DNA from: a virus
Lineage: Duplodnaviria > Caudoviricetes
Virus record (IMG/VR): IMGVR_UViG_3300003885_000004
Coordinates: 1 to 52,649 of that record
Reading direction: 5' to 3' (one strand)
DNA: 52,649 nt
The notes below the pieces were generated by a model. It saw only the letters and a program-made list of their open reading frames with translations, was not told the origin of the DNA and ran no database searches. Shown here one piece after another: positions 1 to 52,649 of the stretch. Made by a program: the position numbers and the translations under genes. Numbering within the stretch: position 1 is the first letter of the stretch; every line of letters begins with the position of its first letter.

Positions 1-119
1 AACCACGAACATGTCAACCACGAACATGTCAACCACGAACATGTCAACCACGAACATGTCAACCACGAACATGTCAACCACGAACATGTCAGGATACAGA
101 ACCACGAACATGTCAACCA
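1..119. repeat. 15-bp tandem repeat AACCACGAACATGTC (6 units, a 9-bp interruption, then 1 more unit); continuous with the array at the window end
   Basis: Directly visible; same unit at 52559-52649, indicating a circular assembly junction. Confidence 0.95.
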
Positions 120-350
120 TTACCTACCAGTCAAGATACAAAAAGATTTCCACGCCAACCAGCAAGCTAAAAGAGGTATCCATACCTGGGCGAGAACAAT
201 CAACAGCAACAAAACGATAGGCGTCACTACAAGAACGAATAAGCAAAGGCCAAGAACCATAGCAACCCTAACAACAATAGACTCACGGAGGATACGGTCT
301 TTACGCTCCACCAACCCAGCACGAATATGCTCCACTAGTCCAGCCATCAT
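120..350 (-). CDS. small membrane protein
   Basis: AGGAGG RBS upstream; long hydrophobic stretch(es). Confidence 0.65.
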   Translation of the reverse strand: MMAGLVEHIRAGLVERKDRILRESIVVRVAMVLGLCLFVLVVTPIVLLLLIVLAQVWIPLLACWLAWKSFCILTGR

Positions 351-402
351 ACACCCTCCTGTTATCTACTAGCCCCTACTCATCAACAGTCATCAACAGT
401 CA

Positions 403-771
403 TCAACCATCATACGCCATTTGACTAATTGCCAGCAAACAAAAACAACAATGACCCCTAGCTACCTCAACACCAATCTCATCCTCAACAATAACCTCTA
501 GCCCACCTTTCACGTCAACTTGACGCCAGACATATGCGCTACCTGGCGTCACTAGGTTCTGTCTCCAAATAAACCTGCTCTGCGTCCGCCCCACCTTAGT
601 GTCTACCCCCTTAAACTCTATAAACCCTTGCCAGACCCTAGAATTAAAATGCCTATCCGACACCCCATGTTGTGACCTAGCCCCAGCAGACAGCACTGTG
701 ATAACAATAGGCACATCTGCCCCCTCTAGGCACCTGCATACCTTTCTAGTCCACTCGGTTTCATGCATCAT
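403..771 (-). CDS. VRR-NUC-like (PD-(D/E)xK) endonuclease
   Basis: E.EW...V, GVSDR, FIEFKG, TQ..F pattern; start reassigned to ATG 771 overlapping the upstream gene's stop. Confidence 0.7.
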   Translation of the reverse strand: MMHETEWTRKVCRCLEGADVPIVITVLSAGARSQHGVSDRHFNSRVWQGFIEFKGVDTKVGRTQSRFIWRQNLVTPGSAYVWRQVDVKGGLEVIVEDEIGVEVARGHCCFCLLAISQMAYDG

Positions 772-1231
772 TAGACCCCCTATCCTTATCAGGTACCCAA
801 ATTTGTTCAGCCCCTTTATCAGCCCCTTTATCAGCCCCTTTATCAGCCCACTCAACATAAGACCCTTTGCCACCGATAGTCTGATCGTCCATATTTACCC
901 CCTGCTCTATCAAACTCGCCACCACCTTGGCAAGTTTGGCAATGTCCACCCGATTCACGAGCAGGCTTAGCTCATCTTCAAGGCCATGTATCTCCGCTAG
1001 CATATCATCAATGCGGCCAACCCCATTGAACAGTATATCCTCAAGATAGCTGATGTGCATAAGCTTATCATCAACAACCTTTTGACACCCTGCCATCTTC
1101 TCCCTTATCCTACTAGGGTTATTGACCTGAGAAGACAGCGCTCTCAAAGACATATTTTTGGTAATCAACACTTCCTTAAGTTGCTTAATCCTCTCTTGGT
1201 CAATCTGCTTATCAGTCTTATCTCTCATCAT
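761..1231 (-). CDS. hypothetical protein (coiled-coil; C-terminal KGAD tandem repeat)
   Basis: AGGAG RBS; 156-aa ORF. Confidence 0.7.
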   Translation of the reverse strand: MMRDKTDKQIDQERIKQLKEVLITKNMSLRALSSQVNNPSRIREKMAGCQKVVDDKLMHISYLEDILFNGVGRIDDMLAEIHGLEDELSLLVNRVDIAKLAKVVASLIEQGVNMDDQTIGGKGSYVEWADKGADKGADKGAEQIWVPDKDRGSNDA

Positions 1232-1273
1232 ATCTCCTCTATGTTATGTGTGCCTATGTTATGTGTGCCTATG

Positions 1274-1561
1274 TTATGTGTAGAAGTAATGTGCCGAATA
1301 CTTATGCCCCCTAGGTGACCTACGACTACCCTTGCCAGACAAAAAGTGCCAAACAACAAACCCCGCGACCACAACAAAAACCAGCGCAACAACCTTGACA
1401 ACCTTGACGGCTACCATACTCCTAGCAGTAGACGTACTAGCAGTAGACGTACTAGCAGTAGACGTACTAGACCCTCTTTCTAGCTCAAGTCTTTTCGCCT
1501 CCCATTTAACCATGTCCTTACCCATACCTTTACCCATACCTTTACCTCTCTTTCTACCCAT
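1274..1561 (-). CDS. hypothetical single-TM membrane protein with STAST repeats
   Basis: ORF with hydrophobic segment VVALVFVVVAGFVVW. Confidence 0.55.
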   Translation of the reverse strand: MGRKRGKGMGKGMGKDMVKWEAKRLELERGSSTSTASTSTASTSTARSMVAVKVVKVVALVFVVVAGFVVWHFLSGKGSRRSPRGHKYSAHYFYT

Positions 1562-1897
1562 GTCTTATACATCTTACCCGCGAAAGCCTACCCCCTGACT
1601 TCAACCCTAAACCTTTCTAGTCTAGCCAGCAGAGGGGTGTTTACCACCATTAGAGGGGTCACATGTCAATCTAGGTAATCCACGCCCCAAATCCCACCAA
1701 ATCGCTCAGAACGCGTCATCTTACAGACTGGCATAATCCCTGATTCGATCAGAGATATCGCATCCTGGTCGATCTGATGGACAATTACCCACAATTCTCC
1801 GGCCCCGACCGACCAGCCCCAGCCAAAACCGATCTGAAGGCGGCGTTCCCGCGTCCGACCCAACTACCCCCAAAGAACGCGGCAACAACTACCCCCT

Positions 1898-2176
1898 TCA
1901 CCCCACCCCAGAATCAGGAGCAATATTCGATCCAGAATCAGACTCAACAGACTCCGGCGTTGGCACAGACGTAGACTCATGGGCTGGATTAGACGCCTCA
2001 TGTTGCCTAAGCATACCGCGGCAAAGAGTATCAATCTCGTAGAACACCTTCTCATCCGCCAGCATAACAAGCCTCTCTGCGCTTGCGAGAACATACCCTC
2101 CCTTGCCCCAGACAGTCTGTATCAGCTCTGCTGACAGCTCAGGCGGGACGTGTTCGTACGTGGTTGAACAATTCAT
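1898..2176 (-). CDS. hypothetical protein
   Basis: GGAGG RBS, 92-aa ORF. Confidence 0.65.
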   Translation of the reverse strand: MNCSTTYEHVPPELSAELIQTVWGKGGYVLASAERLVMLADEKVFYEIDTLCRGMLRQHEASNPAHESTSVPTPESVESDSGSNIAPDSGVG

Positions 2177-2206
2177 TTTTAGCCTCCGTTTAAATTTTAC
2201 TAGGAT

Positions 2207-2250
2207 AAAAAGAACCCGCCCACCATTGCAAGAGAACAGTGGACGGGCTT
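2207..2250 (-). terminator. Rho-independent terminator
   Basis: Minus strand GCCCGTCCAC...GTGGGCGGGT hairpin followed by TCTTTTT, downstream of 2288..2785. Confidence 0.7.
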
Positions 2251-2287
2251 GGCAAACATTGCCACGACGATAAGAACCAGAGGGGCA

Positions 2288-2785
2288 TTACCCCTCTTTG
2301 GCTTCCTGCATTTGGGCAAGCAGAGTGTCCACGTCGACGCCCTGGGCCTTCAGCTTGGAGGATAGGTCGAGCATCTTCGCGAAGTTATCCTTAAGCTTTT
2401 TCATGTCGACAGACTTTTCGGGATTAGCCTGCATATCCCTTGCCTCAACTTCAAGAGCATCCGCCTCTACTCTCTTGACTTTCGCCTCCCAAAATTTCTT
2501 AACATACGGGCCGATGAAGATTCCTGCGGGCGGGATACGGTAAACCTCTGGTATCCAAACCGGCAATCCCATAGCCTTGCACTTATCGGCGCTATCCTCA
2601 TCAGGGTAGAAGTCTATGTGCTTGGTTGTTCCATCCGGGTTGGTTGGTGCGGGCCAAATGATCTTCCGCACACTGTCTTCCTCTGGGGCCGTTTCCTCCG
2701 ATTCAACATTGGATTCGGGGGCAGGAGGAGCAACAGGAGTGGGAGGAGCAACAGGAGCAACAGGGGCAGGAGGAGCAGTAGACAT
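2288..2785 (-). CDS. hypothetical protein with Pro/Ala-rich N-terminus
   Basis: 165-aa ORF, AAGGGA RBS, followed by terminator. Confidence 0.8.
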
Positions 2786-2853
2786 TTTTAGTCCCTTTCA
2801 AAAGTGTAAAACAACAAGTTTGCAGCCGAACATCGACCGCTGAACAGTCAAGC

Positions 2854-3576
2854 TTAGTGGGTGTCTTTAGATGTGTCAAGCAGGGTGTCTGTAAAATTGG
2901 TGTCTGTGAGATCAACAGACTTGAGATCGGCAGACCAAAGATCGGCAAACTGGAGATTGGCAAACCGAAGATTGGCAGACCAAAGATCAGCAGACTGGAG
3001 ATTAGCAAACTGGAGATTGGCCGACTGGAGATTGGCCGACTGGAGATTGGCCGACTGAAGATTGGCCGACTGAAGATTGGCCGACTGGAAATCGGCAGAC
3101 TGGATATTAGCAAACCAAAGATTAGCAAATCGAAGATTGGCCGACCGAAAATTAGCAAATCGAAGATTGGCCGACCGAAGATTGGCCGACTGAAGATTGG
3201 CCGACTGGAAATCGGCAGACTGAAAATTGGCCAACTGGAAATCGGCAGACTGAAAATTAGCAAACCCAAGATTGGCCGACTGAAGATTGGCCGACTGAAA
3301 ACTGGCAGACTGAAGGTTGGCAAACTGAAGACTGGCAGACTGAAGACTGGCAGACTGAAGGTTGGCAGACCGGAGATTGGCCGACTGAAGGTTGGCCGAC
3401 TGAAGATTGGCAGACCGGAGATTGGCCGACTGAAGGTTGGCCGACTGAAGATTGGCCGACTGAAGATCAGCAGACCGTAGATCAGCAGACCGTAGATCAA
3501 GCGCTATTCCTAGGTTGTTACCCGTCTCAATCAGATATTCGACATTATCTTTCATTTTTCTGTCCTTATCTTTCAA
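2854..3576 (-). CDS. pentapeptide repeat protein
   Basis: About 40 tandem A(N/D)(L/F)(Q/R)(S/F) pentapeptides; start may be the second ATG. Confidence 0.92.
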
Positions 3577-3779
3577 ACGTCAAACGGAGGAGCGTACCGT
3601 AGTTCAATGTCCAATGGTATCGCGATTTCATTTTCTGGACACGTTTCGGCTTTCGCAGTTTCGTAATTCGGGAATATTTTTGCTTCCCTCAGGTCCTTAG
3701 TCCAGGCTTTGCCAGTGGTCCCAGGGTCACCATGTAGATACCCACCGCCTTGATCATATCGCTTGATTACATGTCTCAT
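3573..3779 (-). CDS. hypothetical protein
   Basis: ATG in ATGA overlap with the upstream gene's stop. Confidence 0.6.
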   Translation of the reverse strand: MRHVIKRYDQGGGYLHGDPGTTGKAWTKDLREAKIFPNYETAKAETCPENEIAIPLDIELRYAPPFDV

Positions 3780-4018
3780 TTTTCTATCCCCTCTATCCCC
3801 GTTGGTTTGGTCATACGTTTGCATTGTTGTTTGAGAACGTGGAGAAACGCGGTGTACTCATCTCTACTGACCCCTAGGGGGGTATAAGAGTAGGCTTGAG
3901 GTAAGAACCCGTCTTTATTGAACCATTCTTCCAAGTCAATGCAAGCATACCAGCATTCCTCATAGTCTTTTTCAGCAAGCAGGTCAAAAATGCGTTGTAG
4001 CGTTGCGTCCGGGTCCAC
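3776..4018 (-). CDS. hypothetical phage protein (MDPDATL.. family)
   Basis: MDPDATL...L.EW..K.GFLP pattern typical of small phage early proteins. Confidence 0.7.
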   Translation of the reverse strand: MDPDATLQRIFDLLAEKDYEECWYACIDLEEWFNKDGFLPQAYSYTPLGVSRDEYTAFLHVLKQQCKRMTKPTGIEGIEK

Positions 4019-4019
4019 G

Positions 4020-4349
4020 TTATTTGCCCTTTCTTAAGTCTTCCACGTAGCGACAGTAAGTGTAGTACACTTCTGAACAACATGTCGCAGGCATTGATTC
4101 TGGATATATCCAGACCGTGGTAGAGCTGATCGCGTCATAGGTAACCACAAATGACCGCATGGGGTGGCATTTACACCAGTCTGAAAAGTCATTAAGCCAA
4201 TCTTGCGGTAAAGCGTAGTCAAATGTCTTACCAAGGTTGGCAAAACACTCCTGTTTACTAATAACAAGGGCCTTTAATTGTGCAATGTTCAAAATCGGCA
4301 CTGAATCAATTACTTTGTGCCCGTGAATGTATTCATACTCCTGTGTCAT
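4020..4349 (-). CDS. hypothetical protein
   Basis: GAGGGG RBS, ATGA overlap. Confidence 0.65.
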   Translation of the reverse strand: MTQEYEYIHGHKVIDSVPILNIAQLKALVISKQECFANLGKTFDYALPQDWLNDFSDWCKCHPMRSFVVTYDAISSTTVWIYPESMPATCCSEVYYTYCRYVEDLRKGK

Positions 4350-4537
4350 TTTGACCCCTCTCGTACTATGCACTGACTTCTCGACCACTCGTTGGCAGAC
4401 CAAAGCGAGTAAAAGTGATTGACCTTTCTGCCATCAAGTACCACTTCCCACGTTGCCCCTTGTTTAATAGCGACATAACCATGGTATAACCTACGCGTGA
4501 TGTGACTGTTTTGGGCGTACTTTGCCATATATGACAT
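4346..4537 (-). CDS. hypothetical protein
   Basis: Preceded by the conserved CCTTACAAAGAGGAA leader. Confidence 0.7.
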   Translation of the reverse strand: MSYMAKYAQNSHITRRLYHGYVAIKQGATWEVVLDGRKVNHFYSLWSANEWSRSQCIVREGSK

Positions 4538-4602
4538 CTTTCGTTCCTCTTTGTAAGGGGTGTCGATGCGTGTTTGACTTGAGGTTAGCCACTTTTAATC
4601 CT

Positions 4603-4752
4603 CTATTTCGTCCCCTCGTCATCTATGCAAATCCGGGCAATAGCCTCCTTAGTGGTACAGTCAATCCTAACAGCTCTCCGTTCGTCCTCTGCTTCCCTCT
4701 CCGTATATTCGTGGAGTGTCTCAATTGGTTCACATGGGTGACTCCAATACAT
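4603..4752 (-). CDS. hypothetical 49-aa protein (below ORF-track cutoff)
   Basis: TAATG coupling with the upstream gene; MYWSHPCEPIETL... Confidence 0.5.
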   Translation of the reverse strand: MYWSHPCEPIETLHEYTEREAEDERRAVRIDCTTKEAIARICIDDEGTK

Positions 4753-5102
4753 TATGCACTACCTTTCCCCTCAACTAGGTCACAATCATCAGGATGCAAA
4801 TACAGATGGGGCGTGGCAGGTTTTCCGCTTGATGTACCTAGCACAACGATAGCAACATCTGGGGACACAATGGCGTTCTGTATTTTGTGGCCAAAGGCCA
4901 AGTCTCTGTACTCCGTTGTGTACTCCGGCGTGCCTAGGTGCCCCGTGACCAAGTTGATGGCATGATACGTAGACTTACTGCCACTGTCCCACCACGTCCC
5001 GAAGGTCTCAACAGGACCTTCAGTGATTGTGACGACCACGTTCTGCTTGCGCCCCAATGCTCCTGCAATGTGTGGAGGTAAACTCTTGCGTTTGATAATC
5101 AT
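4752..5102 (-). CDS. hypothetical phage protein (WxxGSxSxY motif)
   Basis: AAGGAAAG RBS before ATG 5102; TWWDSGSKSTY motif. Confidence 0.7.
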   Translation of the reverse strand: MIIKRKSLPPHIAGALGRKQNVVVTITEGPVETFGTWWDSGSKSTYHAINLVTGHLGTPEYTTEYRDLAFGHKIQNAIVSPDVAIVVLGTSSGKPATPHLYLHPDDCDLVEGKGSA

Positions 5103-5133
5103 TATGCACTTTCCTTTTAAGCATGCGAGTGAA

Positions 5134-5337
5134 TCAAGTAGCCAGTTCACAATCTTCAATGATCTCAACAGCCATTTCTGCCAGCTCATCAAACTCTGCT
5201 TGGGGAATCGACCCATCTGCATAACGTACGCATGCGTCAGAGGCAAAACGTACTTCTTGACCATTGACGGAGAGTACAGTGTCCAGGGTCCCGTCATCAA
5301 TCAGACAGACGTAGTGATTGTCAATGTAAATATCCAT
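5134..5337 (-). CDS. hypothetical acidic protein
   Basis: Conserved leader repeat upstream. Confidence 0.75.
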   Translation of the reverse strand: MDIYIDNHYVCLIDDGTLDTVLSVNGQEVRFASDACVRYADGSIPQAEFDELAEMAVEIIEDCELAT

Positions 5338-5390
5338 GTCGTTTTCCTCTTTGTAAGGGGTGTGATTGGCTGAAGGGCGGTTGGGTGTGT

Positions 5391-5720
5391 TTACAAGTCG
5401 TCTCGGCGAGACAAGTTGACACTTGCTACGGTTACCTTGTCTTCTTTGGATACGTAATAGGTGGGCCCCCTTCCCATGACTAGAATTTTCATGTTCTCAT
5501 CAGGGTTGTATAGGCTATCGTCCGTGACGTCAACGCATGCCCAATCACACTTTTTATCCATTGTGAACGCGAAAGCCATCTTGCGACCATTGGGCAGCCT
5601 CACAGAAATGGTTGTTGCAACCTTCTTGTCGAGCGAAACCAAGAGATGTTCGCATTCATTGTATCCCATGTATCCTTGCTCGATTGCGTCTGATTTGGTC
5701 TCAACAATCTTTGTGTCCAT
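5391..5720 (-). CDS. hypothetical protein
   Basis: Conserved leader repeat upstream. Confidence 0.75.
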   Translation of the reverse strand: MDTKIVETKSDAIEQGYMGYNECEHLLVSLDKKVATTISVRLPNGRKMAFAFTMDKKCDWACVDVTDDSLYNPDENMKILVMGRGPTYYVSKEDKVTVASVNLSRRDDL

Positions 5721-5802
5721 GTCGTTGTTCCTCTTTGTAAGGGTGGTTGGCGGCGTGTTGAGATGTGTTTACAAACCGGCTGGCGTAGATGAGGGAGGAA
5801 GG

Positions 5803-6003
5803 TCACATTTTCGTCGTCGAGATAATGTCTCGTATCATTTGACGGTCTCGACGAATATGTTTGGCAACGCATTGGCGATAACGAGGACAGTGTTCCTTTA
5901 TCCCTCTCGACCACCGCACCCGACGAAGCGCTCTGCGACATTTGTTTTGCAGATAGAAAATCCTAGTCAAATCTCTTTGAGTATAGATAGGGCTGTACGT
6001 CAT
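5803..6003 (-). CDS. small basic protein, paralog of 6051..6248
   Basis: Shared RI..L...CRR......WS........YR..VAKH.R.DRQ.I.D.I. Confidence 0.75.
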   Translation of the reverse strand: MTYSPIYTQRDLTRIFYLQNKCRRALRRVRWSRGIKEHCPRYRQCVAKHIRRDRQMIRDIISTTKM

Positions 6004-6050
6004 GTGTTGTTCCTCTTTGTAAGGGTGGTTGGCGGCGTGTTGAGATGTGT

Positions 6051-6248
6051 TTACAAACCGGCAATCATGTCTTGTATTCGCTGACGATCTTGGCGGAGAT
6101 GTTTCGCAACAACATTCCGATAACCGCTATTGCCTTGCTTATTGTGTTTTGACCATTCTGCACTTGCCCGCGTCCGTCGACACCATCTATCCAGCAATAA
6201 GATGCGTTTTACAGTTTGACGGGTTCTACTTACTATGATGATAGTCAT
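6051..6248 (-). CDS. small basic protein, paralog of 5803..6003
   Basis: Paralogy; start reassigned to ATG 6248 after the leader repeat. Confidence 0.75.
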   Translation of the reverse strand: MTIIIVSRTRQTVKRILLLDRWCRRTRASAEWSKHNKQGNSGYRNVVAKHLRQDRQRIQDMIAGL

Positions 6249-6273
6249 GTCGTTTTCCTCTTTGTAAGGGGTG

Positions 6274-6489
6274 TTATTTGGTTGCAACTAACCAAGTAGA
6301 TGGGTCATTCTCGAACCCGGAGTCATAAGCCATTCTGACCTGCTTGTTAGCGACCATGTTTCGTACAATCGGCGTAACAATGTCTTGCGGCAGATCAGTC
6401 ATACAGGCAATGTCCGAAATTGACAGCCAAACCTTGCTGACTTCGATGACTTTCGAGATTGCTTTCAAGATTGCTTCCTTGTTTCTCAT
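6274..6489 (-). CDS. putative winged-helix DNA-binding protein
   Basis: ILKAI...LSISDIACMTDLPQDIV..IV..M...KQV...W pattern; first gene after the sigma70 promoter. Confidence 0.55.
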   Translation of the reverse strand: MRNKEAILKAISKVIEVSKVWLSISDIACMTDLPQDIVTPIVRNMVANKQVRMAYDSGFENDPSTWLVATK

Positions 6490-6533
6490 GTCGTTTTCCT
6501 TTGTGTTGTGTTGTACTGTCCGCTTGTACCTTA

Positions 6534-6561
6534 ACTATAGTCTTAACCAATTGTTTGTCAA
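6534..6561 (-). promoter_or_regulatory. sigma70-type early promoter
   Basis: TTGACA-N16-TATAGT on the minus strand, about 45 nt upstream of ATG 6489. Confidence 0.75.
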
Positions 6562-6749
6562 CGGGGTGGAGGGCATTATTTTCAAGATTGTTTACCCCCT
6601 CACCAAACGCCCAAATTTGATCCCTAAGACGTTTTGCAAACATGTGGTATGATTCATCCTAAAATTAAAAGTCGGCAAAGGGGGGGTGACTTGTACCTAC
6701 TTAAGAGGGGTAACCAATTACCTGCAACTATTGTGCCAAAGTATTACCT

Positions 6750-7745
6750 TTATGCCGCAGCCGAATCGTCCTCAAACATCTCTGGATAACGGCACCAAAG
6801 GCTTTGGGGGATAGCATGGTGGCCCCTATGCGAGATACCCCTAAGTATAAGGGCAAGCAATCCCGCACTAGTTATGTGGTATCCTTTCGAGCAAACGCCA
6901 ACTAAAGGTACTGGGCAATCCTCCATTGCGTGGAGCAACGGGGGCATTATATCTTGCTCCAGTTCCTTAGGTCCTACCTGGATAACTCCCGCAAGTCTGC
7001 TCTTGGCAATGGGTCCCTGCCCTAGCTCAGCGAGTACCGACCTGCGGTGAAAGGTCATTCCCCATTTGTCGATTCGTGAGTCATCCGCGATATCGACCAT
7101 AAGCTTTTCAATGTCGCCAGCTCGGCCTTGCATATCCCAGCCAGTCAATACCTCCCTAGCGAAACTAAGCGCCTCACGAGGGATGGCCGAATACTTGGCG
7201 ACCATTTGACATGCAAGGTCTGAAAATCCTGGAAAGGATAGCCCGACTATCTGGGCTATCTCTGCTTTGGTGTAAAGCCGCAGAGAGACTTTGCGAAACC
7301 GCGTCTTGAAGGGACCAAATAGATTACCCCATTCCGTTGTAGCGACCACCCACGATATGTTTTGGGTCTTTAAAATGATACCCTCTTCGGTTTCTAGTAT
7401 ACAGTCAGACTTCTCTACCGCCTTCAGCAGCGCTTGCTCCACATGCTTATTGAGGTTATGTACCTCGTCAATAAAGATGACGCATGGATCAACCAGAGAT
7501 TTCCGCCCTACCGCCATTGTAATTGTCTCATACATGGCGCGCATATCTTTGACGCTGTGGGGCTGTATCTCGACAAAGGGTACTGACAATGATTTGGCAT
7601 AGATGCGTGCGAAGTACGTCTTGCCGCAGGAGGCGGGGCCGATCAAAGCGATGTTTGGCTTAACGTCTGACGTCAGAAACTGGTGGCGACAACGAAGCAT
7701 CTTTCGCTTGGCTCGGCCATTGCCGATGACTTTGGTGTATGGCAT
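6750..7745 (-). CDS. ruvB: RuvB-like AAA+ ATPase (Holliday-junction branch-migration family)
   Basis: Walker A GPASCGKT, Walker B IFIDEVH, VATTE...GPFKTRF, YTKAEIAQIV, IPREA, C-terminal GPIA..LA...E..I.P.L winged helix; start likely ATG 7745 (MPYTKVIG). Confidence 0.85.
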   Translation of the reverse strand: MPYTKVIGNGRAKRKMLRCRHQFLTSDVKPNIALIGPASCGKTYFARIYAKSLSVPFVEIQPHSVKDMRAMYETITMAVGRKSLVDPCVIFIDEVHNLNKHVEQALLKAVEKSDCILETEEGIILKTQNISWVVATTEWGNLFGPFKTRFRKVSLRLYTKAEIAQIVGLSFPGFSDLACQMVAKYSAIPREALSFAREVLTGWDMQGRAGDIEKLMVDIADDSRIDKWGMTFHRRSVLAELGQGPIAKSRLAGVIQVGPKELEQDIMPPLLHAMEDCPVPLVGVCSKGYHITSAGLLALILRGISHRGHHAIPQSLWCRYPEMFEDDSAAA

Positions 7746-7790
7746 TGTGTTTGTGTGCGTGCATGTGTGCATGTGTGCATGTGTGCGTAA

Positions 7791-7822
7791 ATTGTAGACC
7801 CAAACTAAGTGTCTGGTAACCC
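7791..7822 (-). promoter_or_regulatory. promoter of ruvB-like gene; GGGTTACCRGACACTTRGT...TAYAAT motif
   Basis: Near-identical to the motif at 23436-23466. Confidence 0.65.
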
Positions 7823-7964
7823 TTAAAATAAAAAAGATATTTTGTACGTCTTTGGCACGACATATTTTCTCCTTGACAAGTACCCTTCTTTAGAGGGTTG
7901 AAGTACCCCCCAAAAGTAGGCCCCCAAACAGGGGGTAATCTAACCCCCCGAAAGTGGGGTATCA

Positions 7965-8037
7965 TTTTTCAAAACCGTCGGACCAAACCGTCGGACCAAA
8001 CTTTTTCAAAACCGTCGGACCAAACCGTCGGACCAAA
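7965..8037. repeat. nested direct repeat: 36-bp unit x2, each with two 13-mers AAACCGTCGGACC
   Basis: Directly visible; partial fifth copy near 8061. Confidence 0.9.
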
Positions 8038-8050
8038 GTTAAAAGGTTTC

Positions 8051-8281
8051 TCAAATCCATTCGTCGGACCCTGGCATATTGGGTACATCTTCATTAGGTC
8101 CTTCCTCTGTGTAATCATTTCCAGTGATGTATTTATAAAGCCTTTCAAATAAGTCATCTATTACTTCACTCTGTTCGGTAGCCATTTCTTCTAACTTTTC
8201 TATTTCGTCTGCGGCTATATTACATAGGTCCGAATCAACATCAAATCCACGTAGTCTCTCAACTATTTGACTAGCTATCAT
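8051..8281 (-). CDS. hypothetical protein (IVERLR...AADEIEKL family)
   Basis: Common small phage protein pattern; GGAGG-like RBS. Confidence 0.75.
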   Translation of the reverse strand: MIASQIVERLRGFDVDSDLCNIAADEIEKLEEMATEQSEVIDDLFERLYKYITGNDYTEEGPNEDVPNMPGSDEWI

Positions 8282-8501
8282 CTAAATAAGCCTCTTTAAA
8301 AGGGTTTATGTAAGGAAAAATTCTTAGTCCATTATGTCTACTATTACGTCGGATGCAACACATGTACGATGTAACAGGGTCAATGTGTAGTCCAAGGTTA
8401 TTTACCTTCAGGTATAGCTCTATCTCGCCCCTAGACATATAGGATAAGGTAACTATAGCCTCTGCTTCATCCATAGAGACTATTTCTATTCTGTTTGTCA
8501 T
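8271..8501 (-). CDS. hypothetical protein
   Basis: Overlapping operon packing. Confidence 0.6.
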   Translation of the reverse strand: MTNRIEIVSMDEAEAIVTLSYMSRGEIELYLKVNNLGLHIDPVTSYMCCIRRNSRHNGLRIFPYINPFKEAYLDDS

Positions 8502-8704
8502 GGGTAGAAGGGCCTATTCTTTAGACTTCGTAATTTGGCTAATAATATCTCGTCCCTTATACTTCTAAGTTTTATCTTTAGATAATCAGGAACTATATTA
8601 GAATTTCGCAGGTACTCTGATTCTATGTCTGTTATTTGAGGGATATTTTCAAGGTCCTTTGTATCTAGTCCAGGTAAATTACTAATCACTAGAACACCTC
8701 CCAT
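8498..8704 (-). CDS. hypothetical protein
   Basis: ATGA overlap; start uncertain. Confidence 0.55.
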   Translation of the reverse strand: MGGVLVISNLPGLDTKDLENIPQITDIESEYLRNSNIVPDYLKIKLRSIRDEILLAKLRSLKNRPFYP

Positions 8705-8880
8705 AAATCACTAATTCTTCTTAAGAGTCTATGCTGAGTCCCAACAATGACTACTTCGCATGCGTTATTCTCTGCTCCTGGCCTATCAGAGCTATCTGAA
8801 ATTATACGTATGACTACAATCTCTATGGGTTGAAACAGATAATTCGTATAATAGTGTCCACCTTTACTTACACTCTTCAT
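8689..8880 (-). CDS. hypothetical protein
   Basis: GAGGA RBS, operon packing. Confidence 0.6.
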   Translation of the reverse strand: MKSVSKGGHYYTNYLFQPIEIVVIRIISDSSDRPGAENNACEVVIVGTQHRLLRRISDLWEVF

Positions 8881-9046
8881 TCTTTTCCTCCTCTATCTTA
8901 TCATACACTTCTTTTCTATGTACGGATATTTCCCTTGGAGCAGCTATACCTAGTCGAACATGTCCTCTATCAATGCTTATGACTACGATCTTTATGTTGT
9001 CATTGATTATAATAGACTCGTGAACCTCTCTAGTTAGGACTAACAT
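8864..9046 (-). CDS. csrA: carbon storage regulator CsrA/RsmA (RNA-binding translational regulator)
   Basis: MLVLTR...ESIII.D.I.I.V......VRLGI.AP..I.VHRKEVY signature; GAGGAGG RBS before ATG 9046. Confidence 0.95.
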   Translation of the reverse strand: MLVLTREVHESIIINDNIKIVVISIDRGHVRLGIAAPREISVHRKEVYDKIEEEKNEECK

Positions 9047-9218
9047 TATCTTCCTCCTCAGAAAAATGTACGTTAAATTCTCCAGCAGACCATGATAACT
9101 CACACATCTTTTTTATTCGAGGGTTGTCAATTTTTATGAAATGATGGTTGTACCATGCGTCAAATCCTTTCTTGATTAAGTCCTTTTCAATATCTGCGCT
9201 ATCAACCACTCTCACCAT
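9030..9218 (-). CDS. hypothetical protein
   Basis: GAGGAG RBS, operon packing. Confidence 0.6.
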   Translation of the reverse strand: MVRVVDSADIEKDLIKKGFDAWYNHHFIKIDNPRIKKMCELSWSAGEFNVHFSEEEDNVSPN

Positions 9219-9405
9219 TGAATAACTCCTCTACTAATAGTTCAGCGTGACCACGAAAGCCTATCCAACTATTTTTTGATTTTTTTGGAATAGATAATAC
9301 TGGAAATCGTATAGTTTCCTTTTCCATTTCCCTAGCGAATTCCTCTAAGAATTGAGAAACAACTTTGACCCTCTTATTAAGCTTTTTCTCATCACGCGCT
9401 CTCAT
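9202..9405 (-). CDS. hypothetical protein
   Basis: ATGA overlap with polA stop. Confidence 0.65.
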   Translation of the reverse strand: MRARDEKKLNKRVKVVSQFLEEFAREMEKETIRFPVLSIPKKSKNSWIGFRGHAELLVEELFNGESG

Positions 9406-11366
9406 ACCTTCTCCTTTTCTCTATAAGGTATCGTAAATTCATCCTCTCCACAATCTGCCCACGATTTCTCAGACACACCTACCTTGCATCTGATCGGTAC
9501 GAACAATTTATCTTGTATCCTAGGGGACTCTAGACATTGGACTAACTTAGTTATAACACAGGGGTCTTTACCTATCTCAATTGGGCAAGTAAATAGTATT
9601 TCATCATGTACGGGTATCAGAGGATATACGCCTAATGGTCCTGCTACTTGTGATACGGCCACTAGCCTCTCTTTCATAATGTCTGCTGCGTCCCCTTGGT
9701 TGACCGTGTTAAAAGCTATGTGTGCTACCTTGGGGTCAAGGTGTCTGCGCCTTCCATGCAGGTTAGTTACATACCCCATAGACCTAGCCATATTCTCATA
9801 ATATTTAGAGGTCTGCTTTAGTTCAGGAAATTTAGCATGGTACATGTCGTATATCTCTGCCCCACGGCGAGAACATAGAGATAAGAAATAGGCTCGATTT
9901 GTACCTGCTTGTTCTCTTAGGTCCTCCATCAAATCCATATTCTTTCCCATTCCTTTTCTTCCAGTACCATAGCCCATAGAGAAATTGATCGTTTTAGCCC
10001 TTGTCCTGGATATATCTCCAGGTAATTTAGATTGTACCCATGAATGAAAATCTGTATCTGGGTCTTTCTTGTATGCAGCTATGGCTTCTATGTTGCGTAT
10101 GTAGTTAATGATTAGTCTGAACTCAATTTGTGAGTAGTCAATAGATATGAACATCCAGTCCTTTGGGGGATGTATAAGGTATTTAGCCCTCTTATTCAAT
10201 TGCTGCATATTAGGATTACGGCAGCTCATCCTGCCTGTACTGACTGTTTGGTTGATGTCTGGATGTAAGTAAGATAGGCTATCGTTTCCGTTATGCATGT
10301 AGTCATATAGCAATGTGTAACTACTGGCCAGCTCTAGGTACTTCTCAATAAACAGTCCATTAAAATGATGATGTTTACGGTGTTCGGTTATGTTCTTAAC
10401 AACATTCTTAGGGGAGTCAGGCCATTTGAGATACTCAATTAAGGCTTCCTTGTCAAATGAGGGGTTGTTGCTGTCCTCATTATAAGATAGTATAGGCAAG
10501 CCATACGTATTGACTAGCACATCTTGCACTTGCTTATTAGACGAAGGAAGGAAGTAATGGCCTACTTCCTCTGTTAATTCCTCTTGTATCTCTGCCATCT
10601 TTGTCAAACAGTATAGTTGATGTATTTGTAGTTCTGTCTTATCTATGATCACACCCATTCTCTCCATCGTAAATAAGATAAAGGTTAGTATGCATTCGGT
10701 ATTCATTACATCACGGGATTCATCTGGTATATGAATCCTAATGTAATTAGCTAATTTCCTGACTGTCAATACATCTTGACCACCATAAGGGGCGATAACA
10801 TCTATAGGTATATTACCGTAGTCCTTGTTGCACCATTGTCCAGTAGATGTTTTAAGGTAGGGATTCAGTGCGTCCTGATACCTAGAGATATCCTCACTCA
10901 GCCAATCTTTAGATAGGATATCTAGCCCATATCCTCCCCTATACATCCTATCGGAATCTACTAATTTAGATAAGGCTAGGGTATCTATAAGAACAGGCAA
11001 ATCATTGACATTACCAGGTCCCATGCAATTACAAAAAACATGAGCATCATACTTTATGTTATGATTGATCCATCTTTTAGTGGATTTCATTATTGTATAT
11101 AACCACCCATGTACAGAATCTAAAGACAGATTCCTGTTTTTCTCCCCCTGATACGCCCCCTTTATTGGTATATAATAGGCCATGGGGCAATCATCTACTG
11201 TTACACCTATACCAGCTATATCGCAATTGTGCCAAGGGTTGGTTGACGTCTTCTTAGGGTCACCCGACGTCGTTTCGAAATCTAAGTATAAGTTATCTGC
11301 GCCAGTGAAGTTAGGAAGTTCAGATACAGACTCAACTAATTGAACACTGTTGGGGAAAGATTTCAT
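9402..11366 (-). CDS. polA: DNA polymerase family A with 3'-5' exonuclease
   Basis: Exo I DFET, Exo II HNIKYD, Exo III Y...D; TGRMS..PNMQQ, motif A DYSQIEFR, motif B R..AKTINF...YG (Phe at the 762-equivalent position), motif C VHDE. Confidence 0.95.
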   Translation of the reverse strand: MKSFPNSVQLVESVSELPNFTGADNLYLDFETTSGDPKKTSTNPWHNCDIAGIGVTVDDCPMAYYIPIKGAYQGEKNRNLSLDSVHGWLYTIMKSTKRWINHNIKYDAHVFCNCMGPGNVNDLPVLIDTLALSKLVDSDRMYRGGYGLDILSKDWLSEDISRYQDALNPYLKTSTGQWCNKDYGNIPIDVIAPYGGQDVLTVRKLANYIRIHIPDESRDVMNTECILTFILFTMERMGVIIDKTELQIHQLYCLTKMAEIQEELTEEVGHYFLPSSNKQVQDVLVNTYGLPILSYNEDSNNPSFDKEALIEYLKWPDSPKNVVKNITEHRKHHHFNGLFIEKYLELASSYTLLYDYMHNGNDSLSYLHPDINQTVSTGRMSCRNPNMQQLNKRAKYLIHPPKDWMFISIDYSQIEFRLIINYIRNIEAIAAYKKDPDTDFHSWVQSKLPGDISRTRAKTINFSMGYGTGRKGMGKNMDLMEDLREQAGTNRAYFLSLCSRRGAEIYDMYHAKFPELKQTSKYYENMARSMGYVTNLHGRRRHLDPKVAHIAFNTVNQGDAADIMKERLVAVSQVAGPLGVYPLIPVHDEILFTCPIEIGKDPCVITKLVQCLESPRIQDKLFVPIRCKVGVSEKSWADCGEDEFTIPYREKEKV

Positions 11367-14194
11367 AATGCCCTTGGTTTTTTGATTTTAGTGTTTTGTA
11401 ATTCACCACTATTAAATAACTCATGAAGGTATAGATTGAATGCATCACTCTTCTTGTACTTGAATTTACCTATCCTAGAGATAGCATTCTTTCTAACTAG
11501 TAAAGATAAGACTGGTCGGGCGCAATCTCTAGGGTACTCTGTCCAGTCGCATAGATCATCTAGGTCAAAGTCTGTACAGTAGAGCAGTTTGCTGACGAAA
11601 TCCTTTGCATGTATTATCTCGTCTATTTGTGCCCTTATGATGTCGGTGTCTCGTAGCTCACTAATGTATTGCACTGACTCTGAGTACCTAAGGTAGCCCA
11701 TTCTAGTCTCACTGTAAAACTTCATCAGCATGTCAAAAACAAACTCTACATGACACTTACGAATTAGTACCGTGTCTTCATTCTCATTGGAGAATGTTCT
11801 AACTGCGAGCGCTGCTGCTAATCTTGCTACCTTGTATCTAGTTGAGCCCTTGTCTATTATTGGGCAGGTCTCTGAGAATGTCATACATAGTTTATTGACT
11901 ACGGGACCTAATAGTTCGATTGCCACATTCTCAAACTTAATCTGAGAATGATCTCTGGACCAGCCCCATAGTATCAGCTCTCGGCATAGCTCAGATGTGT
12001 ATTCATGATGAATTCTTGGTCGATATGACTGTAGCTTTGAAAGCTTGGCTACATCTATATCATCCTCTGACTCTGTTAAGCATAGGTCAAATCTTCGTAT
12101 GTCCTCTGGCGCCCTGATTAGTTCCTCTATAGCCTGTATGCCAAATGTATACGATCCAACTGACTTCCCCTTTATAGGGTTGGATATCGCTATAAGCCTA
12201 GTTCTAGCGTGAGTCGATCTCTTCTCTATCTTAGTAATCTCTGCTATCCCCGTTGACCGCATGTCTGTCATGCCCTGGAAAGCACCCTTTGTTATTCCAG
12301 ATAACTCTTCTAAGATGACTAGTTGTTTGTCGTATGTTGGAATTATACCCCAAGTAACAAACCACCTATTATTTATTGCAGCTAGTCCTCCTAACAGTCC
12401 AGCGAGTGTAGCCCCTTTACAAGATGTACGTTTACCAACACCGTAATGCTCCTTCAAGTTATTAGCTGTCTTGGTCTTACCTATAGACGAATCACCCACT
12501 ATTAGAATCTCTACCCAACCTTTCTGTAGCTCATCATCTAGGACAAACTGAAGAGGGGAATGGTAAGCTAGGTCTATCGCTAAGTGCATTCTCCTACGCT
12601 CGTAGATGTATGTTACATTAGCTTCCAAGTCACAGTACAGTTTAGTTAGTTTATCTCCTATGCTCTTAGCTGTCCATTTCTCTGGTTGAAATATATTTAG
12701 GTCTGCCACCCCTTCGCCTTTGTATGAGGACAGCTCATCCTCTAGTGGATCATACTTTGAGAAGATAAAACTAGCTGTTTGTGTTTTTGCATGGGCGAAG
12801 TTTCTACCTGTAAATGTGTACTCGCAATTCGGTTCTAACTTGTTACCAACGCAATACGCTGTCTGCATACCTGCTACGTTTTCTCTTTCTGTCATCGACA
12901 ATACATTACTGATCCTAGCTTCTTGTATCGAGTAGTGAGATAGTATCTTGAAAGTACAAACCTTGCACCTCTTTGGTATACCTACAGCAGCCTTTAATTC
13001 TATGTGCTGTATAGCTTCATGGGCATCACACATAGAGATAATAGACTTAGACTCCTCTGGTACTGTATACTCTTCATTCCCCTTAGAATGGAATACAGGG
13101 CAGAAACTACAGAACTCTTGTGACTTATCGCAGTCTATTTTTATTACCTTAGGTATCTCGTATGGCTGGTCTAGTATGGCTGTAACCCGACCCTTTACCT
13201 GTACTCGACTCCCTACATTAGTTCCCTCGATTGCACTAACCAACCCCATTTCCTTTGGTACTTCTCCGTTCTGTTTATATGGCTCTACCTTCTTAAGTTC
13301 ATGTACAATAGAGTTTTCGACTATCGCTCTATGTAAAAATGAGTTATCGTCGGACTTGTATACCCGAACATAGTCGTTGATGTCTCCATTAGGAAACTCC
13401 TTAACATCTAATGGCAGAGAAGTAGTATGCACCTTCTTAGCATAGTTTATCAAAATACTAGCCACCTTTTCAGCAGCCGCCACCCCTGCCTGATCTATGT
13501 CTAGACAGACATATACTGTCTTGCCATGGAATTGTTGAGCTAAGGGTATAGATAGGTTAGACTCACCACTGGTGCCAGATATGGCACCTACCCCGTACTG
13601 ATTGAGATAGTAGGCAGCAACAATAGCTTTTATCTCACCACCGCAGAGAACTATTGTATCGAAAGATAGCTGCTCTATTGGATACAGTCTATTCTCTCCA
13701 CGTCCTTTTTGAGAGATAAACTTGTTGTGTTTCGCGTCGGGTTTGTACCGTCGTACATTAACATAGTATCCGGCTGTATTCTTTATCGGTATTGTTATCC
13801 TGTCTTTGTCCGCGCCCAGTCTATAGTATACGATCAGCTCGGGAGTTAGACCACGATAGAATAGTTGACTCTGTAGCCATTCATCCTGGAGCAATGCTCT
13901 ACAGTATCTTTCAATGGCTTTTACGTTTGCTGTCTTGTCATTAGATACCCCGAACCTTAGAGCTAGGTCGTTTCGAATATCTATCTCAGCCTTGTTTACT
14001 TTCCTAGCTAAGAGATTGTATATTGACCCTTTTGCATCACAGACAAAACAATTCCAAACACCGGTGTTAACCTCTATGCTGCAACTAGGGTTGGTGTCTT
14101 TGTGAAAAGGGCATAGGCATTTTACGTTGTTCTCGTCTGTAGGTAGTGCATCAAATCCATAGGCTTTGAGTATATCTTTTACCGGCAACGACAT
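11363..14194 (-). CDS. CHC2 Zn-finger/TOPRIM primase fused to MCM-like AAA+ helicase
   Basis: CPFH.D..PS...W.CF.C; TOPRIM DID and GDIND; MCM-like ILIVGDSSIGKT, GATLAGL, HARTRLIAISNP, RRFDL; start likely ATG 14194 (AAGGAAG RBS). Confidence 0.88.
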   Translation of the reverse strand: MSLPVKDILKAYGFDALPTDENNVKCLCPFHKDTNPSCSIEVNTGVWNCFVCDAKGSIYNLLARKVNKAEIDIRNDLALRFGVSNDKTANVKAIERYCRALLQDEWLQSQLFYRGLTPELIVYYRLGADKDRITIPIKNTAGYYVNVRRYKPDAKHNKFISQKGRGENRLYPIEQLSFDTIVLCGGEIKAIVAAYYLNQYGVGAISGTSGESNLSIPLAQQFHGKTVYVCLDIDQAGVAAAEKVASILINYAKKVHTTSLPLDVKEFPNGDINDYVRVYKSDDNSFLHRAIVENSIVHELKKVEPYKQNGEVPKEMGLVSAIEGTNVGSRVQVKGRVTAILDQPYEIPKVIKIDCDKSQEFCSFCPVFHSKGNEEYTVPEESKSIISMCDAHEAIQHIELKAAVGIPKRCKVCTFKILSHYSIQEARISNVLSMTERENVAGMQTAYCVGNKLEPNCEYTFTGRNFAHAKTQTASFIFSKYDPLEDELSSYKGEGVADLNIFQPEKWTAKSIGDKLTKLYCDLEANVTYIYERRRMHLAIDLAYHSPLQFVLDDELQKGWVEILIVGDSSIGKTKTANNLKEHYGVGKRTSCKGATLAGLLGGLAAINNRWFVTWGIIPTYDKQLVILEELSGITKGAFQGMTDMRSTGIAEITKIEKRSTHARTRLIAISNPIKGKSVGSYTFGIQAIEELIRAPEDIRRFDLCLTESEDDIDVAKLSKLQSYRPRIHHEYTSELCRELILWGWSRDHSQIKFENVAIELLGPVVNKLCMTFSETCPIIDKGSTRYKVARLAAALAVRTFSNENEDTVLIRKCHVEFVFDMLMKFYSETRMGYLRYSESVQYISELRDTDIIRAQIDEIIHAKDFVSKLLYCTDFDLDDLCDWTEYPRDCARPVLSLLVRKNAISRIGKFKYKKSDAFNLYLHELFNSGELQNTKIKKPRAL

Positions 14195-14245
14195 TGTGCT
14201 TCCTTGATCTAATGAGATTACCGGTAAACTAACTCTAGTATAAAC

Positions 14246-14343
14246 GCAGAGCAGCAAGAGGCAATAGATGGACTAACACATACTACCTCAACCCAACACT
14301 ACCTTACGATCGGGGGAGTCTGACTCATACTCCACTGCTCTGC
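14246..14343 (-). ncRNA. putative structured RNA element, copy A
   Basis: P1 GCAGAGCAGU/GCUGCUCUGC enclosing two hairpins; homologous to copy B. Confidence 0.5.
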
Positions 14344-14346
14344 TGT

Positions 14347-14396
14347 GATTCCTGCTCTGCGATTCCTGCTCTGTGATTCCTAAACCGTGATTCCTG
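14347..14396 (-). repeat. four AGGAATC motifs at 14-bp period
   Basis: gattcc at 14347, 14361, 14375 and 14389. Confidence 0.85.
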
Positions 14397-14408
14397 AACA
14401 AATAGAAA

Positions 14409-14498
14409 GAGTAGAGCAGTAAGAAACGGTATGAGGTCTTGAAAAACATACCGCCTCTACCTAGATATACCTAGGGGCCATATTCCACTGCTCTACTC
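14409..14498 (-). ncRNA. putative structured RNA element, copy B
   Basis: Perfect 12-bp P1 GAGUAGAGCAGU/ACUGCUCUACUC enclosing CCUAG/CUAGG and AGAGGCGGUAUG/CAUACCGUUUCU hairpins; G-U pairs favour the minus strand. Confidence 0.55.
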
Positions 14499-14515
14499 GT
14501 TCGGTAGCAATACGC

Positions 14516-15571
14516 TTAGAAAGGGATACCGTCTCTGGATGTCGTAGCTACAGGTGCTACTGTAGCTCTAGGTCTAGGAGAAAGAAGAGTCGATTCATTG
14601 GAAACAGGAGCAGCCACAGGAGCTACAACATCAAGGGCAGCTACAGGAGCAGCAAGTAGTGCCGGTGCCGTTTCAACCACGGCCTCGATAGCAGGGGCCT
14701 CATTCTGTATCTCTTGATCCCGAATCATCTTATTGGTCTCAAGATACCCGTCGAACAATAGAGTATTCCTATCCATGTCCTCTTCTTTAACATATCTAGG
14801 TCCTGTCTGCGGGTTGTCTGCGGTTAAAGAATAATAATCACCTTTCTTCGCAACAGTGTACTTTGAATACAGCTCAAAGATACAATGATACATTGGAGCC
14901 TTTCTCAGGTTAGCAAGGGCACCAAAGGATGAACCGTTCTTATAACTTCCTACAGAAAAAGAGATTATAACCGGTATAGAATCGAATCCATCCAAGTGAA
15001 GAAAAGAGATATAGTTAAGAGTCTCACAAAACTTAATACTCTTCTCTCTATTATCAGGTTCCTCTGGATATGGGAGAGTATTGACACTCTTATCAAAACT
15101 CTTAGCCCTGCGAGCTATCTCGCTATTAGGATCGCGACTTCTTTCTCTGACAAATGGTTCCACATTTATTGGATTCCGAATAATCCACTCTACAAAGAAG
15201 CTTAAAGGAGTGAAGGGTATTCTTTGAGACTCCGTTGTTGGGGCACCGTCTGCCGTTAGTATAACAGGAGCAATTACCTCATTAGTTGGGGTCAATATAA
15301 CGTCACCCACTGAACGATCCTTAAGTAGCTCCGTACTAGAGGATTGCACAATCTTAACGTACTGAGCTGTGGTGTACTGCCTAGCTTCCTCTAGACCACT
15401 AGCCAGTGGTACTTCTCTGTCCGCTAGATAGATTTGCAGGTACTCTGGTAGGTCGTTGCTGTTAGTAGGGACAGCAGGTAGGTTTTCTTGAGTCGGCATT
15501 TTTTCCTCTTCTTTGTCTTGAGGGTTAACGTTAAGTATCCTAGTAGCAATCTGATTTTGTGGTGTAGTCAT
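14516..15571 (-). CDS. putative single-stranded DNA-binding protein
   Basis: Replication-module position, low-complexity tail ending in SSB-like DGIPF. Confidence 0.55.
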   Translation of the reverse strand: MTTPQNQIATRILNVNPQDKEEEKMPTQENLPAVPTNSNDLPEYLQIYLADREVPLASGLEEARQYTTAQYVKIVQSSSTELLKDRSVGDVILTPTNEVIAPVILTADGAPTTESQRIPFTPLSFFVEWIIRNPINVEPFVRERSRDPNSEIARRAKSFDKSVNTLPYPEEPDNREKSIKFCETLNYISFLHLDGFDSIPVIISFSVGSYKNGSSFGALANLRKAPMYHCIFELYSKYTVAKKGDYYSLTADNPQTGPRYVKEEDMDRNTLLFDGYLETNKMIRDQEIQNEAPAIEAVVETAPALLAAPVAALDVVAPVAAPVSNESTLLSPRPRATVAPVATTSRDGIPF

Positions 15572-16242
15572 CTAATCTCCTTGAGGTTAAATATTCTCTT
15601 TTCCATATCTTCTTCTACGATATAGTCCGGCCCAAATTCAGGGTTAGTTACGGACAGACTATACGAACTCTCTACTTCATCTGTAACATACCTTGAGTAC
15701 AAATCAAATAGACAAAGATGCATAGGTGTTTTCCTTAAAGCGATAAGGTTACCAAAATCTAAGCCATTTTTGTAGTTTCCTAGTGCGAAAGATAGAGTAA
15801 CAGGTAGCACAACAGGCAGTACAACAGGCGTGTCATAGAGTGCCAATATATGGAGAAAGCAAATGTAGTTGAGAATCTCACAATACTCCACCCCCTCATA
15901 CTCACCATTAAACTTCTTAGCTCTACGGGCTATCTCGCTATCAGGGTCCCTACTCCTATCTTTGATAATTGGTAACCCATCTACAAAATTTCTGACCATC
16001 CATTCTCTAAAGAAACTTATAGGGGTGAAAGATGCCTTTCTTGAATCCGTCCCCGATTCATTATTATCTGTCAAAACAACAGTAGCAACCACCTTATTAC
16101 CAGGGTGCAGAACAATGTCACCTGCTAGTCGACCTTTAGATAGTTCCTCGCTGCGTGTTTGTATAACATGAATGTGGGCTGGTTCATTTAGGTTATCTAG
16201 GTATTCCTTCAGGTACTCTGGTTGCTGATATGTATTGGTCAT
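15568..16242 (-). CDS. paralog of the SSB-like protein lacking the C-terminal tail
   Basis: Shared FTP.SFF.EW..RN, RSRDP.SEIARRAK, CE.LNYI.FLH. Confidence 0.75.
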   Translation of the reverse strand: MTNTYQQPEYLKEYLDNLNEPAHIHVIQTRSEELSKGRLAGDIVLHPGNKVVATVVLTDNNESGTDSRKASFTPISFFREWMVRNFVDGLPIIKDRSRDPDSEIARRAKKFNGEYEGVEYCEILNYICFLHILALYDTPVVLPVVLPVTLSFALGNYKNGLDFGNLIALRKTPMHLCLFDLYSRYVTDEVESSYSLSVTNPEFGPDYIVEEDMEKRIFNLKEIR

Positions 16243-16820
16243 TTGATTTTACTCATTTCATAAGCTAAACTGCTAGAGAATGAAGCTCTCTCTTTACTTG
16301 TGATAGAATAGACATTACGGACAGCACGCTTATCTCTGAGTACAGGGGCAGTGTCACAACATGTATCGCCATACTTATCTAGTAGCAGAACATGTCCCGG
16401 TACAATAACCATGTAATACGATGCAGTGCTACTCATTCTATTTTTCTTTAACTCTTTCCTTAGTGCTCCGACCGTAATGGATTCAATCTTCATAGCAGTC
16501 TCGACTATCCATCCGTGTTCTTTTAAGATATCTGTACAATCTTCTTTGTACTGAGATTCGTTCCATTCTTTGACTCCCAAATATCTCAAAATTGCTGATG
16601 TACAGGGTGTCCTGTAATACTCGATTATGTCAATCTTGTATATCTCTAGCCAACCAACCCAGTCTGTAGAGTCAGACTTAACTAGGATACAATCTGACCC
16701 TCCCATGCACTTAGGGTGGCCTACTTCTCTCAACGTTTCGAACAGAGGGCCATGCTCCTCTAGTAGAGCGAACATGTCCCCGCTTCCTACCATAGAGGTT
16801 ATCCGTTTGTCACATGACAT
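16239..16820 (-). CDS. hypothetical protein (possible Cys-His-Asp peptidase-like fold: PCT, GHVL, CDT)
   Basis: AGGAG RBS before ATG 16820; function speculative. Confidence 0.6.
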   Translation of the reverse strand: MSCDKRITSMVGSGDMFALLEEHGPLFETLREVGHPKCMGGSDCILVKSDSTDWVGWLEIYKIDIIEYYRTPCTSAILRYLGVKEWNESQYKEDCTDILKEHGWIVETAMKIESITVGALRKELKKNRMSSTASYYMVIVPGHVLLLDKYGDTCCDTAPVLRDKRAVRNVYSITSKERASFSSSLAYEMSKIK

Positions 16821-16824
16821 TATG

Positions 16825-17040
16825 CTATTCGCTCCTTTCCTCTTCAAATACTTCTCTGATTATCTTAAGTAACTCATTATCATCATTTGGTAAAACATAC
16901 CCCTTAGACAGCATTGCCCTACGTATGTTATCGTATGCTTTAGTTAATGTGACATCAACTTCGTCCGGTGTCATTTCGATACCGCGAGCATTCCTAACTT
17001 CTCTTGCAACCTTTTGCAATCTTCTTTTACTTCTTGGCAT
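16825..17040 (-). CDS. small protein, paralog 3 of a tandem triplet
   Basis: SK.RLQK......GIEMTPD.VD..L..AY..IR......G..LP.DD. Confidence 0.8.
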   Translation of the reverse strand: MPRSKRRLQKVAREVRNARGIEMTPDEVDVTLTKAYDNIRRAMLSKGYVLPNDDNELLKIIREVFEEERSE

Positions 17041-17046
17041 GTTATG

Positions 17047-17268
17047 TTATTCGCTCCTTCCCTCTTCAAATACTTCTTTGATTATCTTAAGTAACTCGTC
17101 ATTGTCATCTTCAGGTAAAATATGTCCTCTAGACAACAGTATCTTGCGTATGTCGTTGTAGGCCGAAATCAGTGTCTTATCAACTTGGTCTGGTGTCATT
17201 TCGACACCATAGGCATCTCTAATATCTCTTGTGATCTTTTGCAACCTTTTTTTACTTACCATTGTCAT
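17047..17268 (-). CDS. small protein, paralog 2 of a tandem triplet
   Basis: Same motif. Confidence 0.8.
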   Translation of the reverse strand: MTMVSKKRLQKITRDIRDAYGVEMTPDQVDKTLISAYNDIRKILLSRGHILPEDDNDELLKIIKEVFEEGRSE

Positions 17269-17269
17269 G

Positions 17270-17476
17270 TTATCTCCACTTTAAAGACTTTGCGATTAGA
17301 GCAGCTACTTTATGCTCATCATCTGGTAAGGTATAGCCCTTAGACCTCATGTCTCCGTGCAGCCTCTCGTACACTAAAGTCATCTCTTTGTCTACTTGAT
17401 CCGTAGTCATCTTAATACCCTTAGTGTTTTTGAGAATCTTTACAATCCTTTGCAATGATTCTTTACTTCTTGGCAT
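17270..17476 (-). CDS. small protein, paralog 1 of a tandem triplet
   Basis: Same motif. Confidence 0.8.
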   Translation of the reverse strand: MPRSKESLQRIVKILKNTKGIKMTTDQVDKEMTLVYERLHGDMRSKGYTLPDDEHKVAALIAKSLKWR

Positions 17477-17477
17477 G

Positions 17478-18017
17478 TCATGCTATCTCCGTTTTGGTTT
17501 TTCTCATCTTCAAGTCGTATTGGGCTTTCTTTTTAGATGGGTCAACGCCCGGTGGCAAAGGCTTACCTTCTTTAGATAGCTCTGTGCATAGCTCCAGCAT
17601 AGAGGGGTAGTGTGGTCTGACTATCTCTTTGTCGGCTATTTCCTTTGGGATGCCTAGCCAGTCCATCAATTCGTCCCATCCCTCTCTATCTTTCTTGATT
17701 GGGAATGGTGCGTACATCTTCACCTCCGGCATAGCTGTACAATAGGGTGTCCGTATTGGTTCTCCGTTCATCGTGGTGGCTTGGTTTTCTGTCCATAGTA
17801 AACAAGCCATGTTCTTTATGTGAGAGGCAGCTTTGGTCAATTCTTTTCGAAGGTCCTCAAGGTACTTAATTGATTGGGCTAGAGCAAATGCAGCATCAGC
17901 TAGTTCTACCTCACTTAGCTCGTTTGCAACGTCCTCTTTCAGGTCTATTAGCTGTTTGTAGATTTCCCTATGAGCCTTCCTTGCTTGGACGTATAATAGC
18001 TTAGCTGATGTGTGCAT
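17478..18017 (-). CDS. hypothetical replication-module protein
   Basis: 179-aa ORF, coiled-coil N-terminus, GKPLPPGV. Confidence 0.75.
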   Translation of the reverse strand: MHTSAKLLYVQARKAHREIYKQLIDLKEDVANELSEVELADAAFALAQSIKYLEDLRKELTKAASHIKNMACLLWTENQATTMNGEPIRTPYCTAMPEVKMYAPFPIKKDREGWDELMDWLGIPKEIADKEIVRPHYPSMLELCTELSKEGKPLPPGVDPSKKKAQYDLKMRKTKTEIA

Positions 18018-18052
18018 AGTGTTCTTTCTTGTACTAGTGTTAACCGTTAATA

Positions 18053-18253
18053 TTAACGTAGAGTATTTTTTGCCATTATACCAATTGTCTCGGACAATTG
18101 GTGTATCTCACTAATTGGGACTAAGTCCACTGTGGTCGTACCTTTCTCTCTTAATATTACACTGATGGCTTTGTATTCATTACAATATTCTATTTCCAGC
18201 GTCCCACCTTGTTGTTTCAAAATTCTTATCATCGCTTCCCAATTTTCATCCAT
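18053..18253 (-). CDS. hypothetical protein
   Basis: Fills the gap in the operon. Confidence 0.55.
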   Translation of the reverse strand: MDENWEAMIRILKQQGGTLEIEYCNEYKAISVILREKGTTTVDLVPISEIHQLSETIGIMAKNTLR

Positions 18254-19104
18254 ACGAATAGTCCCATAAGTGTTAGAAGTATTAGGTGTGTAATAGTACT
18301 TGGTTCCGGTACTGCTACTAAGACTGTAGGATAACCCTTACCCCAGTTAACAGCTAGTTGATGCAGGTCAGCGGTGCTAATAAATCCATCCCTAGTGAAG
18401 TCTCCTTGGTCCCAACCGCCATGTTGCTGCCAACTGGTCCCTATGGTGTTCAGGTCAACTGCATTCACTAGACCGTCTCTGTTAGCATCACCCTTGACAT
18501 AGCCTAAGTCTAAACTGTCTAGGGTAATGTCTATTGTAGGTCTTTCTGCCCAATACGGCCTATCAATGTCACTCTTCAGTATAAACCTAGTAACTCCGTC
18601 CTCTAGGAAATCACCAGTTACCAAGGGCAAGTCTTGCAGATAGATCAGAGAGTCATCCCAGACAATATCGGCATCCTTTCTATCGGCAATAGATAAGAAT
18701 GTTGAGAACGTATTCTCTGGCTCACCTGACGATACTAGATTCCATGACCCAACTGCAATACTGTCAAAGGTTGTTGGGGGTGCTGGGCAGCAATCTACGT
18801 AATCATTAGCTATGAAAAGAGCTGTCTCTCCGTTACCTGCATAGGTGAGTGTATCATCTCCAATCGTAGCTCCAAAACCTAATGGGTCACCAGTTACAGA
18901 ATCAATAGAGAACCACCCAGATACATTGTCACCCTTTCTGGCATGTAACATCATGCTATCCGGCCTACCTGTATTGTTAGCAATTTCTTTAACAATGCCT
19001 GTGAAATTGTACTTTACTGGTGATGCAGTCGACATTGATACCAACAATGTTATAACTGTTGCTGCTTCCACGACTCTTCTTGTTGTTTTTCCCATTCTCT
19101 GCAT
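18229..19104 (-). CDS. secreted dockerin-like (EF-hand) domain protein with PEP-CTERM sorting signal
   Basis: Signal peptide; GDANRDGLVNAVDL...GDFTRDGFISTADL; C-terminal VPEPS + TM helix + KIGKR. Confidence 0.9.
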   Translation of the reverse strand: MQRMGKTTRRVVEAATVITLLVSMSTASPVKYNFTGIVKEIANNTGRPDSMMLHARKGDNVSGWFSIDSVTGDPLGFGATIGDDTLTYAGNGETALFIANDYVDCCPAPPTTFDSIAVGSWNLVSSGEPENTFSTFLSIADRKDADIVWDDSLIYLQDLPLVTGDFLEDGVTRFILKSDIDRPYWAERPTIDITLDSLDLGYVKGDANRDGLVNAVDLNTIGTSWQQHGGWDQGDFTRDGFISTADLHQLAVNWGKGYPTVLVAVPEPSTITHLILLTLMGLFVWMKIGKR

Positions 19105-19760
19105 TGTCTTGTCCTCTTAAGAATTTGCCCCGAAACATATTCACGTTCACGTCCACTAAAGTCCCACCAATCTACTACAAAAAACTTGTCGTTATTAGGT
19201 CTCTTCAAAACGACTGACATTTCTTGCGTATTGCCGCTAGGGTCCGGCACCCAACCCATCTTGTATAGGGTTGCTTTGACCTTGCGTGCTCCCCACTCTA
19301 CTTCTTTGCATCCTTTAAACTGGATATAGATGTAACCTTTGAATTCCCTCTCCTCCCAGATGAGACCCTCTTTGAAATCTCTATCAGACCAAGCCCTAGA
19401 TTGTTCGGACCTTAGAATATCAGCTATGCGACCTTTCAAGAAAAAGATATTCCAATACTGATTAACGGGGAAATCACTCCTGTATCCGTACTTTTTTGCA
19501 ACGTACCCATACTTTAAGTCTTGAGGATTCATATTAGGAGGTATGCCGAGTCTCTTGTTATCTGGGTACTTAGAGTATTTTGTCTTCTCCTCTCTTTCGT
19601 ACTTCTCCCTTCTTTCCTTCCAATAATTTAGCTCTTTAAGATACTCAGCAGCTATGGCATTGCTTTTCCTCTGTGCTCTAATCCTAGTCTCATTTGTATG
19701 CTGTCCGTAGCATGGGCTTTGCAGGGCTAGTAGTATCAATGGCACCAGTAATCTTCTCAT
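19050..19760 (-). CDS. secreted protein with C-terminal SHD1 (SLA1 homology domain 1)-like motif
   Basis: Signal peptide MRRLLVPLILLAL; KVKATL...VVLKRPNN....V....FS..EREYV. Confidence 0.55.
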   Translation of the reverse strand: MRRLLVPLILLALQSPCYGQHTNETRIRAQRKSNAIAAEYLKELNYWKERREKYEREEKTKYSKYPDNKRLGIPPNMNPQDLKYGYVAKKYGYRSDFPVNQYWNIFFLKGRIADILRSEQSRAWSDRDFKEGLIWEEREFKGYIYIQFKGCKEVEWGARKVKATLYKMGWVPDPSGNTQEMSVVLKRPNNDKFFVVDWWDFSGREREYVSGQILKRTRQCREWEKQQEESWKQQQL

Positions 19761-20218
19761 TGCGAGTCTCCCTGCGACACCCCTATAGGTCGAATCACTA
19801 AAGCATACATGTCGATATTAGAGTATAAATCATTAGGCACTGGGTAACAAGCTAACCATTCAATCTTCTCTGAATTACTGTCTCTCATGTTGAGGTACTT
19901 ATCGTTTGGCCTAAGACTACCTTTTGCCACTTCATAGCCATCTGGAATATGTATCTCTTTCCCACTAACAATGACTGTTTGACTGATCTTCTTCCCATTA
20001 AGGATTGTCGTTTGACTCATTACCGACCGTTCAGCTATGTTACCACCTAACCAACTTGTGATTATTTTTTGTTGATTCTCAACCTTTGCTAACCTAGCAT
20101 CAAGTTCAGCGATAGCTGCAATCATCTTGCCAATAGCTTCAGATAGGCATGGCTGACCTGAAATGTCACAACTAAGGCCAACTTCTAGCATTCTTTGTGC
20201 GATGTTTTGTTCGCTCAT
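19757..20218 (-). CDS. hypothetical protein
   Basis: GAGGA RBS, ATGA overlaps. Confidence 0.7.
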   Translation of the reverse strand: MSEQNIAQRMLEVGLSCDISGQPCLSEAIGKMIAAIAELDARLAKVENQQKIITSWLGGNIAERSVMSQTTILNGKKISQTVIVSGKEIHIPDGYEVAKGSLRPNDKYLNMRDSNSEKIEWLACYPVPNDLYSNIDMYALVIRPIGVSQGDSQ

Positions 20219-20412
20219 GTTTTCCTCTCAGATTCTGACTTAGATTCTGACTTAAATATAATATTCATGCGGGCGATGTATCTTTCTGGTCTATCTGAGT
20301 TAGGCATCGTCTGAGTTAAGTTATTACATCCTGAACATTCAATCACTGCAAATTGCCCTTCGGATGTCGTTACCCAAGATGTAATTTCTAAGTAATGTAC
20401 ATGCTTACTCAT
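20215..20412 (-). CDS. hypothetical protein (HxH, CxxC)
   Basis: GAGGA RBS, ATGA overlaps. Confidence 0.65.
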   Translation of the reverse strand: MSKHVHYLEITSWVTTSEGQFAVIECSGCNNLTQTMPNSDRPERYIARMNIIFKSESKSESERKT

Positions 20413-20624
20413 GTTTTCCTCACGACGTCTTGATTGCGAAACTTATCAAACAATTCCTTCATTTGTAAACCAGTAACATCCCTGCATAGAGGGTCACAAG
20501 TACACTCTATCATTGTGAAATGTCCGCCATCAAGATTCTGTTTCATTATTAAATGCATCTTGTCAAACGTATCCTGACTATCCATAGCCTCAACTAGATG
20601 ACAATATTTAACCGGCATGCTCAT
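20409..20624 (-). CDS. hypothetical protein
   Basis: Leader TAGGGAGAGAACCATG identical to that of the 20635..20916 gene. Confidence 0.65.
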   Translation of the reverse strand: MSMPVKYCHLVEAMDSQDTFDKMHLIMKQNLDGGHFTMIECTCDPLCRDVTGLQMKELFDKFRNQDVVRKT

Positions 20625-20634
20625 GGTTCTCTCC

Positions 20635-20916
20635 CTAGTACCTTTCATAATGTCTAGTTTGATACTTACATAACATCTGACCTAGCGCGTCCCGTTGTCT
20701 CTCGTTTAGGGTAACTGACCACATGTTTATTGCACCCTGCTTATCTCCTAATCCTTGTTTCCATTGCAATGTCAAGGTTGCATCACCCGCTACATTGATT
20801 GTTACATCTAAGACTGATCCGAACCCATCCGGTTGCCCTAATGCACCAGAAAATCTCATTGCATCAACTTTGCTATTTGACTTTGGTGTCAATTCCCCTG
20901 TATTAAGTTCGCTCAT
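20635..20916 (-). CDS. hypothetical protein
   Basis: GGGAG RBS. Confidence 0.7.
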   Translation of the reverse strand: MSELNTGELTPKSNSKVDAMRFSGALGQPDGFGSVLDVTINVAGDATLTLQWKQGLGDKQGAINMWSVTLNERQRDALGQMLCKYQTRHYERY

Positions 20917-20926
20917 GGTTCTCTCC

Positions 20927-21268
20927 CTAGTTTAAGTCAGCAGACGACTTAGCCCCGACTAACAGCTCCACGTACTTGTTATCTATTCTATCCCATGACA
21001 GAGTATAGAATGACTCGTGCTCCGACAAGAGAGCAGACGTCAGCCTACAGTTAGCTGTGATGTTCCCAGCGAAGACAATGAAGTCCTTTTCGTAGTCGTA
21101 CATATTCTCTTTTAGAGACTCCACACATTTAGTCTCAAAGTCAATCATGAATATGTCGGTGTCCTTAAGGTCCTTGAATAGGTACTTGATTATGCCGAAC
21201 TCAGATGCTGGCGTTATGTCTATACCGAAGACATTAGAAACTACGAAACATTTCGGTGAACTAATCAT
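20927..21268 (-). CDS. hypothetical phage protein (D.TPA..FG family)
   Basis: ATGA overlap with the helicase stop. Confidence 0.7.
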   Translation of the reverse strand: MISSPKCFVVSNVFGIDITPASEFGIIKYLFKDLKDTDIFMIDFETKCVESLKENMYDYEKDFIVFAGNITANCRLTSALLSEHESFYTLSWDRIDNKYVELLVGAKSSADLN

Positions 21269-23229
21269 ACATTTATTTCCAAGTTGAGAACACTCTTGAG
21301 GACCTTCCTTAGATCAGACAATTCCATTGCAGCTATTTGTTTCTCGACAACAACTAGTCTGATCTGCTCATCTATGCTGTTGGGGACAACTATGTCTGTG
21401 GTTCTAACTGGCACCCTAGTACCTTTCCTATGAGGACGAAAACTAGATTGATCTCTGTCTAGGCTGGACCAGTTTGTGCAATAGTATACAGCCTGGGTCG
21501 TATTCGTGGTTAGCTTAGCTTCGTCCCCATTCCACCAGTCATAACCCACTAGGTTGAGACCTACTCCACCTGCTGCCGGGTTACCTACCCATACTTTGCA
21601 CTTTGGGTCACCATTGAATCGTTCTTCTGCCTCTTGTCTCTTCTTAGAGCTAGTAGCCCCATGGAACGTTACATGGTCAATACCCTCTTCAGTCAGTCTC
21701 TCACTAATCTTCTTGATCGGTGGGATAAAGCATGACCATACTAACGTCTTCTCCTCCGGCCCTTTTTCTTTCAGTATCTCTATTAGTGTTTCAATCTTAG
21801 GTATCGGGTCAAAGAACCTAGTAACAGTGGATAGCACCTTCCCGGTCTCTTCGGACACTTCGCCATCCCATTTGGCGTACCCTGCTGTTATCTCTGACAG
21901 CCTTAGAAGCTTAGTCAAGATATGATTAGTGGTCAATGTATTGACAAAGTCACTACCCTCTATCTCTGCGATCAATTGACTAGCTAGTTGTTTGTAGACA
22001 TCCGTCTGCTCTCCAGTCATTGTTGATTCGATGATGTCAAATGTTCTCTCCGGCAAGTCAGGTAACGCCTGCTCTAGAGTAATAATGAATGAGTGTTTAG
22101 CTAGTCTCTCCTGCAAGAAAGGTACGTTCTGGAATCCAACTAGTTTCTGTATACCATCGGAATGTCCGCCACTAGCCTTGAAGTCTGTATCATAGACAGC
22201 ATGAAAGTTTTTGAATGCTGCAAAGCTAGTGAATCCGCTGCATCCCTTGCCGATCCACTCGAACTGGGTATACAGGTCCAAGAGAGTATTAGCTATTGGG
22301 GTGCCAGTCAGAGCTAGTCTCTTTTCGCACTTGTCCCTTATCTTCTCAATGTACTGCCACCTAGTAGTTGTATGACTCTTAATGTATTGACTCTCATCAA
22401 GTATACCTATGTTCCAATCAATACATTGTAGTTGTGTCCAGAACACGGGTATTGTGTCGTAACCAATAATGCAGACTGTCGCGTCATGCCCACCATCATG
22501 GAACGCCCTTATCAAAGCTTTAATTCTGTCCTCTAGTGTTCCCTCAATTATCGTAGCTTTGACGGAGCAATCGCAGAACCTCTCTAGTTCCTTCTTCCAG
22601 TTTAGTCGGACGTTGTTTGGGCAGATTACTAATGACCTATGCATGTACCCCGTTTGCTCTTTGACATACTTAGCAAAGGTGGAGATCAGAGAGATAGCTA
22701 CTAGAGTCTTGCCACAACCTTGTTTGAAGAATAGACCGTATCCCTCTGATAGAGCAGAGTTAATTGCAGCGACTTTCTGATAACAAGTCATCTCGAAGCC
22801 GTCAGCTATCTTTAGATTGTTCTCAGGTACGGTTTTGTTCTTGAAGTATTCAGCAGTTCTCTTAGCTATTTGATCAGAGTTATAGGACCGCAAGAGAGTG
22901 TTGACAAAGACTACCTTAGTCTTTTCATCCTTAAAGAATATACGGTCTTCAAAGTTTGCCTGAATCAGCTCTACAGTATAGTCAGTGATACCTAGGTGAT
23001 ACTTAGCTACACTGTCTTTACTTACCAGCGCTTTTCTCTCAGGTATTCGAGCTATGACCTTATGCGACCTGTAGCTAGGGTGGGTTGGGGCGTCACCGTT
23101 CTCGCCTGGAGTGTACAGCCGTGCTTGAAACACACTGTCCTTATTGTCCAGAGCTAGAGATATGTGGTCCGTGTCTTTGAGACCAATGGGCTCGAATAGC
23201 CTACGAGTATTGTCAGTGGAGCAGAGCAT
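21265..23229 (-). CDS. SNF2-family (SF2) helicase
   Basis: QGCGKT, LVICP, W..E, ILDESQYIK, LTGTPIAN, AGGVGLNL, Q...R.HR.G. Confidence 0.93.
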   Translation of the reverse strand: MLCSTDNTRRLFEPIGLKDTDHISLALDNKDSVFQARLYTPGENGDAPTHPSYRSHKVIARIPERKALVSKDSVAKYHLGITDYTVELIQANFEDRIFFKDEKTKVVFVNTLLRSYNSDQIAKRTAEYFKNKTVPENNLKIADGFEMTCYQKVAAINSALSEGYGLFFKQGCGKTLVAISLISTFAKYVKEQTGYMHRSLVICPNNVRLNWKKELERFCDCSVKATIIEGTLEDRIKALIRAFHDGGHDATVCIIGYDTIPVFWTQLQCIDWNIGILDESQYIKSHTTTRWQYIEKIRDKCEKRLALTGTPIANTLLDLYTQFEWIGKGCSGFTSFAAFKNFHAVYDTDFKASGGHSDGIQKLVGFQNVPFLQERLAKHSFIITLEQALPDLPERTFDIIESTMTGEQTDVYKQLASQLIAEIEGSDFVNTLTTNHILTKLLRLSEITAGYAKWDGEVSEETGKVLSTVTRFFDPIPKIETLIEILKEKGPEEKTLVWSCFIPPIKKISERLTEEGIDHVTFHGATSSKKRQEAEERFNGDPKCKVWVGNPAAGGVGLNLVGYDWWNGDEAKLTTNTTQAVYYCTNWSSLDRDQSSFRPHRKGTRVPVRTTDIVVPNSIDEQIRLVVVEKQIAAMELSDLRKVLKSVLNLEINV

Positions 23230-23262
23230 TGGGTGTACCTATGTGGTAATGTGTGCGTGTCG

Positions 23263-23412
23263 CTCAGCCAGCAGCCGACCGCTGTCCTCTGTCCGAGTCT
23301 GACAACTGAAGCCGCGGCAGTATTACTGGGTCGCCGCATGCTTGGCCGCCAGGCGTCCAGAGAGATCGCTGAGTAGGTGTAACTGTGTGACCGGCATAAT
23401 TCGTGGCCGGCA
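23263..23412 (-). ncRNA. putative structured 5' leader or ncRNA upstream of the SNF2 helicase
   Basis: GC-rich nested stems CUCAGC/GCUGAG, UCUCUG/CAGAGG, GCGGC/GCCGC, CAGU/ACUG, CAGCGG/CUGCUG, CCGGC/GCCGG. Confidence 0.4.
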
Positions 23413-23435
23413 GTGTAAACGCTGTGTGTACCTCC

Positions 23436-23466
23436 ATTATACGAGATACCAAGTGTCCGGTAACCC
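23436..23466 (-). promoter_or_regulatory. promoter of the replication operon
   Basis: Perfect TATAAT preceded by GGGTTACCGGACACTTGGT, shared with 7791-7822. Confidence 0.7.
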
Positions 23467-23540
23467 CTCTACTGGGGGATGGGCAAGGAATTGACCTTTA
23501 GGCAGCCAATTAACCTAAACCCATCAGACCCAAGCCACCC

Positions 23541-23729
23541 CTACTTGTCCGGCAGAAAGTCGAGAAAAGATTTCTTCTTGTTTCTCTTCTTCTTTCCGAC
23601 CATATTGATAGCCTTAGCTACCGCCTGCTTCGGAGGGATACCTTCTTTCTTTAGTTCGGCAATCTTCTTGCCAACAGCGTCATTACCACTCTTCTTTTTC
23701 TTGTGCGACGACTTCTCGTGCAACCCCAT
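23541..23729 (-). CDS. small basic protein (EG....QAVA.A family)
   Basis: GGAG RBS; KKIAELKKEGIPPKQAVAKAINM. Confidence 0.75.
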   Translation of the reverse strand: MGLHEKSSHKKKKSGNDAVGKKIAELKKEGIPPKQAVAKAINMVGKKKRNKKKSFLDFLPDK

Positions 23730-23756
23730 AGTGTCTCTCCCTAAGTATTAAGTAGT

Positions 23757-26672
23757 CTAGTCAACCGTAAAAACCAGTAAAGCTTCCTCCAGATCAGTTT
23801 GACCATTTTGACCCGCATCACTAGATATAGTGAATTGCATAGTATCTCCAATATTTGGTTTCCAAAACCCTCTCGTAGGTTTACTGTCTCTAAACGTCCC
23901 TGTTCTTGTATGAGTAAAGCTAGAAAATACCGGAACAAAAAGCCTTAACCCAGTGCCAGTTGCAAGTTCAATAATGTTTCCTTGCGCATCCTGATTATTA
24001 GCAGACATTATAAACCGCCACAGTACATCAAGATTTATATCTGTACCCATATCAAAATTCGCTGTAAAGACACCTGAGACATAAGAGAATAAGGTCGATA
24101 CCTGCCCGGTATACAGAGGAGAAAATGTCCATAACATTGTTGCACCACCAGAGGGTACACTAACAATGGGTGTTGCTGTCCATATCTCTGTATAAGGGCC
24201 TTCCATAGCTACCGACTGAAGCAACCAATTAGCTCCATCATAATCATACTCCCTTGCCTCTCCACCCTGGAGCATAATTGCTGTGTCCTGTAGCTTACGA
24301 GATAGTAGGGACTCCACCTGACTGGCACTAGTCAAGGCATCTATAGTGACGCCATTAGCCCCTAGTGGAGAAGACTTCTTAACGTGAAATCTATCACTAG
24401 ACTTAGCACCTAAGGGAGTAAATATAGTTACAGCTCCAGCAGTTGGATCGGCAATTATCCAATCATTAACTGATGCTTGATAAGGACTATCAGTGTTAGT
24501 TATGTTGACCTGTTTAGATAACCAATCCACCCAGTTAGTACCATCACTCCAGGTGGGTTTATTTGTATCCAGGTTCCATATCTTTGTACCTATAGGTACT
24601 TCATTAGCAGGTGGAAGGTTAGCTACGGTTGATTCAAAGTGATCGTTAGCGCCTTGGATGACACCGGTGTTATCTTGATAGATTAGCCCTGCGTCTGGCT
24701 GGTCAACTACTGCAAAGTATTGACAACGTATTCGGTTGCCGTTATATGCTGTATGAAATAGTAAATCGCAAATAAATAGAGTTTCTGTTGACGGTAACGT
24801 AAAAGGTATCGACACCCATTGCGGCTTGCCCCCTTCAATTCGAACCGTATATTGACTGCCAGCACCAGAAAATGGAAGAAATGTCCCTGTTACCCAATCT
24901 AATACATCCCCACCGACTCTCTGCAATTGAATTCTCACAAATATTTCATAATCAGCCCAAACAAGAATGTTAACCCAGTATTTTCCGGCAACGGTACTTG
25001 TTGTATTTTGAATCCTCACTGTATTATTTACAGGTGGAACAGGGGCTGAATCAACCCAAGATAAACATACGGGCCTACCCTCTGTTACATCATGAGCACT
25101 TGCAGGATGAATACCAAAACTATCAACAAATGATTCCGTTTCAGTTCCACTAACACTCTCAAGAGCTAATGGCCGAGTCGGGATATAAGTGTCCTGAATA
25201 AGATTAGCATGATTCTTTTCTGTTACTGGAGGCAAATCACGAACACCAGCCATTTGTCCGCCAAACGGAATAATCTTATTTAGTCCAGGGTCGTTTGCAT
25301 CTTCAATTACGATCTTAAGAGATTCATGTGGTGGCATAAATATGATATTCTGTGTACACCCCTTTTCGATAACAATTTTTTGATTATCTCCTATAGCACC
25401 ACGAATATGTACAACATTACCTTGTGAATTTCGTACCACCCCGCCACTATCAGTAAAATTTGCAATCCTTATAATTTCTCTTGTATTATTCTCAGATACC
25501 ATCATCCCATCAATTAAAACATTCCCGACACCGGCTAATTTAATACCGATAGGCGTTGCCTCTGCATAGAAATTATGAATTATTTTTGAGTCGTATTTAT
25601 TCCGATCTATGGAACGTACTTCATCATATTCTATAAGCAGACCCCCAGTATCGCATTGATCCGTTCCACAATTATCCATTGTAAAAGCAGCCGAGCCATG
25701 GATATAGAATCCCCAGCCATTATGAAACTCGCTATCAATTTGCTCAAGCCTAACTTGACCAGCACCAGCTACCTCTAATCCATTTGAGCTACCATTTGTA
25801 ATATGACAATCTGATATCTTAAAATTATAGTTATTTACATAAACAACTGGATCGGCTGTTGTATTAAAATCGCGCAATCCTGAAAAGCTTACTCCCTGTA
25901 TTGATCCATTGAATAGAGGGGATGATCCAGAGGCATCTAGCAACCCTGTATTCTCTCCAACAGCAACACGCAATAAGCTATTTCTCTGCCCATCCCCTAT
26001 AATATTTCTCTGACCACCACCAATTAATAGATTAAGGTCTATTTTTTTGGTATCAAATCCCGACGGACCAGGTATATACAAGATACCACCTGCTTGGGCA
26101 GCATTTATATTACGCCCAGCGATGTATGTACTGTCTATTGCATCTTTATTATCAGTTGCATTAGTTCCTGATTCCAATATATTTAATGCCCCAAACCAGC
26201 GAATATTAACTCTTGATTGAACTATATCAATAACACCACGGTTAAGCTGATCAACATGGTCAAACAGTTTTACACCGGACCTTACTTGTCCTTTTATAAT
26301 CAACGTCCCGCCAGTAGGTACAGACAAAACCCCACTAGCACCTATGAGAGTTATCCCCTCCGAAACAGCATAGGATGATACAGCTAACGTCTCACTAACA
26401 TCAATATACAACTCCCCGTTGCCACTCATGATTGACAATGCAGTCGCGAAGTCTGGATAGTGGCTAAGCTTGTTAAGTGTATCGAACTCCCTAACATAGG
26501 CACCTGTTCCGATACCCACAGCCTCATAGTTAATAACCTCATCAAATACAGTGACACCAGAGTCATAACGGAACATATCATGCTCACCATTGATGAACAC
26601 TTTATCCCCGTCGATACTCAGGGTATATATCTTCATCTGCGCTATGGTAGGGAACTGCGCTCTACGTGCCAT
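23757..26672 (-). CDS. tailspike / receptor-binding protein with right-handed beta-helix (pectate-lyase-like)
   Basis: VNIRWFGA...DNKDAI...GILYIP...IIGDG motif; WNLDTNKPTWSDGTNW; last gene of the tail module. Confidence 0.8.
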   Translation of the reverse strand: MARRAQFPTIAQMKIYTLSIDGDKVFINGEHDMFRYDSGVTVFDEVINYEAVGIGTGAYVREFDTLNKLSHYPDFATALSIMSGNGELYIDVSETLAVSSYAVSEGITLIGASGVLSVPTGGTLIIKGQVRSGVKLFDHVDQLNRGVIDIVQSRVNIRWFGALNILESGTNATDNKDAIDSTYIAGRNINAAQAGGILYIPGPSGFDTKKIDLNLLIGGGQRNIIGDGQRNSLLRVAVGENTGLLDASGSSPLFNGSIQGVSFSGLRDFNTTADPVVYVNNYNFKISDCHITNGSSNGLEVAGAGQVRLEQIDSEFHNGWGFYIHGSAAFTMDNCGTDQCDTGGLLIEYDEVRSIDRNKYDSKIIHNFYAEATPIGIKLAGVGNVLIDGMMVSENNTREIIRIANFTDSGGVVRNSQGNVVHIRGAIGDNQKIVIEKGCTQNIIFMPPHESLKIVIEDANDPGLNKIIPFGGQMAGVRDLPPVTEKNHANLIQDTYIPTRPLALESVSGTETESFVDSFGIHPASAHDVTEGRPVCLSWVDSAPVPPVNNTVRIQNTTSTVAGKYWVNILVWADYEIFVRIQLQRVGGDVLDWVTGTFLPFSGAGSQYTVRIEGGKPQWVSIPFTLPSTETLFICDLLFHTAYNGNRIRCQYFAVVDQPDAGLIYQDNTGVIQGANDHFESTVANLPPANEVPIGTKIWNLDTNKPTWSDGTNWVDWLSKQVNITNTDSPYQASVNDWIIADPTAGAVTIFTPLGAKSSDRFHVKKSSPLGANGVTIDALTSASQVESLLSRKLQDTAIMLQGGEAREYDYDGANWLLQSVAMEGPYTEIWTATPIVSVPSGGATMLWTFSPLYTGQVSTLFSYVSGVFTANFDMGTDINLDVLWRFIMSANNQDAQGNIIELATGTGLRLFVPVFSSFTHTRTGTFRDSKPTRGFWKPNIGDTMQFTISSDAGQNGQTDLEEALLVFTVD

Positions 26673-27057
26673 CTGATATTTTCTCCGCTTTCTTCAGCAT
26701 TCTACTTATACCGAACTTAGGTATCTTTAATCCCTGCTCAACAGCATTGTTATGAACTGCCTGTACAATAGCATCATGGTTAGCCCTAACCCACCTTGCG
26801 CCATTCTGATTCATTAGTTTCTCTAGGCTTATGCAACTAGCACACTTAGTATACTCGATCCTAAGAACATTAGCCCACCACTCCATTAGATTAGTAAAGT
26901 CTGTCCCTATCCCTTTGGCTGAGCAAGGATACTTTCCATCATATCTCTCAGGAGTACCAGACAGTGTCCTACCACACGATGTACACTTAACATGGTATTC
27001 GTCTACCTGAATGAATTCACAGGTTATTACATCTTTTGTTATTGTACACTTTGCCAT
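26662..27057 (-). CDS. small Cys-rich tail-associated protein
   Basis: CTSC, GIGTD..., CASC..LE..MN pattern. Confidence 0.7.
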   Translation of the reverse strand: MAKCTITKDVITCEFIQVDEYHVKCTSCGRTLSGTPERYDGKYPCSAKGIGTDFTNLMEWWANVLRIEYTKCASCISLEKLMNQNGARWVRANHDAIVQAVHNNAVEQGLKIPKFGISRMLKKAEKISDGT

Positions 27058-27062
27058 TATAG

Positions 27063-28451
27063 CTATACAAATTCCATAATAGCATCATCATTGAACAACA
27101 TATCAGCGTCATCATTGAACACCATATTACCACCACCAGACGCTAGTGAGAAGACGGAGCCTCCGTCTCTTGCTAAAACGTATCACGTACCACCATTAGG
27201 TGTACCTAACTCCGAGACAGTATTTCCTGGGTCCTGAGGGATACCATTAACCTCCATGAAAACCGGCCCCTCATCAGGGGCATTCCAAGATATAGAAATA
27301 CTTTTACAGCTCTTTGGTATTGCAGGGGCATTATCAGGTAAAGATATATTTATCTGGGCACTACCTCCGACAATAGGCAAATCCGCTAACCTAGCATATC
27401 CCCAGCTAAAAGTTTCAAATCCAGGTTCAGCACTAGGATAAATCAACCGAGCTATGAGTCTACAATTAGCGTCTCGGCATTCAACAATAGGCCGCCCTTT
27501 GGACGGAGGAGTCATAGCATTGTCTACGTCTACACATAACGTAAGAGCACCAAATAGCTCACTAGCCCCAGATATTAAAGACTTAGGGGCCTCACAAGCG
27601 TTCATCGCCCTCTGACCACCACATGAACAGGTACAAGCACCAGAGGGTATGTCTAAAACACAACCACAAGGCGGACATGTGAGATCAGAACAACCACTAA
27701 TCCCTGTAAATCCGCCAGGTAATCCGCTAGGTAAATCTTTTGAACACTCTAAGGGACGTAAACATGTTGTACTGTACCCATCATTTAAATAAATTGGATC
27801 GTTAGTTATTATACCGGCACAAGGGGATGGCGGTACACACGTATAATTAGGCGTAACGCACTGCTCTTTGCAACCACCGGTTATTGGACCAAAGTCTATT
27901 ACGAATTCGTAAGTACCTCCAGGAGCCAAGTCAGGAGAAGTCTCGGTATTAGCAGTAAGCAGAGGAAAAGGACATTCTGGTTCAGTTGGAAATTCAAACC
28001 CTAGTGAAAACGAGGGCTGGCGTAACTCTACATTTATGTTGTTTGATCCAGGAAGATTATCATTACATACAGTAATCTTAACTCTGAAATTTGGAGCATT
28101 CGGAAATGCCGGATCACAAGGACAAAACACATCCTCTAGAGGTATGTCTAATCCAAACAAGCACCCCTGCATATTACGCCCGGAGGGAAAGTTCGCTTGC
28201 ACTTGTCCAATAGTATTAGTTATGTCGTTAAATGTACTCCAGTCTGCGCTAATCTGAGAATTACAGAGATTCTCAATCGTCATACGTTTAACTACTGCGC
28301 CAGTAAGAGGACCCCCAGCTATTTCTGCAACAAAGAAATCTGCTTGTACGCCAATATTTCTAATGCAGCAAGGGTAATGATCTCTACAGCTATCATCTCC
28401 GCAGCAATTAGTGCAAGGAGATGTATTCTTAGCCCAAGGTAGTTGTGCCAT
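27063..28451 (-). CDS. Cys-rich tail protein (30 Cys); first stop is TGA at 27183, with a probable readthrough extension to TAG at 27063
   Basis: 422-aa ORF is secure; the 39-codon in-frame extension ends 5 nt before the next ATG. Confidence 0.7.
27152..27168 (-). promoter_or_regulatory. candidate SECIS-like hairpin AGACGGA-GGC-UCCGUCU
   Basis: Apical loop 21 nt downstream of the in-frame UGA. Confidence 0.45.
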
Positions 28452-28454
28452 TGT

Positions 28455-28526
28455 ATGTCATATATGCTATGGTGTTGTGATGTTATGGTGTTATGGCTGT
28501 GATGCTGTGGTTATGGTGTTATAATG
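28455..28526. repeat. degenerate TGTTATGG/TGTGATG short tandem repeats
   Basis: Intergenic low-complexity repeats. Confidence 0.6.
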
Positions 28527-29621
28527 TTATGGCGGGCAGCAAACGACATCGACATAGGGGACGCCATCAATGAATTTGCCCTGTATACGCTGATCCATAA
28601 CAACAGGAACACCACAATGATTGTACGTTTGTATCTCTACAGGCTGACCACCGGAATCCAGTATATCTATGAAGGTCGCAGTTCCATCTAATTTCTGTAG
28701 CCTAACGTTAGGGCCAGCAGTAGTCCCGGCAGTACCACCAGGGTTTGTAGTCGGTGTACCAGCAGGTATTGTAGCTATAGTCCAACCTATAAAGCCCACC
28801 TCAGAGTTAAGAACTATTGCCATCATACCGATTCCACTATAGGAATGGCACGCAACAACTGTATCTTTTAGAATCGTCTGTGGAGAAACATTAAAAACAG
28901 GGTCTAATAGGAAAAATGGTCCTGCGGCATTTGGATCAGCCGCTTCAAAAAGAATATTACTTGCTGGCCCTCTAGCATAAATCCTTACACTACCTTCACC
29001 CATTACCAAATTTACACCATCGTAAGGTGTCAGCTCGGTCTCTACTGCGCCTAATAGTCCATTAGTCTGTGCCAAACTAACCCATACGCCCTTAACACCT
29101 AACTTAGTCTCTGAGGGAGAAAAGCATACAAATCCTGCATTACGTTCGTCTACTGAGAAACCATTAGTTCTAATTCCACACGGATACCCAATCTTAGGAT
29201 CAGGTCCAGAAAGGGAACAAAAATACCTACGACCCGGAACTATAGGATAAGCGTATCCTTCCCGATTAGCCTTTATAGGTACTTGTCCATTAGTATAATA
29301 ACTTAATAAAGAACCATCACCATTAACACTAGTGGTCCCTAACCTAGACACAAACATAGGGATAGGGTCTTTAGAATTTGTACTTGAACCAGTCCTAATC
29401 CCGAACACGCTAAAAGAGCCATAATCTTCAGGAGGCACTACAAAGATAGGGTCAGGGTCTACATATAGTTGAGTGTTTTGATATGTACCTGAGTCTGTGA
29501 CATGCCCAGCCTCTATCTTCATCTCCCTCTGTGCCATAGCCCTATAGGCATTCAAATCCTCATGTCTAATACCAAGATCGCCTTTAGAGTATTCTCGTAT
29601 TTGTGAAGGGTCTATGGCCAT
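28527..29621 (-). CDS. minor tail protein
   Basis: Position in the tail module. Confidence 0.65.
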   Translation of the reverse strand: MAIDPSQIREYSKGDLGIRHEDLNAYRAMAQREMKIEAGHVTDSGTYQNTQLYVDPDPIFVVPPEDYGSFSVFGIRTGSSTNSKDPIPMFVSRLGTTSVNGDGSLLSYYTNGQVPIKANREGYAYPIVPGRRYFCSLSGPDPKIGYPCGIRTNGFSVDERNAGFVCFSPSETKLGVKGVWVSLAQTNGLLGAVETELTPYDGVNLVMGEGSVRIYARGPASNILFEAADPNAAGPFFLLDPVFNVSPQTILKDTVVACHSYSGIGMMAIVLNSEVGFIGWTIATIPAGTPTTNPGGTAGTTAGPNVRLQKLDGTATFIDILDSGGQPVEIQTYNHCGVPVVMDQRIQGKFIDGVPYVDVVCCPP

Positions 29622-29623
29622 AC

Positions 29624-30484
29624 TTATCCATCCTCTTCTTCAACAGTTATTCCAAAACGGAATATTCGCGTCTTAGTCCAATCAGCAAGTGGATAGTTCT
29701 TAACAGCCGCTAGAGTGCCACCCTTATCGGTCACCATTTCCACATACCTGTTATCTACTGTCCGCCAATACTTGTTCCAAGTACCGGGCCTATACACCAA
29801 CCTTTGAACTACTTTTGCTATCTTCCCACCATTAGCCTTGCTCTGTATATCAATAGAAGGGTCAGAATACAACAAAGTCTCTGGAGCGGCTCCCCACCTT
29901 ATAACAGGTAGAATAAAAATATCCTTATTTACTGTACCTATAAAATCCAAATAATCATCATCAATAGGTACGGGTATTTCACTTAAAGTTCTAATAAGAA
30001 CCCAACCCGTTCTATAGAATCCCGGTGCCTCAGCAATCGAAACCTTATCGCCAAGGGTTGCTGGACCGGGAGGGTCTTCAGGATCAGCCGGCGGAACAGT
30101 TCCATTCCAATATACATGTTGTTCTGAGAGTTTAAGGAATTCAGAATTTGGCCTTACTTCCTCACGAACTAATCCGGTGAATGGAGAATTACTGTATTTA
30201 ACTGTAAGAATAGCATGTGCATAAACAATCTTTTCCCCAGTTAAGGTTTCTTCACATCCTTCAGGAACTACTGATATAGCAAAGGCCCTTGGCGGTCTAG
30301 CGAGTAATCTTGAATCTGGCCATTTTCTCCTATTATCTAATATATCCTCGACTACGTTGTTCCTTTGACTCCAGGGTGTTCTAAGGCGAACACTAGCACT
30401 AGTCGTACCTTGTACAGAGTCGAACTCCTCACGTGGAGAACCTTCCTCTTCCCACACATTAACTAGTTTTGAATAAAAGCCCAT
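29624..30484 (-). CDS. tail protein following the tape measure (distal tail/hub candidate)
   Basis: Synteny. Confidence 0.6.
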   Translation of the reverse strand: MGFYSKLVNVWEEEGSPREEFDSVQGTTSASVRLRTPWSQRNNVVEDILDNRRKWPDSRLLARPPRAFAISVVPEGCEETLTGEKIVYAHAILTVKYSNSPFTGLVREEVRPNSEFLKLSEQHVYWNGTVPPADPEDPPGPATLGDKVSIAEAPGFYRTGWVLIRTLSEIPVPIDDDYLDFIGTVNKDIFILPVIRWGAAPETLLYSDPSIDIQSKANGGKIAKVVQRLVYRPGTWNKYWRTVDNRYVEMVTDKGGTLAAVKNYPLADWTKTRIFRFGITVEEEDG

Positions 30485-30496
30485 TGTACAATATCG

Positions 30497-31735
30497 TTAA
30501 AATACAAGAATGCGTGATTGTGCCTCTGCCAACCGCTCATTTAGAGCATCTCTTTGTGACTTAGCTTGTTCTTCTTGTGTAATTCTCTCACGAGTAGCTC
30601 CCTCCAAACCTCCAATGGCATTGGTCAATTTTTCCTCATCATTCTCAATGCCTGCCTGCCTTCTTACTTCTTGAACTCTTCTATCTTCCGCAGCCTGCTC
30701 AATACTAAATGCGAAGTCTTCCAGAGGCGTAGCCAACCTTAAGTTCTTTTGTTTCTCCAACTCCTTAGTTACCTCTTTCTCTCTATTGACCCTACTGGTA
30801 TTCCCTCTCTCAGTTAATTCAAGAAACTTAACCCAATCCTGCACTATCTCATCGAATGCTTCTTGAGTACCAAACAATTGAACAATTATTGTCTGAATTA
30901 TCAGTCCGATAGCTTCCAAGATAGGCAACAATGCATTAGCTAGTATCTCTATTATACTGAGTATAGGTCGTATGATTGCAAGGACCATTTCAGCAAATGG
31001 AGCTAATGCCTGAAAAAGTTGTTCATTCAAGTTCTTAAGCCTGATGACTAGAGCATTAAGTTGTCCACCCAATGTCTTAGCTTGTGCCTCAGCTACACCT
31101 GAAAACCTAGATTCTACAGACTCAAGTATAACCTCTGCTGCCTTTGCAGTCTCACCTATTGCTACGAACCCTTCAACTAACTTTTTCTGAGACGCAGTTA
31201 ATTCAAGGCCGACTCTCTCCAATCTTTCAATACCTTTTATAGGTTGCTGTAGGGCCTTACCCAACCTAATAGTGGCACTAGTAACATCTGTGCCAAGAAC
31301 GGATGCCATGTCAAAAGCAGCTTTTGTAGCTCTTTGAAAGTTCTCTCCACTGATTTTATTGAAAGTAGAGAGCACACCTTGTACATTCAGGATTACCTCA
31401 TCCGATACAGATATGATATTCTGTAACTCTTTGGCTTGCTCTTTTAGTTGACTTGCAGTGAATCCCGAAGCATTACCTGTAGCCCTAAGAACCGACTCTA
31501 ACTGTACCTCTGCCCGTATCTGTTTGTCATACTGTGCAAACAACCTCTGGAAAGCACCTATAAGTCCATCAATAGCTCCTGTTACTTCTCCAACAGTAAG
31601 TGTAAGATGGTCTAATGCAAAACCAGCAAACCTAAGAACAGCACTCTCAGATTCCTTTAGAGAATCTAATAGGTCCTCATTTTCAGCTAACAAATGAACG
31701 ACTACACTAGCCGCAATACCTGCCACAGCAGCCAT
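30497..31735 (-). CDS. tape measure protein (short)
   Basis: AE.QL..VL.ATG.A.G.T...L...A..LQ...SDE, LGKAL..PI.G...L.RVG motifs; follows the chaperones. Confidence 0.85.
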   Translation of the reverse strand: MAAVAGIAASVVVHLLAENEDLLDSLKESESAVLRFAGFALDHLTLTVGEVTGAIDGLIGAFQRLFAQYDKQIRAEVQLESVLRATGNASGFTASQLKEQAKELQNIISVSDEVILNVQGVLSTFNKISGENFQRATKAAFDMASVLGTDVTSATIRLGKALQQPIKGIERLERVGLELTASQKKLVEGFVAIGETAKAAEVILESVESRFSGVAEAQAKTLGGQLNALVIRLKNLNEQLFQALAPFAEMVLAIIRPILSIIEILANALLPILEAIGLIIQTIIVQLFGTQEAFDEIVQDWVKFLELTERGNTSRVNREKEVTKELEKQKNLRLATPLEDFAFSIEQAAEDRRVQEVRRQAGIENDEEKLTNAIGGLEGATRERITQEEQAKSQRDALNERLAEAQSRILVF

Positions 31736-31737
31736 GA

Positions 31738-32411
31738 TTACACCTGTCTCCTAGCAACCCACTTATTAGGGGTATTAGCAATAGCTTTGCTCCTTTGTTT
31801 CTCTATCTCTAGCAACTTATCTATCACTATGCCATGTTCCCCAGGAGTCATCTCCCGTATTTGCTCAAACGTCCAACCACAACTAGAAGCAAGGAATGTA
31901 TACAACATCTGCTTACTATCTAAGAATTCATCGTATGATCTTTTTCTTTGTTCAAAGCTTTTCTCTTCTTTTTTTTTATACCAACAGACTCGCTAACCTC
32001 CTCCCCATTCTTCTCAGAAGCCGGAACTAGCTGATTCATTTTCACAACTAGATCATCAATCACCTCTGACTTGCTCATTTCTTCCATCAGCATATCTGAT
32101 GTCAAATTTGGATGACTTTTCTTTGCTAACTTGCATAACAAGAATGTCATACCATCAACAGTTCTGATATGTTTGAGACCTAACTCTGATCTAAAGAAAG
32201 CGACTGATGCCTCTCTAACAGCTATAGATAAGATTAGTTCTCTAGAGTCAGAAGGTAGGGTCTTAGAAGCCCTATCAGCTATGGTGATTATTCTTTCCTG
32301 TATGAAAGAATCTATCTCTGAAATAGATTCATCAGAAAGAGTAGAGAGAGTTAGGTCTAGTTCACCGATTTTGAATTGTATGGTCTTGTTACTTCGCACA
32401 TCTATAGTCAT
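31738..32411 (-). CDS. tail assembly chaperone GT (via -1 frameshift at the A9 run 31969-31977)
   Basis: -1 frame gives ...GWTFEQIREMTP...RRQV-TAA ending 2 nt before the TMP ATG. Confidence 0.8.
31920..32411 (-). CDS. tail assembly chaperone G
   Basis: Between major tail and TMP genes; slippery site near the 3' end. Confidence 0.8.
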   Translation of the reverse strand: MTIDVRSNKTIQFKIGELDLTLSTLSDESISEIDSFIQERIITIADRASKTLPSDSRELILSIAVREASVAFFRSELGLKHIRTVDGMTFLLCKLAKKSHPNLTSDMLMEEMSKSEVIDDLVVKMNQLVPASEKNGEEVSESVGIKKKKRKALNKEKDHTMNS

Positions 32412-32458
32412 AAGTGTCCCAATGTTGAAGTGTAAAAGTGTATAAAGTATTCAAAGCA

Positions 32459-33370
32459 TTAGGGGGTAGGGGTAGGCCACCAAACAGGGGTGCCTCCAGG
32501 AAAAACGATCTGTCCTGTAAGTCCCCCATTAAAAGCTTGCATTTCAAAACTCTTGTCAAACCCGACTATAGTGCTAGGAGAACTTTGAATATCCCCTTGT
32601 ATGTTGGTATGATCCTTCATTATAGCCCACTTTAATAGCCAGAATAGAGCAGCATCAGTATACATCCTAAGTTGATAATCTACCCCTGAATCAATCTCTA
32701 ATGTAGTATTAGGTCCCCCTACATTAAGAACTTGTTGCATCGTCTCTTGCCTACTCATACCAAGTGTAAAATCTATACCACCGGGTAAAGACTCCTTAGC
32801 ACAATTAGTATTACTATTTGCATATTGAGTATTAGCTGCTGTAAATGTTAGAGCCGCAGACGTTAAATTCTCTAATTCAAAGAATTCTGTAGCTGCCGCA
32901 TCAGATATCTCTATCTTAGTGGGGCAAACATCATTAACATTCACTGCTGTAGTATCAGGAGTAAAATCAGCGTCATACGCACGAGAAAGAGGGCCTATAC
33001 CTGTAAACGACACTGTATGCATCATTGGGTCCTGAGTTTCCCAATTCCAATTGACCACCACTTGGTCAATTATGATATCTCCAGTATAAATAGTACCCTT
33101 CATAGTAGTAGGGTTGTACACCCCATCATCTGGACCTAAGAAAAACTGTTGAGCAACTACTATATCCTTAGGCATCAACTGAGGTATTGCACCCAGAGCT
33201 GAATAAGTACCACTAAACCCAAATATCCCTTTGTTTCTGCCAGTAGCTCCAGCAGTATTCGACGCCTTGTACGATTTTGTCTCTCTGTTCTCACTAAGAG
33301 AAAAACTCAATACTGACGAGATACCGGCAACACTTCCAAAGTCACCAGATATGATATTACTGATACCCAT
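32459..33370 (-). CDS. major tail (tube) protein
   Basis: Synteny; beta-rich, SFTGIG motif. Confidence 0.7.
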   Translation of the reverse strand: MGISNIISGDFGSVAGISSVLSFSLSENRETKSYKASNTAGATGRNKGIFGFSGTYSALGAIPQLMPKDIVVAQQFFLGPDDGVYNPTTMKGTIYTGDIIIDQVVVNWNWETQDPMMHTVSFTGIGPLSRAYDADFTPDTTAVNVNDVCPTKIEISDAAATEFFELENLTSAALTFTAANTQYANSNTNCAKESLPGGIDFTLGMSRQETMQQVLNVGGPNTTLEIDSGVDYQLRMYTDAALFWLLKWAIMKDHTNIQGDIQSSPSTIVGFDKSFEMQAFNGGLTGQIVFPGGTPVWWPTPTP

Positions 33371-33380
33371 AAGTATATCC

Positions 33381-33920
33381 TTAAGGTAATTCGTTAGCTA
33401 ATTGCAAAGCCACGTCAGATGTCCTAAACGACATTCCAACAACAAACCGCATTAGGTTAGCCCAACCTCTTTTTCGTACTTGTCCCTGAAGATCATCTAC
33501 TTCAGAAACTCCTACGGTATCACCCTGTATATTCACAGACGTGATAAAAGAATTTCCTTGCCATTGTAAAGAACCAAGGTTATTACGCCAATCCACAAGA
33601 GTACCGAAGAGCATCCATTGTACTTGAGCTAAGAATTCGGTGTATCGAAAATCACCTGTAGACCCACGAACACCGTATGCAACAGCTATACTAGTAGAAT
33701 TAGATGTTGCCTTTATGTTGCCCGTTATACCCTCAGGAGCAATTAGTATCTCAGGAACATCGAAGGTAGAAATGTTGTCTTTGTGAGGGTCTCTGTCTTG
33801 ATCGTATCTTATTCGATTCCCAACTACAACTAACTTGTCAATCTCAGAACGAGCCTCTATGATGTTCCATAGCTCAGTATACACCATAGTGAACGGATTA
33901 GTTGCATAGAATTCTGTCAT
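33381..33920 (-). CDS. tail terminator / completion protein
   Basis: Synteny. Confidence 0.55.
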   Translation of the reverse strand: MTEFYATNPFTMVYTELWNIIEARSEIDKLVVVGNRIRYDQDRDPHKDNISTFDVPEILIAPEGITGNIKATSNSTSIAVAYGVRGSTGDFRYTEFLAQVQWMLFGTLVDWRNNLGSLQWQGNSFITSVNIQGDTVGVSEVDDLQGQVRKRGWANLMRFVVGMSFRTSDVALQLANELP

Positions 33921-34447
33921 TTACTCAGTTTGTTTTTCTTGGCTATCTTGTCCAAGGCTTTCTTTATATCAGTAGATAGGTCTCTGTTAAGACTTGCTGT
34001 AGGTTGTATCATAACTAACCTACGTGGATTGTTACCGATACCCTCATGGTGATACTCAGCAAGTTGACCTACAGTTATTGGACTAGCGGGGTGTTTACCT
34101 GGACCACCAACACCCACAGCTATTCCATTAGACACAAACTGTTGAAACTGCCCAGGCAATCCCTTGAATACTGGTGTAAACGCCCTAAGAAGAGTATCAG
34201 TATCCCTGAGAATTAGGTTACTACCCTTTTTGTCTCTTGTACTCTTAGACGTTTTTCTCCAGTTACCACCACCCCTAGAAAACTTCTTAAAACGAACAAA
34301 AAGAAACTTCCTATACTTCTGCGCCCACTTTTCGTATACACCTTTGAATTCAGCAGTACCTTTACGCAACTCTTTCGTTACAGCCTTTTCGTACCTCTTC
34401 CATCCTGTAAGGTTATTTGTAACGTTAGAATCAATAAACTTAGCCAT
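33917..34447 (-). CDS. virion morphogenesis protein (Mu gpG-like neck/tail completion)
   Basis: GG.W...S.ST...K....ILRDT..L, A.YH.EG; start ATG 34447. Confidence 0.7.
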   Translation of the reverse strand: MAKFIDSNVTNNLTGWKRYEKAVTKELRKGTAEFKGVYEKWAQKYRKFLFVRFKKFSRGGGNWRKTSKSTRDKKGSNLILRDTDTLLRAFTPVFKGLPGQFQQFVSNGIAVGVGGPGKHPASPITVGQLAEYHHEGIGNNPRRLVMIQPTASLNRDLSTDIKKALDKIAKKNKLSK

Positions 34448-34452
34448 TGTAA

Positions 34453-35499
34453 TTACGCACCCATACGGACTTCCACGATGCAAGCAGGTCTCTGGGTAAC
34501 AAACATCGGGTTTGAATTAGTATGCAAGTCCACACGGGTATTCCACTTGTCCCGTGTCTGCTTGACATAGATATCCCGACCCTTAGTGTTTACCGTCTCA
34601 ATAAACGGAGCAGGAGCATTGTATCTCTTAAATACATTGCGAGTACCAATAGGAAATACATAAGCAATGGGATCACCAGGAACAGTCGGATGCTCGATAT
34701 ATGCAATATCGGTAACCGTAAGCCCCGACTCAACTGACCGCACATTCCGGTACTCTTCCCACATAATACCGTGGATGTCTACCGAATTGTATGCCTGTTG
34801 CTCACGCAAGAATTGACCGTCCTGCCAACGAGCATAAGCTTCTTTGACACCAATATGAGCAGCAAATAAGTCCATGAAACCTTCGTTGCAAAACGCATGC
34901 ATTCCGGTAAAGGATTCACCACCTAGAGCATCAATGATGTGCCTACGTGCTTGCATTGCGACTGTCTTAGGCCCATCCAAATCGACTGCGCTAATGGTAA
35001 GAACCTTTTTAGTAATACCAAATTGGGTAAACCAATCAGTCACCACCGTGCCATCAGCATCAAGAATCTGGCCACTAAGACATTTAGCCATGTGCCATTC
35101 CCAAGTAGCACCTTGGTCTGCCTTTAGTTGTTCCAACTTATCTGCAACCAGAGTAGAGACAGCCTCCATCTTGCCAGCAGAATTAAACTGACGAATGTTT
35201 GCCACATCATCTGCCATGATAGCATCATTCTTTGGCAAATGCGGAACCTCAAACAGTTTTGCTGTACGAGTACGAGCAGTGTCATACTCAGGCATAGCAC
35301 CTCTAGCTCCAATAGGAACTAGGGTAAGCTTACCTCGCCGTTCCTCTATCTTTACAGTGGTGTTGAATACACCCTCTGTACGAAACAGATTCATACCGCC
35401 AATTCTACCAGGGACATAGGGTAGCTTGTCTATACCCTCTGTCAGAGAGACCATACCAAAAGCGTTGCTATTAAATACATCAAGAACTGAAGCGGCCAT
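34453..35499 (-). CDS. major capsid protein (lambda gpE-like, HK97 fold)
   Basis: DVF.S.AF...SLT..I.KLPYVP.RIG...LF, T.EW....L.G.ILDADG, APA..IETVNT.G, SNP....RP. Confidence 0.92.
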   Translation of the reverse strand: MAASVLDVFNSNAFGMVSLTEGIDKLPYVPGRIGGMNLFRTEGVFNTTVKIEERRGKLTLVPIGARGAMPEYDTARTRTAKLFEVPHLPKNDAIMADDVANIRQFNSAGKMEAVSTLVADKLEQLKADQGATWEWHMAKCLSGQILDADGTVVTDWFTQFGITKKVLTISAVDLDGPKTVAMQARRHIIDALGGESFTGMHAFCNEGFMDLFAAHIGVKEAYARWQDGQFLREQQAYNSVDIHGIMWEEYRNVRSVESGLTVTDIAYIEHPTVPGDPIAYVFPIGTRNVFKRYNAPAPFIETVNTKGRDIYVKQTRDKWNTRVDLHTNSNPMFVTQRPACIVEVRMGA

Positions 35500-35550
35500 A
35501 GTGTATCTCCGTACAAAGGATATTTGTTTGTGAATTACTGAATTGCTGAA

Positions 35551-35976
35551 TTATGTGACTTGTTCGCTACCCATAGCACTCTTACCTGGACGAGAGATAA
35601 TCCCTACAGCAGCAAGAGCAGTAACTATAGCTGCAATATCTAGACCGCCACCCAATGGGTCAGTTACACTTAGGGCAGATTCCCAAATCACACCACTTCT
35701 AGCGAGAATGGGATACAACTTCGTAGTCTGTCCAGCAGCGGCAAGAGTAACGATTCCCTGCTCTGCAACAATACCATTAGCTGCTGCTTCGCCAGCACCT
35801 TCAACCAATGTTGCAACACCAGCAGCAACAGCAACAGGTCTACCGCCGATTTCAACATCGGTATACAGACCACCACCACCATTCCTCAGAACTGCTTCAT
35901 CCAGAGAGTATTCTGAACTCTCAAAATACTTTACAACGTCCCCTGCCACTTTCCCCTTAACTAATGATGTAGCCAT
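35551..35976 (-). CDS. head decoration protein
   Basis: GDVVKY....YS, C-terminal AL.A.GII; lies between protease and MCP. Confidence 0.75.
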   Translation of the reverse strand: MATSLVKGKVAGDVVKYFESSEYSLDEAVLRNGGGGLYTDVEIGGRPVAVAAGVATLVEGAGEAAANGIVAEQGIVTLAAAGQTTKLYPILARSGVIWESALSVTDPLGGGLDIAAIVTALAAVGIISRPGKSAMGSEQVT

Positions 35977-36033
35977 CCTTTATTCCTCTATGTTTGGTAC
36001 TTGATGTTTTGAAACTAGCTAACTAAGAAGCCA

Positions 36034-37158
36034 TTAAGAAGCCATAGCCTTAGCACGCTTCTCAACTTCGGCTGCAAAGACATTCTTTGTTGGGTCACTG
36101 ACGTCTGAATTTGAGAGTGTAAGTGAATCCCCACGGTTCTGAGGACGTGTCTCCCCATTCTCGTCTGTGAATAGAGTCTCTGATAGGCCCAACTTCTCAT
36201 TTTTCACCCACCACTCAAAGTCATCGGTACTAGACTCAGAGGATAAGGAAAGAACCATGCAAGGCTTTGAACAATACTTATCACTAGCATTCTTAGCCTG
36301 CGCAGAACTAATGAAACCTTCACGAAGAAGATCATCAATCTTGTGCTGACGATTCTCAGTACCCATACCAAGGATGCTTGCAGAGATAACCGGCAGGTTC
36401 TTCTTTGCAGGAATTTGTTTGGTTAGACTCTCAACTTCCTTCTCCAAGAGAGAAGTTTTTTCTTTCAAGGAAGAAGATTCTTTTTGCAAAGAAGAAAAAG
36501 CACCAACAATTCCTTCGGAGGTAACCTTGTCATCTTGCTTTTCCTTAACCTCTATACCTAGAGACTTAGCAAGAGCCGATAGTGAAATTGTATCTGCCAT
36601 GTCAATATCCTTACTTTTGAAGAAATCTTTAGTGAAAACGGGAGTAGCATTAAGACTTGCAGCAATCTCTGTAAACTTATCCATACCAGGTAAGACGGGA
36701 TAGTTAGTGAAAGCTACATGGGTTATTGGCAAGTGGTGGTGTTTTTTCTTAACAGGAGTTATCATCTCCCGTTCTACATAGATTGAAGTTTGAGAATCGC
36801 ATAAATCTCTTGCCGCAGTTTCATTCTTAAACTTAACCTTTCCAAACAGACCAACGCGGCCTTTTGAATCCGTCTTTTTAAAATATGATAACGCTGTAGC
36901 CCTTTTCTTCTCTGGATTGTCTTTATTGATATGCTCCAGAGGCATGGGAACCTCTATATGCTCAGACAACAGAGAATCTTGAACATCAACCCAATGGTCT
37001 ATAGCTTGCTCCGTTATTTCAAATTCAATGTCATCAGCAGCTTTGTAAAACTGTCCCACGTATGCGAACTGTTTATCATACACCAATGATTCATTGTCCA
37101 CCTTAGATAGTTTGAAACTATCACAATCACTAGGCGTAGGTATAATCCAATTCAGCAT
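36034..37158 (-). CDS. Mu-like prohead protease/scaffold
   Basis: VPMPLEH, THVAFTNYPVLPGM; coiled-coil scaffold C-terminus. Confidence 0.8.
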   Translation of the reverse strand: MLNWIIPTPSDCDSFKLSKVDNESLVYDKQFAYVGQFYKAADDIEFEITEQAIDHWVDVQDSLLSEHIEVPMPLEHINKDNPEKKRATALSYFKKTDSKGRVGLFGKVKFKNETAARDLCDSQTSIYVEREMITPVKKKHHHLPITHVAFTNYPVLPGMDKFTEIAASLNATPVFTKDFFKSKDIDMADTISLSALAKSLGIEVKEKQDDKVTSEGIVGAFSSLQKESSSLKEKTSLLEKEVESLTKQIPAKKNLPVISASILGMGTENRQHKIDDLLREGFISSAQAKNASDKYCSKPCMVLSLSSESSTDDFEWWVKNEKLGLSETLFTDENGETRPQNRGDSLTLSNSDVSDPTKNVFAAEVEKRAKAMAS

Positions 37159-37234
37159 AGCACACTCCTCTACTATCTATATACCGGTTTTTCACTGAAA
37201 TTGACAAACCATTTTAATAATTAGTCAAAGCACC

Positions 37235-38242
37235 CTAGACTGCTAGTGGAGTAGTTTTCCTTAGTACAGACTTACTAGGATCGAACCTGTATCTTCTAAC
37301 CATTATTCCATCAATAGTCTTATCTACCTGATCTCTATGCCACTTAAGAAGATCATTTTTAGGGTCAGCATTGGTTGGTCCACGACATTCATACAACAAA
37401 GCACCAGTTAACCTAGCGGATAAATCAACCAGTATTCCTTCGTATGGCTCCACAATGAAAGGTATCTTGTAAGGTCCCGCCCGCATCCTGCAATTGATCT
37501 CATTATCAGCTAGGTCAATAAACTTATCTATCCTAGTATCAACCTCACTAGTAAGTTTATTATTGTTTAAGTCAGCCCATTTGACAATGTTAGTTAGTCC
37601 GTATATAGCTTCAACATCAGATTTGACACAATAACGATTAGGTTGTACATCTTCGTCTAATGTACCACCAGATATTATAGTCACACCATTCGCAGCGGGG
37701 ATATGTGTCCTCACTGTACTAAGAGCATAGTCTAGTCTCCATTTCCTAGATAGTATCCAATTGATAACCTTATCCACATAGTCTCCATGCCAATTCAATT
37801 CATGTTTTTGTTCTGCGGAATCAGTTATACCTCGATGTTCATAGAGTAGAAACCCTGCAAGTCTAGTTGACAAGTTAATTATAGTTCTCGGATACGGGGG
37901 TACAAAAGGTACTTTATATGGGCCATCCCTTAGCTTAGCATCAATGATGGAATCTGCTTTAACCATCATCGCTATCATTCTGGCACGTTTGGCAGTAGAA
38001 TTCTTAGTATTATCTAAGTCTGCCCATATATTTACATTGTTAATGCCAAATAGGTTATCTAGCTCAGCTTTAGAAGAGTACCTATCTATGGTCTCTAACT
38101 CTATTTCACGATAGAGACCAAGAAGATCGCTTAGATCGGGCTCCTGAAAAGTTATAGCTGGAGCGATAGGTATTGGAAGTAGAGTATTGATACTCCCGAA
38201 ACTGAGCATAGAGAATAAATTCTCTTTTGTATCAAGAGCCAT
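37235..38242 (-). CDS. head-tail adaptor with two tandem Mu gp36 (DUF1320)-like domains
   Basis: Two copies of RY....L...(F/Y)G..N...WADL.N...AD..I...GPYK.PF...LS.RL.G.LLYE.RG. Confidence 0.75.
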   Translation of the reverse strand: MALDTKENLFSMLSFGSINTLLPIPIAPAITFQEPDLSDLLGLYREIELETIDRYSSKAELDNLFGINNVNIWADLDNTKNSTAKRARMIAMMVKADSIIDAKLRDGPYKVPFVPPYPRTIINLSTRLAGFLLYEHRGITDSAEQKHELNWHGDYVDKVINWILSRKWRLDYALSTVRTHIPAANGVTIISGGTLDEDVQPNRYCVKSDVEAIYGLTNIVKWADLNNNKLTSEVDTRIDKFIDLADNEINCRMRAGPYKIPFIVEPYEGILVDLSARLTGALLYECRGPTNADPKNDLLKWHRDQVDKTIDGIMVRRYRFDPSKSVLRKTTPLAV

Positions 38243-41200
38243 TTATAAACCAACTGTTAACTTGCCCTTAGTTGCGGAGGTAGCATCACCCGTAACAATA
38301 GTTTCTTGGTCAACTACGGTAGTCGCAAAGTTCCACAACTTAAACTTAGCGTTGTCTTGATCTTTCCTGTTAACATTTATCTTATACCCGTACCCTATCT
38401 TGGTAGCGAGACTAGCTATCTCGGGTGGATTCTCCTTAGGTGGTTCTCCGTAAACATCAACAGTAAGGGCACCAATCATTTCAGTTCGGACTTCAGCAAC
38501 AGTAACTGTACTTACAGCATAGTTGCCTTGTATTGTTGCAAGAGTAGCTCCGTCAACACCTGTAATGATAACGATATTAGATTCCATCTGACCAAGTGCT
38601 AATCCTGTACTGCCTATGATACCGTGGTCTATTACAGGTTCCTCCCAAACAGCAAAGGCAACCTGTGCTGCTGTAGGTGCATTACCTGCAACCAATGCTT
38701 CACCTGTACTGCCAAGTTGCTGGTAAAGACTAGTTTGTGCATCCCAGACACCTTGTACATTTTGTAACACTGTAGGTACGGCGGCAACGTTGACTATTAC
38801 CTGAGCTAATTGCGTACTATTTGCATCCATCTCCTGCCTATGCTGAACAGACACATTGTTATTTACAGCATTAGATGTTATAGCCCCTACAGCAAATGTT
38901 GAACTATCAATCGAACCTACGGCCATTGACCCTACGATAACCTGATCTACACCTGGATCAAAATTATTAAGAGTAGCTACACTGGCATCCACCTCAGACC
39001 TTACCTGCGCCCTCATAGAGGTTGACATAAGGCCAAGATCATTAAGACTTGCACCACCTACACCTATTCTAGTGTATGAGTCTCCTGTCTGTGCTATATG
39101 GCTTGTTAGAGCATCAGATATAATCCTACCAGCCGAACCTGGTATATAGGGACCTGGTAACTGTATAGGCCAAGGATCGCTACTTGCTCCAGCAGCAACT
39201 AATGCTTCACCAGTACTACCAGGTTGTTGATAAAGGCTAGTTTGTGCATCCCAGACACCTGTGACTATTTGACCTACAGTCAAACCAGCCCCACCCGCGG
39301 CTAATGAATCACTAATAGTATCAAATCCAGCACCAGCAATATCATTAAGGTTAAGGAACAATGTAGCTCCACCCCCTAAATCATTTGCCGTACCTATACG
39401 AGAACTAATCGTACTACTAGCATCTAGGTCCTGCCTAATGTCAAGAACGGAGTGCGTAGATACATCGTCAACAGTTATGATCGTAGTTGGGTTAACATCA
39501 AAAAAGAGAGAAAAGTTTTGTGCCAGTCCACTAGACCCGGCACCACCTATTGGTTCTGTAACAACAGTACCTAGAATCTGTGTTAAATTAGCAGATACAG
39601 TTTCGAGATTAGGTACATTAGTGATAGGAGGGGTTATAGTACCGTCTACACCCAAACGATACCGTATATTCTCTCTTTCTGTTGCTGTCCAATCCGTTCC
39701 ACCTACACCCCCACCTACATCATCTACAATGGATGTAGTTAGCGCATTAGCATTACCATAAAACACACTAAAGTTATCCGCCAATAGAGTAGTTGTAACG
39801 GGGGGTGATAATGGCGCTCCCGATATCTCAATAAGATTAGCGTCTACTGTACCAGAAAACCCAGTATTAGCTAATGCAATAGCCGTGAACTGAGTGACTC
39901 CACCCCCATTATCCTGTACTAGCTCATTAGCCCAAGATGTAGCTATACCTGGGGGTGTAGCTGGGTTGTAGTCAACTGCGAACATCCTATCCAAGAATAT
40001 CGCAACAAGGGCATCGTTAGTTTTAGTCTGTATCTGAGTCTGCATGCCCGAAGACATTCCGCCAAGAGCATTAAGATTTATACCACCTGTACCAATTATT
40101 GGACCAACATCTAAAGTCTGTGGAGCACTATTAGAAACATTACCAGTAGTAGCGACTAAGCTAATAGTTCCTGCACTAGTATCAAGAGGCACCCCTCCTG
40201 TGAAGAAATCAAAGATATCCATTGGGTCGTCAGCAACGAGACCTTTCCAATAACCTACATCTACTTTCGGAACACCTCCAACTGACGGAGTAGCAACAGT
40301 GACACCTGCCCAACTAATAACATTGACATTAGTTCCACCAACCCCCACACCTACATCATCAACAGTATTAGTTGTTAAGGCATTAGCATTGCCATAAAAC
40401 ACACTAAAATTGTCTGCTAACAAAGTAGATGTAGCTGGAGGAGTTAAGGGTGCCCCTGCTATATTGGCCATATTGACATTTGGGACACCCGGTGTCAAAG
40501 GAGTAGTAACAGCAACACCTGCCCAACTAACAACGTTAACGTCTGAACCACTTGCATCTGCTAAAGCTTCAAGAGAGTCTGTAGTATTGTCAAATGAAGT
40601 CCAAACAGGTGTTACACTCTTTGAAACCATATTAGCAATAATGGAATTAGCAACAACATCAGTTGGACCTACAGTTGTGCTTATCAACTTGTCTAACTGA
40701 ATAACAGATAGAGCAGTATCAGGTAGATTTCCAGGTGGAGAACCTAGCCAAGTATTCACATTATCTACCTGATCTACACTCTTACTAGTTATGCTATCCC
40801 CATTGTCGTAAAAGGTACTAAAGTTTGCACTGAGATTATCTGCTGTAGTTTGACCTAAAGCACCGCCAAGTATTTGCATCGTATTAGCCTGTACTACACC
40901 AGTAGCGTCAAATCCATTGGCACCCGAAGCGTATAATGCATCATAAATGGCTTCTTCAACAACCATAAACTTCGCAGTAACAACTAATGCACCAGAAACC
41001 AGTACAGATACCTCTAATTCTCCTACGGTATCTGTATCCGATGCGGATAGAGATACGCCATACATGCCATTCACATCTGATGTTGCCCCAGCCGAAGCAT
41101 TAACGGATGCCACACCATTTTTTGACAACTTAACATCTGTATTAGCTATAGTCAACCCGTCATTAGGCGTTTTAAAATCAACATCACTAACAAAAGGACC

Positions 41201-41251
41201 TATTCTCCTGCCCTGCGTAGCAGTAGACTGTCTTAAGTAAATAGATGACAT
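38243..41251 (-). CDS. large repetitive Gly/Thr/Val-rich virion-associated protein
   Basis: 1002 aa; internal repeats TLLADNFSVFYGNANALTT, VWDAQTSLYQQ.GSTGEAL, VNV.SWAGV. Confidence 0.7.
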   Translation of the reverse strand: MSSIYLRQSTATQGRRIGPFVSDVDFKTPNDGLTIANTDVKLSKNGVASVNASAGATSDVNGMYGVSLSASDTDTVGELEVSVLVSGALVVTAKFMVVEEAIYDALYASGANGFDATGVVQANTMQILGGALGQTTADNLSANFSTFYDNGDSITSKSVDQVDNVNTWLGSPPGNLPDTALSVIQLDKLISTTVGPTDVVANSIIANMVSKSVTPVWTSFDNTTDSLEALADASGSDVNVVSWAGVAVTTPLTPGVPNVNMANIAGAPLTPPATSTLLADNFSVFYGNANALTTNTVDDVGVGVGGTNVNVISWAGVTVATPSVGGVPKVDVGYWKGLVADDPMDIFDFFTGGVPLDTSAGTISLVATTGNVSNSAPQTLDVGPIIGTGGINLNALGGMSSGMQTQIQTKTNDALVAIFLDRMFAVDYNPATPPGIATSWANELVQDNGGGVTQFTAIALANTGFSGTVDANLIEISGAPLSPPVTTTLLADNFSVFYGNANALTTSIVDDVGGGVGGTDWTATERENIRYRLGVDGTITPPITNVPNLETVSANLTQILGTVVTEPIGGAGSSGLAQNFSLFFDVNPTTIITVDDVSTHSVLDIRQDLDASSTISSRIGTANDLGGGATLFLNLNDIAGAGFDTISDSLAAGGAGLTVGQIVTGVWDAQTSLYQQPGSTGEALVAAGASSDPWPIQLPGPYIPGSAGRIISDALTSHIAQTGDSYTRIGVGGASLNDLGLMSTSMRAQVRSEVDASVATLNNFDPGVDQVIVGSMAVGSIDSSTFAVGAITSNAVNNNVSVQHRQEMDANSTQLAQVIVNVAAVPTVLQNVQGVWDAQTSLYQQLGSTGEALVAGNAPTAAQVAFAVWEEPVIDHGIIGSTGLALGQMESNIVIITGVDGATLATIQGNYAVSTVTVAEVRTEMIGALTVDVYGEPPKENPPEIASLATKIGYGYKINVNRKDQDNAKFKLWNFATTVVDQETIVTGDATSATKGKLTVGL

Positions 41252-41264
41252 TATTGTTCATCCT

Positions 41265-42059
41265 TTAAGAGTAAACACCGAGATTTTGTAAATGATGGTA
41301 CATTGCTGCTCCATCATCCCCTACTGGAGGTAAAGGTCCACCTGGAGGCAGAAATTCTTGCAATGGCTTTTTAGGAAATGGGCTAATTGGTACATAATCT
41401 AGTAAAGAGACACTTACGGGTGTTCCTGGGTTATTAAACCCAGAGTAATCAGGTTGTGTACCTAATCCACTAAGCCCATAATAAGACAATAATTCACAAC
41501 CATCAAGAATAAGTAACGGATTTCTTTGCACTACCTTAAGTTGACTTAGTGTCAAGTCAGTAAGTGGCCATACAGCAACAGTTGCTATACGACCCTCAAA
41601 AGGAAAACCAGTGCTTGCCTGTCCAACTAAGAATGGGTCGCTAGTTTTGGAAGCATAACTTCCCGAAGACGGCGTATTAGAAGAATAACTAACTTCAGAA
41701 ACCTCTGTATCAAGGTCACCCCAAAACAGCCTGACTTCTGGTGTTGTATTAAACTGGAATACGACAGCCAAAAAATTCCACTGATTGACTAATACAGTAT
41801 TTATAACACTAAGAGAGTCCGCAGTTTGTGATATATGCGGAGCAAACCCTCTCATAGCCCCTGGACCTAAAGCATCACTAGAAGCAAGCCTAGTTTCAAA
41901 ACCAGACGCTGCATTTCCACAAACCTGCTTGAAAACAGCATCTATGTTTGTTGGATACACCCATGCAGCCATTGTAAAAGCAAGAGTCAGGGAGTCCCCT
42001 ATAGTCGGACCAATACCATGGTTTACTAAAGCAGACGAATTCTGAAAAGATAAAGACAC
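41265..42059 (-). CDS. LamG/concanavalin A-like lectin domain virion protein
   Basis: FTMAAWVYP, NQWNFLAVVF, F.GRIA.VAVW...LT, DYSG. Confidence 0.75.
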   Translation of the reverse strand: MSLSFQNSSALVNHGIGPTIGDSLTLAFTMAAWVYPTNIDAVFKQVCGNAASGFETRLASSDALGPGAMRGFAPHISQTADSLSVINTVLVNQWNFLAVVFQFNTTPEVRLFWGDLDTEVSEVSYSSNTPSSGSYASKTSDPFLVGQASTGFPFEGRIATVAVWPLTDLTLSQLKVVQRNPLLILDGCELLSYYGLSGLGTQPDYSGFNNPGTPVSVSLLDYVPISPFPKKPLQEFLPPGGPLPPVGDDGAAMYHHLQNLGVYS

Positions 42060-42062
42060 TTA

Positions 42063-42569
42063 TTAGGTTTCCCTTCCGATCATTTGGTCTACCCATAGCT
42101 GCGCATCACCAACAAGGGCACCCGCCTCCGGCGCATTTCTTTGCAGTCTAACAATAGCTAACTCTCCGTCCAACCAACCATCTATCTGTGCATTAGTCAA
42201 CGCTACAAGAGTATTGGTGAACTTACCAACAGCATCCGCAGTTGTACCGAACACCCCTTGGTACGCATAAGTTTTTGATGTAGTTAAAACAGTCACATCC
42301 GCTTCCATACGCCTGATAGCTATTCTCCATTCTACATCCCCAGTTACTTGTGTATTACCAAACCAAGGAATAGCAAATGTCAAACCGCCCCCAGCATATC
42401 CCTCCAATAGACATGCAAAGTCAAGATACTCTGGTATACTATCATCGAAATTCCAGATATTGACCTTTTCTGCTGGCGTAGTTCCACCAGTAATCTGCCC
42501 AGGAGTAGCAAATGCTATTGATAGGGGCATAATGCCCAAGAAATGAACTACAGAATCGCCACTTGCCAT
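42063..42569 (-). CDS. putative virion structural protein
   Basis: Head-module location. Confidence 0.6.
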   Translation of the reverse strand: MASGDSVVHFLGIMPLSIAFATPGQITGGTTPAEKVNIWNFDDSIPEYLDFACLLEGYAGGGLTFAIPWFGNTQVTGDVEWRIAIRRMEADVTVLTTSKTYAYQGVFGTTADAVGKFTNTLVALTNAQIDGWLDGELAIVRLQRNAPEAGALVGDAQLWVDQMIGRET

Positions 42570-42781
42570 TACATCACCTTAAACTCATTAGCACATTTAG
42601 GGCAAAATACATTCCCATAGTCTGCCCCTAAGACTTCAAAAAACTCAAGTTGATTCTCTATACTAAGGTCTTGTTCCAATCTCTGAACACTCTGATAATG
42701 GCTAAACGGCTTACCGGAGGAACTAAGAACCTCGTCAAGAGGGGTATACTTACATGATTGACATTGAATTATTGGCATCAT
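42569..42781 (-). CDS. small Zn-ribbon protein
   Basis: CQSC ... CPKC. Confidence 0.6.
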   Translation of the reverse strand: MMPIIQCQSCKYTPLDEVLSSSGKPFSHYQSVQRLEQDLSIENQLEFFEVLGADYGNVFCPKCANEFKVM

Positions 42782-43314
42782 ACAACACCAACGACGCTCG
42801 GAACAACTGGATCATCACTAATACCTGAATTGATGTCATCCTTGTAATCTTTCACAGCATTCCCTAGCTGTCTAAGTTTGGTATTACTCCAGTTACTCGG
42901 AATAGCTGCACGAAGATTATCAACATTCCCTGTAGAAGCTTTCATGGTATTGAGAGCTAATTGTAGCTCCAATAGTCTTGTAAGTATGTAATTGTCTTGC
43001 TTATTGTAAGCCTGGACAACAGCTCTGTCTGTAACTCCTAGGGGCATCTGCCCCTCAATACGGTTAGTTACATTTTTTCTTGTATCTGACTGAATCTTAG
43101 CATCTATTGCTGCATCAACAGATGCCTTTTCAGGAGCCGTCATCTCACCTATATCTGTATTTCCAGATATGAGTTTCCAATACTTAGGTTCAACAGACCC
43201 ATGTAGAACATCAAACCCGGCAGGATTACGCAACCAATCTGCTGGCGGAAAGTTTTGCGTAGCCGCAGACTCTTGAAAATTAGCTGGATTAGCTTTCTCA
43301 ACTACTGTTGCCAT
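42778..43314 (-). CDS. hypothetical virion-associated protein
   Basis: V.PKYWK.....EMT..EK...DAA motif; follows the portal. Confidence 0.65.
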   Translation of the reverse strand: MATVVEKANPANFQESAATQNFPPADWLRNPAGFDVLHGSVEPKYWKLISGNTDIGEMTAPEKASVDAAIDAKIQSDTRKNVTNRIEGQMPLGVTDRAVVQAYNKQDNYILTRLLELQLALNTMKASTGNVDNLRAAIPSNWSNTKLRQLGNAVKDYKDDINSGISDDPVVPSVVGVV

Positions 43315-44603
43315 TATAGAACTCCACTAGATACAGGTAACTCAAAGTCAGTTGTATTCTCACTCTCAGGTATATCTAGTATGTCTCTGATTGTTTTGAA
43401 GTCGATATTAGTGACCTCTGTTTCAATCAACTTAGGATTACCTAGTATCTTGAAATACAACTCTTTTAAAGCCCTTTTCTTCTTGTCCACTACTTCATTA
43501 GCTTTAATGAATACAGTGTTCTCAGTACCAGGACCGTAATTCTCAACTAACAATTGGTTAACTAGATGCCAATTGGTCGTCAATATTATTTCATTATGCC
43601 TCATCTGAAGATTCAAGAAAGCAAAATCACCGTGTTCACCTGCATCAGCCTTAGTGCCATGCTTACCCTCTGTAACAGACCTCTCTGGAAACCCAAGACC
43701 CCTAACCATAAGCATATCGTAATACTTAGCCTTATTTATTAGAGATATTCCTGCATTTCCGCTAGCCGAGATAAGCTCTATCTTCCAAGCATCCTCATTT
43801 GTCTCCATATTCAAGTCACTTATCCACCGCTGTAACTCCCTAGGCACTATGATAACTCCAGATGCCTTTAACCTACTCTCAATAGACAAGGCTATATCAT
43901 AGTTGTCTGTTTCTTTCCCATTGACTTCACTAGTACCTATAGGGTAATGTATTACCCAGTGAGAACCTGCAATCTTCTCATCATATCTCTGACTAGAATC
44001 ATTTAGAATCAGACCCCTATCATAGGGACCTTCTACATTTCGCATCGTAGCATTTCCATACCAATTAGTCCCTTCAACATCAAAATTGTACAACAAAGAC
44101 TTACGCCTACTCAAAAAAACTTCATTGTACTGTTTTATCTGTCTTTGATAGAACCCATTAAACCTACCACTTTTTTTGATCACTCTTATCTGGGTATCAT
44201 CATGTATTAAGGGCTTAAGTTTTCCTATACCTGTACTTCCATCTGCTCTATGAACAAAGACTTTCTCAAATGGTTGCCACCCAAAGTCAGTACAACCAAG
44301 TAAAGATGTCTTAACAAGGTGAAATCGTATCGGAGACAGCTCCCCCTGTATAAACTCAAGAGCACCTTTAGGGGCTTCCTTAGTTGATTGTATAGACCAA
44401 CCTGCTGATAAAGGTCCAGATACAATAAGAGCCCTAACTAATGCTATAGTAGGGTCCCTACGCATTAGTCGTACTTTAGTGTACCAATCGAACTGCTGGT
44501 CGGTATCATTAAGAGAAATAACATTACTCTCAACAATAGAAACCTTACTAGGGTTTAACTGACTGACAGTTCTTTCTCTCTTAAGTTTTTCTTGAGTTAT
44601 CAT
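43314..44603 (-). CDS. portal protein (Mu gp29/DUF935-like)
   Basis: Follows TerL; FGWQPFEKV, WYG, GTKA.A.EH, LV..L...NYG. Confidence 0.85.
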   Translation of the reverse strand: MITQEKLKRERTVSQLNPSKVSIVESNVISLNDTDQQFDWYTKVRLMRRDPTIALVRALIVSGPLSAGWSIQSTKEAPKGALEFIQGELSPIRFHLVKTSLLGCTDFGWQPFEKVFVHRADGSTGIGKLKPLIHDDTQIRVIKKSGRFNGFYQRQIKQYNEVFLSRRKSLLYNFDVEGTNWYGNATMRNVEGPYDRGLILNDSSQRYDEKIAGSHWVIHYPIGTSEVNGKETDNYDIALSIESRLKASGVIIVPRELQRWISDLNMETNEDAWKIELISASGNAGISLINKAKYYDMLMVRGLGFPERSVTEGKHGTKADAGEHGDFAFLNLQMRHNEIILTTNWHLVNQLLVENYGPGTENTVFIKANEVVDKKKRALKELYFKILGNPKLIETEVTNIDFKTIRDILDIPESENTTDFELPVSSGVL

Positions 44604-45940
44604 CTTACTAACTGTATCACCCTGTTTGTACCAATGCTAACTTTCGCGCTATCACTACCCATCTTAATCCTTATAGGGAACCTACGGAAAATTAGATAGC
44701 CAAAAGCATCCGACATGTGGCCACCATCCTTACCCTTTTCATCATTAACTGTACGAGTACCTGACTTATATGACCTACTGCTCAAATCCTTGATGAGATA
44801 CTTGCATTTTGGTGAAATAAAACAACGTACTTCACCTGCTGCATTCTTGAAAATAGAATTACAAGAAGCAAAACGATCCGCAATACTTGGATTCGACCTA
44901 AGATAGTATAATTTCTTATTCTCAAACCTAGTATCGTTCTTTATGTATGCATAGTCTGTGAACTCAGCAGATGACACTCTATGTCCTGATGAGGCATCAC
45001 CATAAAACTCAAACCCACCCTTATGTCCACCATACATCTTCCATAACTCATTCAGTGTATCAGGTGTATTAGTGTTACGCAGAAATATCTCATCAAACAC
45101 ATAAACCTTGCCATCATAAATATGTGACAAGCACCAAGACATGGGGTTAACATTAAAATCAGACGAGACACAAATAGGTAGTGATGGGTCGTATGTCACC
45201 GAAGACTTAACATTCACTTCTTCGTCAAAAGCATAGAATATAGCCCCACCCGTAGTTTGCCATGTAGCATCAAACTGTTCAGCGTAGTCTCTCTCATCTA
45301 ATTGATGTTTATACGCAAATAGCTGTTGTTCCGTTAAAACAGTATCACTCTTCCATGTGTAAGTTTCTATACTATCATCCATACCATCTAATGTTCCCCC
45401 TCTCTCTCCTTTCTGACAATACTTCCTAAAGAAGTCAGAACCAATCCCTGCTCTCTTAGGAACCCCTATTAGCCATAACCAAGCAAGTTTATGGGCCAAA
45501 GTAGGCATTAGTCCTGTATAGAGAAACTCCTCTAATTTTTGATCACAACATTCATCAATAACACCGCCATCCCACTGCACACCTTCAATACGTTGTGGCT
45601 GATCTAACCCAACAACATATATCTGAGACCCAAATACGGTATCAATAACCATTTCAGAGACATTGGGCTTACCAGAAATCCATTCTTTAGGTATAAGGCT
45701 AACTAGGTCATGCCATGCGACTCTCTTTGCCTGCTTATAAGTAGGTAAACCATAGAAAAATTTAACATCTTCCCAAGGTCTTTTAACAGGCAACCAGCGT
45801 ACTATGTATCGTTTTGCTATAGAAGTTTTGCCACTACCTCTTCCTGCATACACTGCCTTAAACCTAGCTTTAGACCGCCACAACTTACTTTGCAAGTAAT
45901 GTGGTTTAAACGTTTCCCAATGTGAAGGTAGAGCTACCAT
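44600..45940 (-). CDS. terL: terminase large subunit
   Basis: H..Q, AGRGSGKT, PT.KQA, G....G.VIDE, nuclease DFNVNP, GDAS, H..DA.GY; start probably ATG 45940 (ORF track 45982). Confidence 0.93.
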   Translation of the reverse strand: MVALPSHWETFKPHYLQSKLWRSKARFKAVYAGRGSGKTSIAKRYIVRWLPVKRPWEDVKFFYGLPTYKQAKRVAWHDLVSLIPKEWISGKPNVSEMVIDTVFGSQIYVVGLDQPQRIEGVQWDGGVIDECCDQKLEEFLYTGLMPTLAHKLAWLWLIGVPKRAGIGSDFFRKYCQKGERGGTLDGMDDSIETYTWKSDTVLTEQQLFAYKHQLDERDYAEQFDATWQTTGGAIFYAFDEEVNVKSSVTYDPSLPICVSSDFNVNPMSWCLSHIYDGKVYVFDEIFLRNTNTPDTLNELWKMYGGHKGGFEFYGDASSGHRVSSAEFTDYAYIKNDTRFENKKLYYLRSNPSIADRFASCNSIFKNAAGEVRCFISPKCKYLIKDLSSRSYKSGTRTVNDEKGKDGGHMSDAFGYLIFRRFPIRIKMGSDSAKVSIGTNRVIQLVR

Positions 45941-45952
45941 TACGTCTCTAAT

Positions 45953-45974
45953 AAAAATGGGGCATCCGTGCCCC
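45953..45974 (-). terminator. Rho-independent terminator-like hairpin before terL
   Basis: GGGGCA-CGGA-TGCCCC-ATTTTT. Confidence 0.55.
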
Positions 45975-45993
45975 TCCCTCATGCCATACCCAA

Positions 45994-46398
45994 CTACCTA
46001 CTGCGGAACCTTGTACGAGTAGTTTGATTAAGAACTGTTTTACCAAGCGAACGATCCCTATTCTTAAGCCTTCGATAAAGAAGTTTAAGAACAATCGGCC
46101 GCAGTTCTAACTCACCAATGCCAATATTAGCACCAATGTTTGCTCCAATACCAATACTAGAGCATACACCACCTAGAACAGGCACTTGCATTTGCTGCAT
46201 AGCGTACCCTGGGTAGTTGCTCACAGTTTGGCTTAACTGTTGTGTAGTCTGTGATACAATCACTGGCCCCCCAATCTGGGATGTCATTGATCCAGCTACG
46301 ACAGGGGCGAGAGGGATGTCTGTCTGACCCGCAGTAAGACTCCTATTCAACGACAACACTAACAACACTGACATACAACATACAATCTTTCCCATCAC
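45994..46398 (-). CDS. secreted/membrane protein with basic C-terminus
   Basis: Signal-peptide-like N-terminus; GGGAAG RBS. Confidence 0.6.
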   Translation of the reverse strand: MMGKIVCCMSVLLVLSLNRSLTAGQTDIPLAPVVAGSMTSQIGGPVIVSQTTQQLSQTVSNYPGYAMQQMQVPVLGGVCSSIGIGANIGANIGIGELELRPIVLKLLYRRLKNRDRSLGKTVLNQTTRTRFRSR

Positions 46399-46405
46399 AC
46401 TTCCC

Positions 46406-47047
46406 CTATCTTAAGATTAAAGAACAGTAAGTACCTTTTCTTGTCTTTACGCAGGAGGCACCAGCCTTACGAAACCTATTCGACATAGCGTAGCAAGCAT
46501 TAGCAATCGGGTTACCTCTACTGCTGTAAGACACTCCTTCAGCCCTGCCCGGACTAAAACTACCCCTTACATGAGACATTCGCCCATTCCTAGCTTGTCT
46601 GTTAGCCCTTTCACTAGCTACTTTAGTTAAACTGGCATCATATTGATACTCAGGTAACCCTTTAGCCCGTCTACGATTGTTCAAAACAGCCAAGTCATTG
46701 TTCTGTACAGACTGTACAGACTGACCCCCTAGAGTTCATGTAGGGCAAAGGTCAACTGCTTGTTGTGCAATCTGTCCCTGTAAGTCCTGCAATTGTGCAA
46801 TAGATTCCTCAGATTTTGATTGCCCTAGTTGCGCCATTAAGGCTTTCTGATGATTCACCCTCTCCAACAAACTAACTAATACTTGCTGCTGCTTCAACAA
46901 TTCCAGACGTTGTATCTGTTGTTGTTTGAATTGTTCTAACTGTTGTTCCTGCTGTATTACAAATTGTTGCAAAGATACAGCATCAATATCCTCAGTTTGA
47001 GCCGAAAGAGGAACTACAAACAACAGTAAACACAAAAACATTCTCAT
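46406..47047 (-). CDS. secreted coiled-coil + CxxU + CAP (SCP/PR-1) domain protein, candidate selenoprotein (ORFs 46736..47047 and 46406..46693 joined across the in-frame TGA at 46736)
   Basis: Signal peptide and Q-rich coil, then CPT-TGA-TLGGQ..., then CAP motif N..R...GL.....D.SL...A...A..QA..G.MSH...AEGV; the CAP part begins only at a TTG without a clear RBS. Confidence 0.65.
46694..46725 (-). promoter_or_regulatory. candidate SECIS hairpin GUCA..UCUGUACA-GUC-UGUACAGA..UGAC
   Basis: Apical loop starting with G, 23 nt downstream of the in-frame UGA. Confidence 0.5.
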
Positions 47048-47196
47048 TTAACCACCTCTTCTGAATAGCGAACTAAAAGAGTTCTCCACAAAAACGTTGC
47101 GCCAGGTTTAGATACAGTAATAAACCGACGGTATGCCCTAATCATCAATTTTTCATCATCAGACAATATATCATTGTCCGTCTTTTCTGTACACAC
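47044..47196 (-). CDS. hypothetical 50-aa protein (below ORF-track cutoff)
   Basis: GTG directly after the upstream TAA; ends in an ATGA overlap. Confidence 0.45.
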   Translation of the reverse strand: MCTEKTDNDILSDDEKLMIRAYRRFITVSKPGATFLWRTLLVRYSEEVVK

Positions 47197-47397
47197 TTAA
47201 TCACTCTTTGCACTAGAGATTACGTACCCATTAAGAATAGCTACTAGAGCTAAGACAAAAGACAAAGCCCTTTCATTCTGCTCTGCTGTAGCAACCTTTT
47301 CAACACTAATAAGGTCATACACAAGCCCAAGCAACAACATGCTAATGGAGAGAGTCAAAATCAACATGATAAAGTCTATAGGGGCCCATTTAGACAT
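47197..47397 (-). CDS. two-TM membrane protein, holin candidate
   Basis: 66 aa with two hydrophobic helices. Confidence 0.5.
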   Translation of the reverse strand: MSKWAPIDFIMLILTLSISMLLLGLVYDLISVEKVATAEQNERALSFVLALVAILNGYVISSAKSD

Positions 47398-47403
47398 TTA
47401 AAA

Positions 47404-47793
47404 TCACCCACCGTCAATCATGTGATACCTGACTTTGGACGTTCCAACGGCATTCCTTATCATAAACAAAGAAGCAACACTTGCATTCAGCTCCAAGACA
47501 GCAGGCACCCCTGGAGTTAACTTGCCAATGTATACCCCAGTAGCAAATCCATACTGAACAAACTCCCCTGTAACAACCAGAGTATCATCTGTATCATCAA
47601 TAAGGGATAGTACGCCATTACTAAGAAACTCCGCAGGTATAGCTACTGTCACCTCAGGCGTATCTGTAACATCTATGCGATCACCCTTCTCAAAGTCACC
47701 AACAGTCAATGGAACACTAATATCCCCGTGACCCTGTTGTCTAGGGGATGATGTATTGGTAACTGAGCCAGTTACTATTAATTCTTGTGCCAT
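47404..47793 (-). CDS. putative virion structural protein
   Basis: GGGGA RBS; beta-rich acidic protein. Confidence 0.6.
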   Translation of the reverse strand: MAQELIVTGSVTNTSSPRQQGHGDISVPLTVGDFEKGDRIDVTDTPEVTVAIPAEFLSNGVLSLIDDTDDTLVVTGEFVQYGFATGVYIGKLTPGVPAVLELNASVASLFMIRNAVGTSKVRYHMIDGG

Positions 47794-47814
47794 CTTATTT
47801 GTCCCCCGATAATC

Positions 47815-49860
47815 TTATTGATCCGCTAGTAAAGAAATGTCCTGTGGCTTACGAGTAGTCAACAACCACTTATCTTTCATGCCCCTCATCTGATTTGCCC
47901 ACTCAACACTGAAGTCTGAGGCATCATTATCTGCTTCAAACTCTATCGCATCACATTTAGAGGCACAATAGCTAAGCAACTCTTCAAAATATACACTTGC
48001 CTCTGCATTACTATTCAAGAAAGCATACTTTATCTTGGCTGAAGCCTGGAAGTTAGCTAGTCTAGTGTTATTCCTCCAACTAGTTACAGTAAAGTTAACC
48101 GGTGAATACACTAATATAGCCCCAGGGTCCTTCAACCTAAGCATGTCTATGATCGCCCTATTAGCATCAAAAAGGTCCACTATTGTATTTAGGACATTTA
48201 TATCTGCATATTGATCTCTACCAGTCAATAAAGTTCCATCTGTCCAATTAACACCACCAGCCCCGGCACTACCTAGGTTATCTGTAGCTAACTGCCAAGT
48301 AGGATTAACTGTACCATCCAACCACTGATAGAACTTATCTGCTAAGGTAGAGTTAGTCTCATAGCTCTGTATCTTCTGAGCAGATATGTAATACCCATCA
48401 ACATTAGGCTCCAATCTTCTTTGTGCAACAATATGATCTGTATACAAGTCCAACCAAGCAAGTCCATTGGGGTCTTGAGGATTAAAGTTCATCTTATTGG
48501 CTTGAGCATACCAATTAACTGCTGGACCACCACCCGTAGGATTATTAGTCAACGTAATAAAATACGGGCTAGTTATCAGTGTACCTGCACTAGTCAAAGC
48601 ACTATAAGATGCAGGCATGACATATCCGGCACCCTCTATCTGAGCCTGAGCTACTGACCAAGCAGGTGCTGGTGCCGCAGGCACCATCCCCATAGCTGCT
48701 GTAGGTAAAGGAACTACATTACCGTCTTTATCAACTATTGTACCCCACTCTCTCTCAGGAAATTGAAGTCCTGTATTAGCCCACATCCACCACAAATCAA
48801 ATCTTAGAAAGGCTAAACATTTCGCATTAGGGACATTAGCCTTTACTGAATTTAGCTCATCTTTTTGATCCTGTCTATACTGCGGCCCGGACCATTGCAA
48901 GTCAGTGTACGTATAATACTCATACTTACGCACATCATCCCAAGTCCACAGTAACTTATTGACCACATTATCATAAATACGTGTTGCCCCTCCCCCGATA
49001 TTATCAAATAGAGGTTCAGATGGATACAATATTATCCGTTTAGTGGTCGGTCTATCCGTACTCTCCAGAGTAACTAGTTGAGAATTATCTGGTAACACCT
49101 GTATACGATAGACACTAGTAGCTCCCTGCTCTTTAGCCTCTCCAGGCTCAGTATCACTGCTAGTCTTAAAGTTACCCCAGTTAACATGATGATTCCCTAC
49201 AGCGTCCTGCTTCATTATCAGCTTGACAACATCACCTGGAGAAACGCCTGTGACCAGACTGGGCATAGTATTCCCGGTTAAAGTCACCTCTCCAGTGGTG
49301 TCACTAGTCGCATCAAAGGCTAGGGCAGTATTAAATGCCAAAGAAAGAACACTATTTAGCCTATTAACTGCTGCCGAAGCACCACTACTCAGCACATTTA
49401 TCTCGCATTCGGCTAGGTCATCTATGGGACTTAGGGTCGATTCAGCCGCTACAGGCACTGTAAACCATGTGGCATTATTGATTACCGGCCCTGTAACACT
49501 ATAGAATAGTGTCCTTGTAGGGTCCCCTTTCTGCCTTATTATCACCAAATCGCCATTATCTAGTGTCAATAACAGCTTCGAAACAGCTAAAGAGTGCAGT
49601 GATGACTGCGAAATGTTCAGCTCTGTCGCCGATGAGGGCAGTACATTATTGATCTTTAGAAACCCAGGTCCAGGGTCACTAGTGGCTATATTAGTTGAAA
49701 ACTGGTAATGTAGGAGCCCATTTGGAAGAGACTTATAGTACACAAGGGGGGTATAGCGACCCTTAGAAACACCGCCAACTATTATCGGTGTATGGTCTTG
49801 CGTTGGGTTAACAGATGATTGTTGTGGGACTGTGCCGTCCATCACGGGTATTACGGCCAT
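47815..49860 (-). CDS. fibre-like virion protein with possible C-terminal glycoside-hydrolase-like domain
   Basis: FSTN....DPGPG.L..N fibre-type domain, LI.KQDAVG motif, aromatic-rich C-terminal region with DGYY. Confidence 0.55.
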   Translation of the reverse strand: MAVIPVMDGTVPQQSSVNPTQDHTPIIVGGVSKGRYTPLVYYKSLPNGLLHYQFSTNIATSDPGPGFLKINNVLPSSATELNISQSSLHSLAVSKLLLTLDNGDLVIIRQKGDPTRTLFYSVTGPVINNATWFTVPVAAESTLSPIDDLAECEINVLSSGASAAVNRLNSVLSLAFNTALAFDATSDTTGEVTLTGNTMPSLVTGVSPGDVVKLIMKQDAVGNHHVNWGNFKTSSDTEPGEAKEQGATSVYRIQVLPDNSQLVTLESTDRPTTKRIILYPSEPLFDNIGGGATRIYDNVVNKLLWTWDDVRKYEYYTYTDLQWSGPQYRQDQKDELNSVKANVPNAKCLAFLRFDLWWMWANTGLQFPEREWGTIVDKDGNVVPLPTAAMGMVPAAPAPAWSVAQAQIEGAGYVMPASYSALTSAGTLITSPYFITLTNNPTGGGPAVNWYAQANKMNFNPQDPNGLAWLDLYTDHIVAQRRLEPNVDGYYISAQKIQSYETNSTLADKFYQWLDGTVNPTWQLATDNLGSAGAGGVNWTDGTLLTGRDQYADINVLNTIVDLFDANRAIIDMLRLKDPGAILVYSPVNFTVTSWRNNTRLANFQASAKIKYAFLNSNAEASVYFEELLSYCASKCDAIEFEADNDASDFSVEWANQMRGMKDKWLLTTRKPQDISLLADQ

Positions 49861-49905
49861 ACTCTTATCCTCTTTATTTTATGCAGGTACATACAACACA
49901 TACTG

Positions 49906-50088
49906 TCACCACCCTATCTCGTCCGTAGCGCTCCACCCTATACTGTCAGTTGCATCCCATCCCTGAGCATCACCACCTGGCCCAGGTGCCGGAGTCTTCT
50001 TAGAGTTTACAAAGACTTTAGCCATCCCTAGCCCTATTAAGCTGGACGTTAGAATAGCAGCTACTATTGTGTCCAAATAGTCAATCAT
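49906..50088 (-). CDS. small protein with N-terminal TM and GW.ATD repeats
   Basis: Operon packing. Confidence 0.55.
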   Translation of the reverse strand: MIDYLDTIVAAILTSSLIGLGMAKVFVNSKKTPAPGPGGDAQGWDATDSIGWSATDEIGW

Positions 50089-50095
50089 ACTGTAT

Positions 50096-50692
50096 CTACG
50101 CCTCTGTCTCTACCAAGGGAATACTGTCGTCCATGCTCATCACAGTCATATCAGGAGTTATCCGAGTCTTTTGTTGGATAAATGACACCTCTGCCTCCAC
50201 CCTCTGTTCGAACACCTCAGCTATCCGTCTATTCTCTGTCCCACACACATCATGCATTAGTCGAACAAGTTGCCCCACCACGTCATACAAGTCACCAACA
50301 GAGAAGTTAGTCTTCGTATTGTTCTTGATGTCGCTCGCAGTTTTAGCACACTTAGTCACCTTCTCTAGGCTATCATGCATTACCGCCCCAGCAAACATAG
50401 TTGCCTCTCGGAGTTTAGCATTGTCTTTGTCCTTCACCCACATAGAATGGGCCTTGCCAAACATCTCTACAGAGACACCTGCTGACTCCCTCATAAGCCC
50501 TAGCTCTTCTAAGACAGACACCTGATCCTCTGTACTCTCTGATAAGATGTCTGTCAGTCGGTCCTTAAGAGTCTTAGTTAGAACTGATGAATAAAACTTA
50601 GGGAGTTTCTGCGCAGACCTTCTATACTTCTCGAATTTCTGATGATTTTCGAGGATACCCTGTACCTCAGGATTGTTTATGTCTGCAATCAT
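50096..50692 (-). CDS. hypothetical protein, terminase small subunit candidate
   Basis: First gene of the late operon, helical, about 200 aa; positional inference only. Confidence 0.45.
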   Translation of the reverse strand: MIADINNPEVQGILENHQKFEKYRRSAQKLPKFYSSVLTKTLKDRLTDILSESTEDQVSVLEELGLMRESAGVSVEMFGKAHSMWVKDKDNAKLREATMFAGAVMHDSLEKVTKCAKTASDIKNNTKTNFSVGDLYDVVGQLVRLMHDVCGTENRRIAEVFEQRVEAEVSFIQQKTRITPDMTVMSMDDSIPLVETEA

Positions 50693-50712
50693 TTGTTTAC
50701 TCGTAGACCATC

Positions 50713-51237
50713 TTACTCGTAGACCTGCCTCAGTTTACCTAAGGCAATATCCAAGTCCGATTTCACTGTCCGCCTGTCCGAACAAACTAATTTAGATACC
50801 TCCGTCAAAGTTACCTGTTCCATTACTAGTGACTTAACTAGGTAGACCTCATACCCGGTCAGATACCCGGATAGAGTATCCTCTACCTCCTTTATACTGT
50901 TATTCTGGTCCGAATGGCAAACCAAATTGTTATTTAGTGAAGATTGCTCAAATTGCTCAAAGTGTCCATTACTATTGCTACCTGTATGTTTAATCACCCT
51001 CAGTTTTATACAATAGCAAATCCAATCAAGCAAGTTAGGTTGTTTTATTGAGTCCCAATTCTCTATATAAATAGGGATCAAATAAAGGACATAGTTAGAA
51101 TACAGTTCATCAAAATCGTGTCTCCTTCGATATTTCTCAATTATACTACGAAACCTTTTGTCGTATTTATCTATGAATTGTCCTGCTTCCTCCCCGTAAT
51201 CTTCCCAAGCCTTCCTTAACTTTTCTTCATAGGACAT
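50713..51237 (-). CDS. sigma70/ECF-like transcription factor
   Basis: Region-2-like DFDELYS...WD.....W; region-4 HTH TLTEVSKLVCSDRRTVKSDLDIALGKLR. Confidence 0.7.
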   Translation of the reverse strand: MSYEEKLRKAWEDYGEEAGQFIDKYDKRFRSIIEKYRRRHDFDELYSNYVLYLIPIYIENWDSIKQPNLLDWICYCIKLRVIKHTGSNSNGHFEQFEQSSLNNNLVCHSDQNNSIKEVEDTLSGYLTGYEVYLVKSLVMEQVTLTEVSKLVCSDRRTVKSDLDIALGKLRQVYE

Positions 51238-51243
51238 AATCTA

Positions 51244-51306
51244 TGCCATTTAAATGGTAGTTGTTGATCTTTTGATATTGGCTATTTGCCATTTAAATGG
51301 TAGTTG
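51244..51306. promoter_or_regulatory. two 20-bp direct repeats TGCCATTTAAATGGTAGTTG, each with the perfect palindrome CCATTTAAATGG (operator-like)
   Basis: Palindromes at 51246-51257 and 51289-51300, directly upstream of the sigma-like gene. Confidence 0.7.
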
Positions 51307-51391
51307 ATGTTGACAATGGGACGAGGGTGAAGGGTCACCCGCTCGGCCGAAAATTGACATGTTTTCGTCATAAGGAATTCCTTTTTTGTCA

Positions 51392-51532
51392 TGGTCATAC
51401 CCTGGTCATACCCGAGTATAACCCAAGTCATACCCAAGTATAACTCTGGTCATACTTTTATTTTACAAGAGTATAACTCAAGTATAACTCAAGTATAACT
51501 CAAGTATAACTCAAGTATAACTCTGGTCATAC
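51392..51532. repeat. 11-bp tandem repeats AAGTATAACTC (about 5 contiguous units) and related GGTCATACCC units
   Basis: Directly visible. Confidence 0.9.
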
Positions 51533-52210
51533 CATACTATTAGACAATTGACTAACGACCGACTGCATATATGCGCGGGCCGCATCAACATGCAATGGGT
51601 CCTGAACATCATGGACCATACCTTTGTCTAAGTATGGCTTGAAGATAGTATGAGCAATCTTGTTGGCGATATCATACCCATACTCATCCGTAAGCTCTCT
51701 TAAGCATGCCATGAACTGGCCATAGTACACATGTATACAATCTTTTCCGTCCTGGTATTGATGCATGCAATCACGGCAGACTCTTATGAAACCATAAGAC
51801 ACCCAATACGGAACAACCAACCAGTGGGCGTACGTCGACGGCACTTCCTGCTGACAGCATGGACACTTAGGTATCTGCCACGTCCAGTCATTCACTGTGT
51901 TGCGCTTGAGATTTTTATATTGACTTAGTTTTATAAGGTGTTTTGCTGCTTGTTTTGGGTTCTTCGAGCCACCCCCTAGGCAGTCTACTGCGTCTATTGG
52001 AGCGAAAACAGCTAGTGCTTTGGCCGATTTGTACAGGTCCCCAGATTCCTTAAGTGACAAATTACGGTATTTTTGTATTAGTAAGAGTCTATTTGTGACA
52101 TTATTATGGCTCAAATTGGCACTTAAATTAGCCCTTTCAAGGTCGATCTGAGCGTATCTGCGTGATATAAGCGAAAGTGACCTAGGGGATGATTGCCTGC
52201 TTGTTGACAT
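51527..52210 (-). CDS. Zn-finger (CxxC...H...CxxC, HNH-like) protein
   Basis: CPCC...AHW...CRDC; AGGAG RBS before ATG 52210. Confidence 0.6.
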   Translation of the reverse strand: MSTSRQSSPRSLSLISRRYAQIDLERANLSANLSHNNVTNRLLLIQKYRNLSLKESGDLYKSAKALAVFAPIDAVDCLGGGSKNPKQAAKHLIKLSQYKNLKRNTVNDWTWQIPKCPCCQQEVPSTYAHWLVVPYWVSYGFIRVCRDCMHQYQDGKDCIHVYYGQFMACLRELTDEYGYDIANKIAHTIFKPYLDKGMVHDVQDPLHVDAARAYMQSVVSQLSNSMV

Positions 52211-52558
52211 GACTTGCTCCTGACATGTTTGCGGTAGTTGAGGGTCCACGACATTAAACCTAGTAGATAAATTAGGCTGCTGGAATCCCAGCCTGGTGAA
52301 GTAACTTGTACAGCAGCGCTCTCCCCATGAAAATAATCTGTACAAAAACGCCAAATCATATCTCTCATTTACCCCCATATATAGAACGTATGTGTACACA
52401 ATATATATACCTTCGCTCAACAAAAATAAGAATATAAGAAGAAGAAGGTATAAGAACAGTAAGAATAGGTAAGTTGTATTTTAAGCTAAGCTTTTTTGGT
52501 TTGAAGAATGCGGTGGTGAAAGTTATATCACCTAGCTGAAAAAACTACGCTCCAGCAT

Positions 52559-52649
52559 ACCACGAACATGTCAACCACGAACATGTCAACCACGAACATG
52601 TCAACCACGAACATGTCAACCACGAACATGTCAACCACGAACATGTCAA
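52559..52649. repeat. 15-bp tandem repeat ACCACGAACATGTCA x6, continuous with the window start
   Basis: Directly visible. Confidence 0.95.

What the first reader, a model, noticed from the sequence alone, without database searches (positions are those of the whole stretch)
27063..27185. Second in-frame UGA with a matching hairpin, in a Cys-rich tail protein
Seen: the 30-Cys tail gene stops at ...PNGGT-TGA, but the frame continues 39 codons (YVLARDGGSVFSLASGGGNMVFNDDADMLFNDDAIMEFV-TAG) and ends 5 nt before the next ATG, filling the gap. 21 nt after the UGA is AGACGGA-GGC-UCCGUCU. Both UGA sites share an ACR-UGA context, 21-23 nt spacing and an A-G(G/U)C-U hairpin tip, although their stems are unrelated. 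Inference: one recoding signal is used twice, possibly placing Sec in a virion protein or producing two tail isoforms. Alternatives: Trp readthrough or a TGG>TGA mutation, or a tiny GTG-started gene (MIRFSKRRRLRLL) that frameshifts into the extension.
Basis: partly seen in the sequence, partly recalled or inferred. Interest (0 to 1): 0.8.

Follow-up and report, generated by a model that had tools for sequence, protein, structure and literature searches.

The report
Translated UGA in phage tail gene
A stop codon inside a cysteine-rich tail-region gene of a phage is evidently read through rather than obeyed, most likely as selenocysteine, which would mean a bacterial virus builds selenium into its own proteins.

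Summary
On the minus strand a 422-codon, 30-Cys gene (28451..27186) ends at TGA (27185..27183). The frame stays open for 39 codons to TAG, 5 nt before the next ATG.

The one close relative (G001, about 80% protein identity) keeps the TGA. Its extension differs almost only at third codon positions ([5,0,14]; dN/dS 0.04), including the 19 codons before any in-frame start. So the UGA is translated.

Among distant homologues, the UGA column holds Cys in 4, Pro in 2 and Ala in 1. Four more end exactly at ...GGT. None has Trp. Two homologues carry the acidic FxDD tail fused. Cys325 co-varies with this column. In the model the UGA lies about 18 residues inside a lectin-like jelly-roll.

A second conserved UGA (46738..46736) follows a Cys-Pro-Thr motif, between a signal peptide with coiled coil and a CAP-like domain.

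Three of the four UGA sites have a hairpin that meets the published bacterial SECIS constraints. This compares with 1.9% of background positions and 0 of 13 ordinary TGA stops.

Best reading: selenocysteine insertion by host machinery (about 0.5). Main rival: programmed UGA readthrough (about 0.35). The host, its Sec genes and the inserted residue remain untested.

The parts
27186..28451 (-). Main body (422 codons, 30 Cys) of the Cys-rich tail-module gene, up to the codon before the UGA (...PNGGT).
   Evidence: It lies between a tape-measure-like gene (30497..31735; PF06791 and phrog_27166) and a 971-aa beta-helix protein (23757..26672). AF2 model and VIA-align: two jelly-roll domains joined by a Cys-rich linker.
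27183..27185 (-). In-frame UGA, read as a sense codon (proposed Sec, residue 423 of the full product).
   Evidence: TGA is conserved in G001. The aligned column in homologues is Cys x4, Pro x2, Ala x1, and four homologues end just before it.
27066..27182 (-). 39-codon in-frame continuation. YVLARDGGSVFSL forms the last strands of the C-terminal jelly-roll. An acidic, predicted-disordered tail follows, with two M-x-FNDDA repeats ending MEFV.
   Evidence: dN/dS 0.042 against G001 (14.5 synonymous, 4.5 non-synonymous differences). Differences by codon position are [5,0,14]; for the first 19 codons before any in-frame start they are [1,0,7]. Model: strand 422-426, pLDDT about 81 for 421-430, tail 439-462 below 50. 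The tail is fused in P0007/P0018/P0019 and P0017.
27063..27065 (-). TAG, the true end of the gene, 5 nt before the ATG of the next gene (27057).
27151..27169 (-). Hairpin GAGACGGA-GGC-UCCGUCUU, a candidate bacterial SECIS. There are 21 nt between the UGA and the apical loop.
   Evidence: -9.7 kcal/mol, lower than all but 0.9% of 17518 background positions under the published bSECIS constraints. G001 keeps a hairpin at the same place (GGGACGG-AGGUG-CCGUCUU, -8.0).
46739..47047 (-). Second recoded gene, part 1: signal peptide and Q-rich coiled coil, ending ...DLCPT.
   Evidence: Fused homologues P0021-P0023.
46736..46738 (-). Second in-frame UGA, preceded by Cys-Pro-Thr (a C-x-x-UGA arrangement).
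   Evidence: TGA is conserved in G001.
46409..46735 (-). Second recoded gene, part 2: 109 codons with a CAP/SCP-like domain, which has no signal peptide of its own.
   Evidence: PF00188 CAP, E 1.5e-5. dN/dS 0.072 against G001. Differences by codon position downstream of the UGA are [13,13,44].
46702..46720 (-). Hairpin UCUGUACA-GUC-UGUACAGA, 23 nt between the UGA and the loop. Candidate SECIS of the second site.
   Evidence: -8.0 kcal/mol. In G001 a synonymous change puts a mismatch in the stem, leaving 5 bp (-1.9 to -3.4).

Best explanation
The TGA at 27185..27183 (minus strand) is not the end of the gene. Ribosomes decode it and go on for 39 more codons to the TAG at 27065..27063. The product is a 462-residue Cys-rich tail-module protein.

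The residue inserted is most likely selenocysteine. It would be delivered by the host's SelB with Sec-tRNA, bound to the hairpin 27169..27151, whose G-G loop lies 21 nt after the UGA. Residue 423 would bond to Cys325 and tie the last strands into the C-terminal lectin-like jelly-roll. The acidic FNDD tail follows.

The same mechanism would serve the second UGA (46738..46736), in a C-P-T-U motif of a secreted CAP-domain protein.

Shown here: the UGA is conserved and what follows is translated in frame. Inferred: that the residue is Sec, that the hairpin is a SECIS, that 423 bonds to Cys325, and that the protein sits in the virion.
For: 1. Translation across the UGA.
- G001 keeps TGA at both sites, although synonymous divergence is about 1.2-1.7.
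- The extension has dN/dS 0.042, against 0.079 for the gene body.
- Differences by codon position are [5,0,14]. In the 19 codons before the first in-frame ATG/GTG/TTG they are [1,0,7].
- In one search, six minus-strand ORFs ending in TGA had a continuation of 12 or more codons covered by the G001 match. Only these two keep a frame-0 coding pattern. In three (9402, 33917, 15568) the differences move to another codon position. In one (6395) the match did not reach past the stop. Two more (2703, 5600) had no match.

2. Homologues (16 hits in 1.84 billion representatives; alignment A4 of 17 rows).
- At the UGA column: 2 TGA; Cys in 4 (P0004, P0008, P0009, P0014); Pro in 2 (P0007, P0010); Ala in 1 (P0017).
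- Four rows end exactly at ...GGT, one residue before the column (P0003, P0005, P0006, P0016).
- Two fragments do not reach the column (P0011, P0015). Two rows were dropped because their match to the profile stops before this domain (P0012, P0013).
- No row has Trp.
- The stop-bearing rows sit deep in the tree. A clade with 97% support holds window, G001, P0003, P0016, P0005 and the Cys form P0004. P0006 lies outside it.

3. Partner cysteine. Cys325 is present in 9 of 9 rows with TGA, stop or Cys at column 423 that also have that column filled. It is absent in 3 of 3 Pro/Ala rows and in one Cys row (P0008). One-sided Fisher test p = 0.014 on 13 rows, not corrected for relatedness.

4. Structure. 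AF2 gives mean pLDDT 67 and pTM 0.74, with strand 422-426 and pLDDT about 81 for residues 421-430. VIA-align places model residues about 276-447 on laminin-G/LNS/pentraxin jelly-rolls (best match 2jd4_B: Z 8.7, rmsd 3.3 over 142 residues). A product ending at the UGA would therefore lack the domain's last strands.

5. SECIS. The published bacterial model asks for a 3-9 nt loop, G in the first two loop positions, a 4-16 bp upper stem, 16-37 nt from UGA to loop, and MFE of -7.5 or lower (passages of PMC13188914). It is met by window site 2, window site 1 and G001 site 2. It is met by 1.9% of 17518 background positions and by 0 of 13 ordinary TGA stops tested (Fisher p = 0.006 for 3 of 4 against 0 of 13). 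All four loops start with G(G/U), or A then GG.

6. Site 1 has Cys three residues before the UGA.
Against: - No test here identifies the inserted residue.
- The host is unknown, so its selA/selB/selC/selD genes could not be checked.
- The phage itself has no tRNA and no Rfam match at gathering score. No Sec-pathway family appeared among the 38 products scanned against Pfam.
- Pro or Ala occupy the column in 3 of 7 spanning homologues, so the residue is not indispensable. This is unlike the catalytic Sec of known bacterial selenoproteins.
- At site 1 the fused homologues P0021-23 have no Cys at the place. The C-P-T-UGA stretch is an insertion in a variable linker.
- G001's site 1 hairpin fails the energy threshold. 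A synonymous change there breaks a pair rather than compensating.
- With two sequences, no covariation test of either hairpin is possible.
- The stop codon of P0003, P0005, P0006 and P0016 could not be read, because their DNA could not be fetched. That their stop is TGA and that an extension follows is assumed.
- The Cys325 association is not corrected for phylogeny. It rests on about two independent co-losses, with one exception.
- Z of about 8 is at the level the tool calls possibly a 'common arrangement'.
Confidence: 0.5

Rival explanations
1. Programmed UGA readthrough by a standard near-cognate tRNA, of the kind used for the Q-beta A1 protein. It would be stimulated by the downstream hairpin and perhaps by the Thr (ACR) codon in the P site. 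A set fraction of ribosomes would pass the stop, giving a short form and a long form of each protein.
For: Everything that shows translation across the UGA fits this equally. All four UGAs seen as DNA are preceded by a Thr codon ACA or ACG. The four homologues that end at the site also end in Thr. This hints at a local context effect that is not part of the published SECIS model. Pro and Ala at the column in some homologues show that the residue's identity is not critical. G001's site 1 hairpin is too weak for the SECIS model.
Against: - No homologue has Trp, the usual near-cognate reading of UGA in bacteria (recalled), at the column (0 of 7). A bulky Trp would replace Cys, Pro or Ala next to a co-varying Cys325.
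- The short forms look non-functional. At site 2 the stop is inside the modelled jelly-roll. At site 1 the whole CAP domain lies downstream. A leaky stop would therefore waste most product, and any of seven single-base changes to a sense codon should have replaced it.
- Instead, TGA is kept at both sites at dS above 1, and a stop apparently persists across deep branches of the family.
- The loop sequence and spacing fit the SECIS model.
Confidence: 0.35
2. The host, or the phage late in infection, reads UGA generally as a sense codon. This would be a reassigned code (tables 4 or 25) or a suppressor tRNA, as in phages with recoded late genes.
For: There are two in-frame TGAs in unrelated genes of one small genome, both in late or structural-side modules.
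Against: - Only 2 in-frame TGAs exist in the genome.
- At least 13 long genes end in TGA. Of these, 11363, 15568, 19757, 21265, 33917 and 44600 do so in ATGA stop-start overlaps typical of a real stop (the overlaps were read from that listing).
- Long ORFs of about 1000 codons have no internal TGA.
- The Cys-rich protein has 4 Trp residues in its code-11 ORF, which are necessarily TGG.
- ARAGORN finds no tRNA gene in the window.
- Homologues show neither Gly nor Trp at the column.
Confidence: 0.05
3. The TGA is a true stop, and the 117 nt after it are a spacer, a separate small gene, or a decaying gene end. The reader's variants belong here: a GTG-started peptide that frameshifts, or a recent nonsense mutation.
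For: Four homologues are annotated as ending at this exact place. There is an in-frame ATG at codon 20 of the extension with a G-rich stretch before it.
Against: - The 19 codons before that ATG carry the same frame-0 purifying-selection signature: [1,0,7] differences and dN/dS 0.037.
- The strand YVLAR... aligns with the corresponding strand of all homologues that span it.
- The acidic tail is fused in two lineages.
- The +2-frame GTG peptide is not conserved. Differences fall on the third positions of the TGA frame, and translating that frame by eye from the sequence gave 7 amino-acid differences in 19 codons.
- A recent mutation is excluded by conservation in G001.
Confidence: 0.05

Closest known systems
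Bacterial selenoprotein genes with a coding-region SECIS (for example formate dehydrogenase; mechanism as described in PMC5029168 and PMC13188914, passages read)
   Same: In-frame UGA. A hairpin immediately downstream, with a small G-starting apical loop at 20-23 nt. Cys-containing homologues aligned at the UGA. Reliance on host SelA/SelB/tRNA-Sec/SelD.
   Different: The gene belongs to a phage and encodes a Cys-rich lectin-like tail-module protein, not a redox enzyme. The position tolerates Pro or Ala in relatives. The proposed role is a structural Se-S cross-link. The host's Sec machinery is unverified.
Q-beta A1 (readthrough) protein: UGA readthrough of the coat gene in an RNA phage (recalled, not checked in a call)
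   Same: A phage structural gene whose UGA is passed in frame to add a C-terminal extension.
   Different: In Q-beta both forms are functional and the stop lies at a domain boundary. Here the stop lies inside a modelled domain (site 2) or before the only catalytic-type domain (site 1). This is a dsDNA phage, and two unrelated genes use it.
Selenoproteins of eukaryotic viruses (poxvirus glutathione peroxidase homologues; recalled; PMC8310308 abstract says a few viruses redefine UGA as Sec)
   Same: A virus using the host's Sec machinery for its own gene.
   Different: Those are captured host redox enzymes with eukaryotic 3'-UTR SECIS elements. This would be a bacterial-type SECIS in genes with no known selenoprotein relatives.
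Stop-codon recoding in phages with suppressor tRNAs (recalled)
   Same: In-frame stop codons in late or structural genes of a phage.
   Different: Those genomes have many recoded stops and carry suppressor tRNAs. This genome has two sites, no tRNA and normal TGA stops elsewhere.
Laminin-G / LNS / pentraxin-type (concanavalin-A-like) jelly-roll domains
   Same: The C-terminal domain (model residues about 276-447) aligns with them at Z 7-8.7. The N-terminal domain gives Foldseek matches to galectin, PL7 lyase and LNS folds.
   Different: Sequence identity is 6-13% and there is no Pfam match. Two dense Cys clusters have no counterpart in those domains.

Membership tests
Bacterial selenoprotein gene (Sec-UGA with bSECIS) | In-frame UGA with conserved coding sequence on both sides | tested here: met
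   TGA is conserved in G001. Downstream dN/dS is 0.042 (site 2) and 0.072 (site 1).
Bacterial selenoprotein gene (Sec-UGA with bSECIS) | Downstream hairpin meeting the bSECIS model: 3-9 nt loop, G in the first two loop positions, 4-16 bp stem, 16-37 nt spacing, MFE of -7.5 or lower (PMC13188914) | tested here: met
   met by window site 2 (-9.7; 21 nt; GGC), window site 1 (-8.0; 23 nt; GUC) and G001 site 2 (-8.0; 20 nt; AGGUG). Not met by G001 site 1 (-1.9). Background 1.9% of 17518 positions; 0 of 13 ordinary TGA stops.
Bacterial selenoprotein gene (Sec-UGA with bSECIS) | Homologues with Cys aligned to the UGA | tested here: met
   Site 2: Cys in 4 of 7 spanning homologues (Pro 2, Ala 1). Site 1: not met. 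The three fused homologues have no Cys there, and the segment is an insertion.
Bacterial selenoprotein gene (Sec-UGA with bSECIS) | Covariation supporting the SECIS stem | tested here: inconclusive
   Only two sequences per site. There is one A-U to G.U change, one broken closing pair and one broken pair at site 1.
Bacterial selenoprotein gene (Sec-UGA with bSECIS) | Organism has selA, selB, selC (tRNA-Sec) and selD | not testable with these tools
   The host is unknown. The phage has no tRNA and no Rfam hit. Relatives cannot be drawn for a virus record.
Bacterial selenoprotein gene (Sec-UGA with bSECIS) | Selenium actually incorporated at the UGA | not testable with these tools
   Needs 75Se labelling or mass spectrometry.
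Programmed stop-codon readthrough (Q-beta A1 type) | Leaky stop followed by an in-frame, selected extension | tested here: met
Programmed stop-codon readthrough (Q-beta A1 type) | The terminated short form is itself a complete, functional protein | tested here: inconclusive
   The model puts the stop about 18 residues inside the C-terminal jelly-roll. At site 1 the CAP domain lies wholly downstream. This is modelling only, with no experiment.
Programmed stop-codon readthrough (Q-beta A1 type) | Relatives carry the near-cognate residue (Trp) at the site | tested here: not met
   0 of 7 spanning homologues have Trp.
Reassigned genetic code or suppressor-tRNA phage | Many in-frame TGAs and no genes ending in TGA | tested here: not met
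   Two in-frame TGAs. At least 13 long genes end in TGA, of which 11363, 15568, 19757, 21265, 33917 and 44600 do so in ATGA overlaps (overlaps read from that listing).
Reassigned genetic code or suppressor-tRNA phage | Phage-encoded suppressor tRNA | tested here: not met
   ARAGORN finds 0 tRNA genes in the complete 52649-bp genome. Rfam finds 0 at gathering score.
Concanavalin-A-like lectin / laminin-G jelly-roll fold (the protein) | Structural match over a whole domain | tested here: inconclusive
   VIA-align Z 8.7, rmsd 3.3 over 142 residues, model range 276..447. Foldseek E 2e-5 to 1e-3 with low TM. The model's pLDDT in this domain is 55-89. No Pfam or PHROG hit.

The most novel reading that the evidence does not exclude
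This is a dsDNA phage, found in a run labelled hydrothermal vent metagenome. It encodes two selenoproteins of its own: a Cys-rich lectin-like tail protein and a secreted CAP-domain protein. Both would be decoded by the host's SelB through bacterial-type SECIS hairpins.

In the tail protein, Sec423 would form a selenylsulfide with Cys325 that locks the last strands of the receptor-binding-like domain. Such a cross-link should resist reduction better than a disulfide. Sec, Cys and Pro/Ala forms have interchanged across a small, deep phage protein family. This would be the first structural, non-enzymatic use of Sec in a virus of bacteria.
Probability: 0.45. Interest if true: 0.85.

Novelty: new variant of a known kind. 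Interest (0 to 1): 0.78.

Why it matters
If the residue is Sec, phages would join the users of the 21st amino acid. It would sit in virion and secreted proteins rather than redox enzymes. Three searches of the held literature found no phage selenoprotein. A 2026 review of the prokaryotic selenoproteome contains no occurrence of 'phage', 'virus' or 'viral' in its main text.

It would tie phage infectivity to the host's selenium status and Sec machinery. It would offer a natural example of a structural Se-S bond. It would also show that gene callers truncate such phage proteins: 6 of the 17 family members aligned here are recorded as ending at the site.

If the mechanism is readthrough instead, this is still a rare documented case of conserved in-frame UGA readthrough in two genes of a dsDNA phage.

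In both cases the annotation should change: 28451..27063 is one gene, and so is 47047..46406.

Tried and rejected
- Close relatives as DNA. blastn and tblastn against 50,697 phage records gave no match. The JGI metagenome scan returned the same contig again. GTDB genome scans found nothing. All these caps are now used, so the DNA behind P0003, P0005, P0006 and P0016 could not be read.
A 6-row alignment was used instead.
- The word-index protein search found only the window's protein and G001's. With the family profile it added only N-terminal-domain relatives.
- Rfam at E up to 10 around both sites gave only chance snoRNA-type rows.
- The ESM Atlas gave no usable hit.
Relatives cannot be drawn for a virus record.
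- No RNA holder was listed for the window, so nothing can be said on expression.
- The host could not be inferred. TerL, major capsid, DNA polymerase and primase-helicase match cultured phages of many hosts at only 25-37% identity. The nearest record is an uncultured spring phage.
- A possible third in-frame TGA on the plus strand (4522..5373) was rejected. G001 has TGG there, the differences show no coding pattern, and the minus strand is the coding one.
- My first frame-shifted dN/dS controls were misregistered and are not used. One search replaces them.
Full report
**What is there.** The window is a complete 52,649-bp virus record with direct terminal repeats. Its GC content is 42.8%, and nearly all genes lie on the minus strand. 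The gene 28451..27186 encodes 422 residues with 30 Cys and ends ...PNGGT-TGA (27185..27183). The same frame runs on for 39 codons (YVLARDGGSVFSLASGGGNMVFNDDADMLFNDDAIMEFV) to TAG at 27065..27063. That is 5 nt before the ATG of the next gene.

The gene lies in a tail module. Upstream is a tape-measure-like gene (PF06791 and phrog_27166), followed by two unknown genes. Downstream are a 131-aa gene and a 971-aa beta-helix protein. Further upstream are a head module (Mu-type portal, Mu gp36-like, protease, capsid E) and a terminase. The rest of the genome holds replication genes: family A DNA polymerase, primase-helicase and an SNF2 helicase.

The 21 nt is the distance from the UGA to the loop; the stem begins 13 nt after the UGA. 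Its hairpin is UCUGUACA-GUC-UGUACAGA at 46720..46702.

**Is it more than chance?** The 45 nt after each UGA fold at -14.9 and -13.2 kcal/mol. Only 1.2% and 3.2% of 5843 background windows on the same strand fold as well. Uninterrupted stems this good occur at 3.5% and 2.4% of 17527 positions. These criteria were chosen after seeing the sites.

An independent assembler's contig from run X1 reproduces 27050..47049 without a difference at depth about 35. X1 is labelled a hydrothermal vent metagenome and may be the source sample, so it is not independent evidence.

**The UGA is translated.** Only one close relative could be found: a 49,439-bp viral contig (G001; loci L001, L003-L008). It is syntenic with the window over its whole length at about 67-79% nucleotide identity. 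It has TGA at both sites, each preceded by a Thr codon.

Between the two genomes, synonymous sites are close to saturation (pS 0.6-0.7, dS 1.2-1.7), yet both TGAs are unchanged. The 39-codon extension has 14.5 synonymous and 4.5 non-synonymous differences (dN/dS 0.042). That is as constrained as the body of the gene (0.079). Differences fall on codon positions 1, 2 and 3 of the TGA's frame as [5,0,14]. In the first 19 codons, which precede the first in-frame ATG, GTG or TTG, they fall as [1,0,7]. So these codons are translated by ribosomes coming from upstream.

Site 1 behaves the same way: downstream dN/dS is 0.072, and position counts are [13,13,44].

In the genome-wide check, eight minus-strand ORFs ended in TGA with a continuation of 12 or more codons. 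For six of these the G001 match covered the region. Only these two keep a frame-0 coding pattern. In three (9402, 33917, 15568) the pattern moves to another frame, as expected where the next gene overlaps. In one (6395) the match did not reach past the stop. Two (2703, 5600) had no match.

TGA is otherwise an ordinary stop here. At least 13 long genes end in it, and 11363, 15568, 19757, 21265, 33917 and 44600 do so in ATGA stop-start overlaps (the overlaps were read from that listing). There is no tRNA gene and no Rfam family at gathering score. A reassigned code or a phage suppressor tRNA is therefore unlikely.

**What homologues show.** The family is tiny. A profile search of 1.84 billion representatives gave 16 proteins. 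I aligned 17 rows and read the column of the UGA:
- Two rows have TGA (window, G001).
- Four rows have Cys (P0004 ...SDT-C-HIVAR, P0008 ...DGV-C-YALAT, P0009 ...AGD-C-WVLAA, P0014 ...AGQ-C-YVVAR).
- Two rows have Pro (P0007, P0010) and one has Ala (P0017).
- Four rows end exactly one residue before the column, all with ...GGT (P0003, P0005, P0006, P0016).
- Two fragments do not reach the column (P0011, P0015).
- Two rows were dropped because the profile match stops before this domain and the alignment there is not trustworthy (P0012, P0013).

Further cluster members agree: P0018 and P0019 have Pro (P0019 with GGT before it), and P0020 has Cys. No row has Trp.

The strand after the UGA (Y-V/A/L-L/V/I-A) and the next one (G-x-x-F/Y-x-L) are conserved in every spanning row. 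The acidic tail is fused in two lineages. P0007 ends ...QFDDDEMTFFDDIVMENI and P0017 ends ...DDEEDMDFFDDVVMEFA.

On a maximum-likelihood tree (14 rows; the fragments P0011, P0013 and P0015 left out), the stop-bearing rows are not a shallow twig. A clade with 97% support holds window, G001, P0003, P0016, P0005 and the Cys form P0004. P0006 lies outside it in an unresolved position. Path lengths reach about 2-3 changes per column. So a stop at this position has either been kept for a long time or has arisen repeatedly from Cys. I could not read the DNA of those four homologues. That their stop is TGA is an assumption.

**A partner cysteine.** Almost all Cys columns of the family are invariant. 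Column 325 is the exception in the C-terminal domain, and it tracks column 423. Cys325 is present in all 9 rows with TGA, stop or Cys at 423 that have that column filled. It is absent in the 3 Pro/Ala rows and in one Cys row, P0008. A one-sided Fisher test gives p = 0.014 on 13 rows. It is not corrected for relatedness and amounts to about two independent co-losses with one exception. This suggests a 325-423 bond, and therefore a Cys-like residue at the UGA.

**Structure.** An AF2 model built on the 17-row alignment has mean pLDDT 67 and pTM 0.74. It shows a well-modelled N-terminal beta domain (residues about 32-190), poorly modelled Cys-rich linkers, and a C-terminal beta domain. Residues 422-426 form a strand, the block 421-430 has pLDDT about 81, and the tail 439-462 is disordered.

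Foldseek gives weak whole-chain matches to LNS-EGF-LNS and laminin LG pairs, and local matches to galectin and PL7-lyase jelly-rolls. VIA-align against 48,161 chains puts model residues about 276-447 on laminin-G, LNS, pentraxin, CBM40 and clostridial Hc-N jelly-rolls. The best match is 2jd4_B (Z 8.7, rmsd 3.3 over 142 residues). A phage CBA120 tailspike domain scores Z 7.2. The tool warns that Z of about 8 can be a common arrangement, so the fold is a lead, not a filing.

The aligned ranges run past residue 423. In the model, therefore, the UGA lies about 18 residues inside the domain. A product that stopped there would lack its last strands.

**The second site.** The upstream ORF (103 codons) is a signal peptide plus a Q-rich coiled coil. 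The 109 codons after the UGA hold a CAP/SCP-like domain (PF00188, E 1.5e-5) with no signal peptide of its own. Three homologues (P0021-P0023, 47-50% identity) are single fused proteins with the same architecture and no stop.

In the window and G001 the UGA sits in an inserted linker segment: ...C-P-T-UGA-(TLGGQ or LSGDP)SVQSVQ. That places a Cys three residues before the UGA. There is no Cys-for-UGA homologue at this site.

**SECIS test.** A 2026 review gives the consensus bacterial SECIS as follows: a 3-9 nt apical loop, a 4-16 bp upper stem, G in one of the first two loop positions (mostly G followed by G or U), 16-37 nt between UGA and loop, and MFE of -7.5 kcal/mol or lower (PMC13188914, passages read).

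I coded these constraints for simple hairpins:

| Site | Energy (kcal/mol) | UGA to loop (nt) | Loop | Meets model |
|---|---|---|---|---|
| Window site 2 | -9.7 | 21 | GGC | yes |
| Window site 1 | -8.0 | 23 | GUC | yes |
| G001 site 2 | -8.0 | 20 | AGGUG | yes |
| G001 site 1 | -1.9 (-3.4 as a free fold) | 23 | GUC | no |

G001 site 1 fails because a synonymous T>C puts a mismatch in the stem.

Only 1.9% of 17518 positions on the coding strand pass. None of 13 ordinary TGA stops pass. One search lists 18 other minus-strand ORFs that end in TGA. I left out five in the 400-6000 region, where gene calls are doubtful. Three of 4 against 0 of 13 gives Fisher p = 0.006. With two sequences per site, no covariation test is possible. 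The changes seen are one A-U to G.U and two broken pairs.

**Weighing.** Recoding of both UGAs is well supported (about 0.9). Four things point to selenocysteine as the residue: the Cys homologues, the co-varying Cys325, the C-x-x-UGA motif at site 1, and the fit of three of four hairpins to the SECIS model in energy, spacing and loop sequence. The long retention of TGA also points that way, since any of seven single-base changes would give a sense codon.

Several things count against it. The host and its Sec genes are unknown. Pro and Ala are tolerated at the position. Site 1 has no Cys homologue. One hairpin is weak. Known bacterial selenoproteins are redox enzymes. Nothing here identifies the residue.

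The invariable Thr codon before all four UGAs, and before the four truncated homologues, is not part of the SECIS model. It may point to a local readthrough context, or it may be shared descent plus one coincidence. I put Sec at about 0.5, standard-residue readthrough at about 0.35, and general UGA suppression and a true stop at about 0.05 each.

**Known or new.** Three full-text searches found no phage-encoded selenoprotein (listings and abstracts seen). The 2026 review of prokaryotic selenoproteomes has no occurrence of 'phage', 'virus' or 'viral' in its main text. A search for stop-codon readthrough in phage tail genes returned only general recoding reviews. Passages of PMC5009743 were read and describe no such case. 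Supplementary files were not open, so a listing hidden in a supplement cannot be excluded.

The mechanism would be the known bacterial one. What would be new is its use by a phage, in a structural lectin-like protein and a secreted CAP protein, together with the new Sec/Cys family. That makes it a new variant of a known kind.

Noticed in passing
window 46406..47047 (-): One gene split by a conserved in-frame TGA: signal peptide and Q-rich coiled coil, then C-P-T-UGA, then a CAP/SCP-like domain. Fused homologues without the stop exist (P0021-23). The UGA-bearing segment is an insertion in the linker.
   Followed up: yes
window 27186..27188, 46739..46741 (-); L001 about 4273-4275; L004 about 1840: Every UGA seen as DNA (4 of 4) is preceded by a Thr codon ACA or ACG. 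The four homologues that end at the site also end in Thr (GGT). Spanning homologues without the stop have T, I, V, D or Q there. This is not part of the SECIS model and is unexplained.
   Followed up: partly
window 27066..27122 (-); P0007, P0017 C-termini: A conserved acidic C-terminal motif (F-x-D-D-x-x-M-E-F/N, repeated twice in the window) ends the protein in three lineages. It is predicted to be disordered. It may be a docking or assembly peptide.
   Followed up: no
window 27477..27479 (-), residue Cys325 of the 28451..27063 product: This is the only variable Cys column of the C-terminal domain, and it co-varies with the UGA/Cys column 423.
   Followed up: partly
window 28364..28415 and 27621..27677 (-): Two dense Cys clusters are conserved across the family: C13, C16, C17, C22, C28, C29 and C259, C262, C264, C273, C275, C277. 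AF2 models them poorly. They may bind metal or form a knotted disulfide region.
   Followed up: no
window 41265..42059 (-): A second lectin-like protein in the same phage (PF13385 Laminin_G_3, E 7e-9). It sits next to a 1002-aa protein of unknown family.
   Followed up: no
window 2854..3576 (-): A pentapeptide-repeat protein (PF00805, E 4e-43) in the early or accessory region.
   Followed up: no
window 18229..19104 (-) and 20927..21268 (-): A weak dockerin-like match just below Pfam's cut-off (E 4e-4). Also a Pam3 gp32-like small protein (PF23992, E 8e-12).
   Followed up: no
whole window: The nearest record among 50,697 phage records is an uncultured spring phage (MW202657.1). It matches at about 30-35% identity in TerL, DNA polymerase and primase-helicase. 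No homologue of the Cys-rich protein was found in that collection.
   Followed up: partly

Follow-up and report, generated by a model that had tools for sequence, protein, structure and literature searches.

Organization of the locus

The window analysed here, a 52,649-nt stretch of DNA (IMGVR_UViG_3300003885_000004) from a phage of a hydrothermal-vent sample, contains on its minus strand an ORF of 103 codons (46736..47047) that ends with Ala-Val-Asp-Leu-Cys-Pro-Thr followed by TGA. The same reading frame continues beyond this TGA (TLGGQSVQSVQNNDLAVLNNRRR...) to a TAG at 46406..46408, such that the joined gene (46406..47047, minus strand) comprises 213 codons including the in-frame TGA. Read in this way, the gene begins with a putative signal peptide of about residues 1-16 (47000..47047; MRMFLCLLLFVVPLSA|Q), noted by inspection of the sequence and including a helix predicted by AF2 at residues 3-10, followed by a Gln-rich coil of residues 21-99 (46751..46987) predicted as helices 21-76 and 80-99 with pLDDT of 85-96. 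The codons for Cys101-Pro-Thr (TGC CCT ACA, 46739..46747) and the in-frame TGA, codon 104 (46736..46738), lie in a predicted disordered linker (pLDDT below 50) that precedes a CAP/PR-1-like domain of residues 117-213 (46409..46699). Assignment of this domain was based on a Pfam PF00188 score of 28 bits against a cut-off of 21.1, an AF2 model with pLDDT of 96-98 in which the domain helix starts at residue 117, and Foldseek matches to CAP structures 5v51, 4h0a, 5vhg and 4d53 (E about 9e-4, probability 1.0), CAP structures accounting for all of the top hits. The ESM Atlas also confirmed the CAP family, although the taxa were uninformative. His159 and Gly171 were invariant and Glu170 nearly so.

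The downstream ORF (46406..46693) starts at a TTG (Leu119, 46691..46693), which together with a TTG at 46682..46684 represents the only in-frame start candidates. No Shine-Dalgarno-like word was found upstream of this ORF, although the same was true of many other ORFs in the window. A 15-nt spacer (46721..46735) separates the TGA from a hairpin, UCUGUACA-GUC-UGUACAGA (46702..46720; 8 bp, -8.0 kcal/mol), with its loop 23 nt after the UGA and a GUCA/UGAC extension in the minimum-energy fold. Everything that the original prediction described in the sequence is present there, including its caveat that the hairpin is also a 9-nt tandem duplication; the duplication is perfect and surrounds the palindrome TGTACA, the hairpin follows from it automatically, and the genome holds many such short duplications. 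An assembly error was ruled out, since an independent Logan contig of the probable source run, with a depth of 35, was identical over 46300..47200. TGA is otherwise an ordinary stop codon in this genome, ending 17 of 44 minus-strand ORFs of at least 120 aa, and both code 4 or 25 and phage stop-codon reassignment were rejected. Profile searches (PHROGs and Pfam) assigned no function to neighboring genes and revealed no endolysin among those scanned.

Conservation of the UGA and flanking sequences

Scans of viral contigs with the protein, with three alignments, with the terminase and with the protein of the second site described below, as well as a metagenome scan, returned only one relative with DNA (L002/G406, 49 kb), the protein of which was 75% identical. 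In this relative, the UGA was retained in frame and preceded by TGC CCC ACG, the differences in the Pro and Thr codons being synonymous. Synonymous sites were saturated (pS 0.6-0.99) whereas pN was 0.22 in the N-half, 0.18 in the linker and 0.13 in the CAP domain, indicative of purifying selection on both halves and on the linker. The linker indel was 12 nt and therefore in frame, and all changes in codons 110-121 were synonymous. No ATG, GTG or TTG was present between the TGA and codon 119 of the window or codon 122 of the relative, and Leu119 (TTG in the window) was CTA in the relative, a Leu to Leu difference of two changes at a position upstream of the relative's only start candidate. Retention of TGA is not in itself informative, as 8 of 14 TGA stops in the window were kept in the relative.

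More distant phage homologues (P0001-3) are single ORFs of 204-205 aa with signal peptide, coil and CAP domain, and the residues NNDLA, which lie before or at the TTG, were invariant in all 5 sequences. These closest fused homologues, however, lack the 14-residue segment that contains the Cys-Pro-Thr motif. Other phage relatives have the gene split at the same junction but without CPT; thus, the N-half ORFs P0014, P0015 and P0040 end with DDL, DSL and APL, respectively. Neither recoded protein had a match in the phages collection, and the terminase, about 31% identical to those of enterobacterial and Pseudomonas phages, was uninformative as to host.

An in-frame CxxC, mostly CPKCGxxH, was noted upstream of the CAP domain in 43 of 46 planctomycete loci. 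Among 64 proteins with the CAP anchor, 29 had this motif at distances of 65-180 residues from the anchor, the distance of 68 in the window resembling the shortest group (65-70). CPT-UGA aligned with CxxC in MAFFT alignments of chosen short-linker homologues, even with TGA masked as X, in which case C101 was invariant in 18 of 18 sequences, and P0009 reads CPTC. In a quick tree, the phage clade was found within a starred 45-row set in which 26 of 36 non-phage rows carried CxxC. In contrast, only the two phages had Cys in the corresponding columns of an unselected 105-row alignment. Thus, the Cys/Sec pairing is a match of motif and spacing rather than a robust alignment column. In addition, the phage motif lacks the G and H of CPxCGxxH, and none of the 45 planctomycete loci with sufficient upstream sequence had a TGA at this position.

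Hairpin structure

The published constraints for bacterial SECIS elements (PMC13188914), which include a loop of 3-9 nt, a stem of 4-16 bp, G in the first two loop positions, spacing of 16-37 nt and MFE of -7.5 or lower, were formally satisfied in both phages. In the window, the values were 8 bp, a GUC loop, 23 nt and -8.0 kcal/mol for the hairpin (-13.5 for 51 nt). In the relative, the loop and the spacing were identical, although 10 of 15 nt in the spacer differed, and the 18 nt at 46700..46717 were invariant, but the hairpin was weak, having only 5 contiguous bp (-1.9 kcal/mol), with one pair broken by a synonymous U>C change, and reaching -9.5 only with an outer stem. This 18-mer occurred elsewhere in IMG/VR only in unrelated contexts. 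The window hairpin ranked 15 of 1869 TGA contexts (0.008) in a comparison of model-compliant hairpins, whereas that of the relative ranked 273 of 1534 (0.18). Folds of 51-81 nt were not better than dinucleotide shuffles (z -0.15, -0.84 and -0.72, with further values of -0.07 and +0.10), and no Rfam match was obtained at gathering score, only chance lncRNA rows at E about 1. The GUC loop has parallels in planctomycete selD SECIS hairpins, which had GUC or GGUCG loops 26-33 nt after the UGA in 3 of 5 genomes examined.

A second conserved UGA with a downstream extension

A similar layout was noted in a second candidate read-through gene (27066..28451, minus strand), which specifies a Cys-rich tail-module protein (27183..28451; 422 codons) ending at a conserved TGA (27183..27185) that is followed by a conserved 39-codon extension (27066..27182). 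As at the first site, the UGA follows Thr and is followed, in this case 13 nt later, by an 8-bp hairpin, GAGACGGA-GGC-UCCGUCUU (27151..27169; -9.7 kcal/mol, rank 0.012), with its loop 21 nt after the UGA. The first 15 codons of the extension contained 6 synonymous changes and 1 non-synonymous change between the two phages. An antisense ORF (26992..27237) does not account for this conservation, as it is broken and without a start in the relative. The second site lacks any Cys context or redox motif. Only these two sites showed conserved extensions.

Possible mechanisms of expression

The original prediction that the UGA is decoded as selenocysteine by borrowed host machinery, yielding a 213-aa exported selenoprotein, with a truncated form when selenium is low, was partly supported. 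The tests it proposed mostly came out in its favor but none was decisive. In the explanation considered most likely, to which we assign a probability of about 0.4, 46406..47047 is one gene for a presumably exported protein. Termination at UGA would give the 103-residue coil as the default product, while a fraction of ribosomes would recode the UGA through SelB-dependent insertion of selenocysteine directed by the hairpin, to give the 213-residue coil-CAP protein with a C-P-T-U motif apparently at the place where cellular homologues have a C-P-x-C knuckle. This interpretation depends on Sec machinery in a host that remains unidentified. SelB scored above its cut-off in 281 of 401 sampled genomes of the candidate host phylum, Planctomycetota, and planctomycete selenoproteins have been reported (PMC4807772), but only 15 of 44 genomes that hold the CAP family had SelB, and the phage GC of 42.8% is probably low for Pirellulaceae. 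No tRNA or Sec gene was found in either phage.

Programmed leaky read-through of UGA without selenium, most likely by tRNA-Trp, is somewhat less likely but draws on all of the evidence that the UGA is read through. A near-cognate tRNA acting at both sites would give a fixed low ratio of long to short product, as in Qbeta coat/A1, with the hairpins either stimulatory or incidental. The second site, which has no Cys context, fits a general read-through device as well as it fits Sec, the focal hairpin is weak in the relative, and all four UGAs of the two phages are preceded by Thr ACA or ACG, which could be a termination-context effect. On the other hand, this mechanism does not explain why the stop appears to be located exactly on the second Cys of a family CPxC motif, which Trp would destroy, or the presence in the window of two hairpins with SECIS geometry and conserved spacing, and hairpin-stimulated non-Sec read-through does not appear to be established in bacteria.

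Expression as two cistrons, in which the coil with its C-terminal Cys-Pro-Thr is a complete secreted protein and the CAP domain is made by termination-reinitiation at the downstream TTG, is considered unlikely, although it is consistent with several findings. Three further relatives have separately called halves, the CAP halves P0119 and P0007 starting with MQT. The 18 nt are invariant even at synonymous sites, which is more typical of an RNA or DNA element, which in this scheme would be part of the initiation region, than of protein constraint. Another gene ends with VVCCPP-TAA in both phages, so that a Cys-Pro C-terminus can be natural here. However, the absence of earlier start codons, the occurrence of CTA in place of TTG119 in the relative, the in-frame indel and the fused state of P0001-3 argue against this possibility, and the M of P0119 and P0007 may only be the first start codon found by the gene caller after an in-frame stop. 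Moreover, a CAP domain without its signal peptide would stay in the cytoplasm, whereas nearly all homologues for which N-termini were read begin with a hydrophobic stretch. Gene decay following a TGY>TGA nonsense mutation in the common ancestor would place the mutation on the second Cys of the motif, as Cys codons are one change from TGA, but is very unlikely given that the CAP half has pN of 0.13 against pS of 0.69 (a ratio of about 0.08) over saturated divergence, with no further stops and no frame-breaking indels.

Relation to known systems

Like bacterial selenoprotein genes, the locus has a conserved in-frame UGA, a downstream hairpin within the coding sequence with G-U at the start of a 3-nt loop, and CxxC homologues, although alignment of their Cys with the UGA is uncertain, and would give a truncated product if Sec is not inserted. 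It differs in being carried by a phage and in having the motif in a disordered linker of a CAP-domain exoprotein rather than in a thioredoxin-like fold. As in Qbeta coat/A1, for which UGA read-through is established, a UGA would separate a short product from a C-terminally extended one, and the second site would extend a structural-module protein; Qbeta, however, is an ssRNA phage in which read-through apparently needs no downstream hairpin, whereas the present phage is dsDNA and has hairpins 13-15 nt after the UGA at two sites. Selenoproteins of eukaryotic viruses, probably including poxvirus glutathione peroxidases, would share dependence on host Sec machinery but involve eukaryotic 3'-UTR or coding SECIS elements and known selenoenzyme families, whereas a bacterial-type SECIS in a family not known to hold Sec would be used here. 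Compared with secreted proteins of the CAP/PR-1/SCP superfamily such as Borrelia BB0689 and S. aureus SAV1118, the domain is short (about 97 residues) and is preceded by a coiled coil and what may be a CxxU/CxxC knuckle.

Our literature searches found no paper that describes a phage selenoprotein, and passages of a 2026 review of prokaryotic selenoproteomes do not mention phages or viruses. A broader possibility, doubtful but not excluded, is that this phage lineage uses the host SelB/SECIS machinery at two late genes, with selenium supply and SelB activity setting the ratio of short to long products. These would then be the first phage-encoded selenoproteins, and Sec decoding would serve as a read-through switch rather than only for redox chemistry. 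If the UGA is read as Sec, phages can tap the most specialized translation pathway of the host, the CAP family gains a Sec member and selenium availability becomes a possible regulator of phage gene expression. If the UGA is read through without Sec, two hairpin-associated read-through sites in a dsDNA phage would still be unusual and would give a compact system for studying recoding signals in bacteria. Either way, standard annotation splits this gene in two and truncates the tail-module protein.

General features of the phage genome

The window is a complete virus record of 52,649 bp with direct terminal repeats, a GC content of 42.8% and nearly all genes on the minus strand. Genes for a family-A DNA polymerase, a primase/MCM-type helicase, an SNF2 helicase, an E-type major capsid protein, a Mu-like portal, a tape-measure protein and a terminase were identified whereas no tRNA and no Rfam family was found. 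The one sequencing run that contains it is labelled a hydrothermal-vent metagenome. TGA terminates 17 of the 44 minus-strand ORFs of at least 120 aa, compared with 21 for TAA and 6 for TAG, so TGA is a normal stop in this genome. Repeats were also noted, including direct terminal repeats (1..91 and 52559..52649) that consist of a 15-nt unit repeated 6.1 times at each end, an array of about 38 copies of a 15-nt unit (2916..3497) inside ORF 2703..3500, which gives a weak extensin-like Pfam hit far below its cut-off, and a 225-nt unit repeated twice with a 76% match (16820..17257) that spans the small ORFs 16825..17040 and 17047..17268, which are probably tandem paralogues.

In-frame UGA and downstream hairpin of the coil-CAP gene

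The original prediction, which described a CPT-UGA motif within an open frame that joins a secreted coil to a CAP domain and is followed by a SECIS-like hairpin, was confirmed in every detail of the sequence observation. ORF 46736..47047(-) ends ...AVDLCPT-TGA, and the same frame runs on through TLGGQSVQSVQNNDLAVLNNRRR... to TAG at 46406, giving 213 codons. The downstream ORF starts at TTG and no Shine-Dalgarno word was found before it, although none was found by the same method for many other ORFs either. The Pfam CAP profile scores 28 bits against a cut-off of 21.1 and begins at joined residue 119. The hairpin, UCUGUACA-GUC-UGUACAGA, lies at 46702..46720 with its loop 23 nt after the UGA, and is also a perfect 9-nt tandem duplication in a genome that contains many such duplications. 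An independent assembly at depth 35 was identical over 46300..47200, but as this assembly probably comes from the source sample, the agreement verifies the assembly rather than the biology. The gene belongs to a run of small proteins with hydrophobic N-termini (45994..47397, minus strand; 66 aa, 50 aa, the coil-CAP gene and 134 aa) located just upstream of the terminase, which resembles the position of a lysis cassette, although no endolysin, holin or spanin family was detected in the ORFs scanned.

Conservation of the UGA in a related phage

Only one other genome with DNA was found, a 49-kb IMG/VR contig (designated G406) with a CheckV completeness of 77% and a joined protein that is 75% identical to that of the window. 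This relative has TGC CCC ACG TGA where the window has TGC CCT ACA TGA, the frame is the same, and 18 nt (GTACAGTCTGTACAGAAC) starting 17 nt after the TGA are invariant. Synonymous sites are saturated between the two phages (pS 0.61-0.99) whereas pN is 0.22 in the N-half, 0.18 in linker codons 105-118 and 0.13 in the CAP domain. The first five codons after the TGA differ at 10 of 15 nt while codons 110-121 show only synonymous changes, including TTG>CTA at Leu119, which in the relative lies upstream of its only candidate start (TTG at Leu122). The one linker indel is 12 nt and lies after the hairpin, so both the frame and the distance from the UGA to the loop are kept. Retention of TGA is not informative on its own, however, since 23 of 41 orthologue pairs aligned to their C-termini share the stop codon and 8 of the 14 TGA stops of the window are kept.

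Homologues of the joined protein

A search of 5.8 billion proteins with the joined protein gave three hits among 225 candidates, each a single ORF of 204-205 aa with a signal peptide, Gln-rich coil and CAP domain but without a 14-residue segment that includes CPT-UGA. An exhaustive phmmer search of 1.84 billion representatives gave 114 hits, among which were three ORFs that contained only the N-half, ending ...YVDDL (P0014), ...EQCIDSL (P0015) and ...TSTAPL (P0040), as well as CAP-half ORFs that started MQTVQQ... (P0007) and MQTDSNDL... (P0119). Thus, the coil and the CAP domain are separated by a stop at about the same junction in at least four lineages, although without DNA from the additional lineages, the stop codon, the frame and any hairpin are not known, which is the largest gap in the case. 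The C-terminus of P0007, from an ENA contig of 4818 bp, departs from all relatives after ...ACYAMSRK, as if by a frameshift or an assembly error.

Correspondence of CPT-UGA with a Cys motif of cellular homologues

Many cellular homologues carry a C-x-x-C knuckle, typically C-P-K-C-G-x-[VI]-H, between the signal peptide and the CAP domain. Of 116 proteins examined, 64 have the CAP anchor motif as defined by regular expression, and of these, 29 have CxxC upstream at 65-180 residues and 35 have none; the other 52, which lack the anchor so defined, were not scored. Cys101 of the window lies 68 residues before the anchor, like the shortest group (65, 66, 69, 69 and 70), and one homologue, P0009, reads CPTC. 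A genome scan with a single pattern (GS[FY][AS]PGR[YA]EG) returned 46 loci with titles that all name apparent planctomycete taxa, but this taxonomic range is biased since the pattern was derived largely from such sequences. An in-frame CxxC precedes the domain in 43 of the 46 loci, the exceptions being L032, L034 and L039, the last of which is cut by the contig end. None of the 45 loci with enough upstream sequence has an in-frame stop within 90 codons, as counted by eye. These planctomycete genomes (L005..L050) contain a secreted family with a signal peptide, a C-P-K-C-G-x-V-H knuckle, a Ser/Thr/Pro-rich linker of variable length and a short CAP domain.

CPT-UGA was aligned with CxxC by MAFFT when the homologues were chosen for short linkers, both in a set of 12 rows and in a set of 18 rows with TGA read as X, where Cys101 is invariant. 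In contrast, only the two phages have Cys in those columns of an unselected 105-row alignment. The pairing is therefore a match of motif, order and spacing in a variable linker and not a robust homologous column. In a quick tree of the CAP domains, the nine phage-clade rows form one clade (SH-aLRT 99) inside a supported set of 45 rows in which 26 of the 36 non-phage rows carry CxxC.

Comparison of the hairpin with bacterial SECIS elements

The published bacterial SECIS model (PMC13188914) specifies a loop of 3-9 nt, an upper stem of 4-16 bp, G in one of the first two loop positions (often followed by G or U), 16-37 nt between the UGA and the loop and an MFE <= -7.5 kcal/mol. The element of the window has an 8-bp stem, a GUC loop, 23 nt spacing and an energy of -8.0 kcal/mol for the hairpin alone and -13.5 for 51 nt. 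The corresponding element of the relative has a 5-bp stem, below which a synonymous U>C makes a C.A mismatch, the same loop and spacing, and an energy of -1.9 kcal/mol for the simple hairpin and -9.5 for 51 nt with an outer stem. Only 28 of 1867 TGA triplets in the window have a compliant simple hairpin at or below -7.5, and in a fold-based ranking the site of the window is 15 of 1869 whereas that of the relative is 273 of 1534. Against this, folds do not beat dinucleotide shuffles (z -0.15, -0.84, -0.07, -0.72 and +0.10) and no Rfam family matches. For comparison, selD with one in-frame TGA was present in each of five SelB-positive planctomycete genomes, with hairpins that have a GUC loop 33 nt after the UGA in one genome, GGUCG 26 nt after the UGA in two and different predicted loops in the other two.

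SelB (TIGR00475) scores over its cut-off in 281 of 401 sampled Planctomycetota genomes but in only 15 of the 44 genomes that contain the CAP family (0 of 5 in one set and 15 of 39 in another). Planctomycetes with complete Sec machinery and selenoproteins have been described (PMC4807772). The link between the phage, whose host is not identified, and planctomycetes rests only on the CAP family.

Predicted structure

The AlphaFold2 model obtained with the 105-row alignment has a mean pLDDT of 85, with predicted helices at residues 21-76 and 80-99, a disordered stretch at residues 103-114 (pLDDT below 50) that holds the UGA, and a confident domain at residues 117-213 (pLDDT 96-98), the first helix of which starts at residue 117, before both TTGs. 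The top Foldseek matches are all CAP/PR-1 structures (5v51, 4h0a, 5vhg and 4d53; E about 9e-4, probability 1.0). The CxxU would therefore sit in a flexible linker and not in a thioredoxin-like fold.

A second conserved in-frame UGA

A second candidate site was noted during calibration of the hairpin test. Gene 27183..28451(-), which is 422 codons long, Cys-rich, located in the tail module and without a Pfam family, ends ...ELGTPNGGT-TGA (TGA at 27183..27185), and an 8-bp hairpin (GAGACGGA-GGC-UCCGUCUU, -9.7 kcal/mol) begins 13 nt downstream with its loop 21 nt after the TGA. The next 39 in-frame codons (joined gene 27066..28451, minus strand) are conserved in the relative, with 14 of the first 15 residues identical and 6 synonymous changes against 1 non-synonymous, and there is no in-frame start before codon 20. 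The relative keeps a 6-bp version of the hairpin with an AGGUG loop, and the ranks are 23 of 1869 in the window and 69 of 1534 in the relative. An antisense ORF (26992..27237, plus strand) shares third codon positions with this frame but is interrupted and has no start in the relative, so we read it as a shadow ORF. Among all 48 orthologue pairs with alignments that reach within five residues of both C-termini, only this site and that of the coil-CAP gene have a conserved in-frame extension without an adjacent start; the one TAA case is simply the ATG of the next gene. All four UGAs (46736..46741 and 27183..27188, including the preceding codon, and the G406 equivalents) follow a Thr codon (ACA or ACG), while the base after the UGA varies (A, C, T and T). 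Thus, the lineage appears to use UGA recoding at two late genes with the same layout, which strengthens the link between the hairpins and recoding but equally fits a general read-through device.

Interpretation of the in-frame UGA

Recoding of the UGA in the coil-CAP gene is considered likely (probability about 0.7-0.75) on the grounds of the fused ancestry, purifying selection downstream, the in-frame indel, the synonymous-only changes upstream of the start candidate of the relative, the lack of a credible independent start, a predicted domain helix that begins before the TTGs and a second candidate read-through site. Within recoding, selenocysteine is favoured by the CPxC correspondence, by the SECIS-like geometry and conserved spacing, and by what appears to be the status of Sec as the only established hairpin-dependent UGA recoding in bacteria. 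This reading is weakened by the weak hairpin in the relative, the origin of the hairpin as a duplication, the absence of a redox context at the second site, the fragile alignment, the unknown host and the occurrence of a natural Cys-Pro C-terminus elsewhere in the phage. The latter was noted in the 364-aa protein encoded by 28527..29621(-), which ends ...VDVVCCPP-TAA, at a true TAA stop, in both genomes and, together with the neighbouring 422-aa protein, makes the tail module unusually Cys-rich. Selenocysteine insertion remains a tentative interpretation, with a probability of about 0.4. Near-cognate read-through is somewhat less probable, two coupled cistrons are unlikely and decay of the gene is very unlikely, with a small remainder unassigned.

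No paper describing a phage selenoprotein was found in the literature searched, which is not the whole literature, and the phrase 'viral selenoprotein' appeared only in papers on eukaryotic viruses. If the Sec reading is true, the coil-CAP gene represents a known mechanism in a new carrier and a new protein family.
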